Shown: positions 1 to 64,000 of the stretch, in pieces
Numbering within the stretch: position 1 is the stretch's first letter
Layout of the letters: each line of letters opens with the position of its first letter
NCBI RefSeq assembly: GCF_964194155.1
Contig: NC_135889.1
Location: 54,746,001 to 54,810,000, forward strand
Reading direction: 5' to 3'
Length of the DNA: 64,000 bases
DNA from: Cetorhinus maximus
Taxonomy: Eukaryota
Translations under genes and position numbers: made by a program
Notes under the pieces: model-generated
Databases searched by the model: none
What the model was told of the DNA's origin: nothing
The model's input: the letters and a program-made list of their open reading frames with translations, nothing else

Positions 1-657
1 AAGACCTTACTGAGCAAGGTGCAAAGGTGTCTCACCTGAAAACAAAGGCCAAGAGCTGCGGCTGAGTAGGCTGTCTCTTTCCGAAATTTCGGGCAGAGAG
101 AGAGAGAGAAAGGGGCCTCATGGCAAAAAACTGAAGTCAGTGTGGTCAGCAGAGAGGAAAGTGTGTTTTTGTTGTGGGCAACCGGGCAGAAGGTGAGAGG
201 GAAGACAGTATCTGGTTAAAAATATGCATCCCATGGTAGTCTAAGGAATCCAGAAGATTTGTCCTGGTGTGGCTAGGGGTTGAGGGTGAGGGGGGGGTGA
301 GGAGGAATTGCAAGAATAGGACTTGATGCTGGGAGTCGGTTTGTCTGGAAACTGAGAGAAATGCCTTTTGATGGTCACTTGAAATCTGACTTAGCGAAAT
401 GTGGAGAAGTGAACTTGCTGGGAGCAATGTTGGACTGGCCCTTGTGAAAATATTCTGTGGAGAGTGGGCCGTAAAGTATAACTGGCATGGGGTTTTCTAT
501 CATGTTAAAAAGTTAGAGGGAATATATTTTCTGTAGCTTAGAGTACTGGTTGCCTACAAAGTAATGTTTAATTGATGTTGCTTTTGTTGGTCTTCAGTTG
601 GTCACTGGAATTCAAGTCTCTTGTTTAAAGTTATCGGTCTCTACGGAGATTGTAGCA
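1..657 (+). mobile_element. Probable 3' part of a solo LTR (window starts inside it)
   Basis: Purine-rich segment followed by a TGT/AT-rich R-U5-like region, ending in ...GATTGTAGCA; same architecture as the other solo LTRs in the window. Confidence 0.35.
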
Positions 658-869
658 AATCGAAGGACACATTTAAAACTTCAAAAGTACTATTTTGAAT
701 CGATATACCAGAATAGTTTGAATAGTGATGAGGAATCGGTGTCTATGTTGATTTTTCAGTGATATTGGCCATAAATGCAACACCTTGTTTTTGTTAAATC
801 TATGCCCTCATCATTTTTTCCCTTCTTAGTTTTGAACATTTTCTTTTAATTGCACTTTTATCATAATAA

Positions 870-1660
870 ATAGTGATGCACTTGGGCAGGACAAACAAGG
901 CACGGGAATACATGATGAATGGTAGGACCCTGGGAAATACCGAGGATCAGAGGGACCTTGGTGTACATGTCCACTGGTCCCTTAAGGCAGCAGGACAGGT
1001 AGATAAGGTGGTTAAGAAGGCATATGGGATACTTGCCTCTATTAGCCGAGACATACAATATAAGAGCAGGGAGGTTATGCTGGTAGTATATAAAACGCTG
1101 GTTAGGCCACAGCTAGAGTATTGTGTGCAGTTCTGGAATCCGCATTATAGGAAGGATGTGATTGCAGTAGAGAGAGTGTAGAGGAGATTCACCAGGATGT
1201 TGCCTGGGCTGGAGAGTTTTAGTTATGAGGAGAGATTGGATAGACTGGGGTTATTTTCCCTGGAGCAGAGGAGATTGAGGGGGGACATGATTGCGGTGTA
1301 TAAAATTATGAGGAGCATAGATAGGGTAGACAGGAAGGAACTTTTCCCCTTGGTGGAGGGATCAATAACCAGGGGGCATAGATTTAAGGTGAGGGGCAGG
1401 AGATTTAGAGGGGATGTGAGGAAGAATTTTTTCACCCAGAGGGTGGTGGGAATCTGGAACTCACTGCCTGAAAGGGTGGTAGAGGCAGATACCCTCATAA
1501 CATTTAACAAGTATTTGGATATGCACTTGCGCTGCATTGGTATACAAGGCTATGGGCCTAATGCTGGAAAATGGAATTAGAATAGTTAGGTACTTGTTTG
1601 TCTGGCGCAGACTCAATGGGCCGAAGGGCCTTTTTCTGTGCTGTAGACCTCTGTGACTCT
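870..1660 (+). mobile_element. CR1 LINE (HER1-like), 5'-truncated 3' fragment
   Basis: ORFs 873-1181 and 1197-1580 give CR1 ORF2 C-terminal motifs (RDLGVHV, LVRPQLEYCVQFW, RRLRGDMI, TRGHRFK, FFTQRVVGIWNSLP), split by one stop. Followed by a CR1-type 3' UTR (GGGCCGAAGGGCC...CTGTGCTGTAGACCTCTGTGACTCT). Confidence 0.95.
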
Positions 1661-2174
1661 CTTTTATTTTGACTGTGTTTCTCTCTTTATTTCCTCCATT
1701 ATTGCGGTCCATTTGTTTTCTGAACTTAATTTTTTGCTGTTTTGCTTTTCTTCTGCCATTGATTATTGAGTTTTCATTTTGCAGATATCAAAACAGAGTG
1801 TGTGTCAACAACAGAAGTACTTCCCCAATTCATACACACTGTTTCTTGTAGCATTTTTACAGAAGGTGAAAGGGAATAACCTTGATCAAGTTCCACCTTC
1901 ATGAAACCAGGAATATTTAGACATCACACAAGGAAAGTGGCACTAAAGAGAGTATAAGGATAACCATAGTATCACTGACAAAAGTGTCTACACTTGGAGC
2001 TGGTGTATGTGAAGAAGTTCCCTCTTTTTCATTGGAAATCTTTTTATCTTATATGCATTGTGCCTATGAATTATCAGCTATGCCAGCATGCTTAAGTACA
2101 GTTGCAAGATTCATGAGCAATTACTGTACTATTTTCCATTAAGATCGATGATGAATTTAAACTTGCATCTTCAT

Positions 2175-3429
2175 AGGACAGAATCATTCCAGATTTGCAT
2201 TGTAGTGGGTGGGGAAAAAGGATGTTTTACCCGCTGGTCGCGATGACGGGTTTTTGCGCCATATCATCCCAATCCTGCCTCATTAATCATGCATTCCTGG
2301 GAAACATGGTGTTTCACTGGCAGGGGGCATGTTATTCACCCGTCGCCTCGCTGCTTTCAGGTGCCATATTTAAAATGCAGCCACGTGGTGCGCGTGCCTC
2401 TCAGTGCTTCCAGCCCAGGACTGCTGCACAGAAGACATGGTCGTGAAAGACAAGAAGACTGCAGCCCCTGATTCAGTGACACATCCCCAGGATGCCTTCT
2501 GGACACAGTCGGAGCCCGCCGTGATGCCCTCTACCCCGCTCTGGCCACAGGAGGCCCATCAGTGTTACCACTCCGGCTTGGGAGGTGGTGGGAGCGGTGG
2601 TCAGTACCAACACTGAACAGAAGAGGTTCGCCATCCAGTGCAGAAAGAGGATGAATGATCTCATCCGTGCCACCAGGGTAAGGCAACCATCTCATTACTC
2701 TTAAGCCCATCACACATTCACTGGCATCTCACTCACTGCCAGCTCAAGGGACATCACCACTTATTCACTCTCTCACATCTCCATCTGGACTAATCTCCTC
2801 TGGAGACTGCCTCCTCAGCCCTCACCTTCTTGAGGCCACTTGCACAGATCAGCATGTGTCCCCACACACACCCTGGGATATCCCTCTTCCTCAGTAATGC
2901 CCTAGCTCTCAGCCTCTTCCCTTGCCTGAGGCCACTTCTCCCCCTTCCCCAAACAAGCCATGGCCCTGCAACTGTTGAAAAGCCACCCTCGCCTTACGGC
3001 TGGACTTGTAAGTAGGCACCTGCCCGTGAGCCCTCCTAAAGGTGAAGTGCTGCTGCCTGTGAAGCCTGGCACTGATGACCACGAGTGCTGCCTGAAGCAA
3101 TAAGGCAAACAAGCCTCATAGTCCCGAGCAAAGTGCAGCTCGCCAGGTGCACATCGCTTATTTACAGTTGTGAAGCACGTTGACATGCCCAGATGATCCA
3201 GCGTGGGGGGATGATTCTGGTGAGCTGGACTTATAATGATATTCAGATGTATTACAATAAAGTTCCCGATGTGCGGTGGAGGGAAATGTGACCCGCAATT
3301 GATGGGCGGTTTGGACGATTGCAAACTGATTTCTCAACATCGTGAAACTGATTTTTGGCCTTCCTGCCACATTGTCTGCACATGCCTGTCATGATGCCTG
3401 ATGCCAGCGGGCACAGAAAATTCTGGCCA
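2175..3429 (+). mobile_element. Non-autonomous PIF/Harbinger element retaining a decayed Myb/SANT exon
   Basis: Imperfect TIRs (AGGACAGAATC at left, GAAAATTCTGGCCA at right), flanks CAT/CAG. Frameshifted Myb/SANT-like sequence from 2437 (MVVKDKKTAAP..FSD ... EVVGAVVSTNTEQKRFAIQCRKRMNDLIRATR), then a GTAAG donor at 2678. Confidence 0.75.
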
Positions 3430-4830
3430 CAGAATTGAAGGATGGTTACAGCACAGAAAGAGACCGTTTGATTTGTCGTGTTCTTGATGGCTCTCTGCAA
3501 GAGCAAATCAGCTAGCCCAACTCCCCAGCTCTTTCCCCCTAGCCCTGCAAATTATTTTTCTTCAGCTGTTTTTCCAATCCCCTTTTAAAAGGCATGATTG
3601 AATCTTCCCCCACCACAGTCGAGGCAGTGCATTCCAGATCCTAACTACCTGCTGCATAAAATAGTTCTTCCTTGTGTTTCCTATGGTTCTTCGGTCATTC
3701 ATCTTATAACATTGTCACCTGGTTCTCAACCCTGCCGCCAATTAGAACAGTTTCTCTTTATCTGCTCTGCCTAGACCCCTCATAATTTTGAAGATCTCTA
3801 TCAGGTCCTCTCTCAGCCTTCTCTAAGGAGAACAGCTTCAATCTTTCCAGTCAACCCACATAACTGAGGTCCTTCATCCCTGGAACCATCCATATAAATC
3901 TCATCTGTGGCCACTCCAAAGCCTTCACATCCTTCCTAAAGTGCGGTGCTTAGAATTGGACAGAATCTCCAGTTGAGGCCGAAGTAGTGTTTTCTAAAGG
4001 TTCATCATAATTTCCTTGCTTTTGTACTCTATACCACTGTGGATAAAACCAAAGATTCCATATGTCTTTTTAACCGGTTTCTCAACCTACCCTGCCACAT
4101 TCAACGATTTCTGTACATATTCCGCCAGGTCTCTCTGTTCTGCAACTCCTTTAGAATTGCACCCTTTATTTTGCTTTTCCTTGATCCCCCTACCAAGGTG
4201 TATCATTTCACACTTGTTACTGATCCCTGGGGAACTCCACTTGTTCCGTCTAGTCCAAAAAACAACCATTTACCACTACTCTGTTTCCTGTGACTCAACA
4301 TTGTATCCATGTAGCCGCTGTCCCTTTTATTCCATTAGTGTCAACTTGCTAGCAAGCTTATTATGTAGCACTTTAATAAACGCTTTTTGGAAGTCCATGT
4401 AAACCAAATCATATTACCCTCATCAATTATCTCTGTTGTCGCATCAAAAACTCAATCAAGTTAATTAAATGTGATTTGCCTTTGACCATTCCCTGCTGCC
4501 TTTTCTTAATTAATCTGCACTTTCCAAAGTGACTGTTACGAATTATCCTTTCTAAAGGTTTTCTTACCACCCAGGTTAAACTGGTGTAGTTGCTGGATTT
4601 ATCTTTACACCCTTGAACAGATTCTCGCAATTCTCCAATCCTCTGGCCAATTGGAAGATTATGGCCAGTGCTTCTGCAATTTCCTCCCCCACTTCCCTAA
4701 GTAATCTTGGATGCATCCCATCTCTCAGGTGACTTGTCAACTTTAAGTACAGCCAGTCTTTCCACCTCCTTATTTTTTAAATCAATTTTTAGTCCATTCA
4801 TTGTCTCAAACTACCTCCTCCTTCACTATG
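3430..4830 (-). mobile_element. Decayed CR1 LINE with internal deletions
   Basis: CR1 3' tail near 3430. Minus-strand remnants KCEMIHLGR, EQRDLAEYVQKSL, NYTSLTWVVRKPLERII, QQGMVKGKSHLINLIEF. Confidence 0.85.
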
Positions 4831-7800
4831 ACATTAAGAGAAATTTTTCACTGTTACAAGTGCAACGAGCATTTACAACTAGTACTTTTATCTGACTCAT
4901 CTCTCACTTTCTTGGCAAGAATCTTGACAAGAAGATTCACAGCTTGTACAAAGAGGCTTGCTAATTGCATATTAAGTTTAGTTCAAGTTAAATTATGGGC
5001 ACTGCTCATTGGAGCAGACTGAGAAAGGAATCACTGTTTGCAAATGATTTCAAATTGAAATGTATATAAAACTTGCGTTTTGAAAAGTCTAATTTCTGAA
5101 TGGTATATTTAAGATATAGGTGGACTTATCCAAAAGTAAGTCTAAACAATTGTAACAAAAAAATATCCATCTTTAGTTAGTATGGTTTCAAATAGCTAGA
5201 GTTTTGAAGAGAACCTTGAAGCTTTTATATTCTCTATGCAACATTGTATCCTGAAGGATGTGTTTTGTGACTGCAAAATGTCTACCAGTGGTTCAGGCAT
5301 TGCTAAATCCAGCTGATTCACCAAAATAAACTGTTGCATTCCAAGAAATTTAAGAAGGAAATTTTTGCAAAGTACTAAATTACTTCCTGATTCCAGTTCT
5401 CTTGTGTAGCTATTGTATTGTTTAAATTTCCTTTTGTGTATTATTTTGCATGTAAATCCAGGACACACTGTTGCAGCCTGTATAATATAGTACAATTGTG
5501 TGATATTTTCTGCCTTTGACAGGGTCCCATGTATTCTCTAGAAAACCATTCCTTGCAATCAGTTAATTGCAAGACCTGGGCTATGCTAATTTAAACACAA
5601 CAGCAAATGAAGTCTTATGTTCATAACATTGGCATAGAAATTTCTGGTAAATGCCAATTATTAAACGTTATGTACATTGTACACAATGGCAGAATCCTCA
5701 TGGCACCATATCCATACTCCAGTCTGAACTACATGTATATTAAACTTTTAGAATCAAATGAAAAAAGAGAAAATGGACTTAACATGAGGTAACAGTTTTA
5801 ATGACACAAGGATGCAAAGTGAGAAATGGAGTGTTTTCAAATGTTAAAAAAACTAAAGACACACTCAAAGGACAGAGAAGTTCGCAGTGTTTTCAACAAT
5901 TACACTTTCAACATAGTTATGACTGATGAGCTAATTTAACAATGACGTGTATTAAATTATCCAACTTGTTGGAGTTCCACGTTGTTGTTCATGAGAGACA
6001 AGTTTAACTGTTGTATTAACTGCAACATATGGTTAACACCCTTAACTTCTGTTATCCAGCAGATGGCAGTCAAAGCATTTGATCTGATGATGTGTTTAGG
6101 CCTGCTTGCTGTGCATTTTGATCAGACTATCTTCTATCTTGATTTTTTTACTGCATATGCTTGGATTTTGCCACTGGGCATTTACATATCTAACTGAGAT
6201 TTTAGTGCGATTATTTTTATTGGCATCCGTCCATCTTGGGAGATTGGTGTATATCACTTGCAAATATCCTAATGTTTTAGTGATTTAAAAAATTTTGTTT
6301 TACGTTAAAGTACATTTGTTGTAGTTAGTGGCTCAAGGCTTTATATTCAGACTTGGTAATTGTGTGGATAACTGCACTTTTGGTGGTGAGGACATTTTTC
6401 AGTGCTTTCAGCACTGTGATATGTTTAATTATGAATGTAACGTGGCAACAAACAGCTGTTGATGAAAAAACACCTATTTGGGCACATGTTGAGAAGATAA
6501 TCCCTTTAACTGAAGATGTCTAGATATTACATTCTTTCTGCTATCAGTGTTCCAAGTCCTAATTTTATTACCATTAAAGGTTTAACTAATGTCTCAGAAT
6601 TTTCAATTTGAAGTAAACATTTAAGCTCAAAACCTGTAACCTATCAGATGGATTGTGAAGCAAGTAATTTAACATGTCTGAGATGTGTTTTTTATTAAAA
6701 AGGTTTATTCAATGTTATATTACTGCAGTATTCCCATTTAATATTTAGGAAAAATTGCAGTTCCAGCTATTCAATGAAGAGATTTATCTTTCAGTGGTCC
6801 TTCGACATGACTATCTTAACCACAAGACCCAGAAATTGAAAGAGTACGATATAGAACAGAAAGTTTCAGAAACCTTTGGAGTTATACCAAGAAAGGTGAT
6901 TAGGAAGCATGATGTAGAAAATACTGAAGAGAAGAAAGGGGTCAAAAGCTTCAAAGTCAAGAGGGAGGAGGGAATGTGTTAAGAAATGTGGAATGTGCAA
7001 TGAATCCTCATGGATCAGGGAGACTATATGGGATAGAATTTTTGACCTTACAAGGGATGAAGATGGAGAACTCTGACCAACCTGATTTTGAGAAAGGCCC
7101 AAGAAGCAAGATTTAGACTGAACCCAAGAGAACGATTACCTACTGCACAACAGGCCTGTGTGCTCTCTGGGAATGTCAGAGATGCTCAAAGGGCATTCCT
7201 CCGTTTCGGAGTAGTGTTCAAGTCTTGCGTAGACAAGACACCCTCCCAGAATTGCACATGCGTGAGGGTAAGATTGATTTCAATTGTGATGCTCCACACC
7301 CCACATGTGAGTTATCTTTAACCAATCAACTGTCCAAGCTTCACATGTGATAATATCCATTTAAATGAGGCTTTGGAAGGTGCGGATGCCCATAGAACTG
7401 TACTCCAGCAATGAGTGATTGGCTTAAGGAGATAAAGTGAAAGGAAAAAATGGCTTTGAAAACAAAGCTGCTTCCAGTGTGCCACCGATCTGAGTTTGAG
7501 CTTCAAGCCATGTCACAAAGATTTATTATTAATTCTATGAACTGTATTTGCTCAAATCTCAGCATCATTATATTACCATCCGTGGCAATCAATGGGCAAG
7601 GCTCCTTGCAGCTAGTGCATACTTGGAAGGTGATTCCTCAAATTTCTGTCCTTCACTCATTTCACTGATTCAATAGTATTTTGCATCACAATATTAGAAA
7701 TAGGAGCAGGAGTAGGCCTTATAGCTACGCCATCCAATAAGATCATGGCTAAACTTTAAATCGACTCCGCTTTCCCATCAATTTAATTCCCTGTCATTCA

Positions 7801-8402
7801 GTTTCTAATTCATGGAAGTAACTAAAGATGTGTCAGCACGAATGTCTATAGAGCACTATGCTCCAGTGTTGAGAAAACTGTAGAAGTTATTTTTCAGTTC
7901 TGAAATGTAAATGACATATTAATCGATACACTTAGAGAATTTCAGAATTTTCACTTCTTACAAGATTTATCAGTATCAAAACACATCCTTTCAGAGATTA
8001 AATAAATCCCAGCCCATGATGGTGCAAATTAAATATAGTCTTTTGGAATTACATGGAATATACGGCACCGGAACAGTTAATTTGGCTCAGCCAGTCCATG
8101 CTGACATTTGTGCTATACTTAAACCTCTTCCCAGCCTCCTCCATCTAATTCTCAGCATACCCCACTATGCCTTTCTTCGTCATATGTTTATTTAGTCTCC
8201 CCTTAAATCCATCTATACAGTTCACCCCCCACCCCCGTATTCACCTGTGGTTATCAAGTTCCAAATTCTCATACTATCTGGGTAAAATTTCTTCTGAATT
8301 CCCCATTTGATTTCTTGGTGACTATCTTATATTGATGGCCTCAAGTTTTTTCTCTCCTGCAGTGGAAACACTCTGTCTACTTTATCAAAGCATTTCATCA
8401 TT

Positions 8403-9580
8403 TGTTTTTATTCATTCATGGGATGTGAGCATCACTGGCAAGGTCAATGTTTTATTGCCACCCCTAATTGCCCTTTGGTGGTGAGCTGCAGCCTTGAACT
8501 GTCTGTAGTCCATGTGGTATAGGTATAGGTACACCCACAGTGCTGTTAGGGAGTTCCAGAATTTTGACCCAGCGACTGTGAAGGAATGGTGATTCTGACG
8601 TCAGGATGGCGTCTAATTTGAAGAGGAACTTGCAGGTGGTGGTGTTCCCATGCACCTGCTGCCCTTGTCCTTCTAGGTGGCAGAGCCCACAGAGTTGGAA
8701 GGTGCTGTCGAAGGAGCCTTGGCAAGTTGCTGCAGCCAAGGTGTTCTGATGGTGAATGAGGTTGATTTGTCCTTGTGGTGTCAAGCTTCATGAGTGTTGT
8801 TGGAGCTACATTCATCCAAGCAGAGGAGAATATTCCATTGCATTCCTAAATTGTGTCTTGTAGATCTTGGACAGGTTTTGGTGAGTCAGGAGGTGAGTTA
8901 CTCGCTGCAGAATTCCAGCCTTTGATCTGCCCTTGTAGCCACAATATTTATATGACTGGTCCACTTGAGTTTCTGATCAATGGTAACTCCCAGAATGTTG
9001 ATAGTGGGGGATTCAGCGATGGTAATGCCATTGAACATCAAGGGGCGATGGTTAGATTCTCTCTTGTTGGAGATGTTATTGTCTGCCACTTGTATGTTGT
9101 GAATGTTACTTGCCACTTATCAGCCTAAGCCTGATACAGGACTAGTCTTGCTGCATGCAGGCATGGACTGTTTCAGTATCAGAAGAGTTGTAAATTTTAC
9201 CAAAGACTGCATGATCATCAGTAAACATCCCCATCTTAGACCTTATGTTGGAGGGAAGGTTATTGGTGAAGCAGCTGAAGATTGTTGGGTGAATGAAGAA
9301 CTCCTACAGCTATGTCCTGGGGCTGAGATGATTAAACTCCAACAACTACAGTCATCTTCCTTTGTGCAGATATGACTACAGCAGTGAAGAGTTTTTCCTT
9401 GATTCCCATTGACTTCCATTTTAATAAGTCTCCTCAATGCCGCACTCGGTCAAATGCTATCTTGATGCCAAGGGCTGTTACTCTGACCCCACTGTTGAAA
9501 TTCAGCTATTTTGTCCATGCTTGAACCATGGGTTTTATGCATTTTGGAACTGTGTGGTCGTGGCAGAATCCAAACTGAGC
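8403..9580 (-). mobile_element. LINE family B (CR1/L2-group RT), 5'-truncated
   Basis: ORF 8898-9116 (ISNKRESNHRPLMFNGITIAESPTINILGVTIDQKLKWTSHI) and a 3' tail (GGGCAATTAGGGGTGGCAATAAA...CACATCCCATGAATGAATAAAAA on minus) shared with the copies at 24.8, 29.2 and 51.4 kb. Confidence 0.9.
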
Positions 9581-9864
9581 CTTAACCTCCTCTATAATAT
9601 CACCCCTTAGCTTTCTCTTTGCAAACGAAAAGCAAAACATTCTGTTCAACCTTTCCTGATAGGTATAACCTCACATTTCTCGTATCATCCTTGTAAATCC
9701 CTTTTGAACCTTCTCCAGTGTCTCTGTTGTTGCGATCCCCCATTGAGACCAATAACTTTTAAAAAGAGATTTAAATTCCCAGTGACCAACTCAAATACAA
9801 CAAGATTTAATGTATTAAGACTTTTCCTGTAACAAACAAACTAAAATCATCGACTACATCGACT

Positions 9865-10731
9865 TACCTCGACTACAGCTCCTCACACCCCGCTTCCTGT
9901 AAGGACTCCATCCCATTCTCTCAGTTCCTTCGCCTCCGTCGCATCTGTTCTGATGACGCTACCTTCAAAAACAGTTCCTCTGACATGTCCTCCTTCTTCC
10001 TTAACCAAGGTTTTCCACCCACGGTGGTTGACAGGGCCCTCAACCGTGTCCGGCCCATCTCCCGCGCATCCACCCTCACGCCTTCTCCTCCCTCCCAGAA
10101 ACATGATAGGGTCCCCCTTGTCCTCACTTATCACCCCACCAGCCTCCGCGTTCAAAGGATCATCCTCCGCCATTTCCGCCAACTCCAGCATGATGCCACC
10201 ACCAAACACATCTTCCCTTCACCCCTCCTGGCGGCATTCCGTAGGGATCGTTCCCTCCGGGACACCCTGGTCCACTCCTCCATCACCCCCTACTCCTCAA
10301 CCCCCACCTATGGCACCTCCCCATGCCCACGCAGAAGATGCAACACCTGCCCCTTCACTTCCTCTCTCCTCACCGTCCAAGGGCCCAAACACTCCTTTCA
10401 AGTGAAGCAGCATTTCACTTGCATTTCACCTAACTTAGTCTACTGCATTCGTTGCTCCCAATGCGGTCTCCTCTACATTGGAGAGACCAAACGCAAACTG
10501 GGTGACCGCTTTGCAGAACACTTGCGGTCTGTCCGCAAGAAAGACCCAAACCTCCCTGTCGCTTGCCATTTTAACACTCCACCCTGTTCTCTTGCCCACA
10601 TGTCTGTCCTTGGCTTGCTGCATTGTTCCAGTGAAGCCCAACGCAAACTGGAGGAACAGCACCTCATCTTCCGACTAGGCACTTTACAGCCTTCCGGGCT
10701 GAATATTGAATTCAACAACTTTAGATCTTAA
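9865..10731 (+). CDS. Partial Penelope polyprotein: RT C-terminal/thumb region plus GIY-YIG endonuclease (5'-truncated, frame open)
   Basis: Uninterrupted frame YLDYSSSHPASCKDSIPFSQFLRLRRICS...CPRRRCNTC...NLVYCIRCSQCGLLYIGETKRKLGDRFAEH...LEEQHLIFRLGTLQPSGLN. Confidence 0.9.
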   Translation, partial: YLDYSSSHPASCKDSIPFSQFLRLRRICSDDATFKNSSSDMSSFFLNQGFPPTVVDRALNRVRPISRASTLTPSPPSQKHDRVPLVLTYHPTSLRVQRIILRHFRQLQHDATTKHIFPSPLLAAFRRDRSLRDTLVHSSITPYSSTPTYGTSPCPRRRCNTCPFTSSLLTVQGPKHSFQVKQHFTCISPNLVYCIRCSQCGLLYIGETKRKLGDRFAEHLRSVRKKDPNLPVACHFNTPPCSLAHMSVLGLLHCSSEAQRKLEEQHLIFRLGTLQPSGLNIEFNNFRS

Positions 10732-11100
10732 ACTCCCTCCCCCCATCCCCACCCCGTTTCTTCCCCCTCCCTTTTGTTTTTGTCAATAATTTATATAGAT
10801 TTTTCTTTTCCCACCTATTTCCATTATTTTTAAATCTACAACTAATACCTTGTCAGTCTTTCCACCCCACCCCCACTAGAGCTGTACCTTGAGTGTCCTG
10901 CCATCCATTCTTAATTAGCACATTTTCTTAGATAATATCACTACCTTCAACACCTCTTTGATCCTTTTGTCTGTGACATCTTTTGATTATCTGCTCCTAT
11001 CACTGCTTGCTTGTCCCCACAACCACCCCACCCTCAACTTCTCTCCCCCCGCCCCCCCACCTTAAACCAGCTTATATTTCACCCCTCTCCTAACTATACT

Positions 11101-11141
11101 TCAGTTCTGTTGAAGGGTCGTGTGGACCCGAAATGTCGACT
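11101..11141 (+). ncRNA. Putative minimal type-I hammerhead ribozyme motif (variant core) in Penelope pseudo-LTR
   Basis: AGTT-CTGTTGA-A-GGGTC(GTGTG)GACCC-GAA-ATGT-C-GACT: 4-bp stem I, 5-bp stem II; core deviates from CUGANGA. Confidence 0.55.
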
Positions 11142-14100
11142 CTTTTCTTCTCCACTGATGCTGCCAGACCTGCTGAGTTTTTCCAGGTAATTCTGTTTTT
11201 GTTTTGGATTTCCAGCATCCGCAGTAGTTTTTTGTTTTTAAACTAAAATCATCATTGACTAAATTTTACTTAGCGGGCAACTAATACTATAACCTGCAGA
11301 AAAGATATCCCCCCTGAACTTTCTAACATGACTGAAAACCCCACGCCATGTTTACACATTACACCGCACTCCCCATAGAATTGTAGTCTTTATAGGAGCC
11401 AGTCCAAAGTTACCCCCAGCTTCCAACAAGCTCACTTCTCACTGTTTTGCTAAGTCACAACGTCCAGTGTCCATCAAAGTCATTTCCCTCCATCTTCTCA
11501 GAAGCCCTGAATAGACTTCCAGCAGCAAGGCCAACTCTAGCAGCTCCCCCTCTCAGTCACACCATGGTGAATCTTCCTCTGTCCTCAAAGTGCCACAGGT
11601 CCTGTCTCTTTAGCCAGAGAATGAGCTCCCACCAGCATCCTATCTGGTGGCTAACAGAAAACAACCTTTTCCTCTGCTTTCCACAGCAACTTCTGTTTTC
11701 CCTTTTCTCCAGGACACACTCTCTCTGTCAAGGGTATCTGATTCAGTAAGTCTGCTATTACCGAGAGTAGGTGCCTCTTGCTTTGTGTTCAGGTATCAAA
11801 TCTGGCACTTGACTTTGAATAAGTTTTGACCTGGGCCCCTAGCTCCATGGCAACCAGCCCATCTGGGCTTAATGCCAGGGAGAATGAGCAGGATGCCACA
11901 TGCCCCTCTCCATTGCTCTGTTTTACCTTGAATTAAAGGAGACAGTTTAAAACATAGTTATCTTATGAATCCTTGCATTCGTAATATTATATCCTTTCTA
12001 TAATATGGTGACTGGACTGTGCAAGTACTTTGTGTGTCTAATCAAGGTTGAACACCAGTTTTGTATAACTTCTCTATTTTGCATTTCTGTCCCTCTAGAA
12101 ATAAACCCTGAGTGTTTGATTTGCTTTTTTTATAAATGGCCTTATTGACCTGCATCGCTACTTTTAGTGATTCTTTTGCTCCTCTGCCCTATTTAGATTA
12201 ATATTTTCGAAGTAAGGTATTTTTTCCTAATGTAAGAGATAACATCCAAAATCTGAAGTACTGTTTTCCATCTCGTCCACCTTTGCTGTAAATACTCTGC
12301 AAGGTGATATTGTATTTAAAATATATTAGCCAAATTTAATGGTACAAAATAGGCATTACAAACATTTTTTAATTTATAATTTATTTCAGATATGTATTTT
12401 GCAAGATGTTCCCCCCCCTGGCAATTTTTATAAGGGAAAAATAACTTAACCACCTTTGACTTCGGTGAATAGAGAAGCAGTAATACAGAAATATCCTCAG
12501 AGGTCACATGCAGGTGAAGGTTATCTAACAGTCTGTGATAAATATAGTGGGACGTAAGAAAATTTAGTAATGCCTGGAATTTGGTTAAAACAGCCACACC
12601 ACCACTGTGATGATTGGACAAGGCAAATGGTGAGAGCTATCACCTGGCAGGGAGGCTTCAGTTAGAGCAGAGGTACCATTATCCCACAGTCACTTTTCCT
12701 TCAAGGGCATGATTTTGATGCAGTCATCTTCATTAAGGTCATGGATTGCTAGGCCTTTGGTCACAATATACTGGAGGGAGATGTAGAGAGGGCAGTTGTT
12801 ACGGACAGGGATGAGAGAGAACTGAAACTCTTGTTCACTTCCCTTACTGCCTATGATTAGTGTGTTTTTTTGAAAAGGAAGATGTGTGCGTTTCTTAACG
12901 CTGAGTGAACAGTCAATTTGAATAACCAGTAGCACACGTTTTGTGCATTTAAAGAGGATTAAGTTGGACTGGTGAATTCTGGAGGAAATCAATTCCACAG
13001 ATGATTGAAGAGATGTCTTTATTTCCTTGCCTATAATGTTCTTAATCCCTTAATTGCTACTTCCACAGCCCATGGGTCTGATAATGCAGGTCCTGGTACA
13101 TTAATAATTATTATTTCTAGGGGGCAGTGGGTTTTAAACAGTTTTTAAACCTGTGTAAGGTGTCTGGGCTCTCCCCCTGCATCTTGTCTTCAGTTGTTTC
13201 TGGAATTGAATTGCTGGGATTAATTAGATTTGAATTTTGAACCTGACCATTTGATCCTTTAGTGGGCAATTCCACACTAACTGCACTTGTGTTTCTCTTG
13301 TGGTTTTCACTAATGCTTTTCATCACAGGGCGTATTATCTTCCTTCTTCCCTTTGCCTTGAGATGGGATTCCCCCCTCAACTGCCCCACGTCCTCTGGGA
13401 CACTACTGCCCACAGGTGGATGTTCAGCTTCCACTGAACTCCCCTGTGGTACTTTGACTAGGTGAGGTATCTACCTCAATCTTCTTTTGCCTGTTTGGGA
13501 ACGTTCCTTGTTCCTATTTAAATCTTGGAAGAAGGCGTCTGCTAACCAAACCTCTGGTTCATTCCCTTCAAACTCTGCTGCTTCTACCCTAGCTCCTTTG
13601 CTTTCCTCTGGCCCTCTGTTGGCCTCTTTAAACTCTAATGGCCTTATCTTGGTCTCTGTACATTCTATGGGTTCTATCCTGGTCTCTTTAAATGTGACTG
13701 CTTTACTTTAGCCGCCTAAACTTCACTGGCCCTATCACTCCCTGTAGAGATTTAGGGATTTTCTTAGCCCTCTGCAGCTGAGCGGAATTTTCCTGGTTCA
13801 ACTCAATTTCCCCAGCCTCCATGGACTGCTCTGGACCCGCTGGACACAAGACCTGATATCCGACTAAGTCGTTCCCCAGCAATTGGTCAATCCCCAGCGT
13901 TGGTAAACTCGGAATGACCCCGACCATCACTACACCAGTGACCAACTTTCTCTGCAGGTACATTTTAACTAAGAAAATCTTCAAGCATTTGCCAGTAAGC
14001 CTTTTTACCAATACTGTGGTATTTGTTCTGCTTTCGGGTGGCATCTCTGTAATGTTCGCTAGTAGTAGTGTTTGTAGGTAAGTGGTTTCTTTGAGGATAG

Positions 14101-15504
14101 CTATCTCTCTTCCTAGTGCCTGGGATACGAAAGGATTAATTTACCTTTGCTAAGTATCCTGATCCTCCCCTGGTACATTTGAGCATAGATTCACTACTGT
14201 CATAGCTACAGCAGCACCCCCTGTTGGTCTTTTGGAATGCCAGCAATTCCCCCGATGTGTCCGGGCTATCCACACTGAAAACACACTGGTTGTGCCCCTG
14301 CTGGTTTACCACCTTCACTACTTCTTTTAAGAATTGAGGACTGATGTGTTTTTTCTTTCCTACTCTCCTTTTCTCTCAAACCCATCTTGGCTTTATCTAT
14401 GTCCCTCCTATCACTTCCTAGCTTGTAAGGGTTACCAGATCCAAATTTATTTTGAGTTAGAGTTTTGTGGGTTAATTCAGTCATCTGCTATGATGGCTGC
14501 TTCGCTGGCTTTTGAAACTCTGTGTTCCTCTTTTAGAGTTTTAAGGCTATACGGGAGGCAGCTTTTGAACTCCTCTAACAGAATACTTCTCTTAATCCTT
14601 CATAAATGTGGTCAATTTTGAGTGCTCGCATCTACTGGCCGAATGCGAGTTGTTAACTTCTCTAAAATTTGCGGAGTATTTGAGTGAGCTACTTGTGAGA
14701 ATTTCTAAATCTCTGGTGGTATGCTTCTGGCACTATTCATAAGCATATTTTTTTATTTGTTCATAGTTTGAAGAGCTCTCTGCAGGCAACATGGGATTAG
14801 CCTTGCAGACTTTTCCTGTTAGCTGACCCTGCATTAGGAGAGTCCAAATTTCTTCATGCCACTTTAATCTATGTGCAAGATTCTCAAAGGATATGAAGAA
14901 GGCTTCAGTGTCACCTGCTTAAAATTTAGGTACTAACCAGGAATACTTTAAGAAATCAAAGCTTGTCTCTGAACCAGTGTCATTTGAACTACCAGCAGCT
15001 TCTCTGCTAGGTAAAGACATATTTCCCTATCCAGTTCAATCTGTCTTATTTCACTACCCTTATGTGCTCGTCATTCTTTCTCAAGCTTTTCCTTCTGGAA
15101 TTCTCCCTCTGTCTTTTTCCTGGAATTCTCAATCCTTTTTTTTCCTTCTCTCCTCCCTTTTTGATTCCTCCTTTCTTGCCTGAAACTCTAACTTTAGCCT
15201 CTGCTCTTCCAGGTGAATCTTTGCTGAGGTAACCTGGTCTGTTTCAGGTTTTATCTTCCACCAGTTCCAGTTGTAGGGTGAGGGAAAATGCTCAGCCAGT
15301 ACTTTTAGCACCTCAGGCTTTCTTGCCTTTTTTCTCACACTATGTTCCACTTGGTCAGCTCTTGCTCTAAGCTGTTCAATTGATATGGTTGTTAACTTAT
15401 GCCAAGTTAAATCTTCCTGTTCTACAAGTGATTTTACGTTTTAGTCAGCTATTCTATTTTCTAGCGTTAATTTACATGAAGCCTGCTGCTGTAGTCCTTT
15501 TTCA

Positions 15505-15870
15505 AAAAAGAAACAATTTCAGCTCTTGGGTGTCACCAGCAAGGCCAGCATTTGTTGCCCATCCCGAAATGCCCTTGAACTGAGTAACTTACTAGGCCAT
15601 TTCAGGGGGCAGTTAAGAGTCAACCTCATTGCCGTGGGTCTGGAGTCACATGTAGGCCAGACCAGGTAAGGACGGCAGATTTCCTTCCCTAAAGGACATT
15701 AGATGGGTTTTTATCAGAATCGATGATAGTTTCATGGCCACCATTACTGAGACTAGCTTTATATTCCAGATTTATTAACTGAATTCAAATTTGAAGCCAT
15801 GTTCCCAGAGCATTAGTGTGGGCCTCTGGATTACTAGTCCAGCAACATTACCACTACACCACCATCTCCC
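15505..15870 (-). mobile_element. tRNA-derived SINE with LINE-B 3' tail, inserted in the Gypsy element
   Basis: Minus strand begins GGGAGATGGTGGTGTAGTGGTAAT (A box) ...GGCTTCAAAT (decayed B box) and ends CAAGGGCATTTCGGGATGGGCAACAAATGCTGGCC, the LINE-B tail. Confidence 0.85.
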
Positions 15871-15908
15871 TGTGTCAGATTCAGTTGATTTTGGCCAATT
15901 TGGCTCAG

Positions 15909-15927
15909 ATCCTGGATGCAGCTCCCA
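15909..15927 (-). promoter_or_regulatory. Degenerate tRNA-Pro primer binding site of the Gypsy element
   Basis: Minus strand TGGGAGCTGCATCCAGGAT just 3' of the 5' LTR, versus the canonical tRNA-Pro PBS TGGGGGCTCGTCCGGGAT. Confidence 0.7.
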
Positions 15928-18900
15928 ATTCTGTTATGGGACAGGAATGAGAGACAATTGAAACTCCTGTTCCCTTCCTTCTCTCTCCATAATCAGTGTG
16001 TTATTATGAAAAGGAAGATGTGTGTATTTCTGAATGTTTGGTCAATTTGAATAACCAGCAGTACACTTTTCATGGATTAAATAGAGGATTAAGTTTGACA
16101 CTGGAGTCACATGATTGGCTTGTCTTGGTACAGACCTGGTGAAGAAAGGGTTATTTTCCCCTCATGAAGTGTAGCTAGATGAATTCAAGAACCAAATTCG
16201 TAATTCAAAGTTGCTGCAGGATTCGCTCAAAGAGGTAGATTTTTCAGCAGGCCAAGAAGTTAGTTACTTGTAGTCTTATTACTCAGAGGTCAGTTTTCTG
16301 TACTGGTGGACTTGAGTAGGAACAGTCGAGACCTTACGGTATTGTTGTTTCCAGTTTTAAGGCAAAGATGTTGCTGCCTTTGGTGCTGCTGCTGCTCCTT
16401 GGGTTGTCTGCAGACTGACAGATTTCTCCCTGATGCTCAGGGTAAGAAAGGTTGGTTACCTGAAGACATTTCAGATCAGGTGACCACATGATCAATACTA
16501 CTATTGTCCACCCAGAATGATTTACACTTCGAAGCCATTGCTACACAATGAGGGATGGATGTTGGCCATTCACATGTCCTTATGATTTGACTGGTTTCTC
16601 TACAGCTCTCTTTAAGTTTTGAACTCAGAGATAGTGAGTCTAGGAGTTCATAGGTTTTGGGTAAGTCCACAAACAATAAGAGGTATGAATTCCAAAGATG
16701 GTTTCATCTTGGTATGTCCATTCATGGGAGACGCTGCACTCATTGTCATTCAATTAGCAGCCTTTTAATGTAAATTTTAAGAAAAAAAGAAAGTTCCAGA
16801 AAATTCTATTCTGAATACAGATGTTTAAAGTTATGAATATGATGTGCCTTTACTGGGCATGACAGCAGTGATAACTGGATCACTGGCAACCTTAGCTTAA
16901 TTAGCCCTGTACCCTGGTACTTTCCCCTCACATTTCACCTTGTTCAGCCACTCTCACCTCTCATTTAAAATCTCGATTCTCAATCACCCAAGTACCATGT
17001 TAATTTTCTCAATGCATTATTTTCTTTCCTCCCTTAGCCTCTGTACTGAGTGACTTCTCATCCTATGTGATTTCAAACTCCATCTCTATTCATCATGTTC
17101 TCTCTCTGCTTTCACTACCCTCTTGTCCTTCCTTAATCTCATGGCCCATTTTCACTCCCCAATCCATACTCATGGCCTCCCGCTTGACCGTGCCATCTCA
17201 TGTGGCCTTGTTACCCCCATAGTATCAAACACAGATAAGGCCGTTCTTGATCACTTCCTTGTATCCTTCTCCATTCACATCTTGCTTCCCTCTCCTAACC
17301 ATATTTCCTTTGGTATCCACCCCTGGAAAAAAAGACACCCCAACTCACTTGGAACTGCACTCTCAAAATTACAGTTGTCCAGCCTTTGACACTCTGTTCA
17401 CCACAACATTTCTGCAGTGAATGATCTGCTCAACTACATCCTCACATCTATCTTTGATGCCATTGTCCCCATTAAAGCTACTACCCTCTTTCCCTCTGCC
17501 CATCCCCTCTCATGTGGCCCTCTTCTCTGCTCCCTTAAGTCCAAGGGATGTAGATTTGAACGGATAAGGCGGACAACTTGGCTAGCCATCCGTCACCAGA
17601 CCTGGACCATAAGCACTATTCGGTCTTGCCCTTGCCTGTGAAAATTGCTTACTATTCCATGATCATCCTGGAATGCAAAGATGACCACTGGCTTCTTCTC
17701 TCCAGTGCAAACTGCCCTCTCAAATCCCTCTCTGCTATCTCTTCCACCCCCACCTCCAAGAACATGTTCAGGAGCTAGTTGGCTACTTTGTCACCCAAGA
17801 TTGGGACCTTCCAATCAGTTATCTCTGCCACTTCTCTCCCTTCTACTAGCCCACTGGATCGTAGCTGCTGTAAGCTGACACCCCCACCCCACACAGCTCT
17901 GAACTTGTGTATTTCTTTAGTTTTTCTCTCATCTCCCTTCTTTCCCTCTCACTGGTCCCTGACACCCACCTCTTGCTCTCTCTTGACCCTTTTCCCACTG
18001 AACTACTAACCCTTCAAATAACTCCCTGGCTCCTGTGTTCACTGACATTCTCAACAGTTCTCCTCAGGTTCTGTCCCTCTCTCCTTCAAATCTGCCATCA
18101 TCAGTCCTCTCCTCTTAAAAACCAACCCTTGACCCCTCTTTCCTTACAAGCTACCTCCCCATCCCCAACCTCACTTTCTACTCCAAAGCCCTTGAACATG
18201 TTGCCACCCCATCCCCCCCAATTTGTGCCCATCTTTCCCGGAACTCCATGTTTGAATTCCTCCAATCGAGTTTTCATCCCTTCCACAGTATGGAAATTGC
18301 TTTTATCAAAGTTACAAATGGCATCCTATATGACTGTGGCAAAGGAAAATTATTCCTCCTCCTCCTCGTCCTTTTCGACTTGTCTGTAACCTTTGATATA
18401 GTTGATCATGCCTCATCCTCCAATGCCTCTTCACCATAATCCTGCTGGGTAGGACACCACTGGTCTAGTTCCATTCTTTATCTATCTAATTGTAGCCAGT
18501 GAATTGTCTTCAGTTGTTTCTCTTTCCATTCCCAGACAGCTATCTCTGGTGTACCCCGAGGGATCTATCTTTGACCCCATCTGAATTCTCATCTATATGC
18601 TGCTACTTGGCAACATTATCTGAAAACACAATTTCAGTTTCCATGTGTACTCTGATGGACACTCAGTTTTATCTCACCACCTCCCCTATCGACCATTCCA
18701 CTGTGTAAATTTTCAGCCTGCTTGTCTGACATACAGTACTGGATGAACAGAAATTTCTTCCAATTAAATATTGGGAAGGCTGAAGCAGCTCCCAGCTTCT
18801 AACTCCACTCCCTCATCACTGACTCATTCCTCTCCCTCATTGCTCTCTGAGGTTACAGCTTTGATGTCATATTTGACCCTGAGATGAGCTTTGAACCACA

Positions 18901-18938
18901 TCCACAGCGTCACTAAGACTGTCTATTTTCACCTCTGT

Positions 18939-20765
18939 CAAATAGGAAAGTAGGAAATAGGAGCAGAAGTAGGCCATTTAGTCTCTCGAGCCTGCTCCAT
19001 TATTCTATTGGATCATAGCTGATTTGAAATGGCCTCAACGTCATTTTCCTGCATTATCCCCAATCCCGTGATGCCTTTACTGTGTAGAAATCTATATAGA
19101 CCAATTTCTGTCTTGAACATACTCAATGACTGAGCATAAACAGCCCTCTGGGATAGAGAGTCCAGATTTTACCACCCTCTGAGTGAAGAAATTCCTCCTC
19201 ATCTCAGTCCGAAATGGGCTACCCCTTATTCTGAGACTGTATCCCCTGGTTCTAGAGCCCTGAGCCCAGGTAAATATCCTTCCTGCATCTACCTTTCTGA
19301 GCCCTGTAAGAATTTTGTATATTTTTATGCGATTGCCTCTTATTCTTCTAAACTCTAGAGAATACAGGCCCAGTCTCCTCATAGGACAATCTCGCTGTCA
19401 GGAAAATGTAATAATTTTCATAATGTTGTGGGAATTTATTGTAAGGTAGGAATAGTGTTTGTCTGTCTGTGTGTGTGTGGGGGGGGTACTTAATTGAATT
19501 AAAGACACAACAAAGCCTTCAGGCCAGCTATCAGAAGAGAAGCTAGGTTTGAAATGTTAAATAGGTAAACATGGCTGAAGTTTTAGAGTGTGAGGTGTAA
19601 AGAGAAAATTTGCATTTTTAGACAAACCAGAGTAATTTGAATTTCAAGAGGTGGTGAAATATTACACTTATCCAGAAGAAGCCAAACAGTGTGTTTATTT
19701 TTCTCAAAGCTTACTGATAAAATTGGTACTATGAAAGAATTTTATTAGAAAAGTAGAATAGAAAAGACATATTGGGACAATGGGATTTACATTAAAAAGG
19801 GAGAAACCTGTGTAAAGGAGATGAGGTTATGTGTAAGAGGAAGAAATTCTAAGACCTCACAAATGTGAAAAGCCTCTAGCCTCTAAGCCTCAAACTGCTG
19901 TCTACACGAACTGAATTGAAGAAAACCCACTTTGAATTGGACTGTTCAGAGTATAATGTTACTTTACCTGGGCCTTTTAAAATCTGCGTTTTGCTATTGC
20001 CTTAATGGAGGTATAACCGGGAGTTAGATTAACTAGGGGAGCTAGGAGTTATTGTAGTAATTTGTAGACCTATGTATGTGCTTAAAATCATTTTTAAAAA
20101 TCTAATAAAGTTTTAATTTAGTTTTGTAAGAAACCTATAAGACTCGGTGGTGACACTAAATGCAAGGCAGGAATCTCGAAATAAATACAAATTGTAAAAT
20201 AGTTGTGGCAGTTGTTTCAAGTTTCCCTTTGGGATTTGTACAGCTCAGCATTTACCATTCGCTGCGCCATATTACCCGCCATCCCAGGAATCAGTCTGGT
20301 GAATCTACATTGCACTCCCTTTTTGGCAAGTATATCCTTGCTTAGGTAAAGGGACCAAAAATGTACATAATACTGCAGCACAGTCTCACCAAGGCTCTAT
20401 ACAATTGCAGCAAGACATCTTTATTCCTGCACTCAAATCCTCTTAACAATAAAGGCCAATATATCATTTACCTTCCTAATTGCTTGCTGCACCTGCATGC
20501 TAACTTTCAGTGACTCATGAACCAGGGTTCCCAGGTGCCTTTGGACATCAATACTTCCCAATCTCTCTGTCTTCAAAAAAACTCTGCATTTCTGTTTTTC
20601 CCCACCAAAGTGGATAATTTCCCATTTTATTCCATCTGCTATGTTCTTGCTTACTCATTACAAGACTTGCTACTCTTTGCACCCTCCTCACAACTCAAAT
20701 TTCAACCTAGTTTTGTGTCATCAACAAACTTGGAAATATTACATTTGGCCCCCACATCCAAATCA
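18939..20765 (-). mobile_element. CR1 LINE 3' fragment inserted in the L2, itself split by a solo LTR
   Basis: ORF 19092-19382 (LGLYSLEFRRIRG, SRTRGYSLRIRG, RRNFFTQRVV); CR1 tail at ~18940; sequence resumes at 20275. Confidence 0.9.
19396..20274 (+). mobile_element. Solo LTR, family A
   Basis: TGTCAGG...CATATTA termini, flanks CTCGC/CCCGC. Shares blocks (GTGTTTATTTTTCTCAA, ATCTCGAAATAAATACAAATTG) with 36173-37078 and 55398-56312. Confidence 0.8.
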
Positions 20766-23700
20766 ATGTCTACCAATTCCACCCCTTTCTGCTACTGAAA
20801 CCCTCATCCATGCCTTTGACGTGTAGACTTGACTTTCAAACACAATCCTTGCCGGTCTGCAACATTCTACCCTCTGTCAACTTGAAATCATGCAAAACTG
20901 CTGCCTGTGTCCTAGCTTGCACCAAATCCTGTTCAAACCATCATCCCTGTGCTCATTGACCTAACCTGGCTCTTGATTAAGCAATGCCTTGAATTTAAAA
21001 CTCTCCTCCTTGTTTTCAAATCCCTCCATGTCCTGGCCCCTCCCTATTTCCATAATCTCCTCCAGCCCCATAACCCTCTGAGATATCTGCATTCCTCTAA
21101 TTCTGGCCTCTTGAGCATCCTGGTCTTTAATTGCTCCACCATTGGCCATGCCTTTAAATGCCTATGCCCTGAGCTCTGGAATTTCCAATTTCAACCTCTT
21201 CACCTCTCTTTAGAGGTTCCTTAAAACCTATCACTTTGACCAAGCCTTTTGCCATCTGCTCTAGTGTCACTTTATATGGCCTGGTGTTGTACTTTGTTTT
21301 ATAATGCTCCTATGAAGTGCCTGGGGATGTTTTACTACATTAAAGATATTACATCAATAACAGTTGTTATTACACTATTTGTTCCAGTATTGGATCAGGC
21401 TTTTTATGCTGCATCACAGCATCAGTTTGAAGAATCGCTTGGCAGTGAGATACAGTTGCAATGTAACTGTACAATTAATTGAGGAGAATAGAGCATTGTC
21501 TCAGTAACAGTGGTGGGTGTAGTGTTTACTCTGTTAGAACAGAAGTGCAGCATTAACCTGTTTGTGGAGAACATGGGTATCTGGAATGAAAATAAATTGT
21601 TAATCGTCATCACAGTGATTGCATTTTTGGGATATGAGCGAGTAATGACTCACTGGTTGACTGTTACCACAAATCCTGGCTTGTAATTGTTCGTACAATT
21701 GATTATCCTGCATATGTATAAAATATCAAATAGACCCCTATGTGCATTTGTAATTTCTGATCATTTGTCACAAAATAAAACACAGGCAGTGTTTTTAAAA
21801 GTAATAATCTTGCTGGTTTTTAGACCAGTTCTCTTTTTAAATGGGCTTATAGTTTTATTACATCTATCTTCCAAATCTTCTGCCATTATAGGGGGAAAAT
21901 TGCAAATATTGGAAATCTGAAATAAAAATGGATAATATCAAAGAACACTTGAAATAAAAAGTAGGTTATTATTTTGCAAGGAACCCTCCAGGACTTATGA
22001 GTAACTCTAAATTGTTATGTTCTTCAGGTGAGCAATAAACTGCTGTGTATTTCCAGCATTTTTTTTAAAGACTTACAACTTTAAAAAAAAATAATCATTG
22101 ATCTTAAATATTGTCAGGAATAAGATTAGTTTCCATAAATATGAAGATCTGCAAATTTGAAGAAGCATGTATACACCGAATAAGCTAATAATGGGATGCC
22201 TTCCTACTCAGAACATACTGCAAAGTGAAGGTGTGCAATCCCTCACGAAAGTTTTAAATTTCACTTGAGTGCAACTATGATTTCTGTACAGAACAGTAAC
22301 GTGTAATTCAGAACACATCAGGATTTATTTTATTTAAGCATTGAAATATTTTCAAGAGTGTTTAAATCAAATACATTTCTCCTTTAAGTGCAGAGAGGAA
22401 CCTGTGATCTCATCTACATTGAGGCAAAGTTCATTACTCATCACGTTGAAATCTGATCCAATGAATGTTAGCTCACATCTAGGGCAAAAGCACACATTGG
22501 AGATGCCTGTCGATTAAACTATGTTTCATTATTTGTACCCATGTCAACAGTACTTTTCGTTCAACTTGTATTTTTTCTGAGCTGTCATTTCTAATGCTAT
22601 CAGTTGTCGGTTTGGTCTGTCTGAGAAAAGGCAATTATTCTGATTTTCTGCACCCCTCACAATAATAACTCATCAGCTTTGGATTTGTCATCCCTTCATT
22701 GCCAGAGTGCCGTTTAAATTATAGAAGCATAGAACACTGATTTCCTCCTGTCTCTGCTGTTTATCATTGAAAAGGAAAATGCTATTTTTAGCATTAACAC
22801 AATGTTCATAGATGAATCTTCATCTGTAGCTTGGATCTGGCCATGCTGAGAAACCAGTAATTGCAACATTGTGGTGTTTGAATATGTTACTGCAAGTGAT
22901 TATCCTCGCTGCCAATGGGGACTTTCTCTGCCTGTTCCTACATGTTCTGCTGCTTGGATTTCTTATGAAGCATGCATATCCTTTGCCATAGCATGTAGCA
23001 GCACGTTGCTAGTGAACTGAAATTACTTTGCTTGCTTTACAAAATTATCTGAATGTCCATTTTCTGTCTCAAAGAGGTACAAATGTATCCAGGATTATAA
23101 AAGACCACTGACTCAAACCTGCACCCAGGGAAATCTAATCAAAAAAAGCACACCTGATTTCTAACATTATAACACAGATCATTAAACCAGAAACCAGGGA
23201 GTTTTAACAGCACGATTGTTAAATCAGGCTTTTACTCTTTACAATATTGCAATTGTATATTTGATGCTGCAGTCATAATGTGGAGTGGATTTCTCAACAG
23301 AGGTGAGTACCATGCTATTTATTTTCCTTGATATAAAAACCAACTAATGGATGATCTGGGAATTGGTGTGTAAACCTCAGTTCCTCTTAATCCATTCATT
23401 GCCAGTAGCAGTCTTGGTGGGATGTGCTTGAAGTTAGTAATTATTGAAGCATAAAAACTATTCAATGTTGCTTACGAGTGTGCTCTACAGTTTAATATTT
23501 ATTTTCTCCTTAAAATGTTTTCCAAAAATGTGCTTATTTATGCAAGCTGCTCATTTTTACAGCCCGATAATTCCGAGTAGTGCCGTCGCCTTTCTGATGA
23601 TGTCCTTGAAATCATGTTGATGTAGTGAGTGTTGTGTTGGCCTTTCTGTCAGTACATGATTTTTTTCATTGAAGTGATAAAATGCCCAACAAATTTTAAT

Positions 23701-26205
23701 TGTTTCTTTTTCTGGACTTTTTTACCCTTTGACTGAAAATGTCTGTGTGCCTTTTGAAATTAAGACATTGTGTTATCTTTCATCTTCGGCTGTGATTTTT
23801 GACACATTTTTATTATTGGATCTTATAAAATAGAAAAGAAGTGTGCAGAGCAACGCAGTACTCAATTCTGAACAAAACCACAACTGAATTTTTTAACCTT
23901 GATGATAATGTTTTTATTTTGATGAAAATTTTTAGCACTGAGGGGTTGAAAAAGTAATATGCCTTTTTGTGAGCATACGTATGTCTGGATAAATTGAAAC
24001 CTACATAGGTTATTTATAATGTATTTTAAAATGGATTTAAAACAAAGTAACACTTTTTCAATTAATGAGTAAATATGAAATAAGGATATGGTACATATTT
24101 CATCAAATATTTGATGAAATTATGTGCATTTTTTTAAAGCCTGAATATTTTCATGAGCATCTTTTTCACATTTCTGAATAACCATATGCTATCTTGTGTA
24201 CAGTTAATGATGTGTAGGATAGCCTGAAATAACCCTGACAGCTTCCTGTAATAATAGATGTAACTTCCAGGTTGAGTGCACTGCTAGGCATGTGCAGAAG
24301 CTCAGCAATATTATTAACAATGATTGCCTGCTAGCTTTTTTTTTGCCTTGCGAGTAATAAAATAGCAGTGATAGGGTCCTTTGACCTCGCAGCTAAAGTA
24401 GAGAAGTACCCTAATATACTTGTCTATTTTACCTTTTCCTTTATTTGACAAACAGTTCCTGACCAACAATCAGTTTTCAGGTGGGTTAATTATGGCAATG
24501 ATTTGCTTTCTTATAGTGTTCTCATATTTTAAAACAATATATATCTTTGTAATCTACCTACATGGGAGTTTTCTGCCATAACACTATTGTCTTTAAACCA
24601 TGAGAATGAGATGTTCTGACTATTACATACTGCTAAAACCCCAATACATTTGGCTCAATGATCAGTGAACAACAGGCATGTCTTCTATCTATTTTCTCTG
24701 CCTTAGGTTGCATTTTCTGGTATTGTGGAGCATTGCATCAAATGTTCTGATTAAGAACTACCAAATCATTGAATATTCAATGGTTCAGTGAAAAGTGCAG
24801 GAGAGCATGCCAGGAGCAGCACAAGGCATACCTAGAAATTAGGTGTCAACTGTTGAAGCTACAACATAGGAGTACTTGTATGCCAAACAGTGGAAGCAGC
24901 ATGCGATAGGCAGGGCTAAGCAATCCCACAACCAGTGGATCAGATCGAAACTCTGCATTCCTGCCATATCCAATTGTGGATGGTGGTAGACAATTAAACA
25001 ACTAACTGGAGAAGGAGGCTCCACAAATATCCCCATCCTCGGTGATGCTAGTGCCCAGCATAACAATACAAAAGACAAGGCTGAAGCATTTGCAGCCATC
25101 TTCATCCAGAAGTGCTGAGTGGCTGATATTTATCAGCCTCTTCCTGAGGCCACCAGCATCACAGATGTCAGCTTTTAATCAGTTTGATTCATGTGATACT
25201 AAGAAACGGCTGGAGGCACTGGGTACTGCAGAGACTATAGGCCCTGACAACATTCTAGCAGTATACTGAAGGCTTATGCTCCAGAACTAGCTGCGCCCTT
25301 AGCCAAGATGTTCCAGTACGGTTACAACACTGGCATCTACTCAAAGATGTGAAGATTGCCCCGGTATATCCTGTCCACAAAAATCCAACCCAGCCAATTA
25401 CCACCCCATCAGCCTACTCTCGATCACCGGCGAAGTGATGAAGGTGTTGTCAGCAGTGCTATCAAGCGGCACTTACACAGCAATATCCTGCTTGCTGATG
25501 TTCAGTTTGGGTTCCATCAGGACCACTCAGATGTTGAACTCATTACAGCCTTGGTCAAAAGCAGGACAAAGGAGCTGAACTTGAGGTGAGGTGAAAGTGA
25601 CTGCCCTAGACATGAAGGCAGCATTTGACTTATTGTGGCATCAAGCAGCTCTAGCAAAACACTGGTCAGTGGGAATCGTGGGAAGGGGGAAAACTCTCCA
25701 TTGGTGGGAGTCATACCGAGCACAAAGGAAGATGGTTGGAGACCAGTCATCTCAGCTCTTGGACATCACTGCAAGAGTTCCTCAGGGTAGTGTCCTAGGT
25801 CCAAACATGTTCAGCTGCTTCATCAATGATCTTCCTTCCATCATAAGGTCAGAAGTGAGGATGTTCACTGATGATTGCACAATGTTCAGCACAATTGGTG
25901 ACTCTTCAGATACTAAAGCAGTCCGTGTCCATGTTAATTAATACCTGGACAACATTCAGGCTTAGACTGATAAGCGGCAAGTAACATTATCGCCATAGAA
26001 ATGCCATGCAATGATCATCTCCAGCAAGAGAGAAACTAACCATCTCCCCATGACATTCAATGGCATTACCATCACTGAATCCCCCAATGTCAACATCCTG
26101 GAGATTACCAAAAGCTAAAAGCTACTGCGGATGCTGGAAATCCAAAACAAAAACAGAATTACCTGGAAAAACTCAGCAGGTCTGGCAGCATTGGTGGAGA
26201 AGAAA

Positions 26206-26248
26206 TCAGTTAACGTTTCGAGCCTTCACGGCCCTTCGGCAGAACTGA
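26206..26248 (-). ncRNA. Putative minimal hammerhead motif (inverted pseudo-LTR arm)
   Basis: Exact reverse complement of 27321-27363. Confidence 0.6.
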
Positions 26249-27320
26249 AGCATAGTTAGGAGAAAGGAGAAATATAAGCTGGTTTAAGGTCTGGGGGGCG
26301 GGGGAGGGGGAAGAGAGAAGTTGAGGGTGTGGTGATTGTGGAGATAAGCAAGCCGTGATAGGAGCAGATAATCAAAAGATGTCACAGACAAAATGATCAA
26401 AGAGGTGTTGAAGGTGGTGATATTTGTCTAAGAAAAGTGCTAATTAAGAATGGAAGACAGGACACTCAAAGTACAGCTCTAGTGGGGATGGGGTGGAAAA
26501 GACTAACAAGGTTTTAGTTTTAGATTTAAAAATAATGGAAATAGGTGGGGAAAGAAGAATCTATATAAATTATTGAAAAAAAAGGTGTGGGGGGGGGAGA
26601 AACGGGGTGGGGATGGGGGGAAATTTCACTTGCATTTCCCCTAACTTAGTCTACTGCATTCGTTGCTCCCAATGCGGTCTCCTCTACATTGGAGAGACCA
26701 AACGCAAACTGGGCGACCGTTTTGCAGAACACCTGCGGTCTGTCCGCAAGAAAGACCCAAACCTCCCTGTCGCTTGCCATTTTAACACTCCACCCTGTTC
26801 TCTTGCCCACATGTCTGTCCTTGGCTTGCTGCATTGTTCCAGTGAAGCCCAACGCAAACTGGAGGAACAGCACCTCATCTTCCGACTAGGCACTTTACAG
26901 CCTTCCGGGCTGAATATTGAATTCAACAACTTTAGATCTTAAACTCCCCCTCCCCCCATCCCCACCCCGTTTCTCCCCCCCCTTTTTTTTCAATAAGTTA
27001 TATAGATTCTTCTTTCCCCACCTATTTCCATTATTTTTAAATCTAAAACTAAAACCTTGTTAGTCTTTTCCACCCCACCCCCACTAGAGCTGTACTTTGA
27101 GTGTCCTGTCTTCCATTCTTAATTAGCACTTTTCTTAGACAAATATCACCACCTTCAACACCTCTTTGATCCTTTTGTCTGTGACATCTTTTGATTATCT
27201 GCTCCTATCACGGCTTGCTTATCTCCACAATCACCACACTCTCAACTTCTCTCCCCCCCCCCCCCCCCCCCCCCCCCCACCTTAAACCAGCTTATATTTC
27301 TCCTTTCTCCTAACTATGCT

Positions 27321-27363
27321 TCAGTTCTGCCGAAGGGCCGTGAAGGCTCGAAACGTTAACTGA
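27321..27363 (+). ncRNA. Putative minimal type-I hammerhead ribozyme motif (variant core)
   Basis: TCAGTT-CTGCCGA-A-GGGCC(GTGAA)GGCTC-GAA-ACGT-T-AACTGA: perfect 6-bp stem I, 5-bp stem II, palindromic ACGT in place of stem III. Confidence 0.65.
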
Positions 27364-29211
27364 TTTCTTCTCCACCGATGCTGCCAGACCTGCTGAGTTT
27401 TTCCAGGTAATTCTGTTTTTGTCCTGGAGATTACCATTGACCAGACCTGTACTGGACTAGCCTTATAAGTATTGTGACTACAAGAGCAAGCCAGAGGCTG
27501 GGAATTCTGTGGCGAGTAACTCACTATCTGACTCCCGAAAGCCTGTCCACCATCTCCAAAGCACAAGGCAGGAGTTTGATGGAATACTTTTCACTTGCCT
27601 GGATGATTGCAGCACCAATCAAACTCAAGAAGCTTGACATCATCCAGGACAAAGCAGCTTGTTTGACTGGCACTGCACCTGCCATTTTAAGTATTCACTC
27701 CCTCCACCACCTATGCACAGTGGCAGTGATGTGTACCATACATAAGATGCACTGCAGCAGCTCATCAAAGCTCTTTAGACAGCACCTTCCAAAACCGCAA
27801 CCTGGAAGGACAAGGGCAGTAGATGCATGGGAACACCACCACCTGCAAGTTCCCCTCTAAGCCACTCACCATCTTGACTTGGAACTTTTTCGTTGCTCCT
27901 TTATTGCTGCTGGGTTAGAATCTTAGAACTCTCTTCGCAGCACTGTGGGTGTACCTACACCAGATGGACTGCAGCGGTTCAAGGTGGCGGCTCACCACCA
28001 CCTTCTTGAGGACAATTAGTGATGGGGAACAAATGCAGGCCTAGTCAGTGATGCCAACATCCTGTGAAATAATTTTTTTAAAAATCAAGTTTTTATTTCT
28101 TGTCTGAACAAATATGATGGCGTTCCATTTACTTCACCTAGATTTATCATTGGTTTTAATTCCTTTGTTTTAATTCTTCATTTGGCTTCACTTCCACCAT
28201 AAGCAGGGCATTTAATCCACATCAGTGACTTTTATGCCAATTTAATTAGTTTCTTACTTTGTATTAATTTAATTTCAATTTTCATGTTCTTTAAGTGTTC
28301 ATTTTGAGGTTTAATATTTAATTTCTTTGTTACTGGATTGTGTTGAGTGTTCACTTCTAAAAACCTGTACGCATAATGTCATATTACCAACTAAAATGCA
28401 GAACTAAATTGTGTTTAATCTGTGGATGCATTAAAAGGCAACACTTTCAATCTATTCATTGCTTAAAAAAATACTGAGGCCAAAGAATATCAGGGCCACC
28501 TACTTGTTTTGCTGTTATAAAACCAGCAGAGATCAGAAGTGTATCCACCATTAACTGCAAGGAAATTCATCTCCTACAATAATTACTAGGGATGAAATAT
28601 ATGCTTATCACCGGGCCGTTATATTATTGACAAACCTCCATTTTTTAAAACTTTAATTGCACCATTGGGTATGAAATTGTGCTGTACCTTGTGCCACAGA
28701 ATCCACTGTGTGCTGAATTAACAATATTCCATCAAGTGGCATGAAAGTAATTACTGGGGAATGAAATTGCATTGGGCATGTGCAGGGGGATATTTTTTAT
28801 CCTGTTGGTAGATATTCGTAAATTGGTTAAATTGGTGCCTGTGAGCAGAAGAGTAAGTTGTTATCCTTCATTGGAAGTCTACCATTTGTTGAAAGAATAA
28901 TTTCAACGTGGGAAGCACACTAGAATCTGATCAACCGTCCTGCCATTGAATCCGGAGGATGCGGAAGAGGCATTGCTGATGGAATTTCTCTAGTGCTCTT
29001 GCGTGTTGCTGATACATAGTCCAGGTACATTCTCACTGAAGTGCAGGTGGTGACAACTGTTCTGTACGTCAGGACTTTCACTGGTTTGATTGTCAAACAC
29101 TCAATGTCGTAGTTTGTGGAAGGCTGAGGTGGTGCAGCTGATCCGGTGTTGAATCTCCCCATCAGTGGTGGCCATTTTGAGAGAGATGGCTGCCAAGTTA
29201 TGGGAATTTTA

Positions 29212-31742
29212 AAAATTCATTCATGGGATGTGGGCATCTTTGACTAGGTCAGCATTTATTGCCCATCCCTAAGTGCCCTTGAGAAGGTGGCGGTGAGCTG
29301 CCTTCTTAAACCGCTGCAGTCAATGTGGTGTAGGTACATCCACAGTGCTGCTAGTGAGTGGGTTCCAGGTTTTTGACCCAGTGACAGTGAAGGAACGGCG
29401 ATATATTTCCAAGTCAGGATGATGAGTGGCTTGGAGGGGAACTTCCAGGTGATGGTGTCCCATGTATCTGTTGCCTTGTCCTTCTAGATGGCAGTGGTCA
29501 TGGGTTTGGAAGGTGCTGTCTAAGGAGCATCGGTGAGTTCCGGCACTGCATCTTGTAGATGGTACACACTACTGAAACTGTGCTTGGGTGGCAGAGGGTG
29601 TGAATGTTTGTGGTTGGGGTTCCAATCAAGCGGGTTGCTTTGCCCTGGATTGTGTCAAGCTTTTTGGGTGTTGTTGGAGCTGCACTACACAGGCAAGTGG
29701 GGGGTATTCCATCATACTCCCGACTTGTGCCTTGTGGATGGTGGACAGGCTTTGCGGAGTCATGAAGTGAGTTACTCACTTCAAAATTCCTAGCCTCTGA
29801 CCTGTGCTTCTAGCCACTGGCTAATCCAGTTCAGTTTCTGATCAATGGGTAACCCCCAGGATGTTGATAGTCGGGGATTTAGTGATGGTAATACAATTGA
29901 ATGTCAAGGGGACATTCTTGCCCCCTTTCTTTCTTATTGGAAATGATCATTGCCTGGCACTTGAGTGGCGCGAATGTTATTTGCCGCTTGTTAGGCAATT
30001 GTAGATATTGTCCAGGTCTTGTTGCATTTGGACGTGGACTGCTTCAGTGTCTGAGGAGTTGCAAATGGTGCTGAATGTTGTGCAATCATAAGCAAACATC
30101 TCCACTTCTGACCTTATGATGGAAGGAAGGTAATTGATGAAGCAGCTGAAGATGCCTGGAATTCCTGCAGTGATATCCTGGAGCTGAGATGATTGACCTC
30201 CAACAACCACACCCATCTTCCTTTGTGCTAGGAATGGCTCCAACCAGCGAAGAGCTTTCCCCTGATTCCCATTGATTCCAGTTTTGCTAGGGCTCCTTGA
30301 TGCCCACACTTGGTCAAATGCGGACTTGATGTCAAGGGCAGTCACCCTCACCTCACCTCCTGAGCTCAGCTCTTTTGTCCATGTTGGAGCCAAGGCTGTA
30401 ATGAGGTCAGGAACTGGGTGGCCCTGGCATAACCCAAACTGGGCATCCATGGGCAGGTTATTGCTAAGAAAGTGCCACTTGATAACACTGTTAATTGCCC
30501 CTTCTGCTGCTTTACTGATGATTGAGAGTAACTGATGGAACGGTAACTGGCCAAGTTGGATTTGTCCTGCTTTTGTGTATTTGTGTATAGGACGTTCTGC
30601 TATTTCCACATAGCCGGGTAGATGCCAATGTTGTAGCTGTACTGGAACAGCTTGGCTAGGGGTGCAGCTAGTTCTGGAGCACAAACCTTCAGTACTATTG
30701 CTGGAATATTGTCAGGGCCCATAGCCTTTGCAGTATCCAGTGCCTTCAGCCGTTTCTTGATATCACGTGGAGTGAATTGAATTGGCTGAAGACTGGCATC
30801 TGTGATGCTGGTGCTCTCCAGAGGAAGCTGAGATTAATCATCGGCATTTCTGGCTGAAAATTGTCGCAAATGCTTCAGCCTTATCTTTTGCACTGATGTG
30901 CTGGGCTTCCCCATCATTGAGGATGGGGATATTTGTAGAGACACCAACTCCCATGAGTTGTTTAGTTGTCCACCACCATTCACGACTGGACGTGGCAGGA
31001 CTGCAGAGCTTAGGCCTGATCCGTTGGTTGTGAAATCGCTTAGCTCTGTCTATCGCTTGCTGCTTCTGCTGTTTGGCACGCAAGTAGTCCAATGTTGTAG
31101 CTTCACCAGGTTGCCACCACATTTTAAGATATGCCTGGTGCTCCTCCTGACATGCTCTCCTGCACTCTTCATTGAACCAGGATTGATCCCCTGGCTTGAT
31201 GGTAATGGTTGAGTGTGGGATATGCCGGGCCATTAGGCTACAGATTTTGTTCGAGTACAACTCTGCTGCTGCCAATGGCCCACAGCGTCTCATGGATGCC
31301 CTGCCTGTCAGGCTGTTGTTTGACTGGCCTGTGAGACAGCTCTCCCAATTTTGGCACAAGCCCCCAGATATTCGTAAGGAAGACTTTGAGTCGACAGGGC
31401 TGGGTTTGCTGCTGTTGCTTCTTGTGCCCAGGTCAATGCTGGGTTGTCCATCCAGTTTCATTCCTTTCAGACTTTGTAGTGGTTTGACACAACTGTGTAG
31501 CTTGCTAGACCATTTCAGAGGGCATTTAAGAATCAACCACATTGTTGTGGGTGTGGAGTTACATGTAGGCCAGACCAGATAAGTGAACCGACAATGGTTT
31601 CATGGTCACCATTAGACTTTTATTTCCAGACTATTGTTGAATTCAAATTTCACCATCAGCTGTGTTGGGATTTGAACCCAGGTCCCCAGAGCATTACCCT
31701 AGGTCTCTGGATTACTAGTCCAGTGGCAATATCAATAGCCTT
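29212..31742 (-). mobile_element. LINE family B, near full extent: tRNA-SINE head, ORF2 with internally deleted APE, RT and 3' tail
   Basis: 5' ~260 bp matches the SINE head, including B box GGTTCAAATCCC. Then APE start (LTNIWGLVPKLGELSHRPVKQQPD), a deletion, linker (HIPHSTITIKPGDQSWFNEECRR) and RT (QFGLCQGH, ALDIKSAFDQVW, FAYD). Confidence 0.9.
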
Positions 31743-31749
31743 AACACAT

Positions 31750-32335
31750 TCTAGAGCCTCTCCTTCGACATAAATGAGTGAGATATTTGGTTGACCAGGT
31801 GTGGGATGATATGAGTTTTCTTGCCAATATTCAAGGACAGGACAAGTTTATTGTAGGCAGAATTAAAGAGATTCAGACTGGCTTGCAAATCTGGTGCATG
31901 GACTGGACACTGTATGTGGATGGCCTAAAACTGTCTTCCCTGCCAAGTCCTGTTCTCTCAACCCTCATGGCCAACTTCCAGGGGAGGACAAAGAAAACAC
32001 TTCAAAGACGCTCTGAAGTCCTCCTTGAAGCAGAGCAGTATTGACATGAATAACTGTGAGGAGCTTGCAACCTATGGTTCTGAATGGCGACAACTTGTCC
32101 AACAAGTTTTGAGTCACAACACCTTAATGATGAGGCAGAGCGATGGCAGAGAAGGAAGGAAATGGAAGCAAATCCTGCACTCCGGATCCCCACGACCTCA
32201 TGGGACATCCTGCTCCATGTGCCCAAAGATATGTAGGTGGAGAATTGCCCTATTGATCACGTGAAGACTCATGGCAGAAACCCATGACTCTGAGTAGACA
32301 TCATCATCAAATTGAGGGACAGCTGACAACGATGC
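31750..32335 (+). mobile_element. RTE-clade LINE 3' fragment
   Basis: Frameshifted GRTKK..FKDALKSSLKQSSIDMNNCEELATYGSEWRQLV, and a C-terminal zinc-finger-like CSMCPKICRWRIAL..H..H followed by a short 3' UTR. Confidence 0.7.
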
Positions 32336-32734
32336 TCTCTGTGAATAGACAGAAAATGTGATTAATTTCTCATTTCACTTTTTCATTCATTCATGTCTGG
32401 AATATTCTTGTAAACAGGTGAAATAGCTTCCTGTTATGAGTTATACTCATTCCTGATTGCAGTTTACAGCCTGGCCACAGGCTGTTATCTTTTCACTGAT
32501 CTTTGTGTTTTTTTTTGGTATAGTTTAAGGAAGAAAAGAAATGAAGCTGCTTTTCCGTGGACTGTTTACTGGCCTTTTCTCAGATTGATTCATGTGGCAG
32601 CCAGTTCACATACAACAATGAGTTAAACAATCAGTTAGTCTGTTTTTGTTTTGTTTCCATGGATACCTGGAGAACATCTTGGTGGCCTTAGGAAAAAGTG
32701 CCTTGGGAGGAAAGTACAATTTTGCTGTCGACCT

Positions 32735-32860
32735 TAACAGGCATCACTGACAGAGCAGCATTTGCTCAGTATTGCTGCTGAAGTTTCACCCAAGGTTATT
32801 TGCTCAGGTCCTGCAGTGGGGCCTGAACCTACAGAGGAAGCTGCCAATGGAACCTGAGAT
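32735..32860 (-). mobile_element. Short Deu-domain SINE (SacSINE1-like) fragment
   Basis: ACAGAGCAGCATTTGCTCAGTATTGC...GCTCAGGTCCTGCAGTGGGGCCTGAACC resembles the head region of the copy at 42.7-42.9 kb. Confidence 0.45.
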
Positions 32861-33034
32861 AGCAGCAAATGAACTGGGCTGGTAGTGGTTATCATAATCA
32901 AATTGGTATGGACTGCATGTGAGCTTTTGCAATGCACATGATTAGGTGGAATTCTGCAACATGCACCAGATAAGATCTCCATGATTATCATGACCTGCTG
33001 TGCCCTTCACAATTTTACTGTTCAGGACCACTAT

Positions 33035-33410
33035 TTTTTTTTTTAAAAATCATTCGGGGTACATGGGTATCGCTGGCCAGGCCAGCATTTATTGCCGACC
33101 CCTAATTTCTCTTCATTGAGTGCTAGGTCATTTCAGAGAGTTAAGAGTCAACCACACTGCTGTGGGTCAGGAGTCACATTTAGGCCAGACCAGCTGAGGA
33201 CAGCAGCTTTCCTGCCTTAAAGGACATTGGTGAACCAGGTGGGTTTTTATGACAATTTTGTCGTTATAGTCACCAAGAATTATATCATAAGCTTTTTATT
33301 CCCTATTTATTTAACTGAATTTAACATCACCAGCTGCTGTGGTGAGATTTTTACTCGCCCCTGAGTCATTTGTCTCCAGCTTATTTGTCCATTAACGCTA
33401 CCATTTCCAA
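33035..33410 (-). mobile_element. tRNA-derived SINE with LINE-B tail (second copy)
   Basis: Collinear with 15505-15870 (GGCCAGCATTTATTGCC, GTTAAGAGTCAACCAC, TAGGCCAGACCAG, TAAAGGACATT); poly-T at the left end. Confidence 0.85.
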
Positions 33411-35424
33411 ATGATTTCACATAGCTGGAGAAAGCTCTGGCTCTAAAGATCCTGAACTATAGAGATCAGAATATGCAGATGACGTACATTTTGGGGAACC
33501 CTCATTGACAATAGCAAGGGTCACCTGAGGACCGATAATCTTCAAATGCAATTCAGTTTACGTTGACACCATAGCCTAACCTCCTTACCTGCTTGCCAAT
33601 AGAGATACTTGCTCAAACACTTCCCACTCTACTCCATGACAACAAATCAGTCCTTTTAGCCTCAACATGACTTGACCAATGATCAACTGAGTGAATGTTA
33701 ACGTCAAATTATTTATCCCTTTCCTGTATGACTATAATCTCCATGAGTAACAAAATATGCAGGTAATTCATTTTCATTTTCTTAATAGCATAATGGCCAA
33801 GTGCAAATTAAAAGAAATCACCCTCTTTCCTAACTCTGTTTCCCCTGGGTACCTCTGGGTGCTTTTCTCTCCTCTCCTCATGCTCCTTCTAATTGTCACC
33901 TGAGGGACAGGATTGCAAGAGATGGTTGCCGACTCATGTGGGACTGAAGTGGCCCCCCTAGCTCCTGGCATGGAGCAACTAGTGACTGCATCTCCAACAG
34001 GTACTCCAGGGATGATTGATCTTGCATCTCACTTCCATTGGCAGGGTAATCCGAGGGGAGAGGCTGGAGGCCTGGTGTGTGCAGCTGACCTGAGTGATAA
34101 TCAAATTGGTGGACTCCAGCCACTGCCATTCCACTTGACTCTACTTCTGTGGTTCCACTGATCACTAGGATATCCAGTATAATGGCAGCTATCAGATCTT
34201 GAAAGCCCTGAGAAATAAGCTACTACAGTCCAGAAACTGCAATCCATGCTGGAGTCCTGTCTGCCCCTTCATGCCTCGAGAGCGGCAGTGGAAACAACAA
34301 CTGGTCCATGCTATATCTTTGTGAGGGATATACTGCAGGGAAGATAAAGCTTCACTGCTGTTGCTGCAAAGTACAGTTATGGACTCAGGGTCATACTTGC
34401 CCCTTGCTGCACATACTGAATACAGAGAAAAGTGGCAGAAGGTTTAATGAGAGAGGGTGGTAAATAATATCACAGGAGGTCAGGCTGAGGGCCAGAGAAT
34501 TCTGGGGTCTGCTTGCACTGGGAACCCTTTGGTGCATCATATTGCACTGTGGAGTCTTTCAACAGCTCGGAAGATGTGGGAAAACCAGGAAGCAGCACAA
34601 CCTGAAGCATGCAGAAACAGAGTGGGGCAGTATTATCAAATTGACACACAGGAGTAGCACCAGCATCAAGAGGCACAGTGCCAGAGTTGCCATCAGCCAG
34701 GACAGGAAAGCAGCAGAATAATGAATCGACTCCAGTACAGAGGAAGACTGCGGAAGACCAGGAGCTGCTTTAGATTCAGTACTCTGGAATGCTGTGTTGC
34801 ATTTATGCTCTTACTGTATACAAACTCAGCAGGAAAATCCGAGCAATGTAAGAGAAGGGAATGAATAAAATGGGTAAATTATAGATGGTTTTCTGCTGTG
34901 TAGCCCTGTCTATGAGGAATCAACAGAAAAGCAGACTTCTATCTGCTTTGAATCCATTCCCAAGCTGAAAGAACTGTCTGCTAACCAATTACCCCACTCA
35001 ACTTCCTTGCTATATTTTCAATCAGCTGGTTAAATGCAGATTTGTAGAAGGTGAATAATACATTGAAACAATATTGATGGTGATCCAATTCTTTTAGCGT
35101 TTGGAGTTTTGGGATTTCTGAAATTCACTTTCAAGGGGATTTTTATGAAATAGGGCAGCGGCTTCCCTTGGGTTCATGGTGTAATAGATATCCATATAAG
35201 GATCAAGGCTCCTCATGTCTATCCTATAATTGATATTGAAAGCAGAGGTTTTCATTCGATTAACATTTAGGTGATATTTGGCCACCAAAATATCATTATG
35301 AATGTATGACTGCTATCCAGGAAGCAGCCATCGATAAACTACAGCCCATGGAAGCTGCATTTTTGGAAGAAACATTGGGGGAGGGGAGGACATTTCTTAT
35401 GAGACCAGGGCTAACTTCTGCCTA

Positions 35425-35710
35425 TCTTAGGATGAGATGTTAAACTGAGGTTCCAATGATCTATTTCCATGGGTTTAAGTACCCCGCGGCATGATTTGAA
35501 GAAGAACAGATGAGTTCTTCTGGTGCCCTGGTCAACATCTTTGCTGGAACCAACACCACCAAAACTGATTAATAGGTCATTTATCTGTTTGTCAAATCTG
35601 ACTGTGAGCAGATTGCTTGTCACATTTATTTATGTAATAATGGCTACACTTCAAATTGTAGCTCATTGACTCTGAAGTACTTAGGAACACCTTGAGGATT
35701 GAAAGGCCTT
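35425..35710 (+). mobile_element. Deu-domain SINE (SacSINE1/AmnSINE1-like)
   Basis: Deu-domain-like blocks GATGAGATGTTAAACTGAGG, TTTGAAGAAGA, CCCTGGTCAACAT, GGTCATT, CTACACTTCAAA. Confidence 0.7.
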
Positions 35711-36172
35711 TTGTTGAAGATTCCACTGATACCTCAGAGCAATAGAGAAGAATGTTGGGCTAAAAGCCTAAGCACCTCTTCCCTGCTACTTCCCCTGCAA
35801 GAGAAGTGTGCAATGCAGCAATGATGCACTTAAAAACTGTATATCAAAGGCAGTGATTATTTAAAGTGTTTGAAATAGTATGGCTCGGAAGAATTTATTG
35901 TTTACATTAATGCCATCCTGAAATATGTACAACCGTGAGGAATGTACTTACATTCACTTTATATTCGCTATTAGGAAACCTCTTCTTTCTTCACATTTGA
36001 TGCAAAGGACCCGGATAACCATATGGGGACTTGCATGTGCTTTTGTCGGAGGTTGGCTTTCAGCCCTAAATACAGATACCCTCCTTTGGTGAACCCACTT
36101 CAGCCCGATCTATATCAAAGGGAAATGTGTTAATGGCCAGCTGCAACTGTTCAGGAGCAGTTTCGTTGCTGG

Positions 36173-37078
36173 TGTCATGAAAGTATAATCATTCTCATAA
36201 TATTATTGTGACTTAGTGTAATAGTAGGTTAATAGTGGGGCTTGAATAGCTCCTGTGTTTGTGACTTAATTACATCTTGTAGCTAAGCAGACTGCAAATT
36301 GAAGTATCAAAAGAAGTGAGGTGTAGAAGTGTCTTTAATATGTTAATGAGTAAACATGGTTGGGGTCTTTGCATGTAAGGTGTAAAGGAAATTTGCATAT
36401 TTAGATAGAAAGGGGGATTTGGTTTTCAGAGGGATCTCAGTCTGTTAACAATAGCCAGACAAGCAAGCTAAGGAATGTGTTTATTTTTCTCAAGGACTAC
36501 TGAAAATATATAGTGGCAACATGAAAGATTTATATTATGAGAAAGTTTAAGTTCCAAGGACATATGGACAATGGAACTTACACAGTAAAGGGAGAACCAT
36601 GTATAAAGGAAAATGATGCTATGTGTCAGGAGGAAGGCTTTGTAAGATCTAACAGAAGTTTGAGAAGCCTTCAGTATTTGTGCATTAAGCCTGCTGACTA
36701 CAGAAACCAAAGCTGGGAAAAGCCACTTTGAATCCCACTGTCCAAAGTATTGTGTTTAGCTTGCTGGAATCTTTTAAAATCCATTTTTTGTTTACTGTTG
36801 TTTTAAGGGGGGTGTAACTGGAAGCCAGATTAATTTGGGGTTTTAGAAGTTATTATAGTAATAACTTGGAGACCTATTTATGTGCTTGAAATCTTCTTTT
36901 GTTGATATATGTTTAATACAGTTTTTTTTTAAACTCTGAAGTCAGTAGACTTATTACTTCTGAATTCAGGGCATGCATCTCGAAATAAATACAAATTGCA
37001 AAACTGTTGTGATAGCGTGATCAGGTATCCCTCATGGATTTGATCTGCCTGGGACACACCATCTGTCGCGTCATAACA
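36173..37078 (+). mobile_element. Solo LTR, family A
   Basis: TGTCATGA...TCATAACA inverted termini, AATAAA near the 3' end, collinear with the other family A LTRs. Confidence 0.85.
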
Positions 37079-37881
37079 TTGGATTTACCAGTCCTCAGTT
37101 AAGCCAAGCTCCTTGAACAAGATTTTCCCATGTGAGATATTGCAAAATAAATTGGACAAGGAACAGCCTCTCTGCACTAAATTCTCAGGCAAGAATGTGC
37201 ATTGTGCCAGATCAACCCATTTTTCCTTTATTGGTAAATCAGGTTACAGTATAACCACAAAGGGTTAATTTTTACATGAAACTTATATTATTGCTCAATG
37301 TGCTGTCGGACAAATGATGGGTCCTAATTTGTCTGTTTTTTGTCCTTTAACAAAATACTCTGCTTATGACTATTTTGAAAAAAAGATGACATCATATATT
37401 TTTCTGGTTCAAATTACATACAATTCCATTTTTTGTTGCCTGATATGTTTTGGTATTTCTAGGTTGTTAGATCAAACCTAACCTTTGACCTGTGACTAAT
37501 GCCATTTGCTCATCACAGACCAGAAAACCTAGTTTGATGTATAATTGTCTAGCGATTGGGACTTATTTTTTTTTATTGGTGGGGATGGGTGGGAGAAATA
37601 AACTTTGCTGCATACAGGGAATAATATTTATTCAGTTTTAAAATTAAAGGTGATAATATTGGAACTAAATTAGAAAATACTGAAAAAATATCAGCATTGT
37701 TGAAGGGACCAGCTAAATTAATGTTTCAGGCATAACCTTACATCAAAAGTTCACATATCGTCATTATGCTGTTTCATACTTTTGTACACAAAACTTTGTT
37801 TGTACACTCTGTTATAATCCTGTTAGGAACCTTTGTTTAAGGAAGAAGCCCAAACACTCAGCAATTAACTGATAGAACTAT

Positions 37882-39275
37882 GGGACAAGATTTCTCTTTT
37901 TTAAACAAGAACAAACTATATGTGCCAAAAAAATTAAACAAAGTGGTGGGAGTGGCCAGGCGTGATTGGATTGGGAGTCAGGTCAGAGGTTGCCGGGCCT
38001 TGGAAGGGGTGGGGTGGAGGATGTCCGGCTGGGTTTGTGCGGGGGCAGGGTGTCTGGTCAGGCCTGGGTGCTGCTGGGGAGGGGAGCAGTCAGGCCTTGG
38101 GTTGGGTCTGGTCAGGCCTTTGGGGGTGGGGATGAGGGGGCATGAGGAGGAAGAGTCCCATGTGTTGGGGATAGGCAGGAAGTGGGGGAAAACCTTGGGG
38201 GGTGGGGGGGGGGTGGGTTTGGAGGGTGGGGGAAGTCCTGTTGGGGTTTTGGTCTGGGCATGTGCAATAGTTATCTGAAGTTAGGAGAGATTTTAATTCT
38301 CTGTTGACCATGTTTAAATAGGGTGTTGTAGGCTGCACTCCCTTTTCAGTTATTTCAAGAACCTTTTATTGATGTTTTGTTTGCACTTCTGTTCCGTGCT
38401 CCTGATCTACGGACACCTGGTGCGGAGAGGGGCCAGGAGGGAGGAGGACCTCCTTGTGAACCTGCTCCTGGGCTTGGCCAAGTTGACCATTAACAGGTCC
38501 AGGCAGCGGGCGATCGAGGGGGTCGTCTGACCTGACTGTCTGCCCCTCTTCTGTGGCTACGTTCGCGGCCAGGTGTCCCTGGAGAGAGAGCACGCGGTGT
38601 CTGCCGGCACCGTCGAGGCCTTCCATGCCCGGTGGGCACCGCAGGGACTGGGGTGCTTTATTGACCCCTTTAATCACATTTTGATTTGATGTTTGTAAGT
38701 TTCCTTTAAATTTTCTCTTTGGTTTTGCAGTTCCCTAACGTAGGGGCTGTGTTTATTTTGTCCCTCATTTTGTTAATTTAGTTTAATTGTTTGACTCCAA
38801 AAGAGTTAATTGTTCTAACTTCTCCTTGGTAACTACTGATGTAACCCAGTTAGAGCCATCTGAAGTTTGCGATTTAAATTGCATTTTCGGATAGTTCTCA
38901 GTGCAGGGTAATTGCCCAGGGGAAGTTTGCACTTCTGGGCAATTGTCATCCAAACCTTACCTGTGAAGTTCCGAGAGGGCACCCCCTCCCTGTATACTTG
39001 GTGTACCGCCTTCTGCACGTGTGGGATATGGGGTACACCTCCCACATCTTTGGGGTGCCCCCTTTACATTTTTGGGTACCCCCTTCGCATCTGTGGGGTA
39101 CCCCCTCTAGTCTCTTCTACTCCCCTTGCACCTTTGGCATACCCACCCCCTGCATCTTTGTGGTACCTGCCCCCCCTCCCCCCACATCTTTAGGATATTC
39201 ACCCCCTCCCCCCTCGCCCCCAATTTTTGGGGCATCTCTCCAATCTGACACTGGGGAGCTTGGAAGTTATGCACC
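37882..39275. mobile_element. Probable non-autonomous DNA element (G-rich left arm, C-rich right arm, internal hairpins)
   Basis: Weak TIR similarity (GGGACAAGATTTC vs GGTGCATAACTTC) and internal palindromes such as ATTGCCCAG-GGAAGT..ACTTC-TGGGCAAT at 38911-38943. Confidence 0.35.
38300..38805 (+). mobile_element. Tx1-clade (L1 group) LINE 3' fragment
   Basis: With one frameshift and one stop it reads LLMFCLHFCSVLLIYGHLVRRG..EDLLVNLLLGLAKLTINRSRQRAIEGVV*PDCLPLFCGYVRGQVSLEREHAVSAGTVEAFHARWAP, typical of the Tx1 ORF2 C-terminus. T-rich 3' UTR ending AAAAGAG. Confidence 0.8.
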
Positions 39276-41639
39276 AATACTATAGTTTATAAAGACTTAT
39301 ACTATAAACTCAGTTCTACTTTTTCCCTTTACCCCCACCCACCCCAAGAATTCCCTTATCTTTGGAAATCTTGAAGGTTGATTCACTTCTCCTGGAACCA
39401 ATCCAAACATATGCACAGCTGTCTCGAATTTACTTTAATTGTCCTTCGTATTGCTGCTATTCCTTAAGGTACAAATTTCATGGGGATCCTTCCATTAGCT
39501 TTCGGCTAAGCGATATTCCAATTTTCTTCAAAAAGACATCATGACTGTGGACTCCTCATTTCAAACTAGGCTTCACTGGCTTCTTGCTTAGGGGTTTAAA
39601 CATCAGGAACACCTCTTGGTTCCTAATGGCCCTTTCTGTTTCCATAACTTTTGTACAGCTGATGGTCCCACAGCTGATTCCAAGCTCCTGGCTTTTTTCC
39701 TGCCTGCTCCAAGCTGACTGTCTGCTGACTACTTTTTGCTATAAGGCTCTAGATTTCTTCCATGGGCTGCAAGCTAAAACAAAGCTTCTAGCTGCTTTTC
39801 CCTCACGAAATTGAAACTGAACTGTCTGCTTCTGTCAAGAAACACACAGATAAATTAAATAACTGAACCTTCTAACCAGGGTTCAATCCTGAATCACTAT
39901 CTCTATGGCAACATGACATGCCTTGGGATGTCCTCAAACAAGCGTAAATTAATTATTTTACCTTCAACACATTTCTTTGATTCTGTAATCCATATGAATA
40001 ATTCATATTTCTAAAGGATGTAATTGACCTCTCTCCGGACTCCCTGGCTCTGCTGCAAGCTTAAAGATGGGTCATTCGCTGTTCAAGTTTATTAGCATCA
40101 ACTCTGACGTTGCAAGATAAATATAAGTTAGCTTTTTGTAAGTTTTGGGGGTTTTAAGATATAACACCCTTTTAATTAAAATATCTAGGTTCCAAATTCT
40201 TAATTTATAACAATGGGGTCCTTAGTTGTGCCTGACTTAACAATGAACAAGTGGCCATTGTCTATGAATCAAGTATAATTTATTAAGCAAGATGTTATGT
40301 ATACTGAACAAAAAGCAGTGAAGACACTGTGCAAGTTTTTTATCCCTCAAGGCAGGGATCCCTTGAATGCTCGCAGCATAGCCCAAGTCTGTCTTTTATT
40401 TCTGAAGTGACGTTGAACTAAATCACAGAAGAATTACACCACAGATGCAATGGTGCAACTGTGCCGAGGAAGCCTCTGAGTTTTCAACTTTTATCTGTAA
40501 TTCTGACATTCCTCGTCCATTCTTAAGAAATAATCCAAATTAATATTTTTTCATTGGCTAAGGGTGGGGATTATCTGGTGTCACCCCACCTCTGTAACTA
40601 GAGTTGTGTAGGCTGAGACAATGTCCCATCTCTTACTTCCTGGGCCCCAGGAGGTTGCATTACATTGGGAACGAATGACACGTGGTCTTTAGATACAAAT
40701 TTCAATTGTACAAATGATGCTGTATCCTTTTGTCAATAATATAAACTATTGTAGACAATTCACCATAAATGTGCCAACCTATTCCCATGGATATTAAGGT
40801 AATTAGCAAGAGATGTTAGTAGTAATTCCTAGCAAGATATCTTCATGAAATATAGGTGCTCTTATGCTATGGATTATGGTTAACAGAACAAGGTATTAAC
40901 AAACCTAAATCCAATCCAAAGACATGGTTCTTGCTTAGCAAATGTCAAGATAAAGAAGCCATGTTGAGTTCAAACTGTTGACCAAAACTTGCTTATCTCT
41001 TTAAGGCTTTAAGTTTCCTAGACATTTCAACACCTTTAAGGTCGTTAGGTTATCAGGAAGCACAGTAATTCTCATGGGCACACCTGCTTTCCTGTTCTCA
41101 GTGTTTCTTGTTTTAACTGTTTAATTGTCTCACTGGCAGAAATTTAAACTGAACTATTTAAAAGTTGTCAAGATAAAATCCATAAGTATTAGTTCAAACC
41201 AATATAGAACCTCCAAAATTAGTATTGCCAAAATATTACATTTTATTTGTAATTAACTCCCAGCTTGTTTGAATTGCATTTACTTGAGACTTGCTTATTA
41301 ATTTCCCAATCAGATGCCCCCATTTTTCTGCAGTTAAACCTTAATTCCTAAAACTAGAAGTTATATTCAAAAACATATGAATAATGAGCTAGATATTTGT
41401 AACAACTCAAACCTCAAGATTGCTTAAACCTTGCTCAATTCTGTTAGTAATTTCCAGTCACTTGGATGAAGATGGGCATGGAGCAGAGAATGAGACTAAG
41501 AAAATAGTCTTTTGAGGTTTAAATTGTTTTGAGGTTTTTATTCCAAATATTCGATTATCTCATGAGGTTCTGGAGTTTGAAGAACTAGTCTGCAAAGGAG
41601 AATGGATGTTATAAATAAAGTCCTAGTATGCTCAGTGAA

Positions 41640-41980
41640 CGTTCCAGTGCTTCAGCTTCTAATCAGGACTGATCCTGTATTGTGCTGAGGAAATGCAGCA
41701 TTGTTGGAGCTAAGTGTATTCGATGAGTTGCAAAACAATGACCTTGTCTGTCTGCCAAGGTGATATAAAAGACCCCTTAGCACTATTTGAAGAAGAGGAG
41801 AATTTTCCCACTGTGCTTCTTTAACTAATATTATAAAAAATAAAAAATAAAAACATCCTCTTTAATGTTAACAGAACTGTGTTGTGCACAATTGCCTGCA
41901 TAATAACTGACTGGACTTAAGAAATAATTTATTCCGACCATGTGATAAGGTGCTGTATAAATGCTGGTACATGTTCTTTT
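41640..41980 (+). mobile_element. Deu-domain SINE
   Basis: GTGCTGAGGAAATGCAGCATTGTTGGAG, AAAAGACCCCTTAGCACTATTTGAAGAAGAG, and tail GGTGCTGTATAAATGC. Confidence 0.7.
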
Positions 41981-42699
41981 TCTCTGAATTTTCAATTACT
42001 TCGCCAGCTACAGTACATGCAGATGAAAATGCTTGGTTGATTTTTTTTCCTCTGAAAATGAAAAGCTGCCCACCATGCCTTTTTGCTGCCATTTGGAAAA
42101 TAATTCAGAATTTTTTTCCTGGCTTTTTGATCTTAACCCACCTGTGACCTCTTATAACAGATTTTAAATTGGCAATTAGAGGCAATTAATTAAGACGTTG
42201 GCTTATTTGAATTTTATGTTCTGAAATCAAAAAAAAAAATTGCTGACATTTCATGAGGAAGGCAAATGACAAATTAGAGAAATGGTGAGATGGGCAAGCA
42301 TATTTAGTGGACTACGTGGATTTTGAAAGCAATGAAGACACAATTCCATTTTAATAGAGAGAGGCTTTTACTAAGGCAGTTAAAATAGCTACAATATAGA
42401 AACCTCCAAACCATGACTTTCTCAGCAAAATCTGGGATATACCTGGTAGTAACTTAGAGACAAATTTTCAAATTAACTACTTACATGGCAATCTTTTGGC
42501 GAGGATAACTCACTGGTTGAATTTATCCTATTTTCATCCTATTGAAATGAATAGGATGAAATATCAGGAGGGTTCTACAATGTGTGCCAGACGACTGCAC
42601 AGGCAATGGTGGAAATTACTTGCTTATGTTTTGAAGTTAAGTTGGATGAGAGAGAAATGCTAGAAAGGACACTAACTTCTTGCACCCCCCACCCCCACT

Positions 42700-42925
42700 C
42701 TCAACTTTTAGATAGTGCTATGCTATCGTTGATGTCCACCTGAACCACTAGAACAGGCAGATGGGTCTCACTTTAACTTCTGATCCATTGGGTGCACCTC
42801 TCCCTACATCACTCCCTTGCATCACTTGCGTCTCAGTCTAAATTATGTATCAGTTCACAGAGTGGGATTTGAATCCACATCCTTTGAAATCAGGGGAAAC
42901 ATGGCTGCCAACTAAACCAAACTGC
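42700..42925 (-). mobile_element. Deu-domain SINE 5' part with tRNA head
   Basis: Minus-strand B box GGATTCAAATCCCAC and Deu-like GTTAAAGTGAG...CAGGTGGACATCAA..CATAGCACTAT. Confidence 0.6.
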
Positions 42926-43094
42926 TTCAAAATATTCAAATATAACTTAGATACAATGTACATCTCCCCAATGTAATTGCTCCCTTTTATGATGAAGCCA
43001 GCAGTCCTAAACTTCAAAAATGCATTTTATGCAATACGTTTATTTTGCAGAGTCATTTTTAACAGTAATTTTCTAAATTGCAACTTTTTGATTA

Positions 43095-43642
43095 TTTAGA
43101 ATCATAGAATAATGGAATTGGTACAGCTTAGAAGAAGGCCATTCAGCTGTCATGTCCACACCAGCTCTTTGCGATAGCAACCCAGCTCACCCCACTCCCA
43201 GTCTTTCCCATAATCCTGCAATTATTTTCTCTTCAGATAAGTATCCAGTTCTCTTTTGGAATAATTGCACCCACAATTGAATCTGCCACTACTGCACAGA
43301 ATTCAGGCAGTGAATTCCAGATCCTTACCACTCGCTGCTTAATAGTTTTTCTTCATGTCACCCCTGGTTCTTTTACCATTTGCCTTAAATTGGTATCCTC
43401 TGGTTTGCAGCCCTTCCACCAATGGGAACAGTTTCACCCTATCTGTTCTGTCCAGATCCCTCGTGATTTTAAACACCTCTATCAAATCCTCTCAACTTTC
43501 TTTCCTCGAAGGGGAACAGCCCCAGCTTTGCCATTCTACCCATGTAAATGAATCGTCTCATCCCCAGAAGTAGTCTCATAAATCTTTTCTGCAACCCCTC
43601 CATTGTATTCACATCCTTCCTAAAGTCCAGAATTGGACACAA
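43095..43642 (-). mobile_element. CR1 LINE 3' fragment
   Basis: CR1 tail (AGAATCATAGAAT...AGGCCATTCAGC) and ORF2 C-terminal nucleotide motifs ending CAGAATTGGACACAAT. Confidence 0.85.
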
Positions 43643-43799
43643 TGGGCAGAATTTTTGGGCCTCACTGAGGTCAGGAGTAGTAAATGGAATTTAGATCTTA
43701 TTGCATTAATTATTAATCTGACCCTATCTAATACTTTACTATTTCTTACTCTAGTGCTATCTGTCTCTTCCAATCTTTTGTGCACCTTGTTTTCCTTTC

Positions 43800-44640
43800 T
43801 AATTTTACATCCTGGTTCCCAACCCCCTTGTCAAGTTAGTTTAAATACTCCCCTGTACCACTCTCAAACCACCTAGCAGAGGCATCGATCCTGGCCCTGT
43901 TGAAATGCAAACCACCTGCCTATACAGCCTGCATTCTGCAAAAGAACCATTACCTGTCTCGTCCTCCTTGCCTGCATGTCAGTCATCCATCCCCCCTCTC
44001 CCTTAGGTATATCCTTAAGCTCTTTTGGGTGACCATATCCAGAAACATATTATCCGTATTATCTCATCCTCGCAGATGCACTGCAGCTTTGAAGCCCAGA
44101 GCTAGACCTCCTCCAGCTGATTCCTGCAAATGTGTTTGTCCAGGAGATGAAAAGTGCCCTGAAGTTCTTACATGGAGCAGGATGTGCCTTTCAAAGGACT
44201 GAAGATCTCTGCCATGCTCCTATTTATTAGACTTACTAACCTTAACACAAATAAACTAAAGACTCAAAAACTCACCAGTCAGCACCCACCCTTGCGCTTA
44301 CAGTACTTTTACTTTTTTTTAACCTAGCCCCCTGACTGTCTCTGGACTGTCTCTCTCTGCTTCTCTGAGCTCCTTTGACTACATGCTCTTTACCCCAGGA
44401 CTCTCCAAACAAGCAAACACCTATCTGCTGTCCTGTGACAATTTTTATTTGTTGATTTGTTCCCACAGTGCTCTCTCCCTCCCTCTGACCACTGCTGACG
44501 TCCCACCAGCAATTCTTTTCTGTTGGTCTCTGGCAATGTTTCCCTCCGGGTTTTCTCTCTGGCTCCCCGCCACTGCTTTTATTTATGGGCTGCCGGAACA
44601 GTTTTTGCCTCAGGCTCACTCTCCCTGTCTCAGTGAATGT
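43800..44640 (-). mobile_element. CR1 5' region remnant (5' UTR and deleted ORF1)
   Basis: CCCCTTGTCAAGTTAGTTTAAA...CTGGCCCTGTTGAAATGCAAACC resembles the end of the CR1 ORF1 esterase (GLHFN motif on minus). Confidence 0.5.
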
Positions 44641-46892
44641 GCGTTACGTGTGATTAGCAAATGTCAAAGTAAATACATGATGCTGGTGATTAGAAAACTG
44701 CTGCGTATTTCATGTTTCACTTGCAGTTATTGACTTTTATGATTTAACCATTTTCAAATCTTTAATTAATGGGAATAAATACAAAACACCACCCATGGGA
44801 TAAACTTCAGCTACCATCTCTGATTTGATTATTTTATGACTATCTTTCAATGTTATTGGCATCACTAATCAAGTGCTAAATAACATTGAGATTTATGATT
44901 GGTTTGATCTGTTTTTCTTGCATCATTATCCTTGTGGTTTATTCGGAACAAGCCTCGATTTGAAAGTGTTCAACTAAAACAGTAAGTAGGCTGGAGACTT
45001 TTAAGGCTGTTTACATTGTACTGCATTTTTAACAGAGAATTAGAATAATAAGAACTATATAAATAATTCATTCTATATGTTTTCGGAGTTTATATTTGTT
45101 TTAATACCATTTCCCCCATAATCTTCTCAAATGGGAGGATTATGTCTTTTAAAGTAATTAATTGAAATCTATTAATCAGTTTTGTGTAGCTTAGTTTATA
45201 TAATTTTATTGTTTGATAATTTTATTTTATTTCCATTAACAATAAGCTTGGTTAAAATTATTACAGCATTAGCAATGCCAGAAAAATTGCTCCTGCAGTC
45301 GCTGGGCTATTATCTTGCTTGAAGCGGCTGTGTGGTTTAAAAGCATGAAATTAGTTTTATGTGGAGCACATGGTTTCTCATTTAAAAGTTCTTGTAAGGT
45401 AATGGTCAATTTATGGTTCACTGACAGAATTGCTGCATTTTGCTGGACTTGAATACCTTGTGCTAAGGTGTCCTTTCAAGATAAAAACTTAATTACACCC
45501 TAGAGAGGGGACTGCATCACTGACTAAAGCTGTTGAGGGGAGCATTGAATTAATTGTACGAGGATTCATCATTTTCCAAAGAATCATTCTTTTCATTTGC
45601 ACGTGTATGGAATTGTCTTGTGGGTTATGATTAGTGGAGTATTTTACATATTTTTTTCATGTTGACATGGAGAAATATGGGGATATTTACTGTACTTTTT
45701 AATGTTAATTGTTGGTTTATGTACATAATTAGTAGAACAGTAGCGCTTTGAATTTATGAACTTCATAATCAAGAAATCAGTTGTGCATCTGGGGGAATAT
45801 GCAGAAGAAATTAGTGTAATGTTTGAAGAAATGCCAGAATACATTCTGAGATTTCTGAGATTCCTTTGTGACAAGTTGGACAAATAAACTTATTGCATTG
45901 GATTCTATTCAAATTCAATAGCCAACAAATAACAGGAAGGTCAGCTTAATTAGATCTAGGTACCTAAGATGATTCTCCTTTAGCAAAGTGTGAATTGATT
46001 CTCAAGTTAATGTAAAAATGAAAATGCTGTAACCAAATTAATTCCAGCATACACATCTAGAAATTTAGCTTGCATATTCATGTTATTCAACAGTATTCAT
46101 GTTCTTGTTTCTCAGTTGTTCATGTTATATTCTAATGAGTTGGAAATTCAAGGAGTGTAATGTGAAGATGGATCAAAATTTCCCTCTGTAAATAAAGCCT
46201 TAGATGTGGCAAAGTAATAGCAATTCTGTTATTAACAGCTTGGCTGCAAAAATGAACAAAGCTGTTTCTAACATGTATGTGTACATATAGATTATTTCAG
46301 CTTTCATAGTTTACATCATTCTCGTGGGCAGCTCCCAATTCCCTGATATATGAGAGTCTTTGACTTTACCAAAGTTTACCTAGATCTAAAGTCAATGTGC
46401 ATGGTGAATAAGAGTTGTCTAGTGATTGCATTTAGCTACCTCTACTAATAGGCTATGGAACTGACATCAGAAGTTGTATTAGATTTAAGAAATAATAACA
46501 TTTATTTATAAAAGGCATGCCGGCATATAAGTGACCAGCAGCTTAATATAGTTACATATTCATAATTGGTATCTTTCTACTAACTCCTCAAATGGAACAA
46601 AATAATACATAAATGATGGGCAGAATTTTACGTTGGTTGGGCGGACTCGGCGAGAGCGGGCGGGGGCGGTTGGGAATCCAACCGCTGCCCGCGATTGGCT
46701 CTGCACTGCCATTTTACCCGGATGGGCCAATTAAGGCCTGCCCAGCGTAATACACGACTCTGCCATCAGCGAGAAGGGGCAGGCAGAGGCGGGAGCTCAA
46801 TGTCTGCCAGGCCCAATGACGACCCAGTGGCCGATTCAAAAGCAGCCGTGGCAGCCGTGCGAAGGCTGCCAATAACTCGGAGTACTATAGTC

Positions 46893-48358
46893 ATGGAGAA
46901 CCTCAGTGCTGAACACGGCAGGCAGGAGGGCAGGTCAGTGGAGCAGTCGGCCCCACGTTTTTCTGATGAGTGTCTCGCTGCCCTCCTGGAGGAGGTGCCA
47001 ACACGCTGGAATATGCTTGCCCCCAGGGACGGGAGGAGGAGGGCTCCCCACCATCACCTCACCGAACATGCCTGGGAGGAGGTGGCATCCAGGGTGAGCT
47101 CCCATGATGTGGTGAGGCGCACATGGGTGCAGTGCCATAAGCACTTCAATGATATCCTGCGATCAGGAAGGGTGAGTACCGTGTTGGCATGGGTCACTTA
47201 GCACAGCATTTAGGAGCGGTCCCCCCCACACCCCCCTGGACCTCAGAGTTCTTAGAGTGTGAGTAGCAAATGTCAATGAGGCAGCATCTGGGCAAGTGGG
47301 TTGAGTGAGCCCTGGCTGCTTGGAATGAATGTCTTGCTGCTCCACGGTCACGAATCGGCTGAGCCCTGCGAGGTTTTCCTCAGGTGGGGTTGGCCAGGCT
47401 GCAATGGCAATGCAGGTACAGGGTGGACTAATCAATGCTCCTCTCTCCTTTCAGGAGAAGACATCCCACAACAATGCTGAAAGGTTGCAGACTGGCGGAG
47501 GGCCGCCCCACCTTCTAATCTTGACCAGATACGAGTAGGAGGCACTGGAGCTGGAGAGGCGCCAAGCACCTAGGTCAACCGGCCGCGGTGAGGTTTGGGT
47601 GCCACAGGGAGATAAGAGTGCAGTGCGCTGAGGTCAGAATGCCTGTCATAGCAACCATTCCACTGTTGTCTCTATATTGATGTGAGCCTCGAACATGGAG
47701 CCCCTATTGATAATGGGAAAACAAGGACACCCTGATCCGGATGCCAGGCATGCACAGTAACAGTGTGATGACTTCCACTAATGACATGTCCTTGTTCTTC
47801 CTTTCAGGCTCACCAGAAGCCCGTCAGGGTCAGGAGCCTGAAGGCCCTCTGCTCACTGCAGAGGACATAGAGGATATAAATGCAGGAGCTGAATCAGGGC
47901 TTCCTGGGGATGCGCTCGGACCTGTAACCCTCACAGCGGCAATGATCTCAAGTGGCCCCTGTCTGTGTGGGAGATGGATTGGGCACCCAGTATCCCAGCT
48001 AGTTGCCAATCCATCCATGGTCAGCAGGGAGGTCCAAAGCAGCCTGACGGCGCACAAGCTGCTTGCTGTCTCTTCGGGCTCCTCTTAGGGCGTTCTGGAT
48101 GACAGCTGCAGCTCCTCTGCCCCTCTGCCAGTGACCGTGGCATCCAATGAAGCTGCGGTGACTGGGGAGATGCCAGCTGTGGCATGGGCCACTCCCTCCC
48201 AGGAGGGACCAGCATAGGCTCCACGGGCAAGAGGACGCCCGCCAAGGTCATCAAGGCCAACAGGACAGCAGAGTGAGCAGGCTGCCCCCAATGCCGGTGC
48301 CAGTGAGGGGGGAGCACCTAGACGTAGCACCCGCAAGTGAAAACTTAAAGCACCTTAA
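46893..48358 (+). pseudogene. Harbinger Myb/SANT-like DNA-binding protein, 3 exons (46893-47171, 47455-~47610, 47808-~48358)
   Basis: APRFSDECLAALLEEV...AWEEVASRVSSHDVVRRTWVQCHKHFNDILRSGR|GTGAGT. Acceptors TTTCAG at 47454 and 47807, each with an upstream CTAAT branch motif. Exon 2 EKTSHNNAERLQTGGGPP. In-frame stops. Confidence 0.85.
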
Positions 48359-48668
48359 GCAAAACACGGGCTTATCACTGGTGATAGTTTTTTTCCCCAC
48401 TTTTACGTTAATTATGATGGCGAACACCTTTGAATTTAATTTGTTTTATGTATGCCAGGCACCAATGTGCTTGTGTTCAACAAGCCTCTGGGTGCTTCAT
48501 TAGTTCTGTAGGTGAAGGGTAACCCATGATGTTATGAGTGACTTGTTTGTCATTGAGCTTTATTGAAATGGAACATAGTGCATGTTGTTCACCAAGCAAA
48601 TGTTCCTGTCAGGTATCCAGTATGGAGCCTGCAGGCCTGGCATGTGGTGGTGGTTCATCTTTGGTAGG

Positions 48669-49895
48669 CTAGCTGAAGGAGCATTGGATCAAAGCCTCCC
48701 GGGTGTCCCTGCCACCCTGGAGGTTGCCCAGGTCAGCGTCTATCCCCTCAGCGTTCTCCTGAGCGTGTTTGTCCTCGGGCTCGCTACTGGACTCATCGTC
48801 TGCAGCCAGAGCAGCTGCGTCAGGCATCTTCTTCCTCCACTGTGTCCCCCCTTTCCAGCGCCAGATTGTGGAGAGTGCAGCATGCAACCGCTATCAGTGA
48901 CACACGATCTGGAGGGTATTGGAGTGCACCCTCTGAACGGTCCAGGCATCAGAAGCGCATCTTGAGAAGACCAATGGTTCTGTCCACCACAGCCCTTGTG
49001 GAGGCATGGCTCCTATTGTACCGCTGCTCAGCCGCTTTTCTTTGATGGTGGAGAGGTGTCATGAGCCACCTTCTGAGGGGATAACCCTTCTCACCCAGCA
49101 GCCATCCGTCAGGCCGGGCTGGAGCACTGAAGAGCCCCGGCACCTGGGAGTGTCTCAGGATATAAGCGTTTTGGGAGCTGCCTGGGTACCTTGCACAGAC
49201 TTGTAGAATCTGCATCCTGTGCTCACACACTATCTGCACGTTCATGGAGTGGAAGCTCTTCCTGTTGACGAAGGCACCGGGTTCACTTGCTGGCTCCTTG
49301 ATGGCCACATGTGTGCAGTCGATGGCACCCTGGATGAGGGGGAAGCCAGCAATCGCTGCGAAGCCTTTGGCTCGCTCTGCCTGGCTGGCCTCGTCTCTGC
49401 GGTAGTGAATGAAAGTCAACGCACGCCTTAACAGAGCGTCTGTCACCAGCTTGACACAACTGGTTGGGAGACTCCACAAAGATCACCCACCGACCCCTGG
49501 AAAGAGCCGGAGGCATAGAAGTTGAGGGCCACTCTGACCTTCAGCAGCACTCGCATGGGATGTCCACTCACACTATTGGAGTTGATCTCAGGGCCGATCA
49601 TTTGACGGATGGAGGTCACGGTCTCCCTTGAGTGGCGGAGCTTCCTTCAGCGTTGCACCTCAGACATATTGAGGTATCTGCATTGCCGCCTGCAAACCCT
49701 GGCAGCAGGATAGTGGCGTTGACTTCGGCCCCTTCCGCCTTGGACTTCCTGTTGGCCCTGCGCCCCTTGTGCCTGCGCCTCTCCTCCCACAGGTCACTCC
49801 CCTGGAGGCTGAATAGTGACACCTGGCCTCCTCCCTCTTCTGCCCCTCTCTTCCTCCTCAGAGGAGGTGCCTCCAGCGGAGAACACAATTCCCAT
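48669..49895 (-). pseudogene. Harbinger DDE transposase (HARBI1-like), with stops and frameshifts
   Basis: [85 protein letters not shown]. Confidence 0.95.
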
Positions 49896-50582
49896 TCCCA
49901 GGGTAAGGGAAGGCTGTCTGATACCTGGAAGGCCCCAAGTGTTATGATTCCTCCAGAGTCCTGAACTGAAGCCTGTTCTTTCTGTCAAAGCAGCTGTGAA
50001 GCGAAATGAAGTTGTCCTGTTCACACAAGCAAGTAGCAGTAAGTTATAATCTAAAGTACTAACAACTCGCATTAGTGAGCCCACTCACCCCTCTTATCCC
50101 GCCCGTGGATGAGGTTTTTGAAAATGTGGCCTATCTGCCTGCCCGCTGTGCCCATGCGACTCCCTGAAAATCGCACTGGCTGCGTAAAATCAAATTCAAT
50201 TGGTGCCTCAAGGGCCTTAACTGGCCTGTTAATTAATGGCGGGCACACCTCCGTCATCATCGTGTGCCTGCCTACCGAAATATCACGAGAGTGCACGGTG
50301 ACGTCGGGACGCACGCCCAACGTCACCATGCGTCATTTTACGTTCCGGCGTGTCAGGCCTGTGCTCGCGCACCGAATGTAAAATTCTGCCTGACAACTCT
50401 GGTCTGGCTGAGTTTCTGGTCAATATTGATTATACCCTATTCCAAGACGTTGAGGTGAAAGATTCAGTGACAGTACTGCAATTAATTGTCGAGGAATGTA
50501 GTTAACGTTAATTGTATATCAGTTATGTTTAATTATATGAAGGTGGAGGGCATTAATTGGGATTTCATTTCAGCACTTAAAA

Positions 50583-50725
50583 ATAGCTCTGAAGAAGGGT
50601 CATATGGACTCAAAACGTTAACTTTCTTTTTCTCTCTCCACAGATGCTGTCAGACCTGCTGAGTTTTTCCAGCATTTTCTGTTTTGTTTCAGATTTCCAG
50701 CATCTGCAATATTTTGCTTTTCACT
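50583..50725 (+). mobile_element. Short Penelope pseudo-LTR remnant with decayed hammerhead motif
   Basis: CTGAAGA-A-GGGTC(ATATG)GACTC-AAA-ACGT-T, followed by GATGCTGTCAGACCTGCTGAGTTTTTCCAGC as in the 11.1 and 27.3 kb copies. Confidence 0.8.
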
Positions 50726-51374
50726 TACTGAAATTGTTGTGTGTTTGAGTTAGGAAATAAATGCTTGTAATGTTTCACTCTAAATAAATGTAAGACTGCA
50801 TAAGATTTGGTTCCATTATCATCCTTCACCGACTGGCTTTCCAGAATAAAATAGTTAGGCACATCCTTGTTGGAGGTGGTCATTGTTTGGGACTGCGGCA
50901 TGGATGTTACTTGCCAGTTATTAACCAATGAGTACATATTTTACAGATAATGTCCATTTCCTTTGCTTACAAAAAGGTCATGCCAAGCTGTTTCAATCAT
51001 GTTTGGAAGTTAGTATTAAGCTGCACAATTTATGCAAATTATATCAGTCATCCCAAAGTATTATTGAGCTCAATAACATGGCCTGATCTCCTGAGCTGAT
51101 TTTCAAAATACACTTTCTACCACTACTCTCCTTATCAATTACATTGGTGCATAATTAGAAACTCGGGCTTTGAAGCTTGAATAATGCTTTGAAACCATCT
51201 TCTCTCTCCCCCCGCCCCTCCCCCCCTCTCCCCAACCTCTCTCTGTGTAGGGATAATTTTACGAAATTGCTGTGACAGTGGAACTTGTCACTCCAGAAGT
51301 ACATATGGTTGCCTATAATTTGCACCAGGAATTTCTAGGCCTCTTTATTTGAAAAGCTTGCAAAATTCATTTTT

Positions 51375-51868
51375 TAAAAATCTATTCATTCATAGGATGT
51401 TGGTGCAACTGGCTAGACTGAGATTTATTGCCCTATCCTAATTGCCCTTGAGAAGATGGGAAGATGGTGGTGAACAGCCTTCTTGAACCGCTGCAGTCCA
51501 TGTTTTGTAGGAACACCCACAGTGCTGTTAGGAAGAGAGTTCCAGGATTTTGACCCAGCAGCGGTGAAGGAATGGTGATATAGTTCCAAGTCAGGATGAT
51601 GTGTGGCTTGGTGGGGAACTTGCAGGTTGAGGTGTTCCCATGCATCTGCTGCCCTTGTCCTTCTAGGTGATAGAGGTCATGGGTTTAGAAGGTGCTGTCA
51701 CAGGAGCCTTGGTGAGTTGCTGCAGTGCATCTTGTAGATGGTACACATTGCTTCCGCTGTGCATTGATGGTGAAGTTTAAGGTGTGGATGGGGTACCAAT
51801 TAAGTGGGCTGCTTTGTCCTGGATGGTGTCAAGCAGCAGAGTGTTGTTGGAGCTGCACTCATCCAGGA
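51375..51868 (-). mobile_element. LINE family B, short 3' fragment
   Basis: Collinear with 29212-29700 and 8403-8820. Confidence 0.9.
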
Positions 51869-52599
51869 AAGACACGGACTGCTTCATTAATGAAATTCAA
51901 TTAACTTGATTTTTTTGGGATGAGAAAATTTTATGTCTCTGTCTCTGACTCCTCTACATTTGGCTGGCTGGTCAGCTATCTCTGAATTAATTTATCTCCC
52001 TAAACTTGAAAAAAAATGGCAATTGAGAATGAAAAAATACTTCATCATGAGGACAATATATATTTCCAGTTCTGAGACAGCCAATTTTGGTCATGTAACA
52101 TTACATCTTTCTGCATAAATACTGATGATATCGTTTTCTACTTACTGAAATTAGTTTTACTTTGCAGATTGATTTGAAGAGACTGTTCAAAGTTTCTGTA
52201 CAGCAGTGGTCTAATATGTACAGTAGGTGCACTAGGGTAAATCATAAAGAAATACATTTCTGTTACCATGCTAATCCTGGGTTAGCTGTGGCCTAACATA
52301 ATCCTAAAATTGTAGGATTCCATTCCTGGCACAGAGTCTTACTTGACTGAAAGACTCTTCAGATGTGTGATCAGGTGTGAAGGTCGATACGGCTGATGTT
52401 TAGCATTCCTAATTTTTGGGCTGTTGAAATCAATAACTGAAAAATTTGCAGCTTCATGGATCAGTGAAAATTTGAGATATACCTCTGCCTGGGCAGGGAT
52501 TTGCCAATCAGCTCCTTTGCTTGAATAAGCCCAGTGAGACCTCTTAATGCTGCAATAACAGAATTACTCAAGCTGAAATTTTTCAACATGCTAGAAAAC

Positions 52600-53930
52600 C
52601 CAATAGTTATGTGTGGTAGAAAACATAGATAGTTTAAGTAAGATATATTTGTATTTGTGGGTGTTAGGAATGGGTTTTAGCTTTAATGTTGTTTAAGTTT
52701 GATTTGTATTTCTGCATTTGTGTGTTCAGAAAAGGTCAAGTTGAGTTTTAGTTTCACTTTAAAAGGTGCCTGCATTTCTAATGAGAGTTTAGTGACTGTT
52801 GCAGCTAAGTTAAACAAGCAAGAGTAGAGAAACTGGGCTGGTGCCTAGCAACAGGGGTCCAGAGAGGTAGGTCCCTCCCACAGGCACACAGTAGAAACTA
52901 GAAACAACAGTTTGATTTGGAAGCTGTTTGAGTTCAGCTGGTTTTGAAAACAGCTACCAGGAAAGACTGGAGCAAAGGGGACAGATAGCCAGCCCTAAGT
53001 TAAAGGAAAGACCCCAAAATCCAGGGGAGTGGAACAGGTGAAAGTCCCAAGAAGGCCTTCTAGTCAAAGGGAAGGACCGGAACCTGGAAAAGGTCCTGTT
53101 AAGTGAAGTTAAGAGTGAGGGGCAGAGAGAGGGGCCTCCAAGCTTCAGATTTAAAGAGACAGAAGCTACAGAATGCAGATTTAAAGCGAGAACAGCTTAC
53201 AAAAGACCAGAAGGTCCGAAGAGATGGTTGAAGGTCTGTAACGTTTTGCTATGAGCATGTGAAGCAGTGGTGTACTGTTGACGGCTGAGTCGGTGAGAGA
53301 GAGTGTGTGGAAGACAGCTTGAATGCATGTGATGACCCAGGGAAGAGGGACATCGGAAGGAGAGATCAAAACCTGGAGGTGAACCCTTGTGAAAGGTGTC
53401 TGAGAGAAAGCGTGGGTTTGGGAGAAGATTCCGAAGTGAGTTCTTGGAGAGTGGAGATTGGAAACTCTCGTGTGAAAGACAGAGTTCAGTGAGACCAGTT
53501 GGCTCACTGGGTAACAAGTGCCTGGGGGGAGTTGAAAAGAGATCCATAGCATCTGCCTGGGGTGGCATCTGTCACTTGGCTTCAGAGTATGGTGTGTCTG
53601 ACCATGGTTTACCAATTGCTTTATATGGACTGTACTTACTGTGAACATTAGAGTGTAAGATAGCTTTTGTAACTTGTGTTATCCTTACAAATCTGTATAT
53701 ATCTGTAAATGTATAGTTGTGGGCAAAGGAGTATTGTATAATAGTTAATCTTTTCTTGTTTAATAAATGTTTTATTCTTTTAATAAAAGTTCATTAGCTG
53801 ACTCCAGTTACTCTGTTCAGTAGCCCCTCTCCAGGTATCTAAACAAACAAATAAAAGTTAGGATCTATCAAGCTGCGTTCCACCCTGGGATCAGGCTTGT
53901 CCAGAGGTAACCTCAGCTGGGATCATAACA
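52600..53930 (+). mobile_element. Solo LTR (different family); 5' boundary uncertain
   Basis: Ends GGGATCATAACA, with AATAAA signals at ~53762 and ~53850, a purine-rich U3-like body and a CCTAGCAAC motif. Confidence 0.6.
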
Positions 53931-54300
53931 TGTGGAAAAGCCAGAGTTGGACCACACCTGGAGTACTGTGAACAATTTTGGACACCACTCCTTAGGAAGG
54001 ATACATTGACCTTGTAGAAAGTACAGCATAGATTTAGAATAATAATATCTGGACTCTTAAGGTTAAATAATGAGGATTGATTACGCAAACTAATTTAGAA
54101 GATTAAGGGGTGATTTGATATTAAGGAGGAACTGAATAGGGTAGATAGAAACTATTTCCACTAGTTGAGGAGACTAAAATTGGGGATGGAGCCTAAACAT
54201 TGCAGTTGGATCTTTCCAGAGTGAAGTTAGGAAACATTTCTACAAAGGGTGGTCAAAGTTTGGAACCGTCAAATGGCTGTTGATGCTACATCAGTCACTA
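53931..54300 (+). mobile_element. Decayed CR1 fragment
   Basis: GPHLEYCEQFWTPLLRKDTLTL*KVQHRF and GAAGTTAGGAAACATTTC...AGGGTGGTC. Confidence 0.75.
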
Positions 54301-54575
54301 ATTAGCTCTGCCCTGAAGGTGGGCAGAGGTAACATTTTCACCCTGTTGGTCTATTTGTCTATAAACAATATATCTGAAAAACGAATGGATGGATTTCAAC
54401 GAAACTTGTTAGAGATAGAGTATGGCCCAAGGAAGAATTGATTAGTTTTTGGTGAAGATTCAAATCTGTATCTGGATCCCGGAATTTTTTTAAGGGTCCA
54501 TTAACATTGGGAGATAGGGCAAAGTGACATTTTCTTCTAGAATGTTCCTCAGTGCCTGATGTGCTTCTCTTCTAG
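54300..54575 (+). mobile_element. Short non-autonomous repeat resembling fish Crypton-V-type elements
   Basis: Start ATTAGCTCTGCCC..GGGCAGAGGT hairpin, body TGGATGGATTTCAACGAAACTTG..TATGGCCCAAGGAAGAA..TTTTGGTGAAGAT..TGGATCC, end TTCTAGT. Family recalled from memory, not searched. Confidence 0.5.
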
Positions 54576-54810
54576 TCCCAGAGAGTCCAAAGGTTGATTC
54601 TTTTCAGTCTTCTCTTTTGGATCAGTCTTACATTGAAAATTCTTTGTTGTCCTTGAAGTTCAGTCACCCTGCAACCTACACTCCGCTTCCCAGCAGTGAT
54701 GACAGCAATGCTGCTAAAGTGTTGTCTTATTCTGCAGATGATGATGTCCTACCTGATGCAGAAGAATGTCCTCATGTCTGCAAGACAACTTCCCTAAGGG
54801 CCTAAAATAC

Positions 54811-55212
54811 TGTGGGGGATAGAATCCCCCAGAACAGTGACTTGGGGAGGGCAAGAGTATGAGTTAGATAGAATCTATGCTTGTAAAACAAAGAGTTAAA
54901 GAAATGTAATGTAAGTAGTTAAAGACATAGTTGAAGTAGGATAGTACGCTTGGAGGGAAGTGTAGTATAAAGGGTTGACAGATGGGATATGCTAATGAAT
55001 GACGTAGATGATGTACTACAGATATGAGTCAGTCATGTTTTAAGCTCGAGAGAGGTTGGAATCATACCTATGAACAACGTGCCTACTTGGTTACCTGTTT
55101 AGAAGTAGTGCCAATAAAGAAGTATTAAGCAGATAATGGAGTATGTCTACAATCTGTCTAATAACCAAGTCCTGCACCTAGAGTCCAAGGTAGAAGGACC
55201 CATCTCACAACA
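54811..55212 (+). mobile_element. Possible short solo LTR
   Basis: TGTGGGGG...CACAACA termini, TATAAA at ~54966 and AATAAA at ~55113; no TSD found. Confidence 0.4.
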
Positions 55213-55217
55213 GGAGG

Positions 55218-55325
55218 AATAAAAACAGAAAATGCTGGAAATACTCAGCAGGCCTGGCAGCAATTTTGGAGAGAGAAACAGCATTAACATTTCAGGTCAA
55301 TGACCTGCCACTAGAACTAGGAAAA
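55218..55325 (-). mobile_element. Penelope pseudo-LTR remnant
   Basis: AAAACAGAAAATGCTGGAAATACTCAGCAGG..GGCAGC; on minus, AGGTC(ATT)GACCT-GAA-ATGT-T is a hammerhead stem II remnant. Confidence 0.7.
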
Positions 55326-55354
55326 GTTACAAATGTAATAGGTTTTGGGGAAGG

Positions 55355-56480
55355 GAGCCTTGCCTCTACCAGAAATGTGATTGAATAAACAGTCGGCTGT
55401 TATGACGTGGCAGATGATGTGTGCCAGGTGAATCAAATCCACGAGGGAAACTTGATCACTTGGTCACAACGGTTTTGCAATTTGTAATTATTTTGAGATG
55501 TGTGCCCTGAATTCAGTAGTAACACGTCCACCAAGACTATAGAGATTTTTTAGAAAACTAAATTAAACATTTATTAACAAAATAAAAGATTTCAAGCACA
55601 TACATAGGTCTACAAATTACTACTATAATAACTCCTAAAACACCTAATTAATCTGGCTTCCAGTTATACTCCCCACCCCATTAAGGCAATGGTAAAACAA
55701 TAGATTTTAAACAGATCCAGGCAAGTCAACACAATAACCTGGACAGTAGAATTCAAAGTAGCATTTCCCATTTTGGTTTCTGTAGACAGCAGCTTAGTGC
55801 ATAAATACTGGAGGCTTTTCACACTTCTGGTAGATCTTACAAGGCCTTCCTAGCACTTAGCCTCATCTCCTTTATACATGTTTCTCCCTTTTAATGCAAA
55901 TTCCATTGTCCCCATATGTCTTTGGAACCTTACTTTTCTCATAATAAAAGTTATTGCATGGTGCTCAATATTATCAGTAACCTTTGGGAAAATTGAACAC
56001 TCTGCTTGGCCTAGCTTCTCTGGCTAGGTGTAATATCCTACCATCTCTTTAAATTTCAAACTACCCTTATTTATCTAAAAATGCAAATTCTCCTCACCTC
56101 ACATTCTAAAACTTCAGCCATGTTTACGTATTTAGCATTTCAAACCGAGCTTCTTTTGATGAATCAAAGCCTCCAGACCAGCTGCCTCCAATTCAATTAA
56201 ATCCCCCCCCCCACACACACACACACACACAGAAACTATCCAAACCCCACTATTAACCTACTTTTACAATAAATCACAATAATATTATGAGAATTATTAT
56301 ACTTTCATGACATCATTTTGAAACATAAGTCCTGCTTGGAGAAGTTGTGCAATACTGTCCCGATTATCTCCAAATCTCTTGCCAACTGCTGCTTGCTCCA
56401 TAACTTTGTGCTGCAAATGCACCAATCCTTGGAAGCACCTGGGGAGGAAGAAATTCAGAAGTGGGGGAAAAAAACGGTGA
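55355..56480 (+). pseudogene. Ancient Harbinger transposase C-terminal remnant, split by a solo LTR
   Basis: ASTRNVIE*TVG before the LTR and LKHK..CCLLHNFVL after it, matching the HASTR.V.ERTIG..CCALHN motif order. Confidence 0.55.
55398..56312 (-). mobile_element. Solo LTR, family A
   Basis: TGTTATGA...TCATGACA termini; reverse-complement homologue of 36173-37078; contains a (CA)n tract at ~56212-56231. Confidence 0.85.
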
Positions 56481-57039
56481 CTGGGAAGAAGGGGTCCATC
56501 AATTGCACCAGTTGTTGGAGCTGTGAAGCATGAAGTAATTGAGCTGTTCTTTACCTGAAAAAATTCTCTCCTTCCCAGTGCAACACCTCTCCCCACTCAC
56601 ATCTCACCAACTCCTCATTTAATGTCCATAAAGTGTACATGTTTTCTTTTTCTTCCTCTTCTTACTGCTGTTTTTCCCCCTTCCTCCTCTCTCCTCTTCA
56701 TCTCTTCTTCCTCCTTTCTCCTCTGCTTTGTGTTTCTCTTTCCCTTATGTCTCTATCAACTGTTTTTGGCCACTCATGGTGTCTGTCTCTACTCTGGCTC
56801 AATTCCATGTCTCCCAGTATGTATCTGAACTGCTATTTGCAGTGAACAAACTGAATGTCACCATACTTTGGGTTCTATTAGTGACCTTTCATTGTTGTGG
56901 GAAATTTTCTCCTCTAAGAGCAGCAGAAGAAGTGAAACAGCCCAGTTGTCAAAGCAAGATGCAGTTTATCTAAGTGTTGACATACAGCCCTATAGTGTTC
57001 ATAGAACATTACATTCAGATGCATTAGACAAGACGATTA

Positions 57040-57440
57040 TTTTGGGCTGAATGTATGTAAAGCTGAGAGTGACAGGACATTTCTATGTGAATGTTGTGGC
57101 TATTTAAAGTGAAATCCCACTGCGTTATGCATATGCCTGGTGAGGCATGCAAGTCCATTAAAAGGCAGGTAATAAGTGCCAAACATGCTCTATGTACATC
57201 AGCTGGTGCTGCAATAAATGACACAACTGTCGGTCATTTAGCTTCTGAAGCAGAGGCACCCGATGCTTTGCGCCTCAGTGAGGTTGGTGTATGAAATTCT
57301 GTCCTGAACACCAATGTGGTAAAGATCCTGCTGCAGCACCCCCATCTTCACCCTTTTGCAGCAGATGCAGGTCAGTGCACTTTCTCTCGCTGGTGCTGCT
57401 GTTCTTCGTCCTTGAGTCCCAGTGGCAGACAGCGAAACAC
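57040..57440 (-). pseudogene. Ancient Harbinger transposase N-terminal remnant
   Basis: YHIGVQDRISYTNLTEAQSIGCLCFRS aligns by eye with YPAARVCRRQCRYLNMSEVQR.RKLR of the 49.7 kb transposase; a GFH-like remnant lies near 57115. Confidence 0.4.
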
Positions 57441-59113
57441 GCATGACAACAGGAATTGTGCAGAACTTTGAAGTACAGAAAAAACTCCTGCATCCCCAAA
57501 AAGGTAGTTAAAGGAATTTTTAAAACATGGCATGTAGGATCACAGTAGGTTCTCAAAGTTTGGCTGATCTTGTAAGGTAACAACTTATTATTTACTTTCA
57601 AGGTGTGTGATATGGTTGAGCTGTCATGCACATTGGAGGCAACCTCTTCTCAAGTCTTTGGCATTGTACTCTCTTCTGGGCCACTTTTTCTAGAAGACTC
57701 TTGATTGACCCACAATAACCAGGCTGCTCTCTGGCCAACTGCACACTTCGCAGAAATTGTTGAGATACAGTTTCCAATTTTTAAACAACACATATTTCCC
57801 CCACTCTGCACCATGTTACTGGACAAGCTCCCAATGAGAAGCATCCTCCATGCGTGAGGTTTGCCCAGATTATTATAATTAGGCTGACCCCAGCAATTTC
57901 GCTGAGGCCAGAGCGGGGTGCAACTTGGATACAATCCAACTTCTGGTGGGGCTTATGCCAGATCTAATCATCTACATTCTCATGTCCAGTACTGCTATGT
58001 TGCTTGTGCGTGTAACGGTCACAGCAGAATTAACCTGCTTTGCATCAATTTAATTTCATGAACCAATGGGCATCAGCCAGGCATGTACTGCACATTGTAT
58101 GTCTCAAATTAATGGAGCTTTTGTCAAGTTAAATTATTTTTATATCTGGTTTGCTGGGCTTGTACAGCACAATGGATGAAATTTAACACCTCTCAAATAT
58201 TGATTTTGCCAATTCCTCAATGTATTTGTTTAATCAGGATGCTTCACAAAAAGTTGCATGCTTTAATTTGCCAGTTGTCTGATGTTGTATTTAAAACCTT
58301 TCCTCAAAATGTACTCTATCCCTCAGGACCTCATTGTCGTCGGGTCATACACAATTAATAGTCGCCCATTTTGTGTTGTTTGCTAATTCTTAATGCTTTG
58401 CTTTATGCAGCTATTTGCTTCAGTGCTTATTACTATTTGCTCAATAAGGCATCACACTATGTGGGACAGACTGGATTGACCAGTGGATCTTTTCCTGTCT
58501 GTCATTTTTGTGTTAGTTTGTACGTCCATGTAGCGTTATCTCCTGACATGATTCATAGCAGTTTATATGCCCACATTTTATAGTTTCTCTACAAGAAAAA
58601 AGCCAAGCTGTAGAACCTCAAAGAAATCACATTATGTTTTCAGTTTAATTTTGTCAAAGTTGAATAACAAATCCAGATCCTAAAAATCTGTAAACCATCC
58701 CTAAGTGCAAGGACCTGTTTAGTGGTGACCCCTGGCTTTGATGATAAGATATGCAGGGTTGAGGGGATGTCACCTGATTTAATTAAGTGGACAGTACCCA
58801 CATTATTAAGCTTGGGACTTGCCTGCCTATCAGAGGGACCCTGTGCATTCCACACTCACTGTATCGTGCTCAAACATCTTGGTGAGTTAAGGTTACTTAT
58901 TCTGAAATCATATGGAATTTGAAGATTTTAAAATTATGAAAATAATTTGTACTGTTGCAGAACTGGTAGCCTGTGTCTGAGTTCACTAAAGTAATTCACC
59001 ATGGAGGGAGTAGACTTGCATCATTTCTTTTTCACACTGCATGCAATGTAAAACCAGGGCATTGTTAAATCAGGTTTACAAAGTCATACCCTTATATTTT
59101 TCTAAATGTTTAT

Positions 59114-59785
59114 GGGCTTGATTTTTACCCCCCCCCCACCCCTCTGGGGACAGGTTGGCATACAGGAGCTCCTGTAAAATTCCATGGGTGCCATGCCTGC
59201 CATCTCCCTCTGCCCCACTGCAATTTTACCATTGGCAGAGAGCCGTCAGGATACGGCCCACCCGTGGGCCAAATTAGGCCCTTAAATGGCCACTTAATGA
59301 CCACTGAAGGGCCCAATCCCGCCACCATTGGGATTTAACCAGGAGCAGGAGAGGCCCATGCCAAGCATCTAGCCCGGCAGCTTTTACTGGGTGGGTTGGT
59401 GGCAGGCAAAAGTGAAGTGCCTCGTTAACAGTTTCCTTGGGTCCAATGGAGCACTCCCCATCCCCCTAACAAGGTCTTACAACCCCCCACATTCCCCCTA
59501 CTCTTAACCACTCCATCCCCACCTACCATACCAGGACCTGCCAGCCTTGCCTTGGCAAGACCTTCCTCGCTACTTATCTATACCTCCAGCTCCATGGCCC
59601 CTCGCTGTTGAGGACCTCTCCCAGTGGCACTGCTGGGACCAGAGAGCTGCCAGCCATTTGATTTGCTGGCAGCTTTTGGAGGCAACTACCTGCGGGGTAA
59701 TCTGTCGCAGCAGTGTCAGGCTCACCCTGATTTCTTCACCGGGACAGGGGGTGGCGGGACTGCAGCACACTGAAAATTCCAGCCT
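59114..59785. mobile_element. Harbinger-derived MITE
   Basis: TIRs GGGCTTGATTTT / AAAATTCCAGCCT, 3-bp TSD TAT on both sides, and internal GGCCAAATTAGGCCCTTAAATGGCCACTTAAT similar to the subterminal motifs of the full elements. Confidence 0.75.
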
Positions 59786-61933
59786 TATATTTCTAACTTA
59801 CATGATTATTACTCTGTAATATATATGTATTCAGGCATATCCTTAAGCACTATAGTTACTCACCCTTCCCTCTACCTCAGTGAGGCAGAAGCCCCCAGTT
59901 TAAAAAAAACTTGATTTTTCCTGACTAGAAGCTGAACTACAATGATATATTCTCAACTAGTAAACGCAGCATGAGTACATCCTTGTAACTAGCTGTTTAA
60001 TGAGCGTTGATTGATACTGGGAGTGTATCAATCTATCTAATATATTGTGACATAAATAATTTTTTGTTTCTAACTTTGTTTGAGGTTTAATAATATTAGC
60101 CTCGAGTTTCTTTAGTTCTGCACACTGAGTTTGAGTTACGCACCTGTTTGCACCTCTAGCCTCTTAATCCTTTGAGGATTAGATTATTACATCTGCTCAA
60201 CTATCTTTTATGTAACGAAAAGCTTAGTTCAATGAATCTCTCTTCACACCTGAGAGCCTCAAGTCCCTGTCTCCTATTCTTACAGTTCTTCCCTGAACCC
60301 TGAGTAGGGTATTCACTGTTATTGTAAAGCTCGAAGCTGAGAATTTGAGCTTCTGAGCAACCACGAACTCCACTCCTATGGAACTGTTTGGTTGTTTAGT
60401 TTTTGGCTAGGCCATAAGATCTTCTGTTAATATGTTATATAGCAGTAATAATGAAGGTTGCACAATTTATCAAGGCTCTGGAGTAATCAACTTTGACATC
60501 CGAAAAATAAATTGTTCTTTGGGGTTTTTAGCAAGAGGACCTGATACAAAATTTATATGGGCCTTTGTCCTGTAATTAGATTAATAGGAAACCAGTTGGA
60601 AGTAGGTTGGTACATAATTTTCATCCACTTGACATGCACAGCCTTTGATCCCACCATAACTTTAGAGTCAACTTCTCTATAATATTACAAGAGAGCTCCA
60701 GCTTTTGAAATTTGACTTTGTGCTCATCAATTGAACGGTGCCCATTGTACACTGTCACAGGATTTAAAAGTCTGTAGCAGCTTAAGGGGTTAGGCATCTG
60801 GTCACCTAGTTGTCAGAGAAACAACATTGAGGAGGACCAGCATGGTGGGTAGGAGAAATTCAGGAAACAGCCAGATTTCCTGATGGGACTTAGAAGCATT
60901 GGTACAAAAATAAGACAGAGGAATAGTTACTTTTGGAATAGCAAGTCACAGACCCCAGCCCCCAGGAAAGCTGGGGTGGGTGAACAGTGGGGGAGCTTTG
61001 GGGAACGGAAGTAGAGTGCCACATCGGTCATGACTCACATGTAAAGACAAGGCATAGACAGAGCTTGCTTTAAATGACATCGATAACATACCCAACAGCC
61101 CAATTTCAGAGAAACCCCTACTGTGCCAGTAACTCATCAATTTTCCCCACTGTTTATCATTAATGTTTTTTTGTCTAACAATGATAAATTCCTGTGTGCA
61201 TGATGGTGCATTCAACGTGACACTGACATAACCCACTGAAGATCCAATGGAGGTGAAAATTAGTTCTGATTATATCATACTTGCCATGCAAACAACAGAG
61301 TTACAGAAAAGTAGAAAATGGTTTTGAATGTTGTGCAGCCTGCGGGATAACGTAAACTAAATGAAACTTTAATCTAGTGTTAGTTTTAACAGGGATTGGT
61401 ATGGCATCACAGTTCTGGGGGCTGTGTGGTGGGTGTCATTAAAATATGTGGAAAATATTGGAAAAAGTGTCTGAAACTTATGACAGAAAGAAGTATTTGG
61501 TGCAACTTCAAATTTAACATTTTGTACTTCTCTGACTTTTGTTTATCCATGTGATGCCAAAAGAAAATATTTTCTGTATTTTAACAAAAAATCTTCATGA
61601 AATAATTTCATTTTAGAATCACTTCAACTTCATTACAAGTGCTTCTCATTTCCTGAAACCTCAATGTGGAAAAAATGCAGTTAATTAAATGAGCCTATCT
61701 CCACTGAACTAGATAGACAGACAAAATTGAATTCATATTCCAAGCTGTAATCAAACTGATTCCCCAGAGACATAGTATTATAAATCATTTTACAGTCTCC
61801 TTCTGGTGTAAAGTTCCAATAATTTACTTTTCCTTATTAAGGAATTTAAATACAAAAATATGTATTAATTCCTTGTACCATGCTATTGTACATCTAATAA
61901 TATATTCTTACAAACATAATTACTGGAATTCAT

Positions 61934-64000
61934 GGGCAGAATTCTCACCTCGGCAGGTGGGCGTGTGCCTGACCCGCTCGAGCATGAAATGACGCGCGTT
62001 GATGTTGGGCGAGTGTCCTGACGTCAACGTGCACTCACGCGATATTTCAGTCGGCGGGCGCATGTGGGAGACGGAGCCACACCCCCCGTTAATTAAGAGG
62101 CCGGTTAAGGCCCTCGACATTCCAATTGTCGGTGATTTAGTGTTGCCCGTGTGATTTTTCGGCTGTCACAAGGGCAAAACGGGCAGGCGGGCAGGCCACA
62201 ATTTTCAAACGCCCAACTACGGGCGGGATAAGAAGGGTCAGAAGCATTGTCAATGTGAGTAATGAGGAGTTTTGGCGATCGTGTGCTGCTGGTTGCTTAT
62301 TTGAACTGGACAGCTTCATCTCAGTTCAGAACTTCATTCTGAGTATTTCTAGGCTTCATCCCAGGACTCATTGGTGTCTTCCAGGCCCCCGGAGGATTCA
62401 GACTGTGTGGGGTCTTCCAGGTATCAGATACCCTTCCATTACCCTGGGAATGGGTCGCAGGGCCAGCGGGAAGTCGAAGGCAGAAGGAGCCGTAGAAGAC
62501 ACCACTTTCCTGCCGCTGGGGATAACAGGTGGTGATGCAGCTACCTCAATATGTCTGATGTGCAGTGCCGAAGGAGGCTCCGCCTCTCCAGGGAGACCGT
62601 TAACACCATTTGTCAGATGATCGGTCCTGAGATCAACTCCGACTGTGCGGGTGGACACCCCATGACAGTGGTGCTGAAGGTCACAGTGGCCCTCAACTTC
62701 TGTGCCTCTGGCTCTTTCCACGGCTCAGTGGGGAATATGTGTGGAGTCTCCCAATCAGCTGTCGACAGTAGCATCAAACTGGTGAGAAGCTCTGTTCAGG
62801 CATGCATTGACTTTCATTCATTTCTGCATGGATGAGGCCAGCCAGACAGAGTGAGCCAGAGGCTTCGCGGCCATTGCTGGCTTCCCCCGCGTCCAGGGTG
62901 CTATAGACTATACACATGTGGCCATCAAGGCGCCAGCAGGTGAGCCTGATGCCTTCGTCAACAGGAAGGGATTCCACTCCATGAACGGGCAGATAGTGTG
63001 TGATCACAGGATGCTGATTCTACAAGTCTGTACAAGGTACCCAGGCAGCTCCCATGACGCTTACATCCTGAGGCAGTCCCAGGTGCTGAAGCTCTTCAGT
63101 GCTCCAGCCCGACTGGATGGATGGCTGCTGGGTGACAAGGACTATCCCTTGAAAAAGTGGCTTATCACGCCTCTCCACCACCCAGAGGCAGAGCAGCGGT
63201 ACATTAGGAGCCACGCCTCCATAAGGGCGGTGGTAGAGAGGACCATTGGTCTTCTCAAGATGTGCTTCCGATGCCTGGACCGTTTAGGGGGTGCACTGCA
63301 ATATCCCCAGATCGTGTGTCACTGATAGTGGTTGCATGTTGCGCTCTCCACAATCTTGCGCTGGAAAGGGGGGACCCGGTTGAGGAAAAGGATGTTGATA
63401 CAGCTCCACAGGCAACAAATGATGAATCCAGTAGTGAGGCTGAGGACGAACACAGTCAGGAGAATGCTGAGGGCGTGGAGGCAGACCTGGGTAACCCCCA
63501 GGGAGGCAGCGACACCAGGGATGCAATGATGCAACACTCCTTCAACTAGGCTACCAAATAAGCACCACCACCACCACCACATGCCAGGGCTGCTGCCTCC
63601 ATCCTAGAATCCAGACAGGGAACATTTCCTTGGCCACCAAGATACACTCAGTGCCTGTGCAATAAAGTTTCAAGAGACCCACGTCCATCATTAAATATTG
63701 GCCTACCCTGCACCTACAGAACAAATGAAGCATATTCAGGCCAATAACACAAAATCAAATGTAATTTAATGTTGGAACTCCGATTCCTGAACTAAACATT
63801 AACCGGTGTTGGTAGTCGCACCATTAAAAAATGAAAAGCAAAATGGGGAAATAAAAGAGCACCCATGACCAGCCCCTCTTGTGCTTGAGGTGCTTTAAAC
63901 TTACGTTTTGGGTGCTACGTCTAGGTGCTCCCCACTCGCTGACAATGACATTGGGGGCAGCCTGCTCACTCTGCTGTCCTGTTGGCCTTGATGACCTTGG
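61934..64000 (+). mobile_element. Second Harbinger copy (related family, opposite orientation), running off the window
   Basis: TIR GGGCAGAATTCTCAC; collinear with the reverse complement of 50391-48240; 3' end of the Myb gene on minus at ~63880-64000. Confidence 0.95.
62450..63549 (+). pseudogene. Harbinger DDE transposase (HARBI1-like), disrupted
   Basis: [94 protein letters not shown]; frameshifts and a stop. Confidence 0.95.

Follow-up and report, generated by a model that had tools for sequence, protein, structure and literature searches.

A tRNA-headed, protein-coding Zenon LINE of Cetorhinus maximus, likely made by Pol III and likely the source of nearby SINEs

In the usual view, LINEs are transcribed by Pol II, and SINEs, by Pol III. 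In the studied stretch of the Cetorhinus maximus genome (64,000 nt, hereafter the window), a LINE copy begins with a sequence that, as pointed out in an earlier note on this DNA, resembles the tRNA-derived head of two SINEs. This raises the question of whether the head belongs to the LINE, whether it could direct transcription of a protein-coding element by Pol III, and which of the two repeats gave rise to the other. We suggest that the LINE is likely a protein-coding element made by Pol III, and that the nearby short repeats likely arose from it by loss of the middle part.

Anatomy of the window copy and its insertion

The features of the copy, its flanks and the two SINEs are as follows.

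31740..31898, minus strand: 5′ flank, RTE-like host repeat, mapping to L305:7079-7241
29207..31739, minus strand: whole decayed Zenon LINE copy (head, single ORF and tail), one insertion
31660..31739, minus strand: tRNA-derived head, 5′-truncated by approximately 11 bases (from the sequence and the alignment of the family head with tRNA-Thr(TGT))
31723-31707, minus strand: Thr-like anticodon arm in the head, flanked by the A-box remnant and an extra hairpin
31678-31667, minus strand: B box GGTTCAAATCCC (from the sequence)
31491..31659, minus strand: 5′ body common to the LINE and the SINEs, not a V domain
31502..31513, minus strand: ATG-GTC-TAG-CAA (ATG-GCC-TAG-CAA in the family), candidate read-through start in the ORF frame
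31379..31490, minus strand: linker specific to the LINE, giving the ORF a basic N-terminal extension; in the majority sequence, it is free of stops in this frame
31306..31378, minus strand: start of the APE endonuclease (LTNIWGLVPKLGELSH; from the sequence, with Pfam Exo_endo_phos_2 in copy L066, E 1.5e-9)
31301..31306, minus strand: site, with a 4-base filler, at which a 657-bp deletion private to this copy took out most of the APE domain
29269..31301, minus strand: rest of the ORF with the reverse transcriptase (approximately 30730-29955), by tblastn; stops and frameshifts break the frame
29207..29281, minus strand: 3′ tail common to the LINE and the SINEs, with an A/T-rich run at the end
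28931..29206, minus strand: 3′ flank, host repeat, mapping to L305:7245-7534, directly after the 5′ flank match
15505..15872, minus strand: SINE of the main junction class 316/3218, long-head type
33035..33410, minus strand: decayed SINE copy of the same family

The window copy aligns to the family majority sequence at positions 18–508 and 1166–3285; its losses comprise the first approximately 11 bases, two short stretches of the body and 657 bp of APE. The remainder of the ORF (29269..31301) is 87.5% identical to the majority. The 5′ body carries deletions of 21 and 32 bp, and the A box is cut and decayed. An intact B box and an unpreserved A box had been reported for this copy, and both are seen in the sequence. 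The previously given length of 2.5 kb applies to this copy but not to the family (3.29 kb), 657 bp of APE being deleted here, and the element starts at approximately 31739 rather than at 31742, the bases above belonging to the host repeat.

The head and tail matches between the LINE and its two SINEs range from 77 to 89%. The head is indeed collinear with both: by blastn, 31491–31583 matches 15578–15670 (86%) and 31670–31723 matches 15789–15842 (85%) in one SINE, and 31503–31578 matches 33121–33193 (83%) in the other. The common tail is also found (29207–29280 vs. 33041–33113; 29246–29282 vs. 15542–15578). In the second SINE, the B box and the junction are decayed. From the junction at 31491, it is 113 bp to the start of the APE motif LTNIWGLVPK at 31378, which leaves, as had been claimed, no room for ORF1.

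The copy is flanked by a host repeat, which we take to be RTE-like from its protein motifs. As the two flanks map side by side in another copy of this repeat (L305), the head, ORF and tail entered as one insertion. A search for TSDs in 18 full-length copies yielded no convincing duplication adjoining both ends; TSDs being unusable, the split host repeat was taken to delimit the insertion instead. Pieces of the host RTE-like repeat in both orientations are found at 31760–32300 of the window, its minus strand running on across the Zenon insertion, with the plus-strand 3′ piece further out.

These observations bear on another explanation of the locus, an independent SINE inserted by chance beside a truncated LINE. 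We consider it refuted, as neither a tail nor a TSD lies between the head and the ORF, the entire insertion sits within one continuous host repeat, and the same junction recurs genome-wide, being present in 40 of 40 scored matches (from 5756 first-look candidates).

The window also contains further 5′-truncated Zenon copies (24781–28092, 8409–9580, 10412–11239, and 51372–51871), the first of them interrupted near 26110–27428 by an inverted duplicated segment (95% alike) that matches 10412–11239 at 88–92%. Distant RT-bearing repeat fragments at 990–1507, 3490–4095, and 43164–43643 are probably 3′ ends of canonical CR1. Two inverted repeat copies, 48242–50358 and 61967–64000 (70–79% alike), have a minus-strand frame with a GAIDCTH motif that reads like a Harbinger/PIF-type DDE transposase, and a non-coding repeat of approximately 900 bp is present in three copies at 69–75% (19396–20238, 36170–37078, and 55398–56315).

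The Zenon family and its 5′ end

We assign the element to the CR1-Zenon LINE of elasmobranchs, a family of 3.3 kb with a single 975-aa frame; its match to published Zenon comes from a by-eye comparison of 400 bases, in which CarCar_Zenon-1 agrees nearly base for base. The nearest proteins are 37–48% identical, mostly 930–1050 aa long and encoded on 3–4 kb contigs. A quick RT tree with no labelled Zenon references places the element next to Hydra-labelled proteins, in a clade of 21 rows (SH-aLRT 97) that does not include canonical CR1 of the same genome. In the available text of Stuart et al. (2026, PMC13343379), the Zenon elements reported from five elasmobranch species all lack ORF1 and end in poly-A, the published set comprising CarCar_, HypSab_, RhiTyp_, and ScyCan_Zenon-1 and SquAca_Zenon-1 to -3. 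The earlier premise that the group normally has ORF1 is therefore wrong for Zenon, which in that text is universally without it, and since the missing ORF1 is normal for Zenon, its loss was rejected as a novelty.

The family majority sequence of 3285 bp contains one open frame of 975 aa (positions 304–3229) followed by a 54-bp 3′ UTR; the APE motif is at position 436, and a long upstream ORF is absent. APE and RT reside in this single frame, and both Pfam domains, Exo_endo_phos_2 and RVT_1 (the latter in stop-free stretches of copies L062 and L042), are found in real copies. Full-length copies have A-rich ends, and the linker is joined at the same junction in aligned family copies. An intact or near-identical young copy was not seen, the best one being at approximately 96%.

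How general the head is can be judged from three samples. A 196-bp query over the body end, the linker and the APE start yielded 5756 first-look candidates, and all 40 scored matches cover nearly all of it. As this query favours headed copies, two unbiased tests were run. With an APE-internal query, 16 of 29 copies (the window copy left out) cross the same junction, in one the head is followed by a deletion, and the remaining 12 break off at various places inside the element; none of the 29 has another 5′ UTR or ORF1, and their upstream flanks have only unrelated repeats in common, located away from the break points, with no alternative 5′ sequence. The random sample comprised 95 stretches at fixed positions, 949,600 bases in total (100 positions requested, five of them nonexistent). 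Here, the family (LINE and SINE forms) constitutes approximately 8.6% of bases, eight of nine alignments over the APE start reach the head, with the ninth stopping in the linker, and of the 30 alignments, LINE and SINE combined, whose start falls within family positions 1–60, 18 begin at positions 1–4. Scaled from this sample, the number of headed LINE copies in 4.0 Gb is estimated at approximately 34,000 (Poisson range 15,000–66,000). The family normally begins with this tRNA(Thr)-like head.

The head comprises an A box (family positions 13–23), an anticodon arm, an extra hairpin, and a B box (77–87), with the A–B spacing of approximately 64 nt. When aligned with tRNA-Thr(TGT) of the same genome, it scores 43, compared to the mean of 20.6 and the maximum of 36 in shuffles (n = 200). 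Among 22 tRNA sequences of five types, Thr is the best match and Val, a close second, both above all 200 shuffles. The anticodon arm equals that of the genome’s tRNA-Thr(TGT) except for one compensatory pair and the AGT anticodon. The head was not called as a tRNA by ARAGORN in the window, nor recognised by Rfam in four full-length copies, and its RNA folds no better than shuffles.

Over their first 400 bases, the seven elasmobranch consensuses of the published supplement all open with this head, its boxes and this junction; the 400 visible bases of two hagfish Zenons and one coelacanth Zenon contain no such head (PMC13343379). Within the visible part of the LINE consensuses, both boxes persist in the five species, with the bases between them varying; only HypSab misses one B-box base. 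The head-on-LINE structure is real, family-wide, and common to the five elasmobranch species.

T-run depletion, transcription and translation

The earlier note had counted two T4 runs and no T5 in the sense strand of the window copy. The two T4 runs are present in the body (at 30860 and 29786), but the tail has a T5 at 29215. At the family level, the depletion relative to shuffled controls is stronger than had been thought. The majority sequence (3285 bp) contains no T4 and six T3 runs vs. 14 runs of A4+, 11 of C4+, and nine of G4+. In the ORF, four T3+ runs are observed vs. 12.8 ± 2.5 expected under the synonymous-codon shuffle (0 of 5000 shuffles as low), and the same shuffle reveals no shortage of A, C, or G runs; all four TTT are Phe codons, and TTA codons are absent. 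The dinucleotide shuffle yields P = 0.021 for T3+ runs. The absence of T4 alone is not significant (P = 0.10 in the synonymous shuffle and P = 0.18 in the dinucleotide shuffle), and neither is the test for five T in six positions (0 vs. 2.3, P = 0.14). The majority sequence of the older long-head subfamily (14 copies) has no T4 either, and that of random copies has a single one, at a TTTCG site, which we read as CpG decay.

Canonical CR1 of the same genome, whose majority sequence was built likewise from 30 loci, is not depleted (T3+: 32 vs. 33.6 expected; T4: 9 vs. 11). Further controls were 53 of 80 metagenome loci, those with an open frame of at least 400 aa, no N, and a BLAST hit, the other 27 being dropped. 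Of these CR1-group ORFs, 52 have at least five T4 runs, and L141, the sole tree neighbour with DNA, has 20. Two of the 53 are equally low by z-score (–3.5 and –3.7), but their observed-to-expected ratios are 0.75–0.78 compared to 0.31 here, and most control ORFs are far more T-rich than the shark Zenon ORF. Such poverty in T runs is what selection against Pol III termination would leave, though the evidence is indirect. Among the points that count against the Pol III reading are that T3, the carrier of the depletion signal, is itself no terminator, that ARAGORN, Rfam and RNA folding did not single out the head, and the A–B spacing.

The element has the layout of Pol III type 2, with the A and B boxes downstream of the start and no T4+ in both young and old majority sequences. 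Judging from these features of the sequence, Pol III probably transcribes the tRNA-headed Zenon LINE, and we consider this the most likely mechanism. Alternatively, the tRNA head could be a captured relic serving as the 5′ UTR, with the boxes working only in the SINEs and the LINE RNA produced by Pol II, which would either start at a promoter within the 230-bp body or read through from host genes; RNA stability or splice avoidance would then account for the T-poverty. A capped RNA would solve the translation problem discussed below, the absence of T4 by itself is not significant, as said above, and LINEs and their bipartite derivatives are generally held to be made by Pol II in the available text of PMC5786205. 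We find this alternative somewhat unlikely given the conservation of both boxes in the visible consensuses of five species amid changing bases, the specificity of the depletion to T runs and to this family, the pile-up of 5′ ends at the tRNA-like start, and AATAAA at family position 117.

For a Pol III transcript, translation is the difficult step. Pol III RNAs are uncapped and normally untranslated. Moreover, of the open frame and the start codon that the earlier note proposed to look for in the consensus ORF, the frame is open for 975 aa, but neither the endonuclease nor the sequence ahead of it offers an in-frame ATG other than that of the ATG-GCC-TAG read-through, and the first in-frame ATG after the upstream TAG is at family position 1174, past the APE domain. 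UAG followed by CAA is a leaky-stop context. Of 38 copies, 25 have the TAG of ATG-GCC-TAG, and in 27 the distance between ATG-GCC-TAG-CAA and the APE motif is divisible by three, its two modes differing by 3 nt; by eye, the frame of ATG-GCC-TAG holds in only three of five species in the visible part of the published consensuses.

The headed form might instead be an amplified chimera that is not autonomous and depends in trans on a headless master Zenon whose 5′ UTR is normal. In favour of this, the frame has no usable in-frame ATG before position 1174 unless read-through occurs, and no intact copy was seen. This possibility seems very improbable to us, as a headless full-length form is absent from the 29 query-selected and nine random copies, the majority ORF is fully open over 975 aa, and the linker length variants differ by 3 nt.

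Returning to Pol III transcription, we propose the following course of events. An ancestral Zenon would have gained the tRNA(Thr)-derived head before the shark/ray split, probably by template switching. TFIIIC would bind the A and B boxes of the head, and Pol III would read through 3.3 kb, oligo-T stops having been selected against, and terminate at the first T-run in the flank. The uncapped RNA would be translated unconventionally, most simply from ATG-GCC-TAG-CAA by stop read-through, or else from a non-AUG codon or via a frameshift from an out-of-frame ATG in the linker. The LINE protein would then bind the 3′ tail and insert the RNA by target-primed reverse transcription. As both promoter and tail are kept, a single deletion would yield a finished SINE. 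The complete scenario, that is, an autonomous “coding SINE” transcribed end to end by Pol III from a captured tRNA promoter, with uncapped RNA, stop read-through, persistence in sharks and rays, and SINEs formed by single deletions, is put forward tentatively, its chances in our estimate falling slightly short of even.

Origin of the SINEs and known relatives

The short repeats have the features of SINE2, that is, a tRNA-related head with A and B boxes, a LINE-derived 3′ tail, and amplification as a unit. Instead of the single head-to-tail jump described earlier, several junctions are found, with at least three amplified classes defined by the family positions joined, 316/3218, 294/3219, and 320/3190. 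Class 320/3190, with three more head-side and approximately 30 more tail-side bases, is seen in 20 of 20 loci, including the query’s own. There are two head types, each found on both LINE and SINE: all eight copies examined of class 294 have young-LINE head diagnostics only, and seven of them have the LINE tail, while the head of the main SINE matches the majority of the old long-head LINE. The tails of long-head LINEs are mostly unlike the main SINE tail, two of seven matching it partly or fully. One-off head-plus-tail deletions with other break points occur at L273 and L006. In contigs of four runs guessed to be RNA (four organisms, four studies; DNA possible), the head and the ORF start are covered, and the SINE junction is present as loose ends; such contigs do not reveal the start, strand or polymerase and carry no weight here. 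A short form at L269:4996–5127, with a young-LINE head and tail, its own junction and a 13-bp tandem duplication at the tail start, is possibly a fresh independent deletion.

As the source of the SINEs we favour repeated deletion from the LINE; this part of the earlier proposal is well supported by the sequences compared, though not proven. The direction may have been the reverse, with a tRNA SINE carrying the Zenon tail coming first, and LINE subfamilies repeatedly taking SINE heads by template switching. This would concern the origin only: the SINEs would not be deletion products, and the use of Pol III would be compatible with it. Common head diagnostics are symmetric evidence, the 3′ break points of classes 294 and 316 nearly coincide, and small deletions in the longer class 320 could have produced both, and tail variants of the main SINE are rare among LINE copies. 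We nevertheless regard the reverse direction as unlikely. It would demand that the switch fall within a few bases of the SINE body/tail border, the part common to both repeats ends with an ATG and codons in the ORF frame, class 294 is young LINE both in the head (8/8) and in the tail (7/8), and fresh head-plus-tail deletions of the LINE are observed.

If the proposed reading is true, a coding LINE with a Pol III layout and a terminator-free strand would break the division between Pol II-made LINEs and Pol III-made SINEs, the latter having, according to the available text of PMC5786205, no capacity to encode protein. Such an element would provide an example from nature of a long protein-coding Pol III RNA, making cap-independent or read-through translation testable. 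Deletion from LINE to SINE would provide a one-step route to new SINEs with a traceable origin of the SINE body, a standing question in the field.

The closest known system is elasmobranch Zenon itself, the same family (CarCar_Zenon-1 has 3288 characters, no ORF1 and an A-rich tail; PMC13343379, available part). The words “tRNA,” “promoter,” “polymerase,” and “pol III” have no occurrences in its main text, and descriptions of the head, T-run depletion, start-codon problem or SINE derivatives were not found in the available part of this publication. In the open literature, judged by titles, opening lines of abstracts and selected passages, we found no description of a tRNA-headed or Pol III-transcribed autonomous shark LINE; in particular, the available parts of PMC3747384, PMC11481361, PMC5804259, PMC6685494, PMC5499810, PMC4494074, and PMC6887750 describe no tRNA-headed autonomous shark LINE. 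Within this literature, the presence of a tRNA head on a coding LINE appears undescribed, as do the depletion of T runs, the problem of the start codon and the matching classes of SINEs; this SINE may already bear a name, as Repbase and Dfam were outside the comparison.

The HE1 V-SINE and HER1 LINE of sharks and rays are likewise a tRNA SINE paired with a CR1-group LINE (PMC3747384, available part). The identity with HE1 or V-SINEs was rejected. The best match of the 5′ body to the V-domain motif from the visible part of the PMC5804259 supplement, a single, invertebrate-derived motif, has 11 mismatches out of 24; as the motif is unmatched in the body and a separate V-like SINE exists in the genome, the shark SINE is probably not HE1. 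This separate tRNA-headed SINE with a V-domain-like body lies at L236 (minus strand, near 8770) and contains the one motif hit in all loci of the own genome. The body motifs were not found in the available supplements of PMC11481361 and PMC6887750.

In the available text of Kojima (2018, PMC5786205), Bov-tA, SINE2_Gav, and SINE2-1_ACar consist, like the shark SINEs, of a tRNA head, a LINE 5′ part and a 3′ part. The bipartite SINE model proposed there differs, with the deletion occurring first and the tRNA head added later, whereas the shark head sits on a coding LINE; the donors found there are RTE and Vingi only. A tRNA-like piece in a LINE has a precedent in RTE-1_DAn, which, with its relatives, resembles shark Zenon in containing a tRNA-like sequence, but belongs to the RTE clade, this piece being described in the same available text without position or function.

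Another parallel is Persaeus, a SIDE of insect (lepidopteran) Zenon. According to the available text of PMC6740152, it is composed, like the shark SINEs, of the 5′ and 3′ ends of a single-ORF Zenon of approximately 3.3 kb and arose several times; unlike them, it has no tRNA homology and no Pol III promoter. As the shark parent LINE itself would carry the Pol III promoter, its deletion product is a SINE, unlike Persaeus.
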